Assembly (NCBI GenBank): GCA_965219535.1
Contig: CBDCNV010000002.1
Location: 240,001-272,000, forward strand
From: Opitutales bacterium
GTDB taxonomy: Bacteria; Verrucomicrobiota; Verrucomicrobiia; Opitutales; PNEW01
Direction: 5' to 3'
Length of the DNA: 32,000 bases
The notes beneath the pieces are model-generated. The model ran no database searches, was not told where the DNA came from, and saw only the letters and a list, made by a program, of their open reading frames with translations. This document shows positions 1 through 32,000 of the stretch, piece by piece. Made by a program: the position numbers and the translations under genes. The number at the start of each line of letters is the position of its first letter. Position 1 is the first letter of the stretch.

Positions 1-232
1 AATTTTCAAAACGAAGAATCGCGCGAATAATCTTACCCGCCTGGACCAGACCTTCGGTCGCCTCGTCGTGGCCACTCTCTATATCGAGGACTTCTTGCTG
101 GGCATCGCGCGCCTTGTACCAATCGTACTCATTTTCATAATAGCGCGCTCAATCCAGAGCATCGTTTATAAGGTATTCGCGCTTTAACTCTTTTGTCTTG
201 GCGATAGCATCTTTCGGGTCTGTGCGATCAGG
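1..232 (-). pseudogene. TPR-like coding remnant in the same frame as the 233..517 ORF; interrupted by in-frame TAA (233-235) and TGA (149-151); runs off the left edge
   Basis: My minus-strand translation reads ...AAYKV*PDRTDPKDAIAKTKELKREYLINDALD*ARYYENEYDWYKARDAQQEVLDIESGHDEATEGLVQAGKIIRAILRFEN. The helical-repeat-like composition persists through both stops. No start codon follows either stop. Confidence 0.35.
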
Positions 233-517
233 TTAAACTTTATAAGCCGCTTCATAATGCTTGATAGCCTCATCCCAAGACTTATCTTCGACCGCGCTTT
301 CCGCGTATTCTAATAATAGGTCGTATTTATTGTCCTTAATTGTTTTCGCGAGCCGGTATTTTCCCTGTTGCGCTTTAATCGACAGCGAGTCGATTTCAAA
401 TGCCTCCTCGTAGGCAACAAGAGCCTCATCGAAATTCCCTTTTTTCTCCTGTATTTTGGCCTTACTGAGGAGCGGATACACTTGGTCGATGGTCTGAGCA
501 CTGGTCAGGTTATTCAT
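233..517 (-). CDS. small TPR-like repeat protein
   Basis: The ORF track gives 233..523 with a TTG start. An ATG at 517 overlaps the upstream stop as ATGA (514-517). The sequence has TPR-like A/Y/E-rich helical pairs (GNFDEALVAYEEAFEID, KSWDEAIKHYEAAYK). Confidence 0.55.
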   Translation of the reverse strand: MNNLTSAQTIDQVYPLLSKAKIQEKKGNFDEALVAYEEAFEIDSLSIKAQQGKYRLAKTIKDNKYDLLLEYAESAVEDKSWDEAIKHYEAAYKV

Positions 518-1197
518 GGCCAATTCGTTGTCCGGTTGAAACCTGAGAATATCTTCAAATAGAGTGATGGTTGTATCTTTGTCACCTGAGGACAGCGCTT
601 TTTCCCCTTCAACTCCAATACCGACAATTTAGTGATAATCTTGTTTTTCATTGTACCAATACCGGCAGTAAAAGAATTTAATGCATCGTTGAATATCCCA
701 GCCTCATAAGCGTTTCGTCCTTCCTCACCATATTTCACCGCTATTTCAAATTCGAACGGGGCGAGCATGCGGATTTTTTCATTTTCTTCGATAAGAACGA
801 GAAATTCATCGTAACGGGTAGTTGCTTGCTCCTTGAGCGCTATGAGCGCTTTAAATTCCTCGATCAGTACCTTGATACGATCATATACTTCCATTGCCTG
901 AGGATAAGAACCGAAATCGATATATTTATCAGCCAATTCAAAGTCGTTTTCAATAACGAGGAGTTTGCGTAATAAGGTTTCATGTTCATCTGTGAGCTTT
1001 TTTACAATCTCAAGCGCACTGTTGGCTTCAACCTGAAACCGATCCACGCGTTCACGGCTGACGAACCGGTATTTCGTTCTTTCGGTGCTCAGGGGTGTAC
1101 TATCCAAAGCTTCCTGGGTGGCTTTGGTATCGTCATCCTGTAATGTTTCTTGCAAACCGGGAATGGGGATGAATAAAATTATCGCGATGGCGATCAA
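514..1197 (-). CDS. N-terminally membrane-anchored coiled-coil/TPR-like protein
   Basis: 227-aa ORF with a hydrophobic N-terminus (MIAIAIILFIPIPG) followed by a long charged helical region. Its stop is coupled to the next ORF by an ATGA overlap. Confidence 0.6.
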   Translation of the reverse strand: MIAIAIILFIPIPGLQETLQDDDTKATQEALDSTPLSTERTKYRFVSRERVDRFQVEANSALEIVKKLTDEHETLLRKLLVIENDFELADKYIDFGSYPQAMEVYDRIKVLIEEFKALIALKEQATTRYDEFLVLIEENEKIRMLAPFEFEIAVKYGEEGRNAYEAGIFNDALNSFTAGIGTMKNKIITKLSVLELKGKKRCPQVTKIQPSLYLKIFSGFNRTTNWP

Positions 1198-1484
1198 TAG
1201 ACCCCCACTAATGAAGATGATGGTTTTTTTGACTTTTTTTTCGGTTCTTTCTCCGGCGGAGAACCGCTAGTCTCTTCAGGGTTCCAATGAACGATCTTGC
1301 GACGTTTTACCCTACCTGTTCACTATCGTCACTCATCTCTCTATGCGATCAAATCCTCTTATTAGAGACACGCTTACCTGAATTATTTCAACCTAAATGT
1401 CTAATGATTATAATATTAAACAGTTTTTAGAATGCAATGTTTCGTTTTCTTTCCAAAAATTTACATTTATGAAAAGAAAACAAA

Positions 1485-2018
1485 GTCAAAAGGTCAAAAT
1501 GAGTAAATTTCGCCATTAATTATTAGGTATTTTATACCGATCAATAATTTAGATTATTCACTAAATACATCTATGACTTAATATAATTTATTATGAGCTC
1601 TGTAAAATCCTTCGAAGATCTAAGAATCTGGCAAGATTCACGAATATTAGTAGCAAATATATACACAGCATTTGGTACGAAAACACCAGCATCGCGTGAT
1701 TTTGGATTTAGAGATCAGGTGCAAAGAGCCAGTGTTTCTATCATGAATAATATTTCAGAGGGTTATGAAAGAAGGGGTAATACTGAATTCTATCGTTTCT
1801 TAACGATTGCTAAGGGTTCCTGCGGAGAGCTGAGAAACATGCTCTATATTGCTGAAGATCTTAAATATATAAATGAAAGCGACGCAGATAATTTTCGGAC
1901 TGCCAGTTTAAATATAATAAAAGGAATAGCCGCTCTAATGCGTCATTTAAAGAAAGGGGAATCCCAATCTAATAACACATCTACACCCTAATTGTCCCCA
2001 ACCTTTTGACTTTTTGAC
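1485..2018. repeat. 15-bp inverted repeat pair bracketing the four-helix-bundle gene cassette
   Basis: GTCAAAAGGTCAAAA at 1485-1499 matches the reverse complement of TTTTGACTTTTTGAC at 2004-2018 (GTCAAAAAGTCAAAA) at 14 of 15 positions. The bracketed DNA is visibly AT-rich compared with its neighbours. Confidence 0.6.
1593..1991 (+). CDS. four-helix-bundle protein (23S rRNA intervening-sequence protein / Avd-like family)
   Basis: 132 aa. The N-terminal FEDLRIWQ, then NISEGYERRGNTEFYRFLTIAKGSCGELRNMLYIA, are the hallmark motifs I recognise for this family. Confidence 0.85.
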   Translation: MSSVKSFEDLRIWQDSRILVANIYTAFGTKTPASRDFGFRDQVQRASVSIMNNISEGYERRGNTEFYRFLTIAKGSCGELRNMLYIAEDLKYINESDADNFRTASLNIIKGIAALMRHLKKGESQSNNTSTP

Positions 2019-2033
2019 GAAGGGGACTACGAA

Positions 2034-5000
2034 TCATCGTAGTCCTCCTTCCATCCTTATCCTCGGATCGAGCCACATGAGGAGAAGATCGCTGACCAGG
2101 GTGCCAAAAACTCCCAGCATGCTGAGAATCATGAGCATCGAACCGGCTAAATACATATCTTCGGTCATCAGGGCTTCCAGCATCATTGGGCCCACGGTGG
2201 GCAGGCTTAAGACCATCGCCACGATCGCGCCTCCCGATACGAGCTGCGGAAATAAAATACCTATTCCCGAGATAAAGGGATTAAGCGCGATCCGTACCGG
2301 GTATTTCAAAAGCAGTTTAAACGGCCTGACCCCTTTAGCAAACGCGGTAACTACATAAGGTTTCTTCAATTCATCGAGTAAATTGCCACGCATCACCCGG
2401 ATCATGCTTGCAGTTCCCGTAATCCCCAGGACCACGACCGGCATCCAGAGATGTTGCATCAGGTCAACCACCTTGCCCCGGGTCCATTCCGGTTGGGTCG
2501 CGTACTCGGGTGAAAATAATCCTGACATGGTGATACCGAAATAAACGCTGCTCCAGTACATGAGTAATAACGCGAGGAGAAAGCTGGGCACGCACATCCC
2601 GATAAACCCGAGAAGGGTGAAAAAGTAATCACCGATCGAATACTGGCGCACCGCTGAATAAATACCGATGGGCAGAGCTACGGCCCAGGTAAACAGAACG
2701 GAGCCCAGTGAAATCAAAAAAGTCAGGAGGATGCGGTCGCCCACCACTTCATTTACGGGCTTTCGGTTTTGCATGGAAAAACCCATGTGCCCCTGCAGGA
2801 GCCCCTGGTCCGCTGGATCAAATGAGAGGAACCAGGGTAAGCCGAGCCAGTGAATATACTGGTATATGATCGATTCATCGAGGGGAAAGAGCTCACGCAG
2901 TTGTTCGGCTTCGGTTATGGCCGTTTGATCGTTAGTTAATTCGGCTTGTAGTATTTTCAAATCTACAAAATTACCCGGGGGCAATTGGATAATGGTGAAG
3001 ACGATGATCGATATGACGAGCAGGGTAGGCACCATGATGAGAAAACGCCTCCCGACATAAGGATGCTTTACTCCGACAAGAACCAGTCCGACGGCGATAC
3101 AACCGTAACATAATAGACGGATTAACCGGCTGAGGATTTCACCACTACTGAGGTCAGCATGTAATCGGTCAGTTGAATAGGGCGATGGCGCGATATCTGC
3201 CACCTCTCGTTTGATCTGCGCTATTGCGCCGGGGGAATCCTTCGGGTTTTTAAAAAAGAAGGTTTCGAATCCGCTACTGGATGGACTCTTATAAAGTGAG
3301 GCATAGATGGCTTTACGCGGCACGTTTCTAAAATCTTTCTTAACGATCAACACGCTGGGAGGTGATGTTGCAATATTGATATTCCAAAGATTTTCCGCCG
3401 CAATGTCCTGGATTTTATTATAAATATTTACCTGCTCCTCAAATGTGAGCGCGCTGTAAGCGGCATCAAGCAATTCCATGGACCTTCTCAGGGGGTGACC
3501 GATCGGGGGCTCAATGCGACCGGGTTTTTTCGACTCGGGGTCGCCGTATAGACCGCCATTTTGGTACCAGAGCGTGTAGCCTGAAGCTTCAATGTTTCCC
3601 GGAGAAAAACGATCAATTGAAACTAATGGATGATACTCACCCTCAACACCCCAGATGTGAAAATCCAATTTGCGGGCGGGCCGTTCTGCATTGAGAAGAT
3701 TCATGGACCGTACTCTTTCAATGGTATTTATGCCGACCTTTTTCCAGTCTTCTGCGACAAAAGAGGAGGGGCCTTCGCTGAAATTGGGAACCATGTTTAA
3801 ATACCATGCCATGCGGGTGCCGTCTTTAAAGGTGCGGAAGCCCTCCGAATCACGCCCGGTGAGTCCAATTTCATCGAATAGTTGATTGGCGCGTTCGGGG
3901 TTGTACTCGATATAACTTTTTTTTAACTTCTCATTGTAAAAGGGAGATTCTATCCCCGGTGAATTCTGTGACGGTTCTCCATATCCATGGTAAACCGCAT
4001 CGATGATATGCTGGCGATTAATGGCGAGGGAGAGAGCTTGGCGAAAACGCTTGTCGTTGAGCAATTCCCATTTATTACGGGTCTTCGGATCATTGGGATC
4101 CACGTAGCGATTGAGATTGGGGTATAATGTCCAGTCGGAACAGCCCGAAGCATACCAGTGGTAGACATCATAGTTCCCAGCATCACGCTGTGACATAAAC
4201 AGAGTATAATGAAAATAGTAGATATTAAACCCCTGCATCGTAATAGCCCCATTGGCCGCGGCAATGGGGACCAGTCTTTCCGTTTTTACGTCCATCATGA
4301 AACGGTCGACATAGGGCAACTGATTTCCCTGGGTGTCGACGGCCCAGTAATAGGGGTTGCGCACATAAGCCTGGGGAGGATTGGCTTTGTAAGTGCGGTA
4401 GATCCAGGGCCAGATGCGGGGGTGCTCCGGGTTGTTGACCAGCTTTAAGGTAATATAAAGAGCATCACTTTTGGTTATTTTATTTACCCTCATCATGGCT
4501 TCGATAAGATCGCTGTTCCCAAGTATGGGATGATAGGACTCCAGGTAGTGGCGGGGTGAGAAAAATTCAACGGTCGGAGCCAGGCGCTCAAGCAGCAATG
4601 AGTGAGAGACTGGAAAAATAAATTTCACGGTGTGAGAATCTACCATGATGATCTCTCCCTTTTTACCTCCCACTTTCATAAAAGAAGGAAACCCGATGAT
4701 CTCGTCTTTTACTTCGTGCTCCCACCAGTAGAGAATATCACCTGCGGTGAAAGGATGCCCATCGGACCACTTCATTCCCTTGCGAATGTAAAACGTCCAC
4801 TCCTTTTTATCAGGAGTGACGTCCCAGCGCTTCGCTATATGAGGGACAATGGGATACCCCATTGGCGACCACCGCACCAGGCAGGATCCGGACATCCAGG
4901 AGTCAATCGCCGTCAGGGTTTGTGGGCTGTTTGTCACCATGTTCCAGGTGCCCCCGTAATTTCCGATACCGTCAACCCCCTCGATGACCACGGGTTCAGG

Positions 5001-5318
5001 TCCCACCCGTTCCGCGACGGGGGGCAGTTTTCTCTCTTTAACCAGTTCCGCTAGAATCGGTGACTCATTTTTCGGGTACCATGCAGCGGACGGTCCCTCC
5101 GAGTAATCGACATCCCGCTGCACCGCGAATTGATCCTCTTCACTGAAAGTAAAATCCCAAAGCGCTTCATGTTCCCGCATTTTTTCCGGGGGGTAAACAA
5201 TCGGTTCCACTTCCAGTTCCGGCTTGGTCACACCCCCTCCGAAATAATAAAGACAGAAAATGAAAAGACCTGTTATGAATAAAATAAGAAATTTCGGAAA
5301 AATTACTTTTTTATTCAT
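2034..5318 (-). CDS. fused ABC importer component: family-5 (peptide/nickel-type) substrate-binding domain plus DppB/OppB-like permease domain
   Basis: Uninterrupted 1094-aa ORF. It has an N-terminal TM anchor and a ~600-aa SBP-like region. From about residue 745 the sequence is permease-like, starting RRFLIMVPTLLVISIIVFTIIQLPPGNF and ending LNPFISGIGILFPQLVSGGAIVAMVLSLPTVGPMM. Confidence 0.9.
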   Translation of the reverse strand: MNKKVIFPKFLILFITGLFIFCLYYFGGGVTKPELEVEPIVYPPEKMREHEALWDFTFSEEDQFAVQRDVDYSEGPSAAWYPKNESPILAELVKERKLPPVAERVGPEPVVIEGVDGIGNYGGTWNMVTNSPQTLTAIDSWMSGSCLVRWSPMGYPIVPHIAKRWDVTPDKKEWTFYIRKGMKWSDGHPFTAGDILYWWEHEVKDEIIGFPSFMKVGGKKGEIIMVDSHTVKFIFPVSHSLLLERLAPTVEFFSPRHYLESYHPILGNSDLIEAMMRVNKITKSDALYITLKLVNNPEHPRIWPWIYRTYKANPPQAYVRNPYYWAVDTQGNQLPYVDRFMMDVKTERLVPIAAANGAITMQGFNIYYFHYTLFMSQRDAGNYDVYHWYASGCSDWTLYPNLNRYVDPNDPKTRNKWELLNDKRFRQALSLAINRQHIIDAVYHGYGEPSQNSPGIESPFYNEKLKKSYIEYNPERANQLFDEIGLTGRDSEGFRTFKDGTRMAWYLNMVPNFSEGPSSFVAEDWKKVGINTIERVRSMNLLNAERPARKLDFHIWGVEGEYHPLVSIDRFSPGNIEASGYTLWYQNGGLYGDPESKKPGRIEPPIGHPLRRSMELLDAAYSALTFEEQVNIYNKIQDIAAENLWNINIATSPPSVLIVKKDFRNVPRKAIYASLYKSPSSSGFETFFFKNPKDSPGAIAQIKREVADIAPSPYSTDRLHADLSSGEILSRLIRLLCYGCIAVGLVLVGVKHPYVGRRFLIMVPTLLVISIIVFTIIQLPPGNFVDLKILQAELTNDQTAITEAEQLRELFPLDESIIYQYIHWLGLPWFLSFDPADQGLLQGHMGFSMQNRKPVNEVVGDRILLTFLISLGSVLFTWAVALPIGIYSAVRQYSIGDYFFTLLGFIGMCVPSFLLALLLMYWSSVYFGITMSGLFSPEYATQPEWTRGKVVDLMQHLWMPVVVLGITGTASMIRVMRGNLLDELKKPYVVTAFAKGVRPFKLLLKYPVRIALNPFISGIGILFPQLVSGGAIVAMVLSLPTVGPMMLEALMTEDMYLAGSMLMILSMLGVFGTLVSDLLLMWLDPRIRMEGGLR

Positions 5319-5863
5319 GGCACTTAATAATGCTAAAATTCCTGGTAAATGAGGAGAAAAGAATTATAGCCACAAGATGTACAAAAGGCACAAGATTTTA
5401 AACCACGAATTAAGACGAATATTTTTTAAAAGAGAAAAAATAGAGGCATAGCGTTCCACCTGATCTATCTCTTCCGCTTGCCACGCCATCCTGTCTGGCT
5501 ATAACCCTAGCGACGGATGAAGCTAGCTATGGCATAGGTGAGTTCTCACCCATTTTCTTGTTTCCCCACTTTCGACCTTCGGCTCCATCCTATTTCCCGT
5601 TCTTCCCGGACTTCCTGTAAATTTTTTTCTCTTAATCTCTATTCTGTGAAATTTGCCTACAGCCATAGCCTCGACGTCGGCTGGTGCCATATGTGGCTAT
5701 CCATTTCTTCTCGTTAGCTCCAGCTTCTTGTAAAATCTAATGCTTTCGACTTTTGAATTTCGACTTTCGGCTCCCTCGTACAATCATTTTTTGCATATAT
5801 GCGAATTAATACTTATTTAAATGATTTTTATTCTAAATATCATTAAAGCAAAGAAGGAGAACT

Positions 5864-6061
5864 ATGAAGGGATGTCTTGAAAAATTAGGTACAATTGGGG
5901 GTTATGTTGGTGCAATCATTTGTATAGCAGCAGTCATTGGACGTTTTTATGGCCACCCAACATTTTTGAGTTTCAATGCCACACATGTCTTTATCGGTGG
6001 TGTCGGAATTATCGCATTTACCCGCTGGGCCAAACTCGAAGCCGGTTCAGCGAAAGAATAA
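5864..6061 (+). CDS. small two-TM membrane protein, unknown function
   Basis: A strong SD (AAGGAG) lies 5-6 nt before the ATG. There are two hydrophobic segments (YVGAIICIAAVIG, VFIGGVGIIAF). A hairpin follows the gene. Confidence 0.55.
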   Translation: MKGCLEKLGTIGGYVGAIICIAAVIGRFYGHPTFLSFNATHVFIGGVGIIAFTRWAKLEAGSAKE

Positions 6062-6074
6062 TCAGTCAAAAGAA

Positions 6075-6105
6075 AGAAAATCTTTGGATTTTCTGTGTTT
6101 AGTTT
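6075..6105 (+). terminator. putative intrinsic terminator after the small membrane protein gene
   Basis: AGAAAATC-TTTG-GATTTTCT stem-loop (6075-6094) followed by a T-rich stretch, GTGTTTAGTTTT. Confidence 0.5.
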
Positions 6106-6137
6106 TAGGTGTTAGGTTTTAGGTAATTGACTTAAAA

Positions 6138-7514
6138 CGGTACAACCAGGACATGGTTTACAGATTTAGATCAAGACATGGTTTACACTTTGTGAGGGAT
6201 GCTGAACGGTAATCGGGTTATATAGTTAAGTTAATGTTATGCGGTTTTAGAGGTTTGGCTGGCATTGTTGGGGCCGCAAGCGGCCCCAATGAAAGCAGCC
6301 GTTGAAAGGTCAATCTGACCGATTCTGAGAGTGGCAAAGTAAACATCGAAGTGTACCGTGTCTAGTGGTTTTAGTCCAACGCTCCAACCGGCGAGGGCGG
6401 TGGAGATAGGAATCTGGAAGCCATCGAGTTTGATAGACCCGCTTTTTGAGACCCGGCGAGTCATCAAATCATAGCTGATATCGGCAGGAGTGCCACCGTA
6501 AGGATGAGAGCTGTGCTGATAGATTTCAGAGGGCGTGCTCATGGCAAGAGCCGCATGGGGGCGTTCTTCATTGAAGGTCTTGCGCCACAGATCGAAGGCC
6601 ACCTGTTGGGTGCGAAGATCGTCCTGGGCATGTTTTTGCAACTCCTCTTTGATATCGCGATGGAGACGCTCATGGGCACCGTTATCCTGGGGTTTACCCG
6701 GACGTCCACGCTCGAGATTGATCCCTAAGGCCAGCCACCAGGCCGCCAGTTTGCTCAGGCCCAGGACCGCATTGGCACTGGCAAAGGGACTGCCGTTGTC
6801 GCTGCGGATGCAAGCGGGAAGTCCATAGCGTTCAAAGAGTTTTGTGAAGCATTCACGCACCGCTTCGCTACGGGCTGAACTGAGCACCCGCACCTCTAAT
6901 ACATAGCGGCTCCATTCATCCCGTACCGTCAAAGGTTCACAACGGTTGCCATCAACGGTGTGCCACCACCCTTTGAAGTCTACGCTCCACACTTCGTTAC
7001 AGCCACTGGCCTTGACGCTGCGGTAAAGGCGTCCGCTTTTTTGAGCGCTTCTGCGCCGACGCTTTTGCACCAGTCCCGCACGTTCCAAGACCCGTTTCAC
7101 GCTCGAGTCTGAGGGGGCCTTCCCGTAACGCCTCTGGTAAAGCTCGCGGATCTTGTAGGGGCCCCACGTCGGGTGATGATGCTTGAGTTTGATCAGCGTA
7201 CATACTACTGATTCGGATAGTTCCTGAACACTTCCATGCGGTCGGCGTGAGCGCTCGTGCAACCCCTCCATCCCTTCGCTCAGGAAGCGCTTCTTCCATT
7301 TATACCCTGTCGGTCGGCTGATCCCGTAGTCTTCACACAGCTCGTTCATCTTTACTCCCGGTTGCATCGATTCCAGGGCGAATTGGTATCTTTGGTCCAT
7401 TTTATTTGTTTCCTTCCATGACATCATACCCCTTACTTAGCATCCTTCTTTCTTTGGCAATCTGTAAAGGATGTCCTGAACCTTTTGTGTAAAGAATGTC
7501 TTGAACCTATACCG
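6138..7514 (-). mobile_element. IS481-family-like insertion sequence, apparently intact
   Basis: The ends are CGGTACAACCAGGACATGGTTTACA (6138-6162) and the reverse complement of TGTAAAGAATGTCTTGAACCTATACCG (7488-7514). Each end carries two copies of a TGTAAAnnATGTCyTG-type repeat (6147-6162 and 6172-6187; 7463-7482 and 7488-7507). GC content is visibly higher than the flanks. Confidence 0.7.
6237..7427 (-). CDS. DDE transposase (N-terminal HTH plus rve/integrase core), IS481-like
   Basis: 396 aa. HTH-like YGISRPTGYKWKKRF; core VWSVDFKG...IRSDNGSPF...GKPQDNGAHERLHRDIK...FNEERPH. Confidence 0.9.
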   Translation of the reverse strand: MMSWKETNKMDQRYQFALESMQPGVKMNELCEDYGISRPTGYKWKKRFLSEGMEGLHERSRRPHGSVQELSESVVCTLIKLKHHHPTWGPYKIRELYQRRYGKAPSDSSVKRVLERAGLVQKRRRRSAQKSGRLYRSVKASGCNEVWSVDFKGWWHTVDGNRCEPLTVRDEWSRYVLEVRVLSSARSEAVRECFTKLFERYGLPACIRSDNGSPFASANAVLGLSKLAAWWLALGINLERGRPGKPQDNGAHERLHRDIKEELQKHAQDDLRTQQVAFDLWRKTFNEERPHAALAMSTPSEIYQHSSHPYGGTPADISYDLMTRRVSKSGSIKLDGFQIPISTALAGWSVGLKPLDTVHFDVYFATLRIGQIDLSTAAFIGAACGPNNASQTSKTA

Positions 7515-7909
7515 ATTGAATTTACCCTCTCCTTTGACTTATAGCATTGTCACCTAAAACTCATGCGAGGTTTTAGTCTTGGTCGTGACCACGGAAACTG
7601 GGACAGTTGAAAAGTTAGTCTGGGTAACCTAAAAAGGACTCAGACAATGAAAGGCAAAAGATACACGACCGAAGAGAAGATAAGGATGCTGCGCCAGGCA
7701 GACAAAGGGAAAACGATCCTGGAAGCATGCCGCGAGAACAACATAAGCGAACAGAGCTTCCACCGCTGGAAGCGTGAGTTTGGGATGATTGATGTCAACC
7801 AAGCCAAGCGGATGAAGGAGCTCGAGAAGGAGAACGCGCGGCTAAAACGGATGCTCGCAGACAAGCTGCTGGGGATAGAGATTGTGCAGGAGACCCTCGA
7901 AAAAAATGG

Positions 7910-7932
7910 AAGATGTCGCTTACGCTCGGTAG
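7910..7932 (+). repeat. 23-nt micro-insertion (GAAGATGTCGCTTACGCTCGGTA type)
   Basis: It is absent from the homologous site in copy B (aaaaaaatgg^tgagc versus aaaaaaatgg[23 nt]taagc). The boundary is ambiguous by 1 nt. Confidence 0.7.
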
Positions 7933-8363
7933 TAAGCGCTGGGCACAAGCGGCAAGTGGCAAAGAGCCTTGTGGCTGAGGGCCAGTGTACGATGCGTGCA
8001 GCGTGCCGATACTTTCACCTGCACCGTTGCCCCTATGCGTATCGGGCCAAGCATCCGGATGCTTGGCTAACGAAACTGAAGGGGGCAGTAAGACGGTTAT
8101 CACGGCAATACGCCAGTTGGGGCTATCCGAAGATCACGAAGTTATTCAAGCACGAAGGCTGGCAAGTAGGTAAACGGCTCGTACAAGGTCTGCGAGGTGA
8201 ACTGGGCCTAGCGATGACCCCACGCAAACGAAGACGCCGGCGCCGGGGTGTCTGCACCGGGCAGCAGAGGAAGGGCGAAGATACCGGCCAGGTTTGGAGC
8301 TGGGATTTTATCCGCGATAAGATGGTTGGCGGTGGCAGTTTAAAATGCTGCCCGTGCTCGATG

Positions 8364-8408
8364 TACCGAGGAGCTGAAAGCGACGACACTCGAGCGAAGC
8401 GAAGACAT
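8364..8408 (+). repeat. 45-nt micro-insertion in OrfB of IS3 copy A
   Basis: TACCGAGGAGCTGAAAGCGACGACACTCGAGCGAAGCGAAGACAT. It is 44/45 identical to 10873-10917. Removing it restores LD-DPREC. Confidence 0.75.
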
Positions 8409-8534
8409 ACCCCCGCGAGTGTCGTGTGATCCATGTTGATCGCTATAGCAATGAGGAAACGGAGCGCGGTATCATGCAAAAACTGATCGACCGGCATGGG
8501 CCTCCACAATATATGAGTAGCGACAATGGATCGG

Positions 8535-8565
8535 TTCCGAGGAGCGAAGCGACGACATGCGAAGC
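8535..8565 (+). repeat. about 31-nt related micro-insertion in OrfB of copy A (boundaries uncertain)
   Basis: TTCCGAGGAGCGAAGCGACGACATGCGAAGC interrupts SDNGS|..|FIQSELRASLAAMKIKTLYIQP. The downstream transposase frame is shifted. Confidence 0.5.
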
Positions 8566-8609
8566 CATTTATTCAAAGCGAATTGCGAGCTTCGCTGGCT
8601 GCGATGAAA

Positions 8610-9838
8610 TGTACTAGCTACGACTTGATCTTACAGGTTACGCTGTGAGGAAGTATAAAATGTCAGCTAGCTATTGGTTCTTCATTGTCCTGGTTAAGGT
8701 GATCAACTTTTTGCGTTCAAAGCACCTTGTCCTCAAGGAAGGTCTGCATGGGGGTAGGCCCACAGCACATTTTACCCTGGTGAGTGCGTTCATGGTTATA
8801 GTGATACAGCCACTCGTCGAGATCTTTTTGTAACTGCCCTAAAGCACGGTAGATCTTCTTACGGAAGGTTACCTGATAAAACTCCTGGAGCACCGTTTTG
8901 TGGAAGCGCTCACAGATGCCATTGGTCTGGGGATGCTTCGCTTTGGTTTTGGTGTGATCAATATTATTGATCGCCAGATACAGCTCGTAAGGGTGACTGT
9001 AATGGCGTCCGCAATACTCGGTTCCACGATCGGTAAGCACCCGCAACAGTTCCATCGCGTGTTGCTCGAAAAAGGGCAAGACCTGATCGTTAAGCAACTC
9101 TGCGGCGGTGAGCGGGGTTTTCATCGTATACAACTTCGCGCAAGCCACTTTCGCATAAGTGTCGAGGAAGGTTTGCTGATAGATGCGTCCGACCCCTTTA
9201 AGCGTGCCAACATAGAAGGTATCCTGGGCACCCAGATAGCCGGGATGGGCGGTCTCAATCTCCCCGTGCAACTGATCACGCTCTTTCTTCTTCTGCAGGG
9301 CCGCCAACTGCCTCTCGGTTAAGACCAGCCCTTCTTCGGCCACTTTCTTTTCCAAGGCCTTCAACCGCAACGGGAAGGTTTGCAATTGATGGCTGATCCA
9401 CACACAACGCACTCCGGCCGGTGAGATCGCCAACCCCTCTTTCCTCAGTTCGTTGGCCACCCGCTGTTGTCCCAGCGCCGGGTTCTCCATCGCGAGCGTG
9501 ACCACCCGCTTTTCAATGCTCTCGTCAACGCGGTTTTTGAGGTTCGACTGGCTGCGACTTTTATCCAGCAGATTCTCGATTCCCCCGTCCTCGACCGCCG
9601 CTTTATACCGCTAAAAGGTATCGCCACTGAAGCCCATCACCTGACAGGCTTTTGAAACGTTGCCTGGCTCTTCAGCTAAATTTAATAATCCTACTTTATT
9701 TCTGATCATTTTTGCGTTTATTCTCATTGGGGTTACTCCTGTTTGGGGCAGCCCCCTAGGGGGCTGTTGTTGTTGTTTAACTTCCCACACAGAGTAACCC
9801 TTCTCTTGCTTCTGTCAGATCTTATCGTTACTAGTACA
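8610..9838 (-). mobile_element. IS481-family-like insertion sequence number 2, inserted into IS3 copy A
   Basis: Terminal inverted repeats are TGTACTAGCTACGA (8610-8623) and the reverse complement of TCGTTACTAGTACA (9825-9838). A perfect 7-bp direct repeat, GATGAAA, flanks it (8603-8609 and 9839-9845). Joining the flanks restores AAMKIKTLYIQP. Confidence 0.85.
8717..9727 (-). pseudogene. IS481-like transposase with one in-frame TAG (9611-9613)
   Basis: ATG at 9727, preceded by AGGAG. The reading is MRINAKMIRNKVGLLNLAEEPGNVSKACQVMGFSGDTF*RYKAAVEDGG..., which joins the 262-aa ORF (TDRGTEYCG...HPQTNGICERFH...YNHERTHQG). The stop sits where a Tyr (TAT) is expected. Confidence 0.85.
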
Positions 9839-10089
9839 GATGAAAATCAAAACCCTCTATATACAACCAGCAAGCCCTTGGCAGTACCGAGCGTTAGCGA
9901 CATCTTCCATGGATTCGTTGAGTCGTTTCATGCCCGTTTTCGCGAGCAGTGTTTAAACCGTCAACAGCTATGCACTTTAACCGAAGCAGGTGTGGTGATC
10001 GAAGATTGGTGCTGGCTTTACAATCATGTCCGTGCCCACTGCAGCCTCGGCAATTTCAGCCCACGCCACTTCGCTTTAAACATTTGGAG
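9839..10089 (+). mobile_element. IS3 copy A, 3' fragment, truncated where copy B begins
   Basis: It encodes IKTLYIQPASPWQ[insert]HGFVESFHARFREQCLNRQ...YNHVRAHCSLGNFSPRHFA. No copy-A right inverted repeat was found. Confidence 0.7.
9885..9907 (-). repeat. 23-nt micro-insertion, inverted relative to 7910-7932
   Basis: TACCGAGCGTTAGCGACATCTTC. Its reverse complement matches the 7909-7931 copy at 22 of 23 positions. Removing it restores PWQ-HGF. Confidence 0.7.
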
Positions 10090-10335
10090 TGACCCCCAAA
10101 AATCGTATCATTTACAGAGAGAGGTTATCGGGATAAACAGATAACCTCAATGAAAAGAAAAAGATACACAACAGAACAGATTATAACAATATTGCGGCAA
10201 GCCGATACCGGTAAAACGGTACAGGAAATCTGCCGTGGAAACAACCTGAGCGAACAGACTTTCTATCGCTGGCGTAAAAAATATGGCAATTTAGAACTTG
10301 CCGATGCGAAGCGATTTAAAGAGCTGGAAAAAGAA

Positions 10336-10362
10336 TTCACGAGCGCAAGCGAGAAGGCCTGA
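10336..10362 (+). repeat. about 27-nt related micro-insertion in OrfA of copy B (boundaries uncertain)
   Basis: TTCACGAGCGCAAGCGAGAAGGCCTGA is absent from the homologous KELEKENARLK site in copy A. Its length is a multiple of 3. Confidence 0.55.
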
Positions 10363-10430
10363 CATACCGAGCTGAAGAAGCTGCTCGCAGATCAAATGCT
10401 CAAGAATCAGGTAATGGAGGAAACGCTGTC

Positions 10431-10437
10431 AAAAAAA
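10431..10437 (+). promoter_or_regulatory. A7 slippery heptamer for -1 programmed frameshifting (OrfA to OrfB)
   Basis: tcAAAAAAAtgg. OrfB (MVSPKQKK...) is open in the -1 frame from 10437. This is the classic IS3-family arrangement. Confidence 0.6.
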
Positions 10438-11402
10438 TGGTGAGCCCAAAGCAGAAGAAACGAGTAGTAAAAGCTGCGGCTGAGAAAGGGTTGTGCTCGT
10501 TGCGGAGGGCTTGTGCTTATCTCAGCCTGAGTTGGTCAACGTTCAGTTACCGGCCCAAACAGGCCAGTGAGAAAGCTCAGCGGTTGGTCGAGCGGATTGT
10601 GAGCTTGTCCTGGAAACATCCCCGCTACGGTTACCGGCGCATCCGTGCCTTGCTGGTAAAGGAAGGCTGGACAACAAGCAGGAAGTTTGTCCAGGCGGTA
10701 CGACGTTCAGAAGGGCTGCAGGTAAAGCCCCCGAAAAAGGGCAGACACCGTCAAGGAGTCTCTACGGGGTCACCTACTAAAGCAAAGGGTCGCAATCACG
10801 TTTGGTCCTGGGACTTTGTCCATGATCGTACAGACAACGGCGGTCCATTAAAGATGATGACTCTAATCGATGTACCGAGGAGCTGAAAGCGACGACACTC
10901 AAGCGAAGCGAAGACATATACGCGTAAATGCCTGGATATCCGGGTCGCTCGTCAACTCACCTCAACCGATGTCCTCTCTGTGCTTAGCGAGGCCATTGAA
11001 GAGGAGGGACCTCCCAGCTATATCCGTAGTGACAACGGCAGTGAGTTCATTGCTCATCAAGTGCAGCAGTGGTTGTCCGGTAATAACATAAAGGCGATCT
11101 ATATCGATCCGGGCAGTCCCTGGCAAAACGGTTTCATCGAGTCGTTTCACAACCGCTTACGCGATGAGTGTTTGAACCGTGAAGTGTTGCTCAGCGTGGC
11201 TGAAGCGCAAGTGGTAATCGAACAATGGCGTCAGACCTATAACCATGAACATCCCCACAGTCGTTTAGGCTTCAAAAGCCCACAAGAGTTTGTCAGATTC
11301 CTTTCCGATCTTGGCCGCGTTCGGGCTACGCCCTCACTTCGCCAAGATCTCTCATATACATCAATCCTAAAACCATTAACACCCGGTAACTCTCTCACTT
11401 AA
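10437..11402 (+). pseudogene. IS3 copy B OrfB (DDE/rve), interrupted by the in-frame 45-nt insertion
   Basis: The 10437..10886 and 10980..11402 ORFs share one frame. VWSWDF...LKMMTLID[15 codons with TGA]DTRKCLDIRVAR...IRSDNGSEF...PGSPWQNGFIESFH...YNHEHPH. Confidence 0.8.
10873..10917 (+). repeat. 45-nt micro-insertion in OrfB of IS3 copy B
   Basis: TACCGAGGAGCTGAAAGCGACGACACTCAAGCGAAGCGAAGACAT, at the same position (after CGATG) as in copy A. Confidence 0.75.
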
Positions 11403-11461
11403 ATTGGTACGAAAAACGGGGTCCGATCACCTGGTTCCCGCTTTTTGAAGGATCCTATGCG

Positions 11462-12175
11462 ATGCAGGCCCGTACCGTAGAGATTGATCCTAACGGTTTC
11501 ACGTTTGACAATTGGTTCATTACCGATCCCATTACTTTAGTCGTCACTGAAGCCTCTTCGAACCTGGACTTTGTCGATCGGTCTTATGAAGATTTTATTG
11601 GTCAGGATGTGTTACCGAACGAGGAAAGTTTACTCGTCGCCTCGCTCGACTCCGGCCAGATTTCCCAAAGCACAGTGATTACAGAAATTTTCGAGACTCT
11701 TGAATCCCAGACTATTCAGGACGCGCTTATGGCACGCTTTCTTCTTACCGGCCAGTGGCCGTCACGCGATCTTCTCTTTCAGGACACCGAGGTGATTAAC
11801 GACAGCGGGTTGGGACAGCTGGTTGATTTTCTCATCCCCACCTTCCAAACGACATTCTTAAACAACGAGGAAGTTCCGGATGACTTATCGAGTGTCGAAG
11901 AGATTACCAACTTTTTCCAGATCGTCTTCACTAACAAGTATGGCGTTGCACCCGCCGGTGAACAGACCGCTACTGGTTTGACCAGGATTCAATTCTCCGG
12001 CGCGGAATTATTCCTCGAACGATTCGTAACCGACAACGATGTAACTTCTTTCGGAAATTCCAGCCGGACAACTATCCTTGGCATTCCGAATCCGCCAAAC
12101 GACCGCTTACGGGAATTTGCCGACGCCGGCTCTCTTCCAAATCAATCTATTAAGGATAACGCCTTCGACAACTGA
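11462..12175 (+). CDS. hypothetical protein, probably 5'-truncated by the IS cluster
   Basis: 237-aa ORF. The frame stays open upstream to the IS3 copy B end at 11429. No signal peptide or recognisable domain was found. Confidence 0.45.
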   Translation: MQARTVEIDPNGFTFDNWFITDPITLVVTEASSNLDFVDRSYEDFIGQDVLPNEESLLVASLDSGQISQSTVITEIFETLESQTIQDALMARFLLTGQWPSRDLLFQDTEVINDSGLGQLVDFLIPTFQTTFLNNEEVPDDLSSVEEITNFFQIVFTNKYGVAPAGEQTATGLTRIQFSGAELFLERFVTDNDVTSFGNSSRTTILGIPNPPNDRLREFADAGSLPNQSIKDNAFDN

Positions 12176-12176
12176 T

Positions 12177-13064
12177 GTGAGCAGTCTTGCGGCGGTTTCT
12201 ACTTTCGTATCCCAGGTTGATATGACACTGGCAGATCCACGTTACACGTCACGGTTCTTTGTTCCCTCCGCCGCTGCTGCTGAGGCCGCGACAGTCGCCG
12301 AAGACATTGTCCATCCGAACGGAAATGTTTATGACCAGGTATTAATGAGCACCGAGAAGGTAACGGTTCAGGCCGACCCGGGGCAAATCACTCGCGTCTC
12401 TTTCCTTGATGAAAATGATGATATCGTAATGGCAGAGTTTTCCGGATCGGGTGCGCTTGAAGTTTCAATTGACCCCGTAACATTCCAGAACGCGGCCCCA
12501 CCGGTGAAATACAACCAGCCTGATGTCAGTTATGCCAAGGGTCGTGCCCGGTTTAAAATTACTGACGCTAAAAGCGATACCTGGTTTTCCGTCTTTTCTC
12601 TTGGCTCACTTAACGTGGTAAATGCCAGCTTATTAAAGGATGGCGAGACTTATGACGGAATCGCCAATGTCGCCTCTTTGGAAATTATTAACTCGGAAGA
12701 AATGGGAGGTATACTGGCGGGTAATGCGGTCTTCTCCGATAACAAGCTGAATGTCGGTATTTCCGCCGGAAATGTTCGCGTCTTAAATCGTGTAATTATC
12801 GGTGACATAGATGCGAAGGAAACTGCATTTCCTGTTCTCTCCTTTGATCCCGGATCGCAGTTTGGTCAATTAATTGTCGCCGGGGGTGATTTGGTTCAGA
12901 CGAACGAAACCGCGATCAATCTTAATTCCAATAGTGTTGGTCCAGGATTCTCGAGCATCATTACCCAGGCTAATTTCAGGTCTAACGGTAGCCCGATGCT
13001 CGCCGCAACGATCGACGCCCAATTCAGCGTTGCAAATCAACCCATCATTATCGCGGTAGAGTAA
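12177..13064 (+). CDS. hypothetical protein (start uncertain: GTG 12177 or ATG 12222; the ORF is open from 12078)
   Basis: 328-aa ORF overlapping the previous ORF by 98 nt in another frame. A strong terminator follows it. Confidence 0.5.
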   Translation: MSSLAAVSTFVSQVDMTLADPRYTSRFFVPSAAAAEAATVAEDIVHPNGNVYDQVLMSTEKVTVQADPGQITRVSFLDENDDIVMAEFSGSGALEVSIDPVTFQNAAPPVKYNQPDVSYAKGRARFKITDAKSDTWFSVFSLGSLNVVNASLLKDGETYDGIANVASLEIINSEEMGGILAGNAVFSDNKLNVGISAGNVRVLNRVIIGDIDAKETAFPVLSFDPGSQFGQLIVAGGDLVQTNETAINLNSNSVGPGFSSIITQANFRSNGSPMLAATIDAQFSVANQPIIIAVE

Positions 13065-13113
13065 GTAGCGTAAATGCGAGTATGCGTTACTCGTAGTTGA
13101 GAAGACGACTTTG

Positions 13114-13148
13114 GAAACGCGCCGTGAATACGGCGCGTTTCTTTTTTT
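13114..13148 (+). terminator. intrinsic terminator
   Basis: GAAACGCGCCG-TGAATA-CGGCGCGTTTC perfect stem followed by T7. Confidence 0.8.
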
Positions 13149-13204
13149 GATTTACATATTTGAGGTGGAGCCGGACTGAGATACTACTGAAGACTCATCG
13201 AAGT

Positions 13205-13280
13205 CCTAACCGCTTAATCGCATTCACGCTTTATCGCTTTATCGCTTTATCGCATCCACACGTTATCGCATCCACGCGTT
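13205..13280. repeat. ATCGC-rich dispersed/tandem repeat tract
   Basis: (CGCTTTAT)x3 at 13228-13251, then a (CGCATCCACrCGTTAT)-type unit twice. The tract is homologous to the reverse complement of 23812-23870. It abuts the RND stop codon. Confidence 0.6.
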
Positions 13281-13284
13281 CCCT

Positions 13285-16200
13285 CTACCCACTTAACCAC
13301 TTAATTTTTGCTTTCGCTTCCGACAGGACTTGATGCAGCTCTTTGAAATAGGCTATGACAACTGATTTGATATCCTCGAGGATAAGATAATTAATCGGGA
13401 TGAGAATGAGGGTTATACAGGTGGCGAATAGGATGCCAAACCCTAATGATACAGCCATTGGGATAAGAAACTGCGCCTGGGTACTCTTTTCAAAAATTAA
13501 TGGTGAGAGTCCCGCAAAAGTGGTCAATGAGGTTAAAATAATGGGGCGGAAACGAGCGACACCGGCAGAACGCACCGCATCATCGAGTGTCATATTATCT
13601 TTGCGGCGAGTGTTTACATAATGAACGAGAACCAGACTATCATTTACGACCACCCCGGATAGCGCCAACATGCCAAAGGTACTGAGAATACTTAAATTCA
13701 TACCCATTATAATATGTCCCAACACCGCACCGACGAGGCCAAATGGGATAACGGTCATTACAATAAGCGGTTGCATATAGGACTTGAAAGGGATCGCCAT
13801 CATCGCATAGATCGCAAAAAGCACGAATAATGATCCTGTGTATAAGCTTCCAAAGGACTCGCGCTGTTCCTTCGCTTCCCCTTCAAAGCTCCAGCTCACG
13901 CCTGGATATTGACTTGTGAGGTGGGATAAAAACTGGGTGAGATCTTCATTGATACCGGCAAGATTAGTTTCTTTCTTATCGATGTCTGCCCTGATATTAA
14001 TCGTTCGGTTACGATTGACACGGCGAATCGTTGAGAATCCGCGTCCCATCTCTGCTTCGGCCACCGATGAAAATGGAATTTCTATTCCATCCGGTCTTCT
14101 GATGCGCATCGTCTCGAGGTTCGCGAGAGAACGGCGTTCGTCCTCAGGATAGCGAATCATTACGCGCACATCTTCTCTTCCCCTCGGAATACGCTGTGCT
14201 TCCTGTCCATAAAAAGCCTGTCTGACTTGCCGCGCAAGATCGGACATTGTTAGCCCGAGATGCTCAGCCTCAGGTTTGATCGCGAGCTTTATCTCCTGTT
14301 TGCCATCCTGAAAGGTATTCGTAATATCAAAGACGCCAGGGTATTGTTGAAGACGCTCCTCAACGATTCCTACTATTTCGGATAAATCCTCGAAGCTTGA
14401 ACCGGTCAGTTGAATATCGATGGGATCTCCCCCACGCCCAATCTCGGCGCGAAAATTTAACTCCTCAGCACCGGGGATTACTCCGATAAGCTTCCTCCAC
14501 TCGGAGACCAACTCGGTGCTCTTTACTTCAAGGCTGCGCTCTTCCGGCGGGACAATCTGAAAGACAACTTCGCCCTTATGGGATTGCCCGCCACGGCCGC
14601 CGCCACGGCCGCCGAATGACTCGCCACCTAGAGTCGCAAGAATATGTTCAATTACACTTTCGCCTGTATCGGGATCGATGTGGTTATCACGAATTTTTTC
14701 TGCCGCTGCTTCCATCCGTTTGACATGATTGGCAGTGATCTCCACCGGTGTGCCTAAAGGCATATCCAGGCGCGCTCTGGCCCTTTCACTTTGCACGCGT
14801 GGAAAGTAGGTAAATCGAATCCTCCCGCTCATCACCACGCCGAGAAAAAGAACAAAAATTCCGATAAAGAGTGATAACGCAAGGTAGCGATGTTTCATCG
14901 CCACTGCCAGGAGTGGTTTGTAATAAGAGACCACCAGCAACTCAAAACCATCGGCTATTTTTCGTTGCCACCGCGCTAATGGATTTAATTTCGCTCGATC
15001 AACTTTACCCACTTTTAAATGTTTAAGGTGCGCAGGCAGAATGAGCTTGGATTCTACAATCGAAAAAAGTAACACCGGGATAACAATAGCGGGAATTTGG
15101 AAAAATATTTTCCCGCGAAAGCCCCCGATCATCAAAAGGGGAGTGAATGCAATTATTGTCGTTAAAATTCCGAATATCACAGGAATGGCAACTTCCTGCG
15201 CCCCTTTAGAGGCGGCTTCAACAGGATCTTCCTGGTGTTGCATATGGGTAAAGATATTTTCACCGACGATAATCGCATCATCGACTACGATTCCGAGTAC
15301 GAGAATGAATGCAAAGAGACTGATAATATTGATCGTAACACCCATAAACGGCATCAAAGCAATAGCCCCGAGAAAGCTTACCGGGATACCCAGGCACACC
15401 CAGAAGGCGAGGGAAAATCGCAATAGTAAAGTAAGTAGGAGAAAAACAAGAAGCCCTCCCCACATCGCGCTATCAGTAAGTGTATTAAGACGGCCTTTGA
15501 CAATTTTTGCCCGGTCCTGCCAATAGCTTAGTTCAACTCCTGGTGGCATTCGTCCCTGCGCATCGGCAAGGTATTCTTTTACGGTTTGCGCCAGTGTTAT
15601 CGCATTCTGGTCACCCACTCGCATTACGTCGATTAATACCGCTTGCTTACCATTGAACCGCGCTATTAGGGGGGTTTCCTCGAAGCCATCGCGAACCGTA
15701 GCAATCTCACCCAGCGTGAGTCGAGTGCCGTCTTCACGCGTGAGCAAAATGATTTTCTCAAAATCCTCATGCACGTAAGCCTGTCCCTTAGTGCGTAGCA
15801 GGATCTCCCCACCACGGGTCTTAATCGCGCCCGCGGGAAGATCGATCGATGAATTTCGCACCGCACGAGTGACCTGATCGAAACTAAGACCGTGACGTCG
15901 CAATGTATTTTCCGCTACTTCAATTGAAATCTCATAGGGGCGCACAGCTTTAAGAGAAACCTGGGTAATGCCGGAAAGGTTTGCAATTTCGTCTCGTACC
16001 TGTTCCCCCAATCGTCGGAGTTCACGCTCGCTCAAATTACCCGAAACCACGACATTTATCACCCGACTGCTGCGCTGTGCGACATTCATGATCGGTCTCT
16101 CGGTTTCGTCGGGAAAAGTAGAAATCGCATCAATACGGTTTTTTACATCATCGAGCAGTTCACGCGGATCGTAACCGCTGTCCACCTCGATCATCACTGA

Positions 16201-16473
16201 GGCCACACCCTCGGATGAAGTCGAAGTGATTTCCTCGATGCCTTCGAGATCCTGAATCGCTTCTTCGATACGGATGACAACCCCTTCTTCAACCTCAGAC
16301 GGCGTGGCTCCTCGATAAGGCATGCTAACCGTGATACGGTCGATATCGAAATCGGGGAAGACTTCGAGCGGTATTTTGTAGGTGAGGGAAAAGACACCCG
16401 CCATTATAATTGTAACCATGAGTAGGTTAGCCGCTACCCCGTTACGCGTAAACCAATTGATTAACCCATTCAT
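13285..16473 (-). CDS. RND efflux transporter permease (AcrB-like superfamily)
   Basis: 1062 aa with a 12-TM RND architecture and two large periplasmic loops. The start overlaps the MFP stop (ATGA). Confidence 0.95.
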   Translation of the reverse strand: MNGLINWFTRNGVAANLLMVTIIMAGVFSLTYKIPLEVFPDFDIDRITVSMPYRGATPSEVEEGVVIRIEEAIQDLEGIEEITSTSSEGVASVMIEVDSGYDPRELLDDVKNRIDAISTFPDETERPIMNVAQRSSRVINVVVSGNLSERELRRLGEQVRDEIANLSGITQVSLKAVRPYEISIEVAENTLRRHGLSFDQVTRAVRNSSIDLPAGAIKTRGGEILLRTKGQAYVHEDFEKIILLTREDGTRLTLGEIATVRDGFEETPLIARFNGKQAVLIDVMRVGDQNAITLAQTVKEYLADAQGRMPPGVELSYWQDRAKIVKGRLNTLTDSAMWGGLLVFLLLTLLLRFSLAFWVCLGIPVSFLGAIALMPFMGVTINIISLFAFILVLGIVVDDAIIVGENIFTHMQHQEDPVEAASKGAQEVAIPVIFGILTTIIAFTPLLMIGGFRGKIFFQIPAIVIPVLLFSIVESKLILPAHLKHLKVGKVDRAKLNPLARWQRKIADGFELLVVSYYKPLLAVAMKHRYLALSLFIGIFVLFLGVVMSGRIRFTYFPRVQSERARARLDMPLGTPVEITANHVKRMEAAAEKIRDNHIDPDTGESVIEHILATLGGESFGGRGGGRGGQSHKGEVVFQIVPPEERSLEVKSTELVSEWRKLIGVIPGAEELNFRAEIGRGGDPIDIQLTGSSFEDLSEIVGIVEERLQQYPGVFDITNTFQDGKQEIKLAIKPEAEHLGLTMSDLARQVRQAFYGQEAQRIPRGREDVRVMIRYPEDERRSLANLETMRIRRPDGIEIPFSSVAEAEMGRGFSTIRRVNRNRTINIRADIDKKETNLAGINEDLTQFLSHLTSQYPGVSWSFEGEAKEQRESFGSLYTGSLFVLFAIYAMMAIPFKSYMQPLIVMTVIPFGLVGAVLGHIIMGMNLSILSTFGMLALSGVVVNDSLVLVHYVNTRRKDNMTLDDAVRSAGVARFRPIILTSLTTFAGLSPLIFEKSTQAQFLIPMAVSLGFGILFATCITLILIPINYLILEDIKSVVIAYFKELHQVLSEAKAKIKWLSG

Positions 16474-17807
16474 GTTGAACTTTCTCTTTCAGTCTCCCGT
16501 TCTTCCACTACCTTGGGGTCCTTGTCTTCAGGGGTTGCTTGCAATGAAGCTGGCGCCGGTTCGCTCTGCTTGGATTCGCCCGTTATTTCCGCACCTCTAT
16601 TCATTATTTGTTTCAACTTTGGAGTACTTTCACCGACATAGTTGGGAACAACGGGCGTCCCTTCTGCCGCATAGGGTAGTGGCGTCAAGCAAAGGACTTC
16701 CCCTGGAGCTAACTGTTTTCGAACAACCACATTTTCTGAATCGCTCCAGACAATTTCCACCTCTCTACGATTCAATTTATTATCTCCATCGATGATGAGT
16801 ACTTCACGTCCTTCACGTAAAGTTGATCGCGAGATGACAAAAACATCTCTAAGGACTTCACCCATAATCTCTGCTTCGACAAACTGCCCCGCTTTTAATG
16901 GCGGTCGATTTGCCACGCTGCGACCGTAAGGATCGTCTACTTGAGCGACGACAAAAAGCTGACGGCTTCGTGTATCAATCGCCCCTTCTGTTCGAACAAT
17001 GTAGCCTTCCCAAGTATGTAGCTGCTCACCGAATGACGCACGGAGAATTACTTTGGGACCAGATTCCAGGTCCTGGGTACTTTCACCACGGTAAATTTCC
17101 GGTAGCTTAACGAAGGCAATTTCGCTATCACTGAGTGGCAGGCGAATTTCAGCGTAATCGACCGCGTATATAAGTGCCATCACGCTGCCAGGGGTCACAA
17201 ATTGGCCTACGTCTACCCGCTTCTCGAGAATCCTTCCCGCATAGGGTGCGGTAATCTCTGTCCGCTCTAAATCGCGCTGTGCTTGATCTCGCTTGGCAAT
17301 TGCTGATGCAACTGTTGCACGCGCATCTGCCAATTGCGGTTGACGAAGAACGAGTGCCCCGGGATCGCTGCCATCTCCAAGTTTTTTCCAATCCTCCCGC
17401 GCTTGCTCACTCCGGGCCTCCTCTTCTGCACTGATCAGTTGTGCCCGGGCCAAATTAGCCTCAGCCACTACCAGGGCGGTAATGTAATCACTTTTTTCTA
17501 TGCGTAACAGGATGTCTCCGTTTTCAAAAAATCCCCCTTCACGAAATGTTGGTGAGACCCATTCTATTCGTCCAGATACTTGAGGGATGAGAGTGCTTTC
17601 CGTCCTTGGCTGCACCGTCCCTTGCGTGTGAACGATGACCGGATAATCCTCCAGCTCCAGCCGTATCGCATCAACATGGGTTGTTGCTGGCGGTGGTTTG
17701 CGACGCTGCGGTTTTGATTTAGTCGCTATAAGTACTACCGTAATCACTATACACGTTATTATTATAATGATCGGTAAAAAAGGTTTTATATATTTAAACT
17801 TCATCAC
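16470..17807 (-). CDS. RND efflux periplasmic adaptor (membrane fusion protein)
   Basis: 445 aa with an N-terminal TM anchor, a coiled-coil hairpin and beta-barrel regions typical of the HlyD/AcrA family. It has a long acidic C-terminal tail. Confidence 0.9.
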   Translation of the reverse strand: MMKFKYIKPFLPIIIIITCIVITVVLIATKSKPQRRKPPPATTHVDAIRLELEDYPVIVHTQGTVQPRTESTLIPQVSGRIEWVSPTFREGGFFENGDILLRIEKSDYITALVVAEANLARAQLISAEEEARSEQAREDWKKLGDGSDPGALVLRQPQLADARATVASAIAKRDQAQRDLERTEITAPYAGRILEKRVDVGQFVTPGSVMALIYAVDYAEIRLPLSDSEIAFVKLPEIYRGESTQDLESGPKVILRASFGEQLHTWEGYIVRTEGAIDTRSRQLFVVAQVDDPYGRSVANRPPLKAGQFVEAEIMGEVLRDVFVISRSTLREGREVLIIDGDNKLNRREVEIVWSDSENVVVRKQLAPGEVLCLTPLPYAAEGTPVVPNYVGESTPKLKQIMNRGAEITGESKQSEPAPASLQATPEDKDPKVVEERETERESST

Positions 17808-17817
17808 TTATTTTCTC

Positions 17818-19257
17818 TCAGGTGTCATTCCTATCATCCTTCTTGCTCTCTGCGCTTGCCGTCGCGGTCAGCTGGCCAAAGTCGCCACCAAGCGCAAGAT
17901 AAAGATTAATGCGGTTCTGCAGACGTTGATTCGATATCTGTAAAAGCTGTCGCTTAGAATCAAAAGCTCGACGCTGTGATTCTAAGACGGTCACAATATC
18001 TGTTAATCCTTTCTGATACTGATCCCAGGCAAGATCCTCTGCTTCTAAAGCTTCTTCCGCACCATGGCGTAAGGCCAACTCCTGTTCTTTTAAATAGACT
18101 TCCGCTGCCAGGGCGCTCTCCACCTCGCTAAAAGCTAGAAGCGCTGTCTGCCCATATTCAGCCAAAGCCTGTTCTCGACTGGCCTGAGATCGATTGACAC
18201 CTGCCTCAAGCCTTCCTCCTTGAAACAGGGGCTGGGTCAAATTACCGATTAGGCTCCAGACTTTGAAATCAGTATTGAGAATCTCGGTTAAATCATTGGT
18301 GCTCGTCCCCCCGCTTGCCGTCAATCGGATCGCTGGAAGTTTATTTTTTTTCGAAACTTTCACCCTGCTGTCAGCCGCCGCAAGCCGGCGTTCGGCCGCC
18401 CGTAGATCGGGACGCCTCTCCAGAAGCTCAACGGGCAAGCCAGCGGGGACGGGTTGGACAATTACTGGTAGATCACTGGCAAGCGCAATTTGATAAGCAG
18501 GGTAGCGCCCCATGATAACTTCCAGGGTGCGGACTTCGACGTCACGCAGGCGCAAGCGTGATTGCAGGTTACTCCTTGCAGCCGCAACATTGGTGCGTGT
18601 TAAACGCACATCCAATGCACGGGTGATGCCCCTGCGAAATCGTTCTTCTATAATTTCGAGATTATCTTCAAAGCTTTCCAAGGTGTCTTCTGCCAGTCTC
18701 ACCTGTAATTCAGCCTCGACAGCGTCAAACCATGACTTCGACGTGCGTCCGGCCAGGGATAAACGCGCGGCGCGATAATCTGACTCCGAGGCCTGGAAGT
18801 CGGCAACCGATGCTCGAGCGCTGTCCCTTAAGCGGCCCCAAAGATCTATTTCCCAATTGAGATCAAAAGCTATGCCAAAGGTGTCAGATCGATTGCTAGT
18901 AAGGGCAAACCCGCTCGTACCGGTGCGTTGACGGCGGCTGCCACTCACGCCCGCAAAGATTTGAGGATAACGGTCGGCTCCGGAAATTACCGTGTTCGCG
19001 CGGGAGATTTCAAGTCGCGCCGCTACCGCCTGAAGATTATAATTATGGGCCAGCGATTGAGCGATCAGATCCGGGAGGAGTGGGTCCGCTATATCTTTCA
19101 ACCATCCGCTGGAAAAGGGTGGAAGCGATTTATCACCCAGTGCCGACCAGTTTTCAGGGGTCTTAATTTCGAGCTCACCCGTACGATCCTTGGGCGGTGT
19201 ATTACAACCCGCTAAAAGAAAAATGAGGCCAAGAACTATTAGAGATGCTTTTCTCAT
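17818..19257 (-). CDS. efflux outer-membrane factor lipoprotein (NodT/OprM-like)
   Basis: 479 aa. Lipobox LLAGC at the N-terminus and duplicated OEP-type helical repeats. Confidence 0.9.
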   Translation of the reverse strand: MRKASLIVLGLIFLLAGCNTPPKDRTGELEIKTPENWSALGDKSLPPFSSGWLKDIADPLLPDLIAQSLAHNYNLQAVAARLEISRANTVISGADRYPQIFAGVSGSRRQRTGTSGFALTSNRSDTFGIAFDLNWEIDLWGRLRDSARASVADFQASESDYRAARLSLAGRTSKSWFDAVEAELQVRLAEDTLESFEDNLEIIEERFRRGITRALDVRLTRTNVAAARSNLQSRLRLRDVEVRTLEVIMGRYPAYQIALASDLPVIVQPVPAGLPVELLERRPDLRAAERRLAAADSRVKVSKKNKLPAIRLTASGGTSTNDLTEILNTDFKVWSLIGNLTQPLFQGGRLEAGVNRSQASREQALAEYGQTALLAFSEVESALAAEVYLKEQELALRHGAEEALEAEDLAWDQYQKGLTDIVTVLESQRRAFDSKRQLLQISNQRLQNRINLYLALGGDFGQLTATASAESKKDDRNDT

Positions 19258-19288
19258 CGTAAAATAAAACCTGTTTAATCCAATAGGT

Positions 19289-19939
19289 TTAATTCGCGCG
19301 GAACCCCGCGCAGATAAATTGAATTAATCGTGCTACCATTCCTTCTATGTCTTCAGGGTCACAAAATCCCTTTGAAGAATTTCCCACGCGCTGTCGGGTC
19401 GACATTGATGAAAGCATCAAGGTAAGAGCAAAATGAAATCGCCAATGGAGTTCTGCTACCTCAAGTTCAGGTAACGTTTCGCTCAGCGCTTTCAATATTG
19501 TAATCGAAAGCTTCTTAAAATGTTCCTCGTATACCGCTTGCCTTAGCGTCGGTTGCTCAGTTAAACGATCTATAATGTGAATAAGATCCATCGTATCTTT
19601 ATCCGTGTACGGCGCGACCGACTGAAAAAAAGGCAGGAAAAAAGCCTCGAATATTTTTTCAAGAGGGATGGGCCGGCCGGCCGCTTCGACTCTAAATTTC
19701 TCGAGCAAGGCAAAGCGACGCTCGTTTACGGGTTCAACCCGCCGCCTGATAAGCTCATTCAACATCTCCTCTTTCGAGCCGAAATGATAATTGACAGCGG
19801 CAACGTTTGCCTTCGCCTCCTGTGTAATTTGCCGCAATGAAGTGGCTTTGAATCCCTGTTCCGCAAACAGCCGCTGCGCTGTGTTCAAAAGGCGGTCACG
19901 CGTATCTTGCTGTCCTTCTATGACTTTATTGGCTTCCAT
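19289..19939 (-). CDS. TetR/AcrR-family transcriptional regulator
   Basis: 216 aa. N-terminal HTH RDRLLNTAQRLFAEQGFKATSLRQITQEAKANVAAVNYHFGSKE. It is the first gene of the efflux cluster. Confidence 0.9.
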   Translation of the reverse strand: MEANKVIEGQQDTRDRLLNTAQRLFAEQGFKATSLRQITQEAKANVAAVNYHFGSKEEMLNELIRRRVEPVNERRFALLEKFRVEAAGRPIPLEKIFEAFFLPFFQSVAPYTDKDTMDLIHIIDRLTEQPTLRQAVYEEHFKKLSITILKALSETLPELEVAELHWRFHFALTLMLSSMSTRQRVGNSSKGFCDPEDIEGMVARLIQFICAGFRAN

Positions 19940-19967
19940 TTAAACAAATGTTTAAAACAAACGTTTG
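19940..19967. promoter_or_regulatory. two adjacent perfect palindromes, candidate TetR operator(s)
   Basis: TTAAACA-AA-TGTTTAA (19940-19955) and CAAACGTTTG (19958-19967). They begin at the nucleotide next to the tetR ATG (19937-19939). Confidence 0.5.
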
Positions 19968-20154
19968 ATAGAAAAGGGAGATTGTCAAATAAAATGCCGT
20001 CTATAAGTTATAAGTGATTAGTTTGTAATAAGATAATAAATAAACCAACCGCTGTTTTCGCCGGGTTGAAGTATAAGAGAGGCCGACAATTGACGATTTC
20101 CGGGATGTCACCCACAGGGTAACAGGGCTGTTCACTATCACACTTATTCAACTA

Positions 20155-20285
20155 CGACACCTTCAAACGCGCTAGGGACAGCGCGTTCCACCCATTTTAA
20201 AATATTCAAAGATCATTTGTTTGAATTTATGATAATTTGGTGGAGCGGGCTGTCCCTAGCACGCTTTCTTTACTCAAAAGTGTCG
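20155..20285. repeat. about 130-bp imperfect palindrome (MITE-like or structured RNA)
   Basis: Arm CGACACCTTCAAACGCGCTAGGGACAGCGCGTTCCACC (20155-20192) pairs with GGTGGAGCGGGCTGTCCCTAGCACGC...CTCAAAAGTGTCG (20238-20285). Each arm has its own hairpin (CGCGCT-AGGGAC-AGCGCG). An inner ATTCAAA/TTTGAAT pair is also present. Confidence 0.5.
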
Positions 20286-20509
20286 AAAATATTCACCAGG
20301 GACTAACAGGCGGGACGAAGATTTAACTTGGCAAGCTATTCACTCCGAAGGGGCGAAGGTAATTCACCATAGGTATTAATCCTTGGTAAAGGGAATGAAT
20401 GAACGATTAAATGCTCTTAACAACTACCGAGAAAGATTGAATTTAGATTCCGTTTGGATTACTAGGAGAGTAGAGCGAATCACCCCTAAATAAAACGTTC
20501 CTTATTTTA

Positions 20510-22606
20510 ATGAACAGAAACCGTATCGTAGTATTTGTATTTCTAATCCTTTACACGCTGGGTAGTGGTTTAAGGGCTGAGCCGGTTCGCGACCATTACG
20601 TCGAAGCTGAACTCATTTCCGAGTACACTTCCCTTCAACCGGGGCACGTTTTTACCGTCGCATTAAAACTTAAGCATGATGAAGGCTGGCATACATACTG
20701 GAAGAATCCCGGCGATGCGGGCCTTCCCACGGAAATAAACTGGGAGCTCCCCGACGGTTTTAACGCCGGAGCGATCCATTGGCCAACACCTCGTCAGCTT
20801 CCTTTCCAAGGAGGTATAAATTACGGTTATGAAGGCACGGTTTTACTCCTCGTCGATATTGCTGCACCGGAAAATTTAATCGGAGATGAAGTGCGAATCG
20901 CCGCGCGTGTAAACTGGTTGATGTGCGAGGAGGTCTGCATACCGGGTGAAGCCGATTTATCGCTTCTCGTCTCGGTGAATAGAAATTCACCGGAGATCGA
21001 TGTGAGAGAGAAGGAAAATTTTACAAGAACACGTCAGCGATTGCCCCGCGAACTTTCCGCATGGAAGGTAAATGCCTTTTTAGAAGAGGAGCAAGTATCC
21101 CTGTCAATTGCCCCAGAAGCAGACGTTCAAGCTAATATTACCGCCGTCTATTTCTATTCCGAAGATGCGCAGATTGATGCTAACGCTTCACAGTTACTGA
21201 GACAAACTGATGACGGTTATTCGTTGACCTTAACCCGAGCAAGCGATGCTGAAGAAACTTCTCTCAGATTGCCCGGGGTACTTTACAGTAAGGATGGTTG
21301 GCTCGCGGACGGCGATGTCACGGCAATGCGTATTGCTCCCAATTTAATACCTGGGGCTCCACCCCTATCCGGGGTAGTCGTCACCTCGGATATATCGATG
21401 TCAGGTATCAGCAGTTTTTTTGCGATCATCGGCCTGGCTTTTATCGGTGGATTGATACTTAACTTCATGCCCTGTGTTTTCCCGATTCTCGGCCTCAAGG
21501 TTATGGGCTTTGTTAAACAGGCAGGTGAAGATCGCCGGAAAGTAACGCTGCATGGATTAATTTTTACCCTTGGCGTTCTTGTATCCTTTTGGATATTGAC
21601 CGGCATTCTTATCGCGTTGCGAGCCGGTGGCGAGGAACTGGGCTGGGGCTTTCAATTGCAATCACCCGCTTTTGTCTTCGCGCTCACTGTAGTATTATTC
21701 ATCTTCGCCCTGAATTTAAGTGGACTGTTTGAAGTTGGCGGATCAGCCATCGGTATCGGAAGCAAGTTGACCGCAATGTCAGGACCGGCAGGTTCTTTTT
21801 TCACAGGTGTACTCGCTACGATAGTGGCAACTCCTTGCGCGGCACCTTTCCTCGCCCCCGCGCTTGGCGCAGCGCTGACACTTTCAGCTCTCGAATCCTT
21901 GATCGTATTTACCTCAATTGCCCTCGGTCTTTCACTACCCTACCTTTTGCTCTCGATTTTTCCAGAAATGGTGAAGCTTCTTCCGCGCCCCGGTGCCTGG
22001 ATGGAATCATTTAAACAGTTGCTCGCCTTCCCGCTCTATGCAACGACCGGTTATCTCTTATGGGTATTGGGTGGGCAGATTGATGAATTCCATTTTCTTT
22101 GCGCTATATTAGGGCTTGTTTTTATCGCAATGGCGGCATGGGTTTATGGTCGATGGTCCATACCTGCCAGAAGATCAGTTGTGCGCCGTTGGTCACGGGT
22201 GGGCACAATTGCACTCTTCATTCTTGGTTTATATATTGGTTACCCTTTAGAAAAGACATCGCGTATAATATGGGAATCGTGGTCACCAGAAAAAGTGATC
22301 GCTTTACTGGCTGAGGAGCGCCCGGTATATGTTGATTTTACGGCGCGATGGTGTGCCACTTGCCAAACAAATAAAGCCACTGTCTTTTCCTCTGATGCGG
22401 TAGTTAATAGAATGCGCGAAAAAGATGTTGTCGCTCTTAAAGCGGACTGGACGCTCTTCGATCCGCTAATAACAAATGCCCTCGCAAGTTACGGTCGTTC
22501 CGCCGTTCCCTTCAATATAATTTACAATCCAAAACAGAGTGAACCAATCATTCTTCCAGAATTGCTTACCCCGGGCATTGTCCTTGACGCGCTCGATAAA
22601 CTATAA
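20510..22606 (+). CDS. dsbD: DsbD-family protein-disulfide reductase (N-terminal DsbD-alpha/ScsB-like domain, CcdA-type membrane core, C-terminal thioredoxin)
   Basis: 698 aa with a signal peptide. N-domain Cys pair WLMCEEVCIPGE. Membrane Cys residues in FMPCVFPIL and ATPCAAPFL. C-terminal WCATCQ (CxxC). Confidence 0.9.
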   Translation: MNRNRIVVFVFLILYTLGSGLRAEPVRDHYVEAELISEYTSLQPGHVFTVALKLKHDEGWHTYWKNPGDAGLPTEINWELPDGFNAGAIHWPTPRQLPFQGGINYGYEGTVLLLVDIAAPENLIGDEVRIAARVNWLMCEEVCIPGEADLSLLVSVNRNSPEIDVREKENFTRTRQRLPRELSAWKVNAFLEEEQVSLSIAPEADVQANITAVYFYSEDAQIDANASQLLRQTDDGYSLTLTRASDAEETSLRLPGVLYSKDGWLADGDVTAMRIAPNLIPGAPPLSGVVVTSDISMSGISSFFAIIGLAFIGGLILNFMPCVFPILGLKVMGFVKQAGEDRRKVTLHGLIFTLGVLVSFWILTGILIALRAGGEELGWGFQLQSPAFVFALTVVLFIFALNLSGLFEVGGSAIGIGSKLTAMSGPAGSFFTGVLATIVATPCAAPFLAPALGAALTLSALESLIVFTSIALGLSLPYLLLSIFPEMVKLLPRPGAWMESFKQLLAFPLYATTGYLLWVLGGQIDEFHFLCAILGLVFIAMAAWVYGRWSIPARRSVVRRWSRVGTIALFILGLYIGYPLEKTSRIIWESWSPEKVIALLAEERPVYVDFTARWCATCQTNKATVFSSDAVVNRMREKDVVALKADWTLFDPLITNALASYGRSAVPFNIIYNPKQSEPIILPELLTPGIVLDALDKL

Positions 22607-22618
22607 ATAGGGATTCGT

Positions 22619-23698
22619 TTAATAGGGCTGCTCTTGCATCCAGTTAATGGGTTCCCCTAATCGCTGCAAAATAAACGCTGTCCCAACCTCTATTAGCACT
22701 GATCCCGATGGATTGAGTTCACGGTCTACCCAGCCCCCCGATAATTCTGAATAGTGATACCCTTCTAATAACCCGTCTCGCGAAAGGATCATAATTCTAT
22801 CGGCAAGCTCTAATGAATCATTCTCTTTTATTCCCGAGTTTTCATCGCCCGTAAAGAGCCCGGAATCTTCCAGCGAGTAAGCAATTGGATATACGTTCGC
22901 AATGAGATTGCGGCCGGCCTCAATGGGAATTGAGGTGGTCCCAGTCTTAACGTTCCCGAATAACTTTACCGGGAGGTCTGTATTATTTAAGCGATGAACG
23001 ATAATTCCCTGATCGGGATAAAGAATAGTATCCCCACTGGGAATACCTTCTGTATCTACCCATCCTGTGTTTGATGAATAAAAAAAGATCTGTGATAATT
23101 GCGCGACCGGATTGTATAGAATAATCTTATCAGCAATTGATAAAGTGTCCTCCTCTTCCAGACCCGCTTCATTTTTACTTCCAAATACTGAAGCTATCGT
23201 GTGGTGCTTCCGAATTCTAACCCCGTCACCAATTGCGATTAATGATGATATATCCTGGACGAGAATGATCGTGTTAAGCGTAGATTCGACTATATCAACG
23301 ATCACCCCTGGATTTGGGCTCGTCTGATCCGCAATATCTATAATTTCAAGAAAATACCGTGCGTCAAATTGAAGGTTCTGAAAAGGTTCACCGGGAAAAG
23401 TTAATTGTGTAACTGAAATAGTCCCTCCCTCCAGGATGAGGGATGTTTCATTTATGCCGGAGATTACATTTTGAAATTCGACGGCATTGTATAGTCCCAG
23501 CCCGATCAGATTAAAAGCAGGCGAAGACATTTCATTTCCAGCTATATTTAAAGTGATAAACCCCTGAGGATCCGTGCACGCGCCAGCCGAGTTACTCGTA
23601 TTAGCCGCGGATGTCTGACCAGAAGCGTATAGGGTGATGGCGATCCCTAACCACCGGTAAAGCTTATACCAGTTTTCTATTTCGCGATATGATTTCAT
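22619..23698 (-). CDS. secreted protein with internal repeats, unknown function
   Basis: 359 aa with a signal-like N-terminus (WLGIAITLYASGQTSAA). Repeated modules: SIADKIILYNP...GWVDTEGIPSGDTILYPDQGIIVHRL and ELADRIMILSR...GWVDRELNPSGSVLIEVGTAFILQRL. Confidence 0.7.
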   Translation of the reverse strand: MKSYREIENWYKLYRWLGIAITLYASGQTSAANTSNSAGACTDPQGFITLNIAGNEMSSPAFNLIGLGLYNAVEFQNVISGINETSLILEGGTISVTQLTFPGEPFQNLQFDARYFLEIIDIADQTSPNPGVIVDIVESTLNTIILVQDISSLIAIGDGVRIRKHHTIASVFGSKNEAGLEEEDTLSIADKIILYNPVAQLSQIFFYSSNTGWVDTEGIPSGDTILYPDQGIIVHRLNNTDLPVKLFGNVKTGTTSIPIEAGRNLIANVYPIAYSLEDSGLFTGDENSGIKENDSLELADRIMILSRDGLLEGYHYSELSGGWVDRELNPSGSVLIEVGTAFILQRLGEPINWMQEQPY

Positions 23699-23811
23699 CT
23701 TCTGATTAATGCGAACAATGTTCGTTTAATTTGAAACGTAAAATCTTAAATCGTTCCCCTGAAACGACAATTGAATATTCTAAACTGTCTCAACGCTTAG
23801 GCAATTATAAT

Positions 23812-23870
23812 TGCGATGATGCGTGCATGCGATAAAGAGAATATGCGATTAAGCGGTAATGCGAAAATTG
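23812..23870. repeat. ATCGC-rich repeat, inverted copy of the 13205-13280 tract
   Basis: The reverse complement reads CATTACCGCTTAATCGCATATTCTCTTTATCGCATGCACGCATCATCGCAAT. Compare CCTAACCGCTTAATCGCATTCACGCTTTATCGC...ATCCACACGTTATCGCA. Confidence 0.55.
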
Positions 23871-23871
23871 C

Positions 23872-24126
23872 CCCTCTTGTCATTGCGAGGAACATAGAGA
23901 CAAAGCAATCCAGGGGTATTTCAATACGTGACCGTCATTCCCTTGTAATAGATGATGTGGCTGCGCAACCGAGGAGTGACATATACCATAAGTACAAGAG
24001 CGAAACATCTTATGAATATCCCAACATCCATTGATTTACTTTACACACCCGGCTTTCCCCTGGAATGGAAGATGTCGCTGCGCTCGGTAGCCGCGTCGCA
24101 TTGCTCCTCGCAATGACAATATGAGG
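23872..24126 (+). mobile_element. MITE-like element, copy 1
   Basis: Terminal inverted repeats are CCTCTTGTCATTGCGAGG and CCTCGCAATGACAA(TAT)GAGG. It aligns along its length with 29020-29256. It carries a nested 22-nt insertion. Confidence 0.7.
24068..24089 (+). repeat. 22-nt micro-insertion nested in MITE copy 1
   Basis: GAAGATGTCGCTGCGCTCGGTA. MITE copy 2 lacks it (cccctgga^ttgccgcgtc). It matches the 23-mers at 7910 and 9885 apart from the centre. Confidence 0.65.
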
Positions 24127-24200
24127 AATATAAAGATGAGAATTATAAATGATACCCGTTAGGCTCAATCCGCATTCAGCAATCCGACATCCGCAATTCT

Positions 24201-24551
24201 TCAGATTTTCACTCCCGCCTTATTGAGAAAAAATACCATGGTGAAATAAAGAAGAATCATTAAGAGAGTTGATATCCCCAAGCTGAAATAAAAATTAATT
24301 TCTTTTTTTAATAATAGAGGAAGCAAAAGAAAAAGAGACAAAGAGGGGATCACTAACCAGAAGATACCGGTAGAAAGTCCAGCCACTTTCTCGACATTGG
24401 CAGTATCGACGTAAAGCCAGATCATCGCCAGGTAAGATGTCAGGGGTAGTGAAGCGAGTAAGCTTCCCATGAACGAACTTCGCTTTGCGATTTCGGATAT
24501 GAGTATCACCAGGGTTGTGGTGATTAAGATTTTAGTTATATAATAAGCCAT
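24201..24551 (-). CDS. DUF3147-like small membrane protein
   Basis: 116 aa with four hydrophobic segments. SEIAKRS...LASLPL...IWLYVDT...IFWLVIPSL resembles DUF3147 as I remember it. Confidence 0.7.
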   Translation of the reverse strand: MAYYITKILITTTLVILISEIAKRSSFMGSLLASLPLTSYLAMIWLYVDTANVEKVAGLSTGIFWLVIPSLSLFLLLPLLLKKEINFYFSLGISTLLMILLYFTMVFFLNKAGVKI

Positions 24552-24755
24552 AGCTTCTTAATTTGATGCGGTTAATTGGTATGCTAAATGGTCTATGATT
24601 CTATCATTACTCACCAGCTAGAATTCTATGTATAATTAAATTAATGGGCCTCAATTAAAATATTGAGTGTAATGGTTCTTTAGAGAATTACTTTAGATCA
24701 TTTTTTTGATAGCTACTTACGTATTTTTATGCCCATCTTCATCTATCAATCAGCA

Positions 24756-25928
24756 TTATTCCTGTAATAAATCAAGATAGGGATTAAACCGGAAAATTCG
24801 AAATTTTCTACCAGGAGTAACTTGTTCCAATAAACCCAAATGAACATATAAGTCTACTAGCTTGTTTGCTGTAGCATAAGAGCATCCCAAAGTGTCTTTA
24901 GCTTCATTGACGGTGATAAATCCTTTTAAAAATAAAGAGTCCAACAATAGGTGAGCTAAGCCGGAATTAATATCATTTTTGAGTAAAAGATTTTTAAGAT
25001 CCCGGTGAAGGATTAATATTTTTTTTGCTGTTTCAGTTGCTGAATTACTGACTTCAATCACCCCTTTAAGAAAAAACTTTAACCAATCTTCCCATCGCCC
25101 TAAATCTCGAATTCCCATTAGTTTATCATAATACTCGAGTTTATGTTTTTTCAGGTAATGGCTCAGATAAAGCAATGGTCGTTGCAGAATACCTCTCTCA
25201 CACAGAAGTAGAGTTATAATCAATCGGCCAATACGACCATTCCCATCCAAGAATGGATGGATGGTTTCAAATTGCGCATGAGCCAATCCACAAAAAATTA
25301 GCGAGGGCATATTACGGTCTGTGTTTATAAATTTTTCAAAAGCGTCCAACGATTGATGCATTTCCTCAACTGGAGGTGGGACAAAGGTTGCTGAGGAAAT
25401 TGTTGCGCCTTCAGGGCCTATAAAATTTTGCCACTTACGAAATTCTCCAGGTGACTTCTCTGAACCCCTAACTCCAGTTAGTAACTTTTCATGAATCTCA
25501 CGTATGAGTCTAAGACATACCGGTAGTTCATTAAGTCGATTCAACCCATGGTTTATCGCATGAACGTAATTTACAACTTCTTCAACATCTTTAGGTTTTC
25601 GCCTTTTCGACCCTATTTCATACTCTAAAACATCTTCCAATGTGCTTTGAGTGCCTTCGATTTGGGAACTAAGCACTGCTTCCTGACGTACATACATGGC
25701 AACAAAAATGTCAGGATTGGGAATAACATCTGCCACACCATCCAGCCTTCCCAACTTGATATTAGCCTCAGAAAGTAATTGATTTAACTCATCATCAAAC
25801 AGCAATGAAGGTTCAGGAGGGAGAGGATTTGGGATAAATGCAGTGAACTTCTGTTTACCGACCGCACTCTGCACATAACGCCCTGATCTGTTATCTTTTA
25901 TATTATACTCTTCTACCATTTGATTCAA
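24756..25928 (-). CDS. fic: Fic-family protein (class II, with N-terminal inhibitory helix; C-terminal wHTH-like region)
   Basis: 390 aa. Fic motif HPFLDGNGRIGR. Inhibitory [S/T]xxxE[G/N] motif as SSQIEG upstream. The gene is visibly low in GC. Confidence 0.95.
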   Translation of the reverse strand: MNQMVEEYNIKDNRSGRYVQSAVGKQKFTAFIPNPLPPEPSLLFDDELNQLLSEANIKLGRLDGVADVIPNPDIFVAMYVRQEAVLSSQIEGTQSTLEDVLEYEIGSKRRKPKDVEEVVNYVHAINHGLNRLNELPVCLRLIREIHEKLLTGVRGSEKSPGEFRKWQNFIGPEGATISSATFVPPPVEEMHQSLDAFEKFINTDRNMPSLIFCGLAHAQFETIHPFLDGNGRIGRLIITLLLCERGILQRPLLYLSHYLKKHKLEYYDKLMGIRDLGRWEDWLKFFLKGVIEVSNSATETAKKILILHRDLKNLLLKNDINSGLAHLLLDSLFLKGFITVNEAKDTLGCSYATANKLVDLYVHLGLLEQVTPGRKFRIFRFNPYLDLLQE

Positions 25929-25935
25929 AATTAAG

Positions 25936-25975
25936 ATTTATATTATAGTATAATAGAAATTTTTATAATATAAAT
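25936..25975. promoter_or_regulatory. 12-bp perfect inverted repeat in the AT-rich region just upstream of fic
   Basis: ATTTATATTATA (25936-25947) and TATAATATAAAT (25964-25975), 8 nt from the fic start. It contains TATAAT-like hexamers. Confidence 0.35.
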
Positions 25976-26251
25976 GCAATTTTTATTTACATTATATATT
26001 CTTTTAATATAAACCCTCCTTTTCTCTATTATGAAAATCGCATAAACCTGATAATAAATTATTCTTTAAAAGACCCGTGGTCTTCTAAATATTACCCCAT
26101 TGAAAGTGTTCCAACCTCGGCTGATAAATGTCTATAATTCGCCCATCTACCCGAAATGAGGTAAAAATTATGGAAGTTTTGCCCCTTCTTATACAAAACT
26201 CTTAAACCGGAAGGCGAACGGTAAATGACCGCATTTTTTAGCAGGAAAAGA

Positions 26252-28330
26252 TCAGTCTTCCTGCGGTTGCTTACTCGCCGCGATGACTTTCTGCTCTAAA
26301 TCGCGTTGCAATTCTTCATAGTGGCTGAACTCCTCTGAGTGAATGCCGCGCCCCCCGGTGATAGAGCGAAGGGTAGTCGAATAACGGTATAATTCCATTT
26401 GAGGCACCTGTGCGATTATAATCTGGCTATTCCCTTTGGCTTCCATTCCCTGAATTCTTCCACGCCGGCCGGAGATATCGCCCATCACATCACCCAGACA
26501 CTCATCGGGCACTTTTATTTCCACTTTGTAAATGGGTTCCAGGAGATAGGGTTTTGCACTTTTGAATGCCTCTTTAAATGCCCCCTTACCCGCTATCTGA
26601 AAAGCGACGTCTTTCGAATCAACAGGGTGCATTTTCCCGTCATAAAAATCTACTTTCAAATCAACGACGTGATAACCTGCTACAACGCCTTCCTTGCAAA
26701 CGGCATTCACCCCTTTTTCCACGGAGGGGACAAATCCGCGATCAACATTCTGTCCCACTAGCGAGTGGGTGAACTCTACACCGGAATCCCGCGTTTTAGG
26801 TTCTATCCGCATCCATACTTCAGCAAATTGACCCGCTCCACCCGATTGCTTTTTATGCCGGTACTTGGATTCCCCTTTGCTTTTTATCGTTTCACGAAAG
26901 GGAATTTTAGGTTCGATAAGTTCAATTTCGACATTAAATCGACTGCGCAAATTTTCGCAGATGACCTGCAAATGCAATTCCCCCTGCCCGGAGATTATTG
27001 TTTGATGTATCTCCGGATCTGTGCGGTAGAGAAAAGTGGGATCCTCTTCATGAAGCGTGGAGAGCCCTAGCGCTATTTTATCTTCATCTCCTTTAGATTT
27101 AAGTTTAAGCGCCCCATGGATATTGGGTTTAGGATACGCTACCTGCTGTAATGAGATAGCTTTTTTTGCATTGCAAAGCGTATTTCCGGTATGCGTATCC
27201 TTTAACTTTACGACCGCGCCTAAATCTCCGGCACTCAGACTTTCAATATTTGTCCTGTTCTTCCCATTCAAGATATAGATCTGCCCAATTCTTTCGTTAA
27301 TATTTCTTGCGCTATTATAAAGTTCATTCCCTGTTTTTACTGAACCGGAATAAACGCGAAAAAAAGATAAGTCTCCCATGTGAGGTTCACTAATCGTTTT
27401 AAAAACAAATAAAACGGGATCAGAACCATTTCGGGTGATTTCAACCTCTGTCTCTTTGCCATCCAACCCTTTTACTTTTTCGAGATCAGCGGGCGAAGAA
27501 CCAAACTTGGCTATAAAATCCATTAATCTGGCCACCCCAATATTATATTCAGCGGAAGAGCAAAACAGGGGAATAAATGCTTGGTTTTGATATGCACCGT
27601 GAACACCCTCGCGCATCTCTTCCTCGGACAATCCACCCTCGTCGAAAAATTTCTCGAGTAAGGTGTCATCCGATTCGGCTACATATTCAATTAACTCCTG
27701 ATGCAGTTTATTTACTTTTTCATTCCAATCATCCGAGGCGGGATTTTCATCAAACGCGCCACTGCCATCAGTTTTGTAAGTGACAATTTCACTTCGCATT
27801 ACATCCAGTACCTGATTAAAACCTGGACCCGGATTAATCGGAATGTTCATGGGAAAGACGCGTTTCCCGAATCGCTCTTTAAGATCTTCAAGCGTTTTTT
27901 CGAAATTCGCATGCTCATTATCCAGCGCGTTAACGACAATCAATTTTGGAATTCCATATTCCGTTGCATACTCCCATACCAGCTCGGTCCCTACTTCCAC
28001 CCCCTTACTGGCGTCGACAACAAAGAGCGCGAAATCGGCTACTCTCATGGCCCCCAGGCTATCGCTGATAAAATCCAGATATCCGGGAGTATCGATGATA
28101 TTAAATTTTTTACCCATCCACTCTGTATGTAAAAGAGAGGCATGGATAGAAATCTGGCGCTTTTTTTCGTCCTCGTGGTAATCCGATACCGTGGATCCGT
28201 TGGCTATACTCCCAAGACGATTAATGACCCCGCCATGGGCCAGCATGGCTTCACATAACATGGTTTTTCCGGAAGAACCATGCCCAACAACAGCAAAATT
28301 CCTGATGTCTGAAGACTGATAGTCTTTCAT
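26252..28330 (-). CDS. elongation factor G paralogue (EF-G2-like)
   Basis: 692 aa with the full five-domain EF-G layout. The G motifs are atypical: GHGSSGKT (canonical AHIDAGKT) and DTPGYLDF. Domain IV has SGGAGQFAEV. It is not in an rpsL-rpsG-fusA-tuf context. Confidence 0.9.
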   Translation of the reverse strand: MKDYQSSDIRNFAVVGHGSSGKTMLCEAMLAHGGVINRLGSIANGSTVSDYHEDEKKRQISIHASLLHTEWMGKKFNIIDTPGYLDFISDSLGAMRVADFALFVVDASKGVEVGTELVWEYATEYGIPKLIVVNALDNEHANFEKTLEDLKERFGKRVFPMNIPINPGPGFNQVLDVMRSEIVTYKTDGSGAFDENPASDDWNEKVNKLHQELIEYVAESDDTLLEKFFDEGGLSEEEMREGVHGAYQNQAFIPLFCSSAEYNIGVARLMDFIAKFGSSPADLEKVKGLDGKETEVEITRNGSDPVLFVFKTISEPHMGDLSFFRVYSGSVKTGNELYNSARNINERIGQIYILNGKNRTNIESLSAGDLGAVVKLKDTHTGNTLCNAKKAISLQQVAYPKPNIHGALKLKSKGDEDKIALGLSTLHEEDPTFLYRTDPEIHQTIISGQGELHLQVICENLRSRFNVEIELIEPKIPFRETIKSKGESKYRHKKQSGGAGQFAEVWMRIEPKTRDSGVEFTHSLVGQNVDRGFVPSVEKGVNAVCKEGVVAGYHVVDLKVDFYDGKMHPVDSKDVAFQIAGKGAFKEAFKSAKPYLLEPIYKVEIKVPDECLGDVMGDISGRRGRIQGMEAKGNSQIIIAQVPQMELYRYSTTLRSITGGRGIHSEEFSHYEELQRDLEQKVIAASKQPQED

Positions 28331-28362
28331 CGATAAACCTACTTATTCATCGTCGTCCAGAT

Positions 28363-28863
28363 TCAAGCCGCGGCATGATGTGGATTTGTCTTTTTATCGA
28401 AGCGGGTGGTAAAACTTATTACTTTGGGTTCAACCACTTGCGCAAAGTCTTTATAATTCATCTTTATAATTTCAGTATGAGAGCCGGCATTAAATGCAAT
28501 CTCTTCATCTTCGGCTAAACTTTTCGCGACAAAGACCTCCATGTTATAAAGATTCCCAAAAGGTGGCATCGCGCCCAATTCACAATCGGGAAAGATTTCT
28601 AATAATTCACTTTCAGGGGCGAGAAAAACATCGCCGCCACCCAGTGCAATCATCAAGCGATTAAAGTTTATATTATAATTGGCCGGCAGAACGGCCATGA
28701 CCATTTTACCGTTTACATTTACGAGAACTGTTTTAGCCATTTCCTTCCCTGGGATATGGACCAATGCCGCTACTTCCTGCGCGCTATAAGCGAGGGAGTG
28801 GCTGAGCACCACATATTTGATATGGTTGCTGTCTAGATATTCTCTCAATTTTTTTAGTACCAT
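28363..28863 (-). CDS. YbaK/ProX-family aminoacyl-tRNA deacylase-like protein
   Basis: 166 aa. ...GKEMAKTVLV...GAMPPFGNLY...IAFNAGSHTE pattern typical of the tRNA_edit domain. It lies 32 nt upstream of the EF-G paralogue on the same strand. Confidence 0.8.
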   Translation of the reverse strand: MVLKKLREYLDSNHIKYVVLSHSLAYSAQEVAALVHIPGKEMAKTVLVNVNGKMVMAVLPANYNINFNRLMIALGGGDVFLAPESELLEIFPDCELGAMPPFGNLYNMEVFVAKSLAEDEEIAFNAGSHTEIIKMNYKDFAQVVEPKVISFTTRFDKKTNPHHAAA

Positions 28864-28921
28864 TCTTTCTTTATTTTAGAGATTATTAACGAAAACCCGC
28901 CATTAATTTTGGTGACAATAG

Positions 28922-28953
28922 ATTATATAGGAGACTCTTTTTAAGAAGTTCAA
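28922..28953 (-). promoter_or_regulatory. putative sigma70-like promoter for the ybaK-like / EF-G2 pair
   Basis: The minus strand reads TTGAAC-(18 nt)-TATATAAT, about 60 nt upstream of the ATG at 28863. Confidence 0.35.
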
Positions 28954-29019
28954 AGTTGTAAAAAAATGTCAAGCTCCCTCTTAAAAACACCCGAAATCAA
29001 CCCCTATTTTTCACTTTTC

Positions 29020-29256
29020 CCCCTTCTTTTCATTGCGAGGGAGACTGACAGCCGACTGCGGCCATTCGGGGGGATATCAATACGTAACCGACATTCACCT
29101 GGAATGGATGATATCGTCATGCAGCCGTGGGGCGACATCTTCCAAAAGCACACAAGCGGAACGTCATATGAAAATCCTAACATCTATAGATCTACATTAC
29201 GCAACCAGCATTCCCCTGGATTGCCGCGTCACGTTGCTCCTCGCAATGACAAGAGG
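29020..29256 (+). mobile_element. MITE-like element, copy 2
   Basis: Terminal inverted repeats are CCTTCTTTTCATTGCGAGG and CCTCGCAATGACAAGAGG. It is collinear with copy 1. It lies about 130 bp downstream of the rRNA operon terminator. Confidence 0.7.
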
Positions 29257-29386
29257 CGACTGTTCAACTCGGCACGCCGTAGCTGATGTAACTGGCAGCC
29301 GTCCATCCATCCTGGATCGTGCATCCTGCATCCTGAACAATCCGAGATCCGAATTCCGCAATCCGCAATCGCATATCGCCAATGGC

Positions 29387-29426
29387 AAAAAAAAGGCCCA
29401 CCCGCTCCTCTCGGAACGAATGGGCC
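29387..29426 (-). terminator. intrinsic terminator of the rRNA operon
   Basis: The minus strand reads GGCCCATTCGTTCCGAGAGGAGCGGGTGGGCC followed by T8, immediately after the 5S gene. Confidence 0.85.
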
Positions 29427-29430
29427 ATAA

Positions 29431-29545
29431 ACCTGGCAATAACCTACTCTCGCACAGCTTTCGCTGCACTACCATCGGCGGTCGAGGGCTTAACGGTCGT
29501 GTTCGGGATGGGAACGTGTGTTTCCCCTCACCAATAATCACCAGA
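29431..29545 (-). rRNA. rrf: 5S ribosomal RNA
   Basis: The reverse complement reads CTGGTGATTATTGGTGAGGGGAAACACACGTTCCCATCCCGAACACGACCGTTAAGCCCTCGACCGCCGATGGTAGTGCAGCGAAAGCTGTGCGAGAGTAGGTTATTGCCAGGT, which contains the canonical 5S motifs. Confidence 0.9.
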
Positions 29546-29675
29546 GTGAATATCTGCGAGCACCGCATGTATTCCATTAAGCCTTATCGCCAGAGCACAA
29601 TGCTCAGTGATAGATAAAATCAGTCTAATTGCCTGTGAGTAATTAAACGCCTGACGTTAAGCGAAGAACATATTC

Positions 29676-32000
<2,325 letters not shown>

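Follow-up and report, generated by a model that had tools for sequence, protein, structure and literature searches.

A 23-nt motif that recurs in the 32,000-nt stretch of Opitutales DNA analyzed here (the window) may well belong to a lineage-specific family of tiny dispersed repeats in the Opitutales (Verrucomicrobiota). Family members are 24-45 nt long and contain a hairpin, and they are secondary insertions in tolerant sequence, lying in decayed copies of IS3, in the stems of REP dimers tagged with TGTC, or in arrays of short tandem repeats. The motif, GAAGATGTCGCT[T/A]ACGCTCGGTA, has exact matches at 7909-7931 (plus strand) and 9885-9907 (minus strand), and a 22-nt variant, GAAGATGTCGCTGCGCTCGGTA, which differs from the 23-mer by one substitution and one deletion, occupies 24068-24089 (plus strand). 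The chance expectation for the 23-mer was 0.00 matches (none of 100 dinucleotide shuffles contained any). A preliminary description had reported these three sites, with a first end (7932) that lies one nucleotide too far, and had seen in the motif a tiny dispersed element inserted independently in both orientations, a view that the present data support. Rfam gave no family at any micro-element site. The complete units are as follows.

7907..7931, plus strand: micro-element copy 1, a-type, 25 nt (TGGAAGATGTCGCTTACGCTCGGTA), absent from IS3 copy B of the window and from an IS3 homologue in another Opitutales genome (L032)
9885..9909, minus strand: micro-element copy 2, a-type, 25 nt (plus strand TACCGAGCGTTAGCGACATCTTCCA, center GCGTTAGC)
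24066..24089, plus strand: micro-element copy 3, a-type, 24 nt, opposite-strand center GCGCAGC

The ATG seen earlier on one flank does stand directly 5' of all three window copies, but it is not a simple target: the TG belongs to the unit (TGGAAG...) and the preceding base varies among copies. The unit is laid out as 5'-(W)TGGAAGATGTC-[G-stem-loop-stem-C]-TCGGTA-3', with conserved arms on either side of a variable mini-hairpin, and its complementary strand reads TACCGA-[GCGNAGC or GCGNNAGC]-GACATCTTCCA (top strand, TACCGAGCGNAGCGACATCTTCCA). The arms (12 + 7 nt) are conserved over more than 70 copies from several genomes and the element boundaries are constant. The pattern ATGTC[AG]-N-[CT]TCGG[TA]A gave 102 matches with centers of 5, 6, 9, 11 or 16 nt, and longer relatives carry either 9-16-nt hairpins or two mini-hairpins (the b-type and compound forms). 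Nine-nt centers were 87.5% paired, versus 76% upon shuffling (0 of 500 shuffles reached the observed value) and 37-66% when the pairing was slid, with both-side changes in 7 cells and double changes in three of four pairs, in a sample of only 14 sequences that are related to each other.

The consensus of the core, GCGNAGC/GCGNNAGC, is a known "extraordinarily stable DNA mini-hairpin" (PMC13037366). The centers of all a-type units, in the window GCGTAAGC (opposite strand of copy 1), GCGTTAGC and GCGCAGC, fit this consensus, as do most copies of the Opitutales family, in which GCGCAGC occurs 22 times, GCGAAGC 14 times and GCGTAGC 7 times, together with GCGCAAGC, GCGCTAGC and GCGGAGC. The octamers of both window 23-mers are in the published melting table for the d(GCGAAGC)/d(GCGAAAGC) mini-hairpin DNA of Hirao and co-workers, where the hairpin-forming sequences GCGTAAGC, GCGTTAGC, GCGCAAGC and GCGAAGC have Tm values of 71.5, 69.5, 72 and 76.5 °C, respectively (PMC13037366). 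Such mini-hairpins resist nucleases and stall polymerases; they were published as a physico-chemical motif at phage and plasmid origins and at promoters, not as a dispersed genomic repeat family (PMC13037366). Nearest-neighbor DNA folding of nine units (24-25-mers) gave no significant stability (z about 0-1), a result that is uninformative because nearest-neighbor models miss the stability of GNA mini-hairpins (reviewed in PMC13037366).

Many further copies exist in related genomes. A scan of genome contigs gave 59 loci, about 50 of which belong to Opitutales/Puniceicoccaceae, with about 18 on the OY829953.1 chromosome, part of which (L003) is syntenic with window positions 21881-31804 at 93-99% identity, and 19 in CBDANS01. 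The copies lie in IS3 pseudogenes, TGTC-tagged REP dimers, intergenic DNA and hexamer or heptamer arrays, units being found within (CGATCC/CGATAG)n and (GGTTCAG)n. In a metagenome scan with the loose pattern GGAAGATGTCGN{3,22}CTCGGTA, chance coding matches made up nearly all of the at least 120 loci listed, and only L081, L107, L130 and L166 were true members among the matches listed.

Copies 1 and 2 of the window both lie in IS3 copy A, which adjoins a second IS3-family element, copy B.

7580..8609, plus strand: left part of IS3-family copy A, with OrfA from 7647 and an A7 frameshift window at 7900-7909
8364..8407, plus strand: 44-nt compound micro-insertion (TACCGAGGAGCTGAAAGCGACGACACTCGAGCGAAGCGAAGACA) at the LIDE|YTR site of copy A, with an in-frame TGA; absent in L032
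8535..8567, plus strand: 33-nt b-type micro-insertion (TTCCGAGGAGCGAAGCGACGACATGCGAAGCCA) after the SDNGS motif of copy A, with two GCGAAGC mini-hairpins
8610..9838, minus strand: nested rve-type IS splitting copy A, terminal inverted repeats beginning TGTACTAG...
9839..10084, plus strand: right part of IS3 copy A (C-terminal rve region)
10085..11400, plus strand: IS3-family copy B, about 75% identical to A, with a canonical A_AAA_AAA -1 site at 10431-10437
10336..10364, plus strand: 29-nt micro-insertion in OrfA of copy B (TTCACGAGCGCAAGCGAGAAGGCCTGACA, which includes GCGCAAGC), bringing a stop
10883..10926, plus strand: 44-nt compound micro-insertion in copy B at the site filled by 8364-8407 in A; also in L004

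Copy A is a wreck. Copy 1 sits directly 3' of its A7 run, and the element has also received the 44-nt insert with its in-frame stop, the 33-nt insert, the nested IS of about 1.2 kb and the second 23-mer, which interrupts the conserved PWQ|NG motif of the transposase. The nested IS is bordered by the target duplication GATGAAA (8603-8609 and 9839-9845) and its own transposase has a stop. The four longer micro-insertions in copies A and B, all related to the 23-mers, had been overlooked in the preliminary description. Dead IS copies of this kind serve as sinks, in which the activity of such elements is recorded.

Both 23-mer sites of copy A are empty in copy B (AAAAAAATG|GTGAGC and CCCTGGCAA|AACGG), and outgroup IS3 homologues are empty there as well. 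The uninterrupted L032 homologue, which is 86% identical to copy A, has neither 23-mer and is also free of the 44-nt insert and the nested IS. Filled sites also recur. The frameshift window is occupied in copy A and in another IS3, L034, although the two share only about 44% OrfA protein identity and their DNA similarity is undetectable except for the insert itself; the same window is empty in an L034-type homologue in L004. At PWQ|NG, copy A and L004 are both filled, L004 by a different variant at an offset of 2 nt, and the A and B lineages alike carry insertions at the LIDE and SDNGS sites, the b-type site of 8535-8567 being occupied in L032 and L004 and empty in window copy B. Comparison of L004 with window copy B gave five presence/absence differences; the B-like IS of L004 lacks the 10336-10364 insert (net +27). 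In L027 one of two REP arms that share the same 15-nt flanks is longer than the other by exactly 23 nt.

Eight filled/empty pairs showed no target duplication and a loss of one to four target bases, usually a YT. The bases adjoining the junctions are sometimes substituted and there is no constant 5' flank, but a moderate target preference of about R|YT|S on the TGG...GTA strand was seen. Four junction models were rejected, as none fits all eight pairs: insertion of the IS608 type 3' of a fixed tetranucleotide, a 2-bp core as used by serine recombinases, a CT core of the IS110 type on either side, and microhomology at ATGG/GGTA. The IS3 filled/empty pairs include no orthologous pair at >95% identity, and the independent insertion events documented number only about 10-12, because the copies in REP dimers are largely inherited. 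Two such dimers, termed MITE copies in the preliminary description, lie in the window.

23877..24124: 'MITE 1', a tail-to-tail dimer of TGTC-tagged REPs (TGTC-ATTGC...GCAAT-CCA) that holds copy 3
29024..29254: 'MITE 2', another member of that REP-dimer family, its right arm empty (CCCCTGGA|TTGCCGCG)

Copy 3 breaks the stem (A|TT|GCC) of the right-hand arm of 'MITE 1', a dimer whose arms (23877-23914 and 24053-24124) have the features of CGTC/TGTC-tagged REPs, and a degenerate second micro-element copy lies at about 23946-23990. 'MITE 2', which has an internal palindrome (TGGATGATATCG...CGACATCTTCCA, about 29100-29146) and is absent from the orthologous site in L003, shows a 23-nt gap where 'MITE 1' is filled. 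In other genomes the motif lies at the same position as in 'MITE 1' in most of the copies sampled from this REP-dimer family, and in 'MITE 1' it is thus largely inherited. The preliminary argument that each site has an empty homologue and hence is an insertion holds for both IS3 sites, whereas a fresh insertion at this one is not supported.

Copy 1, at the frameshift window, had been thought to mimic the product of programmed frameshifting. ORF 7647..8429 does read straight through copy 1 (as ...ETLEKNGRCRLRSVVSAGHKRQ), but the proposed equivalence of 23 nt to a -1 shift is wrong, since a -1 slip corresponds to +1 nt and +23 to +2. Canonical slippery sites are present in copy B (tca aaa aaa tgg tga) and in L032 (gaa aaa aaa ctg taa). 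In both, a distance of 263 nt (-1 frame) separates the OrfA ATG from the first codon of OrfB, once the 27-nt net insertion of copy B is removed and a 1-nt indel of L032 is corrected. In copy A the distance is 285 nt (in frame), or 262 nt (+1 frame) without the insert, and as 285 = 263 + 22, read-through requires both the +23 and one lost base (A8 to A7). The canonical arrangement of a slippery heptamer in the OrfA frame with OrfB in -1 is therefore not that of copy A. In L034, an IS3 having a canonical site and the same insertion, OrfB was moved to the +1 frame and all frames soon stop. Hence, the OrfA-OrfB read-through of copy A is incidental: it arose from the +23 insertion together with the loss of 1 nt in an IS that was already decaying, and it is no functional frameshift mimic. 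That the insertion replaces programmed -1 frameshifting to give a constitutive OrfAB transposase is largely refuted and extremely improbable: the ORF spans the site and holds HTH_Tnp_1 plus HTH_21, and selection could have favored the compensating 1-nt loss in the A run where the IS needed OrfAB, but these two domains were the only ones found by Pfam, with no intact rve, and the DDE domain of copy A is destroyed, its rve region being broken by the inserts at 8364-8407, 8535-8567 and 9885-9909 and by the nested IS (8610-9838). In 185,579 species genomes the junction of copy A did not turn up in a second copy, and an exact-protein look-up gave no record of the fused ORF. For annotation, inserts of 23-45 nt make or break reading frames and can imitate IS 'fusions' or frameshift bypasses.

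The most likely mechanism of spread, put forward tentatively and by analogy, is that an enzyme encoded by the host or by an IS would act in trans on the unit, a non-autonomous element, by recognizing the hairpin into which its single-stranded DNA folds; REP/REPIN elements with RAYT (HUH-Y1) enzymes have been proposed to move in this way. Use of IS608, IS200 and E. coli RAYT queries in tblastn, followed by Pfam, gave two Y1_Tnp/RAYT-like genes in OY829953.1 (L017 7114-7557, 147 aa, and L023 6650-7630, 326 aa). No micro-element was found next to either gene; that of L017 is flanked by a GTAG-type REP, GGTGGAGCGGGCTGTCCCTAGCGCGCTT, which is also present at window positions 20165-20266, and that of L023 by neither repeat. 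The junctions, with no constant 5' flank, lost target bases and sometimes substituted neighbors, are unlike IS200/IS605-type chemistry, and about 490 kb of Opitutales DNA contained no autonomous parent element with the same termini. In its strongest form the proposal would make Opitutales host to a second, independently evolved 'nano-transposon' lineage: site-selective units of 24-25 nt around a GNA/GNNA DNA mini-hairpin that would be moved by an enzyme recognizing the folded single strand and would preferentially disrupt IS3 (including frameshift windows) and REP stems. We regard this form as doubtful; if true, no mobile DNA outside Nostocaceae would be smaller, and the units would offer a tractable means of studying how SDR-like and 'orphan' CGTC-type repeats move.

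An unlikely competitor is capture by host repair or template switching, in which nuclease-resistant mini-hairpin fragments, or nascent strands that stall at mini-hairpins, would be copied or ligated by host enzymes into breaks or replication forks with no dedicated transposase. Junctions that are imprecise in the ways described are typical of illegitimate joining, mini-hairpins resist nucleases and stall polymerases (PMC13037366), and no linked enzyme was found. Capture does not readily account for the conserved arms and constant boundaries, nor for the refilling of the same few sites in diverged IS3 elements, and these recurrent sites therefore favor specific recognition over random capture. 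RNA-mediated spread, proposed for the Nostocaceae SDR repeats, would have a short structured transcript reverse-transcribed and inserted. The SDR-like size, the hairpin with compensatory changes, the heptamer-array and mini-transposon hosts, the nesting and the clade restriction agree with it, and the GNRA-like loops of GCGTAAGC and GCGCAAGC are also stable RNA tetraloops (PMC13037366). This route is nonetheless decidedly unlikely, since neither the window nor the sampled loci showed a reverse transcriptase, poly-A or another retro-insertion signature is absent, the GNA triloop is a DNA-specific stable motif (PMC13037366), and orientation is unrelated to neighboring genes.

A slightly less probable reading denies the unit any mobility of its own and lets it spread only by inheritance with its carriers (REP dimers, IS3) and by gene conversion among paralogues. 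Most copies do occupy one fixed position of one REP-dimer family, the 44-nt inserts of the adjacent copies A and B match at 41 of 42 compared positions where the elements otherwise agree at about 75%, and the b-type insert of L004 has A-like flanking bases (GAAGCCATT). Against this, the frameshift-window insert recurs in IS3 elements too divergent for conversion (the 44% OrfA pair), the flanks of the 44-nt insert of copy A are A-like up to the junction, and copies are also found in unrelated intergenic and tandem-repeat contexts. Finally, the units could be excision footprints of a larger transposon, the conserved arms being its termini; constant arms around a junction of variable length and sequence would fit, but the center is a structured hairpin with covarying stems rather than random filler, and a search of about 490 kb of Opitutales DNA turned up no long element bounded by such termini, which leaves this explanation with very little probability.

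To our knowledge no enzyme has been tied to very short repeats such as SDRs, CGTC-type REPs and the Rickettsia RPEs, and the manner of their spread is therefore a long-standing open question. The family offers several handles on it. Its arms are sharply delimited and its mini-hairpin core is physically characterized; diverged paralogues provide both filled and empty sites; targets recur; and several hosts with dozens of copies have complete long-read genomes.

Judged by properties, the closest analogues appear to be the SDR elements of Nostocaceae and the CGTC and GTAG REPs. The SDR repeats described by Elhai et al. in 2008 are reportedly 21-27 nt long, with a hairpin that shows compensatory changes, and are said to occur in tandem heptamer arrays and mini-transposons, to form nested copies and to insert into conserved sequence. 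The micro-element, at 24-25 nt, resembles them in its contexts (IS3, REP dimers, tandem arrays and intergenic DNA, about 50 loci), in its hairpin with compensatory changes (in the small sample of 14 sequences), in its presence in hexamer/heptamer arrays and REP-dimer arms with compound 44-nt and double-hairpin 33-nt forms, in insertion into otherwise conserved sequence and in its confinement to one coherent clade. It differs in its host, Verrucomicrobiota rather than Cyanobacteria (which makes it at best an analogue), in its GCGNAGC/GCGNNAGC DNA mini-hairpin core with conserved arms of 12 and 7 nt, and in its clear recurrent matches in IS3 coding sequence with small target deletions. A passage of PMC5861425 has the SDR elements restricted to Nostocaceae, and one in PMC3116915 also cites them.

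The CGTC/TGTC-tagged REPs, which include Rickettsia RPE-4/-6 and Neisseria dRS3 and were not reported in Verrucomicrobia by Di Nocera et al. 2013 (PMC3733652), are likewise short hairpin repeats in which the stem directly follows TGTC and one end is CCA, may sit in ORFs and have no known dedicated transposase (PMC3733652). The 'MITE' arms of the window (TGTC-ATTGC...GCAAT-CCA) are good matches to this superfamily, and 17 of 20 nt are common to these arms and the b-type units. TGTC also adjoins the micro-element hairpin (GA-TGTC-GCTNCGC), but it is internal, with seven conserved nt further upstream. The micro-element stem is 2-4 bp (at most 6), closed by G-C around a loop of 3-4 nt, whereas the REP stem is 8-9 bp, starts with A-T and has a 4-5-nt loop; moreover, the micro-element tail is TCGGTA and its CCA lies on the strand opposite the tag.

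GTAG REPs and REPINs resemble the micro-element as 20-40-nt units recognized as single-strand DNA hairpins (PMC3116915, PMC8266576). TnpAREP cuts hairpin-adjacent CT dinucleotides in single-strand DNA (PMC8266576) and the micro-element target loses CT or TT; RAYT-like genes are encoded in micro-element-bearing genomes, and Opitutus terrae is REP-rich, intragenic REPs included (PMC3116915, PMC8266576). The micro-element differs in lacking a GTAG tag (the base after ...GGTA is G, C or A, giving GTAG by context only), in not forming inverted doublets, in its junction geometry, and in flanking neither of the RAYT-like genes found, the L017 gene having another REP family at its sides. Like bacterial MITEs (70-300 bp) the units are non-coding, dispersed and inserted in other repeats, but they are three to ten times smaller and have neither target-site duplication nor terminal inverted repeats, the arms TGGAAGATGTCG and CTCGGTA not being inverted repeats of each other.

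A promoter role (TTGGAA-N17-TACGAT in the hexamer-array copies) was considered and rejected, since orientation relative to the next gene is inconsistent. A replichore/strand-bias test in OY829953.1 was uninformative because REP dimers carry most copies; the copies of this chromosome lie in mixed orientations.

The window is bacterial chromosome that carries an AcrB/HlyD/OEP efflux operon, DsbD, EF-G, a Fic gene and a 5S/23S rRNA operon, together with two adjacent IS3-family elements (7580-11400), copies A and B, which are only ~75% identical. A pattern search of the window gave exact matches to the 23-mer GAAGATGTCGCTNACGCTCGGTA at two sites in copy A, the chance expectation from dinucleotide-preserving shuffles being 0.00, and a fuzzy search gave a 22-nt variant in a REP dimer. 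The preliminary description was right about the three copies, the orientation of each and the ATG that precedes it. The additional IS3 units listed were read on the GCGNAGC strand.

Features of the IS3 elements and the three micro-element copies
7580-8609 and 9839-10084: IS3 copy A, split by a nested rve-type IS
7909-7931 (+): micro-element copy 1, in copy A
8364-8407: compound unit, 44 nt, in copy A
8535-8567: two-hairpin unit, 33 nt, in copy A
8610-9838 (-): nested rve-type IS, target duplication GATGAAA, stop-containing
9885-9907 (-): micro-element copy 2, in copy A
10085-11400: IS3 copy B
10336-10364: 29-nt unit in copy B
10883-10926: 44-nt unit in copy B, same as at 8364-8407
24068-24089 (+): micro-element copy 3, 22-nt variant, in MITE 1

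Copy B is empty at both 23-mer sites of copy A. A better control is the uninterrupted homologue of copy A in another Opitutales genome (L032, 86% identical), in which neither 23-mer is present, nor the 44-nt insert, nor the nested IS. The micro-element is real, and these empty sites show that the 23-mers of copy A are insertions, the second of which splits the conserved PWQ/NG motif (slashes mark junctions). Set against a B-like IS at locus L004, copy B shows five presence/absence differences. The 29-nt unit was found only in copy B, and L004 alone had a 33-nt unit after SDNGS (a site shared with copy A and L032), a 42-nt unit at PWQ/NG, 2 nt away from where window copy 2 sits, and a 37-nt unit at RDE/C. 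The motif GCGN(N)AGC occurs 43 times in the window versus 25±5 in shuffles, with 14 of the 43 within 7688-11331. An IS481-like rve-type element at 6237-7427 (-) has an intact 396-aa ORF; neither it nor the nested IS contains the micro-element, which suggests that both arrived after decay of the IS3 copies.

The frameshift window of another IS3 element, at L034, is also filled (gccaaaaaatg/GAAGATGTCGCTAGCGCTCGGTA/gtaaagcc). This element belongs to a different subgroup (~44% OrfA protein identity), its DNA similarity being confined to the insert, which is missing from an L034-type homologue in L004. Among ~9 events, four IS3 sites were filled more than once. In eight filled/empty pairs no target duplication was seen; on the TGG...GTA strand the element stands in place of a YT dinucleotide, the surrounding sequence being approximately R/YT/S (AAAA/CT/GTAAGC, CCG/TT/CTGCC, GGA/TT/GCC, GTA/CT/CATCG, ACA/CT/CATCG, GAA/CT/CACTG, GTA/TT/CTCC and GG/TT/CAG). 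Target loss varies from 1-4 bases and neighbouring bases are sometimes altered. The ATG beside the unit, proposed as a target preference or part of the unit, is present at all three window copies, but its T is already part of the unit (TGGAAG...), and the base before the unit varies among copies (A, T, G).

The third copy interrupts the stem of one REP-dimer arm (CCCCTGGA/TT/GCCGCG), and the second dimer, MITE 2, is empty at that position. Of 123 TCGCAATGAC-like matches inspected in related genomes, 37 have this position filled, although many of the 123 are not true arms, and the usual state of REP dimers there is one arm filled and the other empty. Hence, the MITE 1 copy was largely inherited with its carrier. 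The arms of both dimers (23877-24124 and 29024-29254) have the form TGTC-ATTGC...GCAAT-CCA, set tail to tail, and so match the REP superfamily with CGTC/TGTC tags described by Di Nocera et al. (PMC3733652). Inner hairpins vary from copy to copy in these dimers and in one at L003 5445-5616. MITE 2 adjoins the 5S rRNA gene and is absent from the orthologous site of OY829953.1; the surroundings of MITE 1 are also rearranged between the two genomes. Both dimers hold degenerate or palindromic micro-element derivatives (23946-23990, 29100-29146), such as TGGATGATATCG-TCATGCAGCCGTGGGG-CGACATCTTCCA, in which the 5' arm lies opposite its own reverse complement.

An exact-pattern scan of a one-genome-per-species collection, the window's own genome left out, bore out the expectation of more copies: ~50 of 59 loci lay in Opitutales/Puniceicoccaceae MAGs, with ~18 on OY829953.1, a complete chromosome, and 19 in CBDANS01; the others, from other phyla, were coding sequence matched by chance. 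The EF-G of the window is present in ENA assembly ERZ25072670. OY829953.1 comes from an organism closely related to that of the window, as its locus L003 and window 21881-31804 are syntenic, at 93-99% identity. A relaxed scan of sampled loci gave 102 units that fit ATGTC[AG]-centre-[CT]TCGG[TA]A, the centre being 5, 6, 9, 11 or 16 nt long. Between constant arms lies a hairpin centre with a covarying stem (GGC-TAC-GCC, GAC-TTC-GTC, AGC-TTT-GCT, CGT-TTC-ACG; xCCCGCAGTTGCGGGx). In nine-nt centres (n=14) 87.5% of cells pair, versus 76% in shuffles (0/500) and 37-66% with slid pairing. On the complementary strand short centres read GCGNAGC or GCGNNAGC, which are sequences known as "extraordinarily stable mini-hairpin DNA"; for both window 23-mers the octamer is listed in a published Tm table (GCGTAAGC 71.5 C, GCGTTAGC 69.5 C; PMC13037366). 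Nearest-neighbour folding did not see this stability, which such models miss (PMC13037366).

The ORF at 7647-8429 runs through copy 1, as described, and the OrfA-OrfB fusion is real as an ORF. The equation of 23 nt with a -1 shift fails, since a -1 ribosomal slip adds one base but +23 equals +2. Counted from the ATG of OrfA, the first codon of OrfB lies 263 nt away (-1 frame) in copy B once the 27-nt net insert is subtracted, and likewise 263 nt away in L032 once an upstream 1-nt indel is corrected. In copy A, which has A7 versus A8 in L032, the distance is 285 nt (263+22); read-through in copy A therefore needs the insertion plus a one-base loss. With the insertion alone, as in L034, OrfB falls in the +1 frame and stops soon in every frame. 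The catalytic domain of copy A is destroyed several times over, and neither the species-genome pattern scan nor an exact-protein look-up gave a second copy of the junction. Hence, functional mimicry of programmed frameshifting is not supported, and the earlier interpretation stands only in part.

A defined unit with a structured core, inserted secondarily into diverged paralogues at recurrent sites without duplication and restricted to one clade, the micro-element very probably represents a family of small, dispersed hairpin repeats that insert secondarily. Its spread could have involved an HUH/ssDNA step of REP/RAYT-like type, a tentative proposal that we consider somewhat improbable, in which the unit would be recognised as a folded single strand and mobilised in trans. 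Y1_Tnp proteins are encoded at two OY829953.1 loci (L017 7114-7557, L023 6650-7630), and 23-nt ssDNA hairpins are TnpAREP substrates, cut at CT dinucleotides (PMC8266576). Against this, the L017 Y1_Tnp/RAYT-like gene (147 aa) is flanked by another REP family, that of the window doublet at 20165-20266, no such repeat flanks the L023 gene, and IS200/IS605 chemistry does not account for the imprecise junctions. The micro-element may instead have spread by a repair or template-switch route, or by an RNA-mediated one as suggested for SDRs. The 20165-20266 doublet is inverted and REPIN-like (AAACGCGCTAGGGACAGCGCGTTCCACC ... GGTGGAGCGGGCTGTCCCTAGCACGCTT).

The SDR family of Nostocaceae seems the best analogue. 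SDRs (Elhai 2008) are reportedly 21-27 nt hairpins with compensatory changes, found in heptamer arrays and mini-transposons, nested and clade-restricted. Size, compensated hairpin, heptamer-array and mini-transposon location, nesting and clade restriction are common to the micro-element. A passage in PMC5861425 has SDRs not found outside Nostocaceae. The TGTC-tagged REP arms are structurally related to the micro-element they carry, the b-type unit (a 33-nt two-mini-hairpin relative) matching an arm at 17/20 nt, whereas the micro-element does not have the stem and tail that define the CGTC/TGTC-tagged superfamily. It is not a MITE, having no TIR or TSD, nor a GTAG REP, in which O. terrae is reported to be rich, intragenic ones included. 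In the literature we found neither this family nor any CGTC-type REP described for Verrucomicrobia.

Short tandem arrays with units of 6-8 nt lie between genes at 5743-5769, 13211-13277 and 29308-29388 (CTTTCGA, CGCTTTAT, CATCCTG, CAATCCG) and recall cyanobacterial STRR heptamers; arrays in relatives (L008, L018, L026, L051, L081, L166; CGATCC/CGATAG, GGTTCAG) often host the micro-element. In hexamer-array copies (L018 889-960, L059 1780-1845 (-)) unit plus flank forms a promoter-like TTGGAA-N17-TACGAT ~30 nt upstream of an ATG; we rejected a sigma-70-type promoter, as orientation relative to genes is inconsistent across copies.

Elsewhere in the window, the Fic/DOC-family gene (24756-25928) lies on a 1.7-kb segment (24533-26247) missing from the L003 syntenic region, which is otherwise 93-99% identical; the segment is a strain-specific islet. 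A "23S rRNA-intervening sequence protein" family gene (PF05635) stands alone at 1593-1991 (+), far from the rRNA operon (29431-32000). The 1094-aa ORF at 2034-5318 (-) joins SBP_bac_5 (family-5 extracellular solute-binding) and BPD_transp_1 (ABC permease) in one polypeptide, an unusual fusion of a binding protein with a membrane component.

Follow-up and report, generated by a model that had tools for sequence, protein, structure and literature searches.

The analysis of a 32,000-nucleotide stretch of DNA of an Opitutales bacterium (the window) revealed a 44-nt element present in two diverged IS3-family transposase genes. This element belongs to a family of tiny inserts that, on balance, are probably ultra-small mobile elements spreading in a homing-like, site-specific manner, and it was probably copied recently into the glutamate codon of the D-E-Y-T-R motif of these transposases.

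Two near-identical sequences of 45 nt (hereafter the 45-mer), at 8364-8408 and 10873-10917, had been reported in an earlier note on this DNA. An exact pattern search of the window matched these two places only, both on the forward strand, and the pattern had zero matches across 100 shuffles. The two copies share 44 of 45 positions (43/44 over the element proper). Their identity starts directly after ..TCGATG, in agreement with the reported start right after CGATG, and ends 1-2 nt beyond the 45-mer. The flanks are only 63-67% identical upstream and 53-60% downstream, and the intact OrfB proteins of the two types of host are 48% identical; the insert is indeed far better conserved than its hosts, as had been claimed. 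A local conversion patch between the two copies was ruled out, since the identity ends at the insert boundaries. However, the event is not an exact insertion of 45 nt or 15 codons, as first described. The native (empty) site reads TCGATG-AA/AG-TA(T/C)AC and encodes D-E-Y-T-R; in the filled site, 44 nt (TACCGAG...GACA) stand in place of the AR of the Glu codon, a net gain of 42 nt, and the last T of the 45-mer is host sequence lying outside the element. The proposal that deletion of the 45-mer restores LD-DPREC / ID-DTRKC overlooked the lost Glu. Both copies supply an in-frame TGA in the OrfB frame (Table 1), of which only that of copy B had been pointed out, and this stop truncates OrfAB between the first and the second catalytic Asp. 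An alternative genetic code was ruled out, as TGA is the commonest ordinary stop codon here (7/13). The 45-mer has no significant predicted structure, is not palindromic and folds worse than shuffled sequence (DNA z = +1.5).

The hosts are two IS3-family (IS407-like) elements, copy A and copy B. Their assignment to this family is supported by Pfam domains (HTH_Tnp_1 on OrfA; rve, rve_3 and HTH_21 on OrfB) and by terminal inverted repeats, the IS ends reading TGGAGTGACCCC... and ...GGGGTCCGATCA, with 4-bp target duplications around individual copies. The A-rich -1 frameshift site between OrfA and OrfB consists of A6-7 followed by TGG, and the closest plasmid homologues are annotated as 'IS3 family transposase'. 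Copy A is 88.7% identical to an intact A-like reference in L037 and contains, besides the 44-nt element, three further tiny inserts and a nested IS481-like element. Judged from its sequence, copy B is intact apart from its two inserts, which would support a recent event in the window. IS copies bearing inserts subsequently multiplied as complete elements, and filled copies at different loci are each bounded by a 4-bp target duplication of their own.

Table 1. Coordinates of the IS elements and tiny inserts in the window
Feature	Position	Strand	Remarks
A-like IS3-family (IS407-like) element, copy A	7566..10084	+	Decayed; nested IS inside; 3' end cut off by insertion of copy B
Site-2 insert TACCGAGCGTAAGCGACATCTTCCA	7907..7931	-	Inverted, at the A7 frameshift site of copy A; native AAAAAAA-CT-GTAAGC
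44-nt element, copy A	8364..8407	+	OrfB of decayed A-like IS; replaces AR of Glu in L-D-E-Y-T-R; TGA 8375-8377
Site-4 insert TTCCGAGGAGCGAAGCGACGACATGCGAAGCCA	8535..8567	+	Replaces AG of Glu in S-D-N-G-S-E-F; net +31 nt, frame shifted
Nested IS481-like element in copy A	8610..9838	-	Terminal repeats TGTACTAG..; 7-bp duplication GATGAAA; outside the tiny-insert family, context only
Site-5' insert TACCGAGCGTTAGCGACATCTTCCA	9885..9909	+	P-W-Q-N-G of copy A
B-like IS3-family element, copy B	10085..11429	+	OrfA and OrfB intact except for two tiny inserts
Site-1 insert TTCACGAGCGCAAGCGAGAAGGCCTGACA	10336..10364	+	OrfA of copy B; net +27 nt; in-frame TGA 10360-10362
44-nt element, copy B	10873..10916	+	OrfB of B-like IS; replaces AA of Glu in I-D-E-Y-T-R; TGA 10884-10886
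Family member TACCGAGCGCAGCGACATCTTCCA	24066..24089	-	Arm of a ~260-bp palindromic repeat (23867-24129), at GCGGC-AA-TCC

A search of relatives for the core of the 45-mer, as the earlier note had proposed, returned 33 further matches in two other Opitutales genomes, all 33 at the same site. Together with both window copies, these represent 9 flank contexts and only 4 insert sequence variants. Two outcomes had been named as fatal to the finding, namely a core found nowhere else within a longer identical tract, and intact members of the IS clade natively encoding the 15 codons; instead, the core recurs and its surrounding tract differs, and the intact copies read IDEYTRKC or LDEYTREC. Alignment of IS copies with and without the insert found both states in both subfamilies: empty B-like sites are present in L023 (copy 2), L016, L028, L035 and L036-43, and empty A-like sites in L011, L013, L016, L024, L037, L039 and L041. 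The flanks of type-2 filled and empty alleles are identical. Insert-free OrfB proteins with 91-94% identity to copy B read IDEYTRKC, and an intact A-like IS without the insert was also found. Given these empty sites in both subfamilies and the fully intact insert-free copies, the 44-nt element is an acquired interruption, polymorphic for presence in A-like and B-like elements alike, a native or integral loop is ruled out, and a recoding element is very improbable. This coexistence of filled and empty alleles, some with identical flanks, favours recent site-specific acquisition over random decay, as had been suggested. The 21-mer core was not found outside the IS site in the genome contigs scanned, and neither the 45-mer nor its 21-mer core matched in JGI metagenomes. 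The filled genomes all appear to belong to a single family of long-read assemblies made from related samples, and the breadth of the 45-mer is narrow.

Tiny inserts of 24-44 nt form a family in which the 44-nt element is the member at site 3; they share a 5' end T[AT]CCGAG, mini-hairpin motifs of the GCGAAGC type and a 3' end in ..CA. They are non-coding and purine-rich and were found at seven or more sites of these IS elements, in addition to the arms of a palindromic repeat; all eight sites follow a common rule, by which N-AR-N becomes N-[T(A/T)CCGAG...CA]-N. Presence is variable within the family: the site-1 insert is missing from all other B-like copies examined, the site-4 insert is not in copy B, and the TACCGAGCGCAGCGACATCTTCCA insert is missing from the second copy of the palindromic repeat (29010-29256). 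Outside IS elements, members were found in palindromic-repeat arms and at other loci, including intergenic DNA. Of the sources considered in the earlier note (a tiny mobile unit, targeted conversion or a mechanism disabling transposases), the idea of a tiny unit is supported by the family, whereas a specificity for transposases is contradicted by the members in a non-coding palindromic repeat.

Among near-identical IS copies, the sites assort independently ({none}, {3}, {4}, {6}, {1,3}, {3,4}, {4,5}, {3,4,5,6}). Site and variant correspond one to one across the four OrfB sites, and each IS site has its own cognate variant, even between subfamilies too diverged for ordinary homologous recombination. 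The same site-6 variant is also present in a third subfamily, at the RD-E-CLN codon of a C-like IS, with flanks that are ~67% identical to the B-like ones and a longest identical run of 8 nt. The 5' flanks of the inserts vary (GATG, AGTG, TCCG, TGGC, GCAG, TTAC, AGAG, CGGC). Several alleles are particular: (i) in an L035 allele the site-4 element is reduced to its first 17 nt, the Glu codon is intact and 4 nt (AGTG) are duplicated, (ii) at site 5, the host bases lost differ by one between A-like and B-like filled alleles, and a 3-nt deletion occurs in L005 only among type-2 copies, (iii) the 3' flank of L015, TATACGCG, is B-like, and in L015 and the L024 group 1-2 flank bases hint at co-conversion, and (iv) L016 contains reciprocal A/B chimeras with a crossover within the site-4 insert. 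A sub-class ending in ..GAGAAGGCCTGACA occupies different sites in different IS elements, a pattern that looks more like transposition than homing.

Phage and plasmid sequences gave no match to the inserts, a literature search on the palindromic-repeat motif returned only primer coincidences, and Rfam gave nothing at E<=1 in 7500-11500 or 23700-24300, only rRNA passing the gathering threshold. None of the alternatives inspected by hand on the junctions (a CCA end as in tRNA, integration of a circle at a native TACCGAG, and duplication of TA or another target) fitted every site. A reading of the short units as excision footprints or solo termini was set aside, as no parent element with these termini was found.

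Filled and empty alleles occur side by side, and diverged hosts carry the same insert at their homologous site, which corresponds functionally to homing. The 44-nt element has no coding capacity, and no candidate enzyme or donor was found in the genomes and loci examined. Spread could proceed by a cut after the G/C preceding AR; the exposed 3' end would then prime copying of a filled site or of a free element, from TACCGAG, and the far end would be rejoined imprecisely. Such nick- or break-and-copy with imprecise rejoining would explain why the 5' junction is invariant and the 3' junction variable. The elements would be selfish hyperparasites of IS, killing transposase genes and providing short islands of identity that let diverged IS copies recombine. 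Against a homing-like spread, the cut-site consensus S-AR-W is far too weak to specify the sites, and the first insertion at each site lacks an explanation, since, in the genomes scanned, the 45-mer occurs at the IS site alone, with neither a free nor a master copy elsewhere. It is a more tentative suggestion, which we consider possible rather than probable, that these inserts form a previously unrecognised class of 24-44-nt homing elements, hyperparasitic on IS, whose spread by a site-directed nick-and-copy activity replacing two target bases, or by a host anti-IS system, silences IS copies and seeds recombination.

Several known systems share some of these features. The small dispersed repeats (SDRs) of heterocyst-forming cyanobacteria, reportedly described by Elhai et al. 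in 2008 in Genome Res., are dispersed repeats of 21-27 nt with conserved ends and a variable centre, often located within other mobile elements, their mobility being deduced from presence or absence in otherwise identical DNA. SDRs and the tiny inserts are alike as dispersed repeats of tens of nt that lie inside mobile elements and are polymorphic for presence; they differ in sequence and phylum. To our knowledge, no mechanism has been established for SDRs, and SDRs are not known to enter diverged transposase genes at one and the same codon or to replace two target bases.

Homing cassettes, group I introns and inteins resemble the tiny inserts in recurring independently at one conserved-motif position of diverged hosts, with sharp boundaries and far better conservation than the host. 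Repeated invasion of one conserved site is known for the MobA/mobE homing-endonuclease cassette with the T4 gene 60 coding gap (bioRxiv 10.1101/2022.08.31.505936). Nevertheless, these systems encode an endonuclease, a ribozyme or a protein-splicing domain and leave the host gene functional, while the tiny inserts encode nothing and inactivate their host. A bypass of the T4 gene 60 type (same source) would need the element wherever the gene is functional, whereas intact insert-free copies have transposed recently here. REP/REPIN sequences are extragenic and palindromic and typically occur as inverted doublets (PMC3116915). REP/REPIN elements, which are mobilised by RAYT (HUH Y1) transposases, and IS200/IS605 miniatures share with the tiny inserts a short, non-autonomous nature without terminal inverted repeats or target duplication, as well as compensatory hairpin changes and a role as modules in composite repeats. 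Unlike REP/REPIN, the 45-mer is intragenic, singlet and purine-rich, with two target bases lost, and a REP-like palindrome is ruled out by its folding. A MITE was ruled out both on inverted repeats (5' TACCGAG and 3' ..GAAGACA are not complementary, and no arms pair in the fold) and on target duplication (two host bases are lost, and the only duplication is the 4-nt AGTG of the aberrant L035 allele). An IS200/IS605-type miniature, with a fixed tetra-/pentanucleotide and no target loss, does not agree with the varying 5' flanks and the loss of 2 nt. Yeast mitochondrial GC clusters, Magnusiomyces 'byps' and Rickettsia palindromic elements are selfish 30-150-nt inserts in protein-coding genes; some are present in certain alleles only, and for some the spread is by biased conversion. 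The host gene keeps working in these cases, the insert being either tolerated in frame or skipped by the ribosome; they are organellar or Rickettsia-specific, and their sequences are unrelated to the tiny inserts. Target-primed insertion of R2 produces a 2-bp target deletion, one constant and one variable junction, and truncated copies. The likeness of the tiny inserts to R2 in all these respects is a mechanistic analogy only, with no reverse transcriptase or RNA intermediate in evidence here.

Among the rival explanations, a minority probability goes to ordinary mini-transposons mobilised in trans, of which a HUH/Y1-type ssDNA transposase (RAYT- or IS200/IS605-like) encoded elsewhere would recognise the 5' end and the mini-hairpins, the IS genes merely tolerating insertion at preferred targets. 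The conserved 5' end, the d(GNA)-type mini-hairpins with co-varying stems in short units and the absence of terminal inverted repeats and target duplications fit this explanation, as do the members located outside IS or serving as palindromic-repeat modules in many metagenomes, the sub-class found at different sites in different IS elements, and a density ~19-fold higher in IS DNA than elsewhere (our own count, in a sample not selected for the 45-mer). However, loose targeting would not predict the same variant at the homologous codon across 48%-identical proteins, the 5' targets share no conserved tetranucleotide, insertion removes two host bases where the IS200/IS605 type removes none, and the 45-mer is not palindromic; the absence of a Y1 transposase among the annotated loci L036-L043 is a weak negative. 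It is unlikely that the inserts are scars of an anti-IS defence, in which a sequence-directed nuclease would cut conserved-motif codons and repair would use a dedicated short template, the inserts being by-products rather than selfish. In favour of such scars, the sites are Glu/Gln codons in the most conserved motifs (DEYTR, SDNGSEF, PWQNG, RDECLN), most inserts introduce a stop or shift the frame, the endpoints of deletion alleles fall on or close to the sites (P0019, P0021 and, in L005, the 3-nt deletion), and the IS copies of one related genome are all clean and intact, against 30 hit copies in another. Yet family members also lie in intergenic DNA and in palindromic repeats that are non-coding, gene callers read through the site-5 insert, which keeps the frame and has no stop, and no candidate system was found in the loci examined.

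An ancient insertion predating the split of A-like and B-like elements, homogenised by gene conversion and secondarily lost from the empty sites, appears very improbable. Recombination inside inserts does occur, as in the L016 chimeras at site 4, and an identity island of 33-44 nt could seed conversion. Nevertheless, the empty sites hold the ancestral GAR, which is absent from filled alleles, so that a loss would need to restore it precisely, on several occasions and in both subfamilies; furthermore, more distant IS3-family relatives are without the insert, and copy B differs from 94%-identical relatives in carrying it. Still less credible is programmed recoding, by UGA readthrough or by a hop from the AGC before UGA to an in-frame AGC 18 nt downstream, as a means of regulating the transposase level. 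The net +42 nt preserves the reading frame, an AGC directly precedes the stop, another AGC (AGU in L015) follows in the same frame 6 codons later, in a layout resembling the take-off and landing sites of T4 gene 60 (bioRxiv 10.1101/2022.08.31.505936), and OrfB of copy B is otherwise intact. Intact, active and recently transposed insert-free copies nevertheless exist, so the element is not needed. Moreover, most filled copies also have the +31 frameshift insert or a TAG, the in-frame AGC-UGA...AGC of the 45-mer is near chance expectation (~0.16 for the AGC pair in low-complexity sequence, by our own estimate) and has no matched counterpart in sister inserts such as those of site 1 and site 6, and neither an Rfam family nor a significant structure was detected. 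An artefact of long-read metagenome assembly or sequencing can be practically dismissed. The filled genomes are all MAGs or contigs whose names resemble each other and that stem from related ENA projects, but the inserts occur in at least five independent assemblies, have heritable sequence variants (GAAGCCA, AGTG), track IS subfamily structure in their presence and absence, take part in reciprocal recombination and obey a single junction rule at eight sites, and no adapter-like, plasmid or phage sequence matched them.

If the homing-like reading is true, mobile DNA would extend down to ~25-45 nt, with codon-level specificity across hosts sharing about half of their protein sequence; we know of no bacterial transposition or homing mechanism that accounts for such specificity at this size. 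In practice, the tiny inserts split transposase ORFs in annotation and could pass for recoding sites. For the biology of the IS elements, they would represent an extra layer of parasitism, the killed transposase genes leaving IS copies to move only in trans, and their islands of identity would permit recombination between diverged IS copies, from which the chimeras and the inversion of L016 would have arisen.

An exact search of the window gave two, and only two, occurrences of the 45-mer, at 8364-8408 and at 10873-10917, each on the + strand, with a single-base difference between the copies, and its pattern was absent from all 100 shuffles of the sequence. Both hosts are IS3-family elements, copy A being A-like and copy B being B-like, with HTH_Tnp_1 in OrfA, with rve, rve_3 and HTH_21 in OrfB, and with an A-run frameshift site between the two genes. 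The intact OrfB proteins of the two hosts are 48% identical, and the flanking DNA within 30-120 nt of the insert shows 63-67% identity upstream and 53-60% downstream. The identity between A and B begins directly after ..TCGATG and ceases 1-2 nt beyond the 45-mer. The finding of the earlier note, a near-identical insert in two diverged transposase genes, is real; its reading of the insert as a recent, site-specific acquisition is essentially right. The TGA of the 45-mer is in the OrfB frame in copy A and copy B alike, and TGA is the most frequent ordinary stop codon of the window. The window is chromosomal, with 23S and 5S rRNA genes, an RND efflux operon and EF-G. Together with two IS481-family elements, copies A and B form a cluster of nested IS elements of about 5.3 kb.

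Features of the window and sites of the tiny inserts in the IS elements
Feature	Position	Remarks
Intact IS481-family element	6147-7478	396-aa transposase; inverted repeats 6147-6166 and 7459-7478
Copy A, decayed A-like IS	about 7566-10084	3' end removed by copy B insertion
Nested IS481-like element inside copy A	8610-9838	7-bp duplication GATGAAA; internal stop
Other tiny inserts of copy A	7907-7931 (inverted), 8535-8567, 9885-9909	besides the 45-mer
Copy B, B-like IS	10085-11429	OrfA and OrfB intact but for two tiny inserts
29-nt tiny insert in copy B	10336-10364	in-frame TGA
Short tandem heptamer-like repeats (TTATCGC / GCGATAA runs)	13209-13270, 23812-23864	46-53-nt inverted pair, 10.5 kb apart; one adjoins the palindromic repeat
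Palindromic repeat, about 260 bp	23867-24129, 29010-29256	arms GTCATTGCGAGGA...GCGGCAATCCAGGGG
Site 1		OrfA
Site 2		frameshift site; inverted orientation
Site 3		OrfB; the 45-mer
Site 4		SDNGS-E-F; 33 nt, net +31
Site 5		PW-Q-NG; 44 nt, net +42, in frame, without stop
Site 5'		copy A only
Site 6		RD-E-CLN; 37 nt, net +35, with TAG

With the repaired OrfB as protein query, full-length matches of 306-307 aa (91-94% identity), reading IDEYTRKC, were retrieved, and at their loci genes carry intact, newly inserted IS copies. Among A-like elements, too, an intact IS free of the insert exists. Furthermore, loci with a filled copy also contain bystander IS copies whose site is empty. An empty target, in its IS context, is TCGATGAATATACGCG; the empty sites read ..ATCGATG-AA/AG-TATACGCG.. 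(I-D-E-Y-T-R) in B-like and ..CTCGA(T/C)G-AG-TACACCCG.. (L-D-E-Y-T-R) in A-like elements, and among type-2 copies the flanks of filled and empty ones are identical. Since the empty alleles retain a codon that is missing from the filled ones, the empty site is the ancestral state. These alleles and matched flanks define the event as the replacement of the AR (A plus purine) of a Glu codon by 44 nt (TACCGAG...GACA), with a net gain of 42 nt. The proposed acquisition stands, but not as a clean insertion of 45 nt.

A search with the 21-nt core of the 45-mer in a database of one genome per species gave 33 loci, all within two Opitutales MAGs, and no match to the core was obtained in JGI metagenomes, phages or plasmids. 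All matches belong to one IS clade, where they occupy a single position across at least four subfamilies, with a near-invariant insert and divergent flanks. The gathered sequence as a whole contains 36 filled copies, with four sequence variants in nine flank contexts. The insert load of sister genomes is sharply unequal: CBDANS01 (loci L002-L034) has 30 copies that each carry the 45-mer, while in ERZ25766727 (L036-L040) five type-2 copies are identical, intact and free of inserts, and two A-like copies are intact.

Alignment of full IS copies places the 45-mer in a family of tiny inserts. One junction rule holds for every IS site (native N-AR-N becomes N[T(A/T)CCGAG...CA]N), and also for an arm of the palindromic repeat (24066-24089), whose other copy in the window (29010-29256) is without the insert. 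The elements share a T[AT]CCGAG 5' end, GC-loop-GC mini-hairpin motifs and a GACAT..CA tail, and the stems of the short units co-vary (GC/GC, AC/GT, GGC/GCC, GGGC/GCCC, GCGT/ACGC). The whole 45-mer showed no significant structure, and neither it nor the palindromic repeat matched an Rfam family. One copy of this repeat is directly downstream of the 5S rRNA gene, and related repeats with a short TACCGAGC-loop-GCGACATCTTCCA module were found in metagenomes of marine, sludge and soil origin (loci L047, L051, L054-56, L059). Native IS sequence also contains element-like motifs. Next to the copy B insert at site 1, OrfA natively reads AAT ACC GAG CTG AAG AAG (..NTELKK.., 10365-10381), in which TACCGAG runs on into CTGAA; with a 3-nt gap allowed, this is identical at 12/12 nt to the start of the 45-mer (8364-8384, TACCGAG-GAG-CTGAA). 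Native A-like site 4 (GGT TCC GAG) contains TTCCGAG, with which the site-4 element begins. These matches may be fortuitous, or they may hint at origin or targeting.

With the 45-mer, OrfAB ends after its first catalytic Asp and before the second. The inserts of sites 1, 4 and 6 likewise bring a stop or disrupt the frame, and site 5 is the only one that gene callers read through. Filled copies occupy distinct loci, each with its own 4-bp duplications. Besides the inserts, the 16 type-2 copies checked have a TAG in common; an in-frame TAG at OrfB codon ~24 (CSF*RAC versus intact CSLRRAC) is shared by L002, L005, L016 and L023 (several B-like and type-2 copies, all with tiny inserts). The type-2 copies probably multiplied as defective units mobilised in trans, which would explain the high 45-mer copy number in one genome. 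A 1-nt indel in OrfA is common to L016 and L023. Locus L016 also contains two reciprocal A/B chimeras, in inverted IS copies about 1 kb apart (3049-4501, - strand; 4443-5877, + strand), which cross over within a shared 33-nt site-4 insert (94.9% B upstream and 89.0% A downstream; 87.5% A and 94.0% B). They point to an inversion by recombination inside the tiny insert; the inserts act as portable homology.

Among close relatives, the sites assort almost independently. B-like copies show the combinations {none}, {1,3}, {3}, {4}, {4-short}, {6}, {3,4}, {4,5} and {3,4,5,6}, and A-like copies {none}, {4}, {2,4}, {2,3,4} and {2,3,4,5}. Every OrfB site has its own variant, kept across subfamilies, and in a third IS, of C-like type, the homologous codon also carries the site-6 variant, with flanks ~67% identical to the B-like ones (longest identical run, 8 nt). 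RecA-type recombination cannot transfer a 37-44-nt patch between sequences so diverged, and random target choice would not yield the pairing of site and variant; the pattern is the signature of homing-like spread. Some transposition-like dispersal must also exist, since one sub-class (..GAGAAGGCCTGACA) lies at different sites in B-like and C-like OrfA and at a non-IS locus, and short units are modules of the palindromic repeats in the metagenomes.

The 5' junction is constant and the 3' junction variable, loss of 2 nt being the commonest 3' outcome. At site 5, the bases lost differ by one between A-like and B-like filled alleles; the first 8 nt past the insert in L015, and the first codon past the site-4 insert in the L024 group, are B-like. 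A short site-4 allele (L035, 2047-2100, protein P0010), GGCAGTG-TTCCGAGGAGCGAAGCG-AGTG-AGTTC, has the element's first 17 nt and a 4-nt AGTG duplication, with the Glu codon kept, so that 7 aa are added in frame to an OrfB that is intact elsewhere. The junctions can be read as copying that would begin with TACCGAG, primed by a 3' end made after G/C, the far end being rejoined imprecisely. Deletion alleles with endpoints at or close to insert sites were also observed: in protein P0019, ..MMTLID runs straight into PGSPWQNGF across an ATCGAT repeat at site 3; P0021 is deleted from ~30 nt past site 3 to ~12 nt past site 4; and in L005, CAA is missing precisely at site 5. Breaks at those positions may have left these scars.

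An assembly or sequencing artefact is practically negligible as an explanation, since across at least five assemblies the inserts show heritable variation, follow subfamily structure and appear in recombination products. Recoding, in which ribosomes pass the insert so that the transposase is still made, is extremely improbable: it is not needed, the insert-free copies being active, the AGC-UGA...AGC layout is close to chance, and the sister inserts do not share it. An ancient insert maintained by concerted evolution would require repeated exact recreation of the Glu codon and is very unlikely.

A host system directed against IS elements could account for the choice of codons in conserved motifs and for the deletion alleles ending at the sites (P0019, P0021, L005), but not for the non-coding targets, and is considered unlikely. 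A classical single-stranded DNA mini-transposon agrees with the architecture and with the members outside IS elements; the pairing of site and variant, the variable 5' flank and the 2-nt loss do not fit, and this explanation is doubtful. The nearest precedents are the small dispersed repeats of cyanobacteria, homing cassettes driven by an endonuclease, which behave alike but differ greatly in size and content, and REP/REPIN elements, among which the 45-mer did not qualify in a membership test. In summary, the inserts are best classed as very small mobile repeats whose homing-like specificity for transposase codons is unusual.

Follow-up and report, generated by a model that had tools for sequence, protein, structure and literature searches.

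The window, by which we mean the whole 32,000-nt stretch of Opitutales DNA analysed here, holds two abutting IS3-family copies, an rve-type IS nested within the first of them and, further along, two copies of a MITE, and seven short inserts lie among these elements (Table 1). IS3 copy 1 is interrupted by the nested IS and truncated at its 3' end by copy 2, and the ORF at 7647-8429 has no exact database match; its relatives were recovered by homology search. At least 13 near-identical copies of IS3 copy 2 are present in the same organism. In the core of MITE copy 2, two type-A-like arms form a degenerate inverted pair, which ends GCGACATCTTCCA at 29132-29144.

Table 1. Host elements and micro-elements of the window, in order of position; square brackets enclose the hairpin cores of the micro-elements.
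Feature	Positions	Strand	Context	Sequence or remarks
IS3-family copy 1	7586..10089	+		pseudogene; four micro-elements inside
Type A 25-mer	7907..7931	-	IS3 copy 1, immediately past A7 slippery run	TACCGA[GCGTAAGC]GACATCTTCCA
X44 (the '45-mer')	8364..8407	+	IS3 copy 1, I/L-D-E-Y codon	TACCGAGGA[GCTGAAAGC]GACGACACTCGA[GCGAAGC]GAAGACA
X33 (the '31-mer')	8535..8567	+	IS3 copy 1, SDNGS-E-F codon	TTCCGAGGA[GCGAAGC]GACGACAT[GCGAAGC]CA; two GCGAAGC mini-hairpins
Nested rve-type IS	8610..9838	-	IS3 copy 1	ends TGTACTAG...CTAGTACA; GATGAAA target duplication; without micro-element
Type A 25-mer	9885..9909	+	IS3 copy 1, P-W-Q-N-G codons	TACCGA[GCGTTAGC]GACATCTTCCA
IS3-family copy 2	10090..11429	+		TG...CA ends
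X29 (the '27-mer')	10336..10364	+	orfA of IS3 copy 2	TTCACGA[GCGCAAGC]GAGAAGGCCTGACA; net +27, in-frame TGA
X44, second copy	10873..10916	+	IS3 copy 2, same I/L-D-E-Y codon	
MITE copy 1	23873..24126	.		terminal repeats TTGTCATTG-CGAGGA-hairpin-GAC..GC-AATCCAGGGG; module grammar as in the micro-elements
Type A 24-mer	24066..24089	-	within right terminal repeat of MITE copy 1	TACCGA[GCGCAGC]GACATCTTCCA
MITE copy 2	29020..29256	.		terminal repeat empty

All seven inserts called in an earlier, sequence-only reading of this DNA are true insertions, each matched by empty sites in near-identical IS3 copies of the same organism and in intact relatives, and the two that it had singled out (8535-8565, TTCCGAGGAGCGAAGCGACGACATGCGAAGC; 10336-10362, TTCACGAGCGCAAGCGAGAAGGCCTGA) are in place. 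Once filled and empty sites are compared, the elements measure 24/25, 29, 33 and 44 nt and each has replaced 1-2 nt, so that the net gains are +22/23, +27, +31 and +42 (the 23-, 27-, 31- and 45-mers of that reading). X29 is missing from two copies of the same IS that are otherwise 98-99.8% identical (L192, L194) and from six intact relatives (L208-L213), where the site reads GAAAAAGAA/AA/TACCGAG, the slashes here and below enclosing the bases replaced. X33 is missing at the homologous site (GGCAGTG/AG/TTCATT) from copy 2 of the window, L188, L193, L197 and L208-L213, and present in nine other copies; in a different IS3 element, moreover, some copies have the identical 33-mer at the homologous position and others lack it. 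X44 corresponds to a 14-codon gap in the alignment with intact OrfB transposases, its empty sites being GATG/AG/TAC in relative L216 and GATCGATG/AA/TATACG in the six intact relatives. The 23-mers (type A) are absent from L216 and from MITE copy 2: at the site past the slippery run, L040 and L214/L215 carry the insert, which copy 2 and L216 lack, and the 9885..9909 site is empty in L216 and copy 2, with a different family member 3 nt off in L188 and L214. None of the inserts is carried by the intact relatives (93.6% identity), and no target duplication was seen in any empty/filled pair.

Filled and empty alleles coexist among 98-100% identical IS copies within one organism. Among the 13 copies of the copy-2 type, X44 is found in 13/13, X29 in 11/13, X33 in 9/13 and a further element, X37, in 1/13, and the presence of three haplotypes for the 27- and 31-mers (27+/31-, 27+/31+ and 27-/31+) means that recurrent gain, loss or conversion is needed. 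Elements also recur at homologous sites in divergent ISs (X44 in two IS types, X33 in four, X37 in two), as does the 23-mer past the slippery run (three IS types). The two X44 copies are 43/44 identical within surrounding IS DNA that is only ~55-75% identical, and in comparisons between divergent ISs identity falls from 98-100% to ~60% exactly at the element ends. That the host IS copies are so numerous, and polymorphic for the inserts, had been overlooked in the earlier reading.

Each element begins with T(A/T)C and ends with CA, the two ends not being inverted repeats, and the dinucleotide that it replaces is AA, AG or CA, always upstream of a T. The CCGAGGA subtype occupies TG/AR/T and the other types N/AA or CA/T; the sense strand of the IS, reconstructed in its empty state, has three RTGAGT sites, and all three are among the sites occupied. 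Complementarity between element and target flanks was in no case element-specific, own pairs being no better than mismatched ones. Each element contains one or two mini-hairpins of the form GCGNAGC/GCGNNAGC, and every hairpin is followed by GAC(G/A), the complement of CGTC/TGTC. Seven of the eight hairpin cores of the window elements match the mini-hairpin consensus exactly (GCGTAAGC, GCGTTAGC, GCGCAGC, GCGCAAGC and GCGAAGC three times). The exact, repeatedly used target spots and the mini-hairpin core are likewise features that had previously gone unremarked.

In relatives, the bases on either side of the hairpin slot are conserved, but the hairpins within it are unrelated and have stems as long as 8 bp, the contents between CCGA and GACATCT being GCGNAGC, GCGNNAGC, GGAC-GAA-GTCC, GGGC-GTA-GCCC, GTCCCGCA-GT-TGCGGGAC and GTTCCGC-AATC-GCGGAAC. 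At least three terminal Watson-Crick pairs occur in 8/22 non-ascertained slot variants, where 0.39 were expected and none of 2000 shuffles gave more than 4; X37 has a compensated GC-to-AT change in its stem, and covariation within the 11-nt hairpin class is weak, with one pair showing double changes. Nearest-neighbour folding of the window inserts detected no significant structure (z = +0.15 to +1.5), a result to be expected since such models do not capture mini-hairpin stability: the stems have 4-8 bp in relatives, and in the window copies 2 bp with a sheared G-A closure that is invisible to standard folding. The DNAs d(GCGNAGC) and d(GCGNNAGC) are nuclease-resistant, with melting points of 70-76 C against 39 C for the RNA r(GCGAAAGC) (PMC13037366), and the DNA form is therefore favoured.

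The skeleton thought to unite the inserts is shared beyond chance, with 4 matches to GCGACATCTTCC against 0.13 expected and 7 to TWCCGAGGAGC (at most one mismatch) against 1.07. Across 169 kb from the same organism, the CCGAGGA subtype (type-B 5' module) is found 27 times against 0 expected, always in IS3 genes, and type A 8 times against 0.5; the proposed motif-frequency check thus gave counts above shuffled or compositional expectation in both the window and the 169 kb, these figures not being genome-wide because the loci were partly ascertained by motif or IS. Housekeeping genes are free of inserts, in the window, as had been stated, and in the 169 kb alike. The supposed bias towards transposase genes stands for one subtype in the source organism; elsewhere the CCGAGGA subtype is mostly intergenic, so that the IS3 bias may be local. 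The 23-mer subtype is found in IS3 genes and in MITE ends (23 filled and ~13 empty across the loci), and the resemblance to the MITE is real, though it concerns the terminal repeat (CGAGGA-hairpin-GACGAAGC) more than the core in which it had been seen. With the same T..CA ends, elements further occur in tandem repeats such as (GATCGG)n, (AACCCTG)n and (AATCCGC)n, in pseudo-tRNA T-loops and in IS66-, IS110- and IS5-like genes.

About 48 of the 64 exact 21-22-mer matches in 596 Gb of genomes come from five Opitutales MAGs and one Puniceicoccaceae MAG, in keeping with the PVC-type genome suspected from the letters, and the family is abundant in MAGs of these two groups, related forms being common across metagenomes. 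Since the same inserts are carried by the window and by several independent assemblies, they are not assembly artefacts. Chance or low complexity is ruled out by the shuffles and the taxon-restricted matches, and a known RNA family by Rfam, where there was no match at the gathering thresholds and none with the limit relaxed to E<=10.

The insertions themselves, their recurrence, their target and the hairpin architecture are observed. We consider it about 75% probable that the inserts form a family of non-autonomous micro mobile elements, 24-44 nt long, that extends across the lineage. An element comprises a conserved 5' arm, T(A/T)CCGA or T(A/T)CCGAGGA, then one or two very short hairpins, each with its GAC(A/G), and a 3' ...CA, and integrates in a single orientation at short specific targets, replacing the dinucleotide before a T without target duplication. 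The preferred targets fall on conserved codons of IS3-family transposases, namely the Glu of IDEY, DNGSEF and RDEC, PWQN, and the codon following the frameshift run; because of this coincidence, divergent IS3 elements are struck repeatedly at homologous positions and inactivated, and the micro-elements are then carried along with the IS and MITE copies that they occupy. They may well be selfish DNA, a parasite of parasites, with no function for the host. Among other origins, a MITE excision footprint is ruled out by inserts devoid of MITE termini (TTGTCATTG), and integration by the DDE transposase of IS3 by the absence of target duplication and by a CA at one end only.

As to the machinery, mobilisation in trans via a single-stranded DNA intermediate, by an HUH/Y1 enzyme of the RAYT- or IS200-like kind, is our tentative suggestion. 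No mobilising gene was identified among ~215 loci, of which only 3 contain Y1/RAYT-like genes; these three are flanked by GGGGTCAGGC inverted repeats of their own, not by micro-elements, and only the one at L176 adjoins an element. An IS200/IS605-like lagging-strand mechanism predicts an orientation bias relative to GC skew, and the elements show no bias with respect to local GC skew (27 +, 25 -; Fisher p = 1.0). Replacement of two target bases is, to our knowledge, no signature of HUH transposition. A bolder and rather unlikely version would have a sequence-addressed system write nuclease-resistant mini-hairpins into conserved IS3 codons, one subtype per site, either as a homing hyperparasite or as a silencing device of the host or of a rival, through a single-stranded DNA intermediate and by a two-base-removing chemistry that, as far as we know, belongs to no described transposase class.

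It is less likely still that the elements spread through RNA, as transcripts that a reverse transcriptase copies back into DNA, a route that has been suggested for cyanobacterial SDRs. The likeness to SDRs in size, hairpin, nesting and tandem hexamer/heptamer embedding speaks for such a route; the elements inside IS3 genes are mostly in sense orientation and thus transcribed, although the 23-mer past the slippery run has the opposite orientation to the transposase gene. Target-primed synthesis would account for the 2-nt target loss, since target-primed reverse transcription with staggered nicking typically leaves small, fixed target deletions; however, none of the elements was seen to have a reverse transcriptase gene nearby, no Rfam family matched, and the hairpin cores fit a DNA-specific consensus whose RNA form melts at 39 C vs 76 C.

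Copy-and-paste by recombination, that is, gene conversion between IS copies or repair patches templated from MITE ends with no dedicated transposition, is quite improbable. Random templated patches predict variable end points, whereas the T..CA ends are constant in unrelated contexts, and the host IS flanks share identity runs of at most 6-7 nt with a sharp drop at the element boundary; even so, the many identical IS copies offer ample homology, which could account for part of the 27/31-mer haplotypes, and the MITE terminal repeats hold CGAGGAGCGAAGCGACGA, the same 18 nt as X33.

The consequences for the reading frame do not bear out the view that frame-preserving inserts bringing a TGA are unexpected, as the two 45-mers represent one element type at one site and net length is divisible by three in only 2/6 types (27 and 42; the others 22/23, 31, 35 and 23). 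The frame is shifted by 4/6 element types, including X33 (+31), X37 (+35) and the 23-mers, and X33 interrupts the catalytic-Glu motif in 9/13 IS copies. TGA recoding is ruled out, as TGA is an ordinary stop that terminates 5/11 well-supported genes here, and ribosomal bypass finds no fitting take-off and landing codons, the sole GAC near the X44 3' end being out of frame. A role of the 23-mer as maker of a constitutive OrfA-OrfB fusion was also rejected: the fusion in copy 1 requires an additional 1-nt deletion, the same insert in L040 yields a stop, and relatives without the insert are fused as well (low-coverage long-read assemblies). That the inserts are tolerated or functional IS parts, those with an in-frame TGA throttling the transposase via read-through or bypass, would account for the IS spreading on despite them and draws on X44 in 13/13 sampled copies, on the failure to find an intact copy >94% identical and on net lengths of X29 and X44 that are multiples of three, but is highly implausible given the regular stop, the lack of matching bypass codons, the frame-breaking X33, X37 and 23-mers (X33 in the catalytic-Glu motif) and intact relatives without any insert.

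How REPs and SDRs move has, as far as we know, been an open question since their discovery, most families being without clean empty/filled pairs. Here, in one natural population, the only differences among a dozen or more near-identical IS copies are 29-, 33- and 37-nt elements at exact positions, which give base-precise junctions, a defined target (TG/AR/T) and a defined substrate (arm, DNA mini-hairpin and CA end), and the mechanism is therefore directly testable. The inserts further show that smaller mobile DNA can pepper insertion sequences and inactivate them. This concerns IS annotation, where a transposase gene broken into two or three ORFs may reflect something other than simple decay, and it bears on models of transposon load as well. 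The DNA mini-hairpin motif, for its part, may have a natural role in mobile DNA.

The sequence-only reading took the inserts for one family of ultra-small dispersed repeats nested in larger repeats, which is borne out, and its comparison with the SDRs of heterocystous cyanobacteria is apt with respect to size, a conserved hairpin of variable sequence, MITE nesting and tandem hexamer/heptamer embedding. SDR1-8, reportedly described by Elhai et al. in 2008 in Genome Res 18:1484, are said to be elements of 21-27 nt, and we know of no enzyme that moves them. The type A unit is similarly small (24-25 nt; ~48 exact copies in six related MAGs and 8 in 169 kb). SDRs are also treated in PMC4390886 and PMC3116915; they share a common small hairpin of differing sequence, matched here by unrelated hairpins between constant arms, and nest in MITEs and in each other with tandem heptamer-type embedding, and at least one of them, SDR5, inserts, as here, at the exact position of a short motif. 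Set against these likenesses are the Verrucomicrobiota hosts, the replacement of two target bases, the IS3 transposase codons as targets, two-hairpin forms of 29-44 nt and hairpins that fit the DNA mini-hairpin consensus; the hosts being Verrucomicrobiota, our family is not an SDR family in the strict sense, SDRs having been compared by description rather than by sequence.

The earlier belief that nothing like this was described in PVC genomes has to be given up, as Opitutus terrae is REP-rich and its GTAG-tagged REPs are in some cases intragenic (PMC3733652). With REPs and REPINs (Di Nocera et al. 2013, PMC3733652; Bertels & Rainey 2011, PMC3116915), whose unit is an imperfect palindrome of 20-40 nt tagged at one end by GTAG or CGTC (TGTC), the elements share a short variable hairpin, an unpaired tag (GAC(G/A), the complement of CGTC/TGTC), a short tail, inverted pairs, clusters and occasional intragenic copies; they differ in the 5' arm TACCGA(GGA), the CA end and site-specific insertion within IS genes. 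CGTC REPs have stems of 8-9 bp starting with AT and CCA tails (PMC3733652), whereas the stems here are of 2-8 bp (most 2-4), start with G and are followed by TCGGTA or TCCTCGGTA, and no REPtron arrangement, with a RAYT gene flanked by micro-elements, was seen among ~215 loci. Rickettsia palindromic elements are likewise small palindromic repeats inside ORFs (PMC3733652); they are longer, in frame, translated and found in functional genes, unlike the micro-elements, which are mostly gene-breaking and have transposase genes as hosts.

The IS200/IS605-derived PATEs (Y1 HUH) resemble the micro-elements in that they lack terminal inverted repeats, make no target duplication, have hairpins close to their ends and insert in a fixed orientation by a short specific sequence, with single-stranded DNA hairpins as the recognised form; PATEs are 100-300 nt long, insert 3' of a tetra- or pentanucleotide without target loss and show strand bias, none of which is seen here. 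MITEs are defined by terminal inverted repeats and target-site duplication, and these elements have T(A/T)C...CA ends and 1-2 nt replaced. We know of no dispersed mobile repeat with d(GCGNAGC) or d(GCGNNAGC) as its core. These mini-hairpins (Hirao and co-workers; reviewed in PMC13037366) are familiar from phage and plasmid single-strand origins and from engineered oligonucleotides. The architecture of a variable hairpin slot between conserved flanks is REP/SDR-like, and outside cyanobacteria few site-specific mobile elements as small as these hairpin repeats have been seen.

Comparison of filled with empty sites bears out the proposal of the sequence-only reading that the short inserts in the transposase genes are genuine insertions, and the presence/absence polymorphism which it proposed to look for between strains is seen within the same organism. 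An exact look-up with the 149-residue ORF whose end lies within the 45-mer (22 contigs read, 37 index blocks) placed the copy-2-type IS at many other sites of this organism, and the same picture was obtained with a 70-residue orfA fragment. Among 13 distinct IS copies that share 98-100% identity, the 45-mer (X44) is carried by 13/13, the 27-mer (X29) by 11/13, a 31-mer (X33) identical to that of window copy 1 by 9/13, and a further 37-nt element (X37) by 1/13; window copy 2 itself lacks the 31-mer. Six intact relatives (nucleotide identity 93.6%; 88-residue orfA, 306-residue orfB) have none of these inserts and show the ancestral sites. L216, a relative of copy 1, has the 31-mer, with both 23-mers and the 45-mer absent, and the 23-mer (X25), found in 23 MITE ends, is absent from about 13 others in related genomes and from MITE copy 2. 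Polymorphism among near-identical copies rules out that the inserts are ancient and have been retained by selection.

What integrates is a discrete unit of conserved arm plus hairpin, in an orientation- and site-specific manner and without duplication. In each event, 1-2 bases before a T are replaced by the element: X44 (net +42) converts GATCGATG-AA-TATACG into GATCGATG-TACCGAGGAGCTGAAAGCGACGACACTCAAGCGAAGCGAAGACA-TATACG; in GGCAGTG-AG-TTCATT and CGCGATG-AG-TGTTTG the AG gives way to TTCCGAGGAGCGAAGCGACGACATGCGAAGCCA (X33, net +31) and TACCGAGGAACGTAGTGACGACATAGCGAAGCGCTCA (X37, net +35), respectively; and in GAAAAAGAA-AA-TACCGAG the AA is replaced by TTCACGAGCGCAAGCGAGAAGGCCTGACA (X29, net +27). 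The 23-mers, TACCGAGCG(TA/TT)AGCGACATCTTCCA, obey the same rule in place of AA or CA. All elements start with T(A/T)C and finish with CA, and neither target duplication nor terminal inverted repeats are present in these empty/filled comparisons. In the reconstructed empty IS the sense strand contains RTGAGT at three places, exactly the X44, X33 and X37 sites.

Some loci show further changes. In L214/L215 (~2900, homologous to window 8535-8567) the 33-mer of an older lineage lacks 15 nt, namely one GCGAAGCGACGACAT unit between its two GCGAAGC repeats, which suggests slippage between the two hairpins; in this lineage the 23-mer and the 45-mer bear several substitutions. At L039 3100-3260, ~25-nt direct repeats (TTCCTTGCACGCCCGTCCGGGTCAT / CTTCTTGCACGCCCGTCGGGGTCAT) surround a type A unit together with ~35 nt of sequence upstream of it, an arrangement that the element rule leaves unexplained.

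One and the same element recurs at the equivalent codon of IS3 elements whose remaining sequence is 55-75% identical: X44 at the I/L-D-E-Y codon (copies 1 and 2), X33 at S-D-N-G-S-E-F (copy 1, the copy-2 family, a third IS in L188, and L216), X37 at R-D-E-C (L194 and a fourth IS in L188), and the 23-mer after the slippery run (copy 1, L040, L214/L215). Since identity drops at the element boundary, homologous conversion between these divergent ISs is unlikely. Across 169 kb from this organism, made up of loci picked for holding the IS and hence no unbiased genome-wide estimate, the CCGAGGA-type 5' module was counted 27 times (0 expected), in each case within an IS3-family gene and after G, and type A 8 times (0.5 expected), 6 of them in MITEs and 2 in IS3 genes.

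orfB contains a stop in 13/13 sampled IS copies, yet the IS is numerous. Possibly the elements swept pre-existing IS copies through repeated site-specific insertion, which would fit the occupancies of 13/13, 11/13, 9/13 and 1/13; the broken copies may also have been mobilised in trans, and conversion among identical IS copies could have contributed. In IS3 copy 1 (7647-8429), the 23-nt insert and a 1-nt A-run deletion join orfA and orfB into one 260-codon ORF. Two relatives without the insert (P0125, P0127) are each annotated as one ORF of 383-385 residues, possibly a product of homopolymer errors in long-read assemblies of low coverage.

Features of the window and Y1/RAYT-like genes of the compared loci
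Feature	Sequence	Position	Strand	Remarks
IS cluster	window	6147-11429		IS481-like element, IS3 copy 1, nested IS, IS3 copy 2
IS3-family copy 1	window	7586-10089		split by nested rve-type IS
Nested rve-type IS	window	8610-9838		GATGAAA duplication; no micro-element
IS3-family copy 2	window	10090-11429
MITE copy 1	window	23873-24126		~240-250 bp
MITE copy 2	window	29020-29256		~240-250 bp
23S + 5S rRNA	window	29431-32000	minus	part of rRNA operon
Y1/RAYT-like gene	L029	6650-7630	minus	326-333 residues; YHVINRGNYR...HFHLALETP...YIHLNP
Y1/RAYT-like gene	L113	~430-1410	minus	as above
Y1/RAYT-like gene	L176	4867-5865	plus	as above

The window also holds ordinary genes (an RND efflux system, DsbD, an EF-G paralogue). 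The nested IS has an in-frame TAA at ~9612, between the N-terminal HTH part and a 262-codon integrase ORF, and is either a pseudogene or frameshift-dependent. MITE copy 2 follows the 5S rRNA gene (29431-29545) after ~175 nt, at the end of the rRNA operon. Contigs of two metagenome assemblies match the window with 99.9% identity from 11427 on and lack the IS cluster; a large surface-protein gene with PKD/CARDB/Big domains, truncated by the cluster here (11427-13064 vs L001 1-2539), is intact in them, so that the window strain has undergone an IS-associated insertion or rearrangement at this place. A tandem octamer, (CGCTTTAT)n at 13218-13270 downstream of the RND pump gene, differs in length among these otherwise 99.9% identical strains (L001 +16 nt, L002 +20 nt).

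When all fetched loci were scanned with CCGA-X-GACATCT, X was nearly always a hairpin, yet of unrelated sequence: GCGNAGC, GCGNNAGC, GGAC-GAA-GTCC, GGGC-GTA-GCCC, GGC-GAAA-GCC, GTCCCGCA-GT-TGCGGGAC and GTTCCGC-AATC-GCGGAAC. Of the 22 distinct X which the search pattern had not imposed, 8 have at least three terminal Watson-Crick pairs (expected 0.39; maximum 4 in 2000 shuffles). The MITE terminal repeat has the same slot (CGAGGA-X-GACGA), and one MITE position can hold different hairpins. By formal pair counting, the 11-nt class has 84% paired cells vs 12-53% with the partner slid, and double changes in only one pair, so that the structural claim rests on the between-class comparison. Seven of the eight cores of the window's own elements match GCGNAGC or GCGNNAGC, the very sequences that a recent review defines as DNA mini-hairpins, which are nuclease-resistant and melt at 70-76 C as DNA (39 C as RNA), with a stability beyond current thermodynamic models (PMC13037366); because this stability escapes such models, standard folding of the window inserts was negative. 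By position, the window's own 2-bp stems would form hairpins as well.

We favour a route in which a single-stranded DNA intermediate would be processed in trans by an HUH/Y1 enzyme, because the cores are DNA-specific mini-hairpins, inverted repeats and duplication are absent, and the tag-hairpin-tail architecture is that of CGTC/TGTC-tagged REPs (PMC3733652). The evidence against it is substantial: no HUH/Y1-type gene is linked to the micro-elements in the fetched loci, and the elements have neither strand bias nor guide-like complementarity. To our knowledge, the loss of two target bases is also without precedent in this enzyme class. The elements may instead spread by an RNA or reverse-transcriptase route, which was reportedly proposed for cyanobacterial small dispersed repeats (SDRs). 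The three Y1/RAYT-like genes are each bounded by inverted repeats GGGGTCAGGC...GCCTGACCCC, and the one in L176 has a micro-element 47 nt beyond its left repeat.

An exact 21-22-nt type A pattern, scanned across 596 Gb of genomes (one per species), gave about 48 of 64 matches in six MAGs, five of Opitutales and one of Puniceicoccaceae; the remainder, in G+C-rich genomes, look like chance. In these MAGs type A sits mostly at MITE ends, also at edges of tandem hexamer/heptamer repeats and in multi-subtype arrays (L066 4850-5350), and in a single case within a long ORF, in frame (LPSASDIFQS; L016 7539-7560, minus strand); this ORF, of at least 581 codons, encodes a HEAT-repeat/CxxCH protein. Among the at least 120 metagenome matches listed for the CCGAGGA module, about a third are true family members; they are of mid G+C, begin with a T(A/T) prefix and have a second conserved unit that finishes with GAATAACA. 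These listed members come from marine, freshwater and soil sources and are mostly intergenic, but also lie in arrays, in the T-loop of pseudo-tRNA repeats, and in IS66-like, IS110-like and IS5-like transposase genes; removal of 50 nt restores a 1581-nt ORF in L155. In L090, L157 (130 and 270), L114, L150, L112 and L170, 140-nt tandem repeats adjoin a tRNA gene and are pseudo-copies of its 3' end, each with the T-loop GGTTC-AA-ATCC broken by a 46-47-nt two-unit micro-element.

A literature text search with the arm and MITE-end sequences returned no paper, and we found no description of the exact TG-AR-T replacement, of element subtypes assigned to conserved transposase codons, or of a mini-hairpin as the core of such elements. 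It is possible, though the less likely case, that the integration chemistry or the role is of a new kind. Strict membership fails for MITEs, for IS200/IS605 derivatives and for the REP CGTC families, from which stem and tail differ. By description, the SDRs of heterocystous cyanobacteria would be the closest analogue. In structure the nearest class is that of the tagged REPs, which are abundant, and at times intragenic, in Opitutus terrae (PMC3733652).
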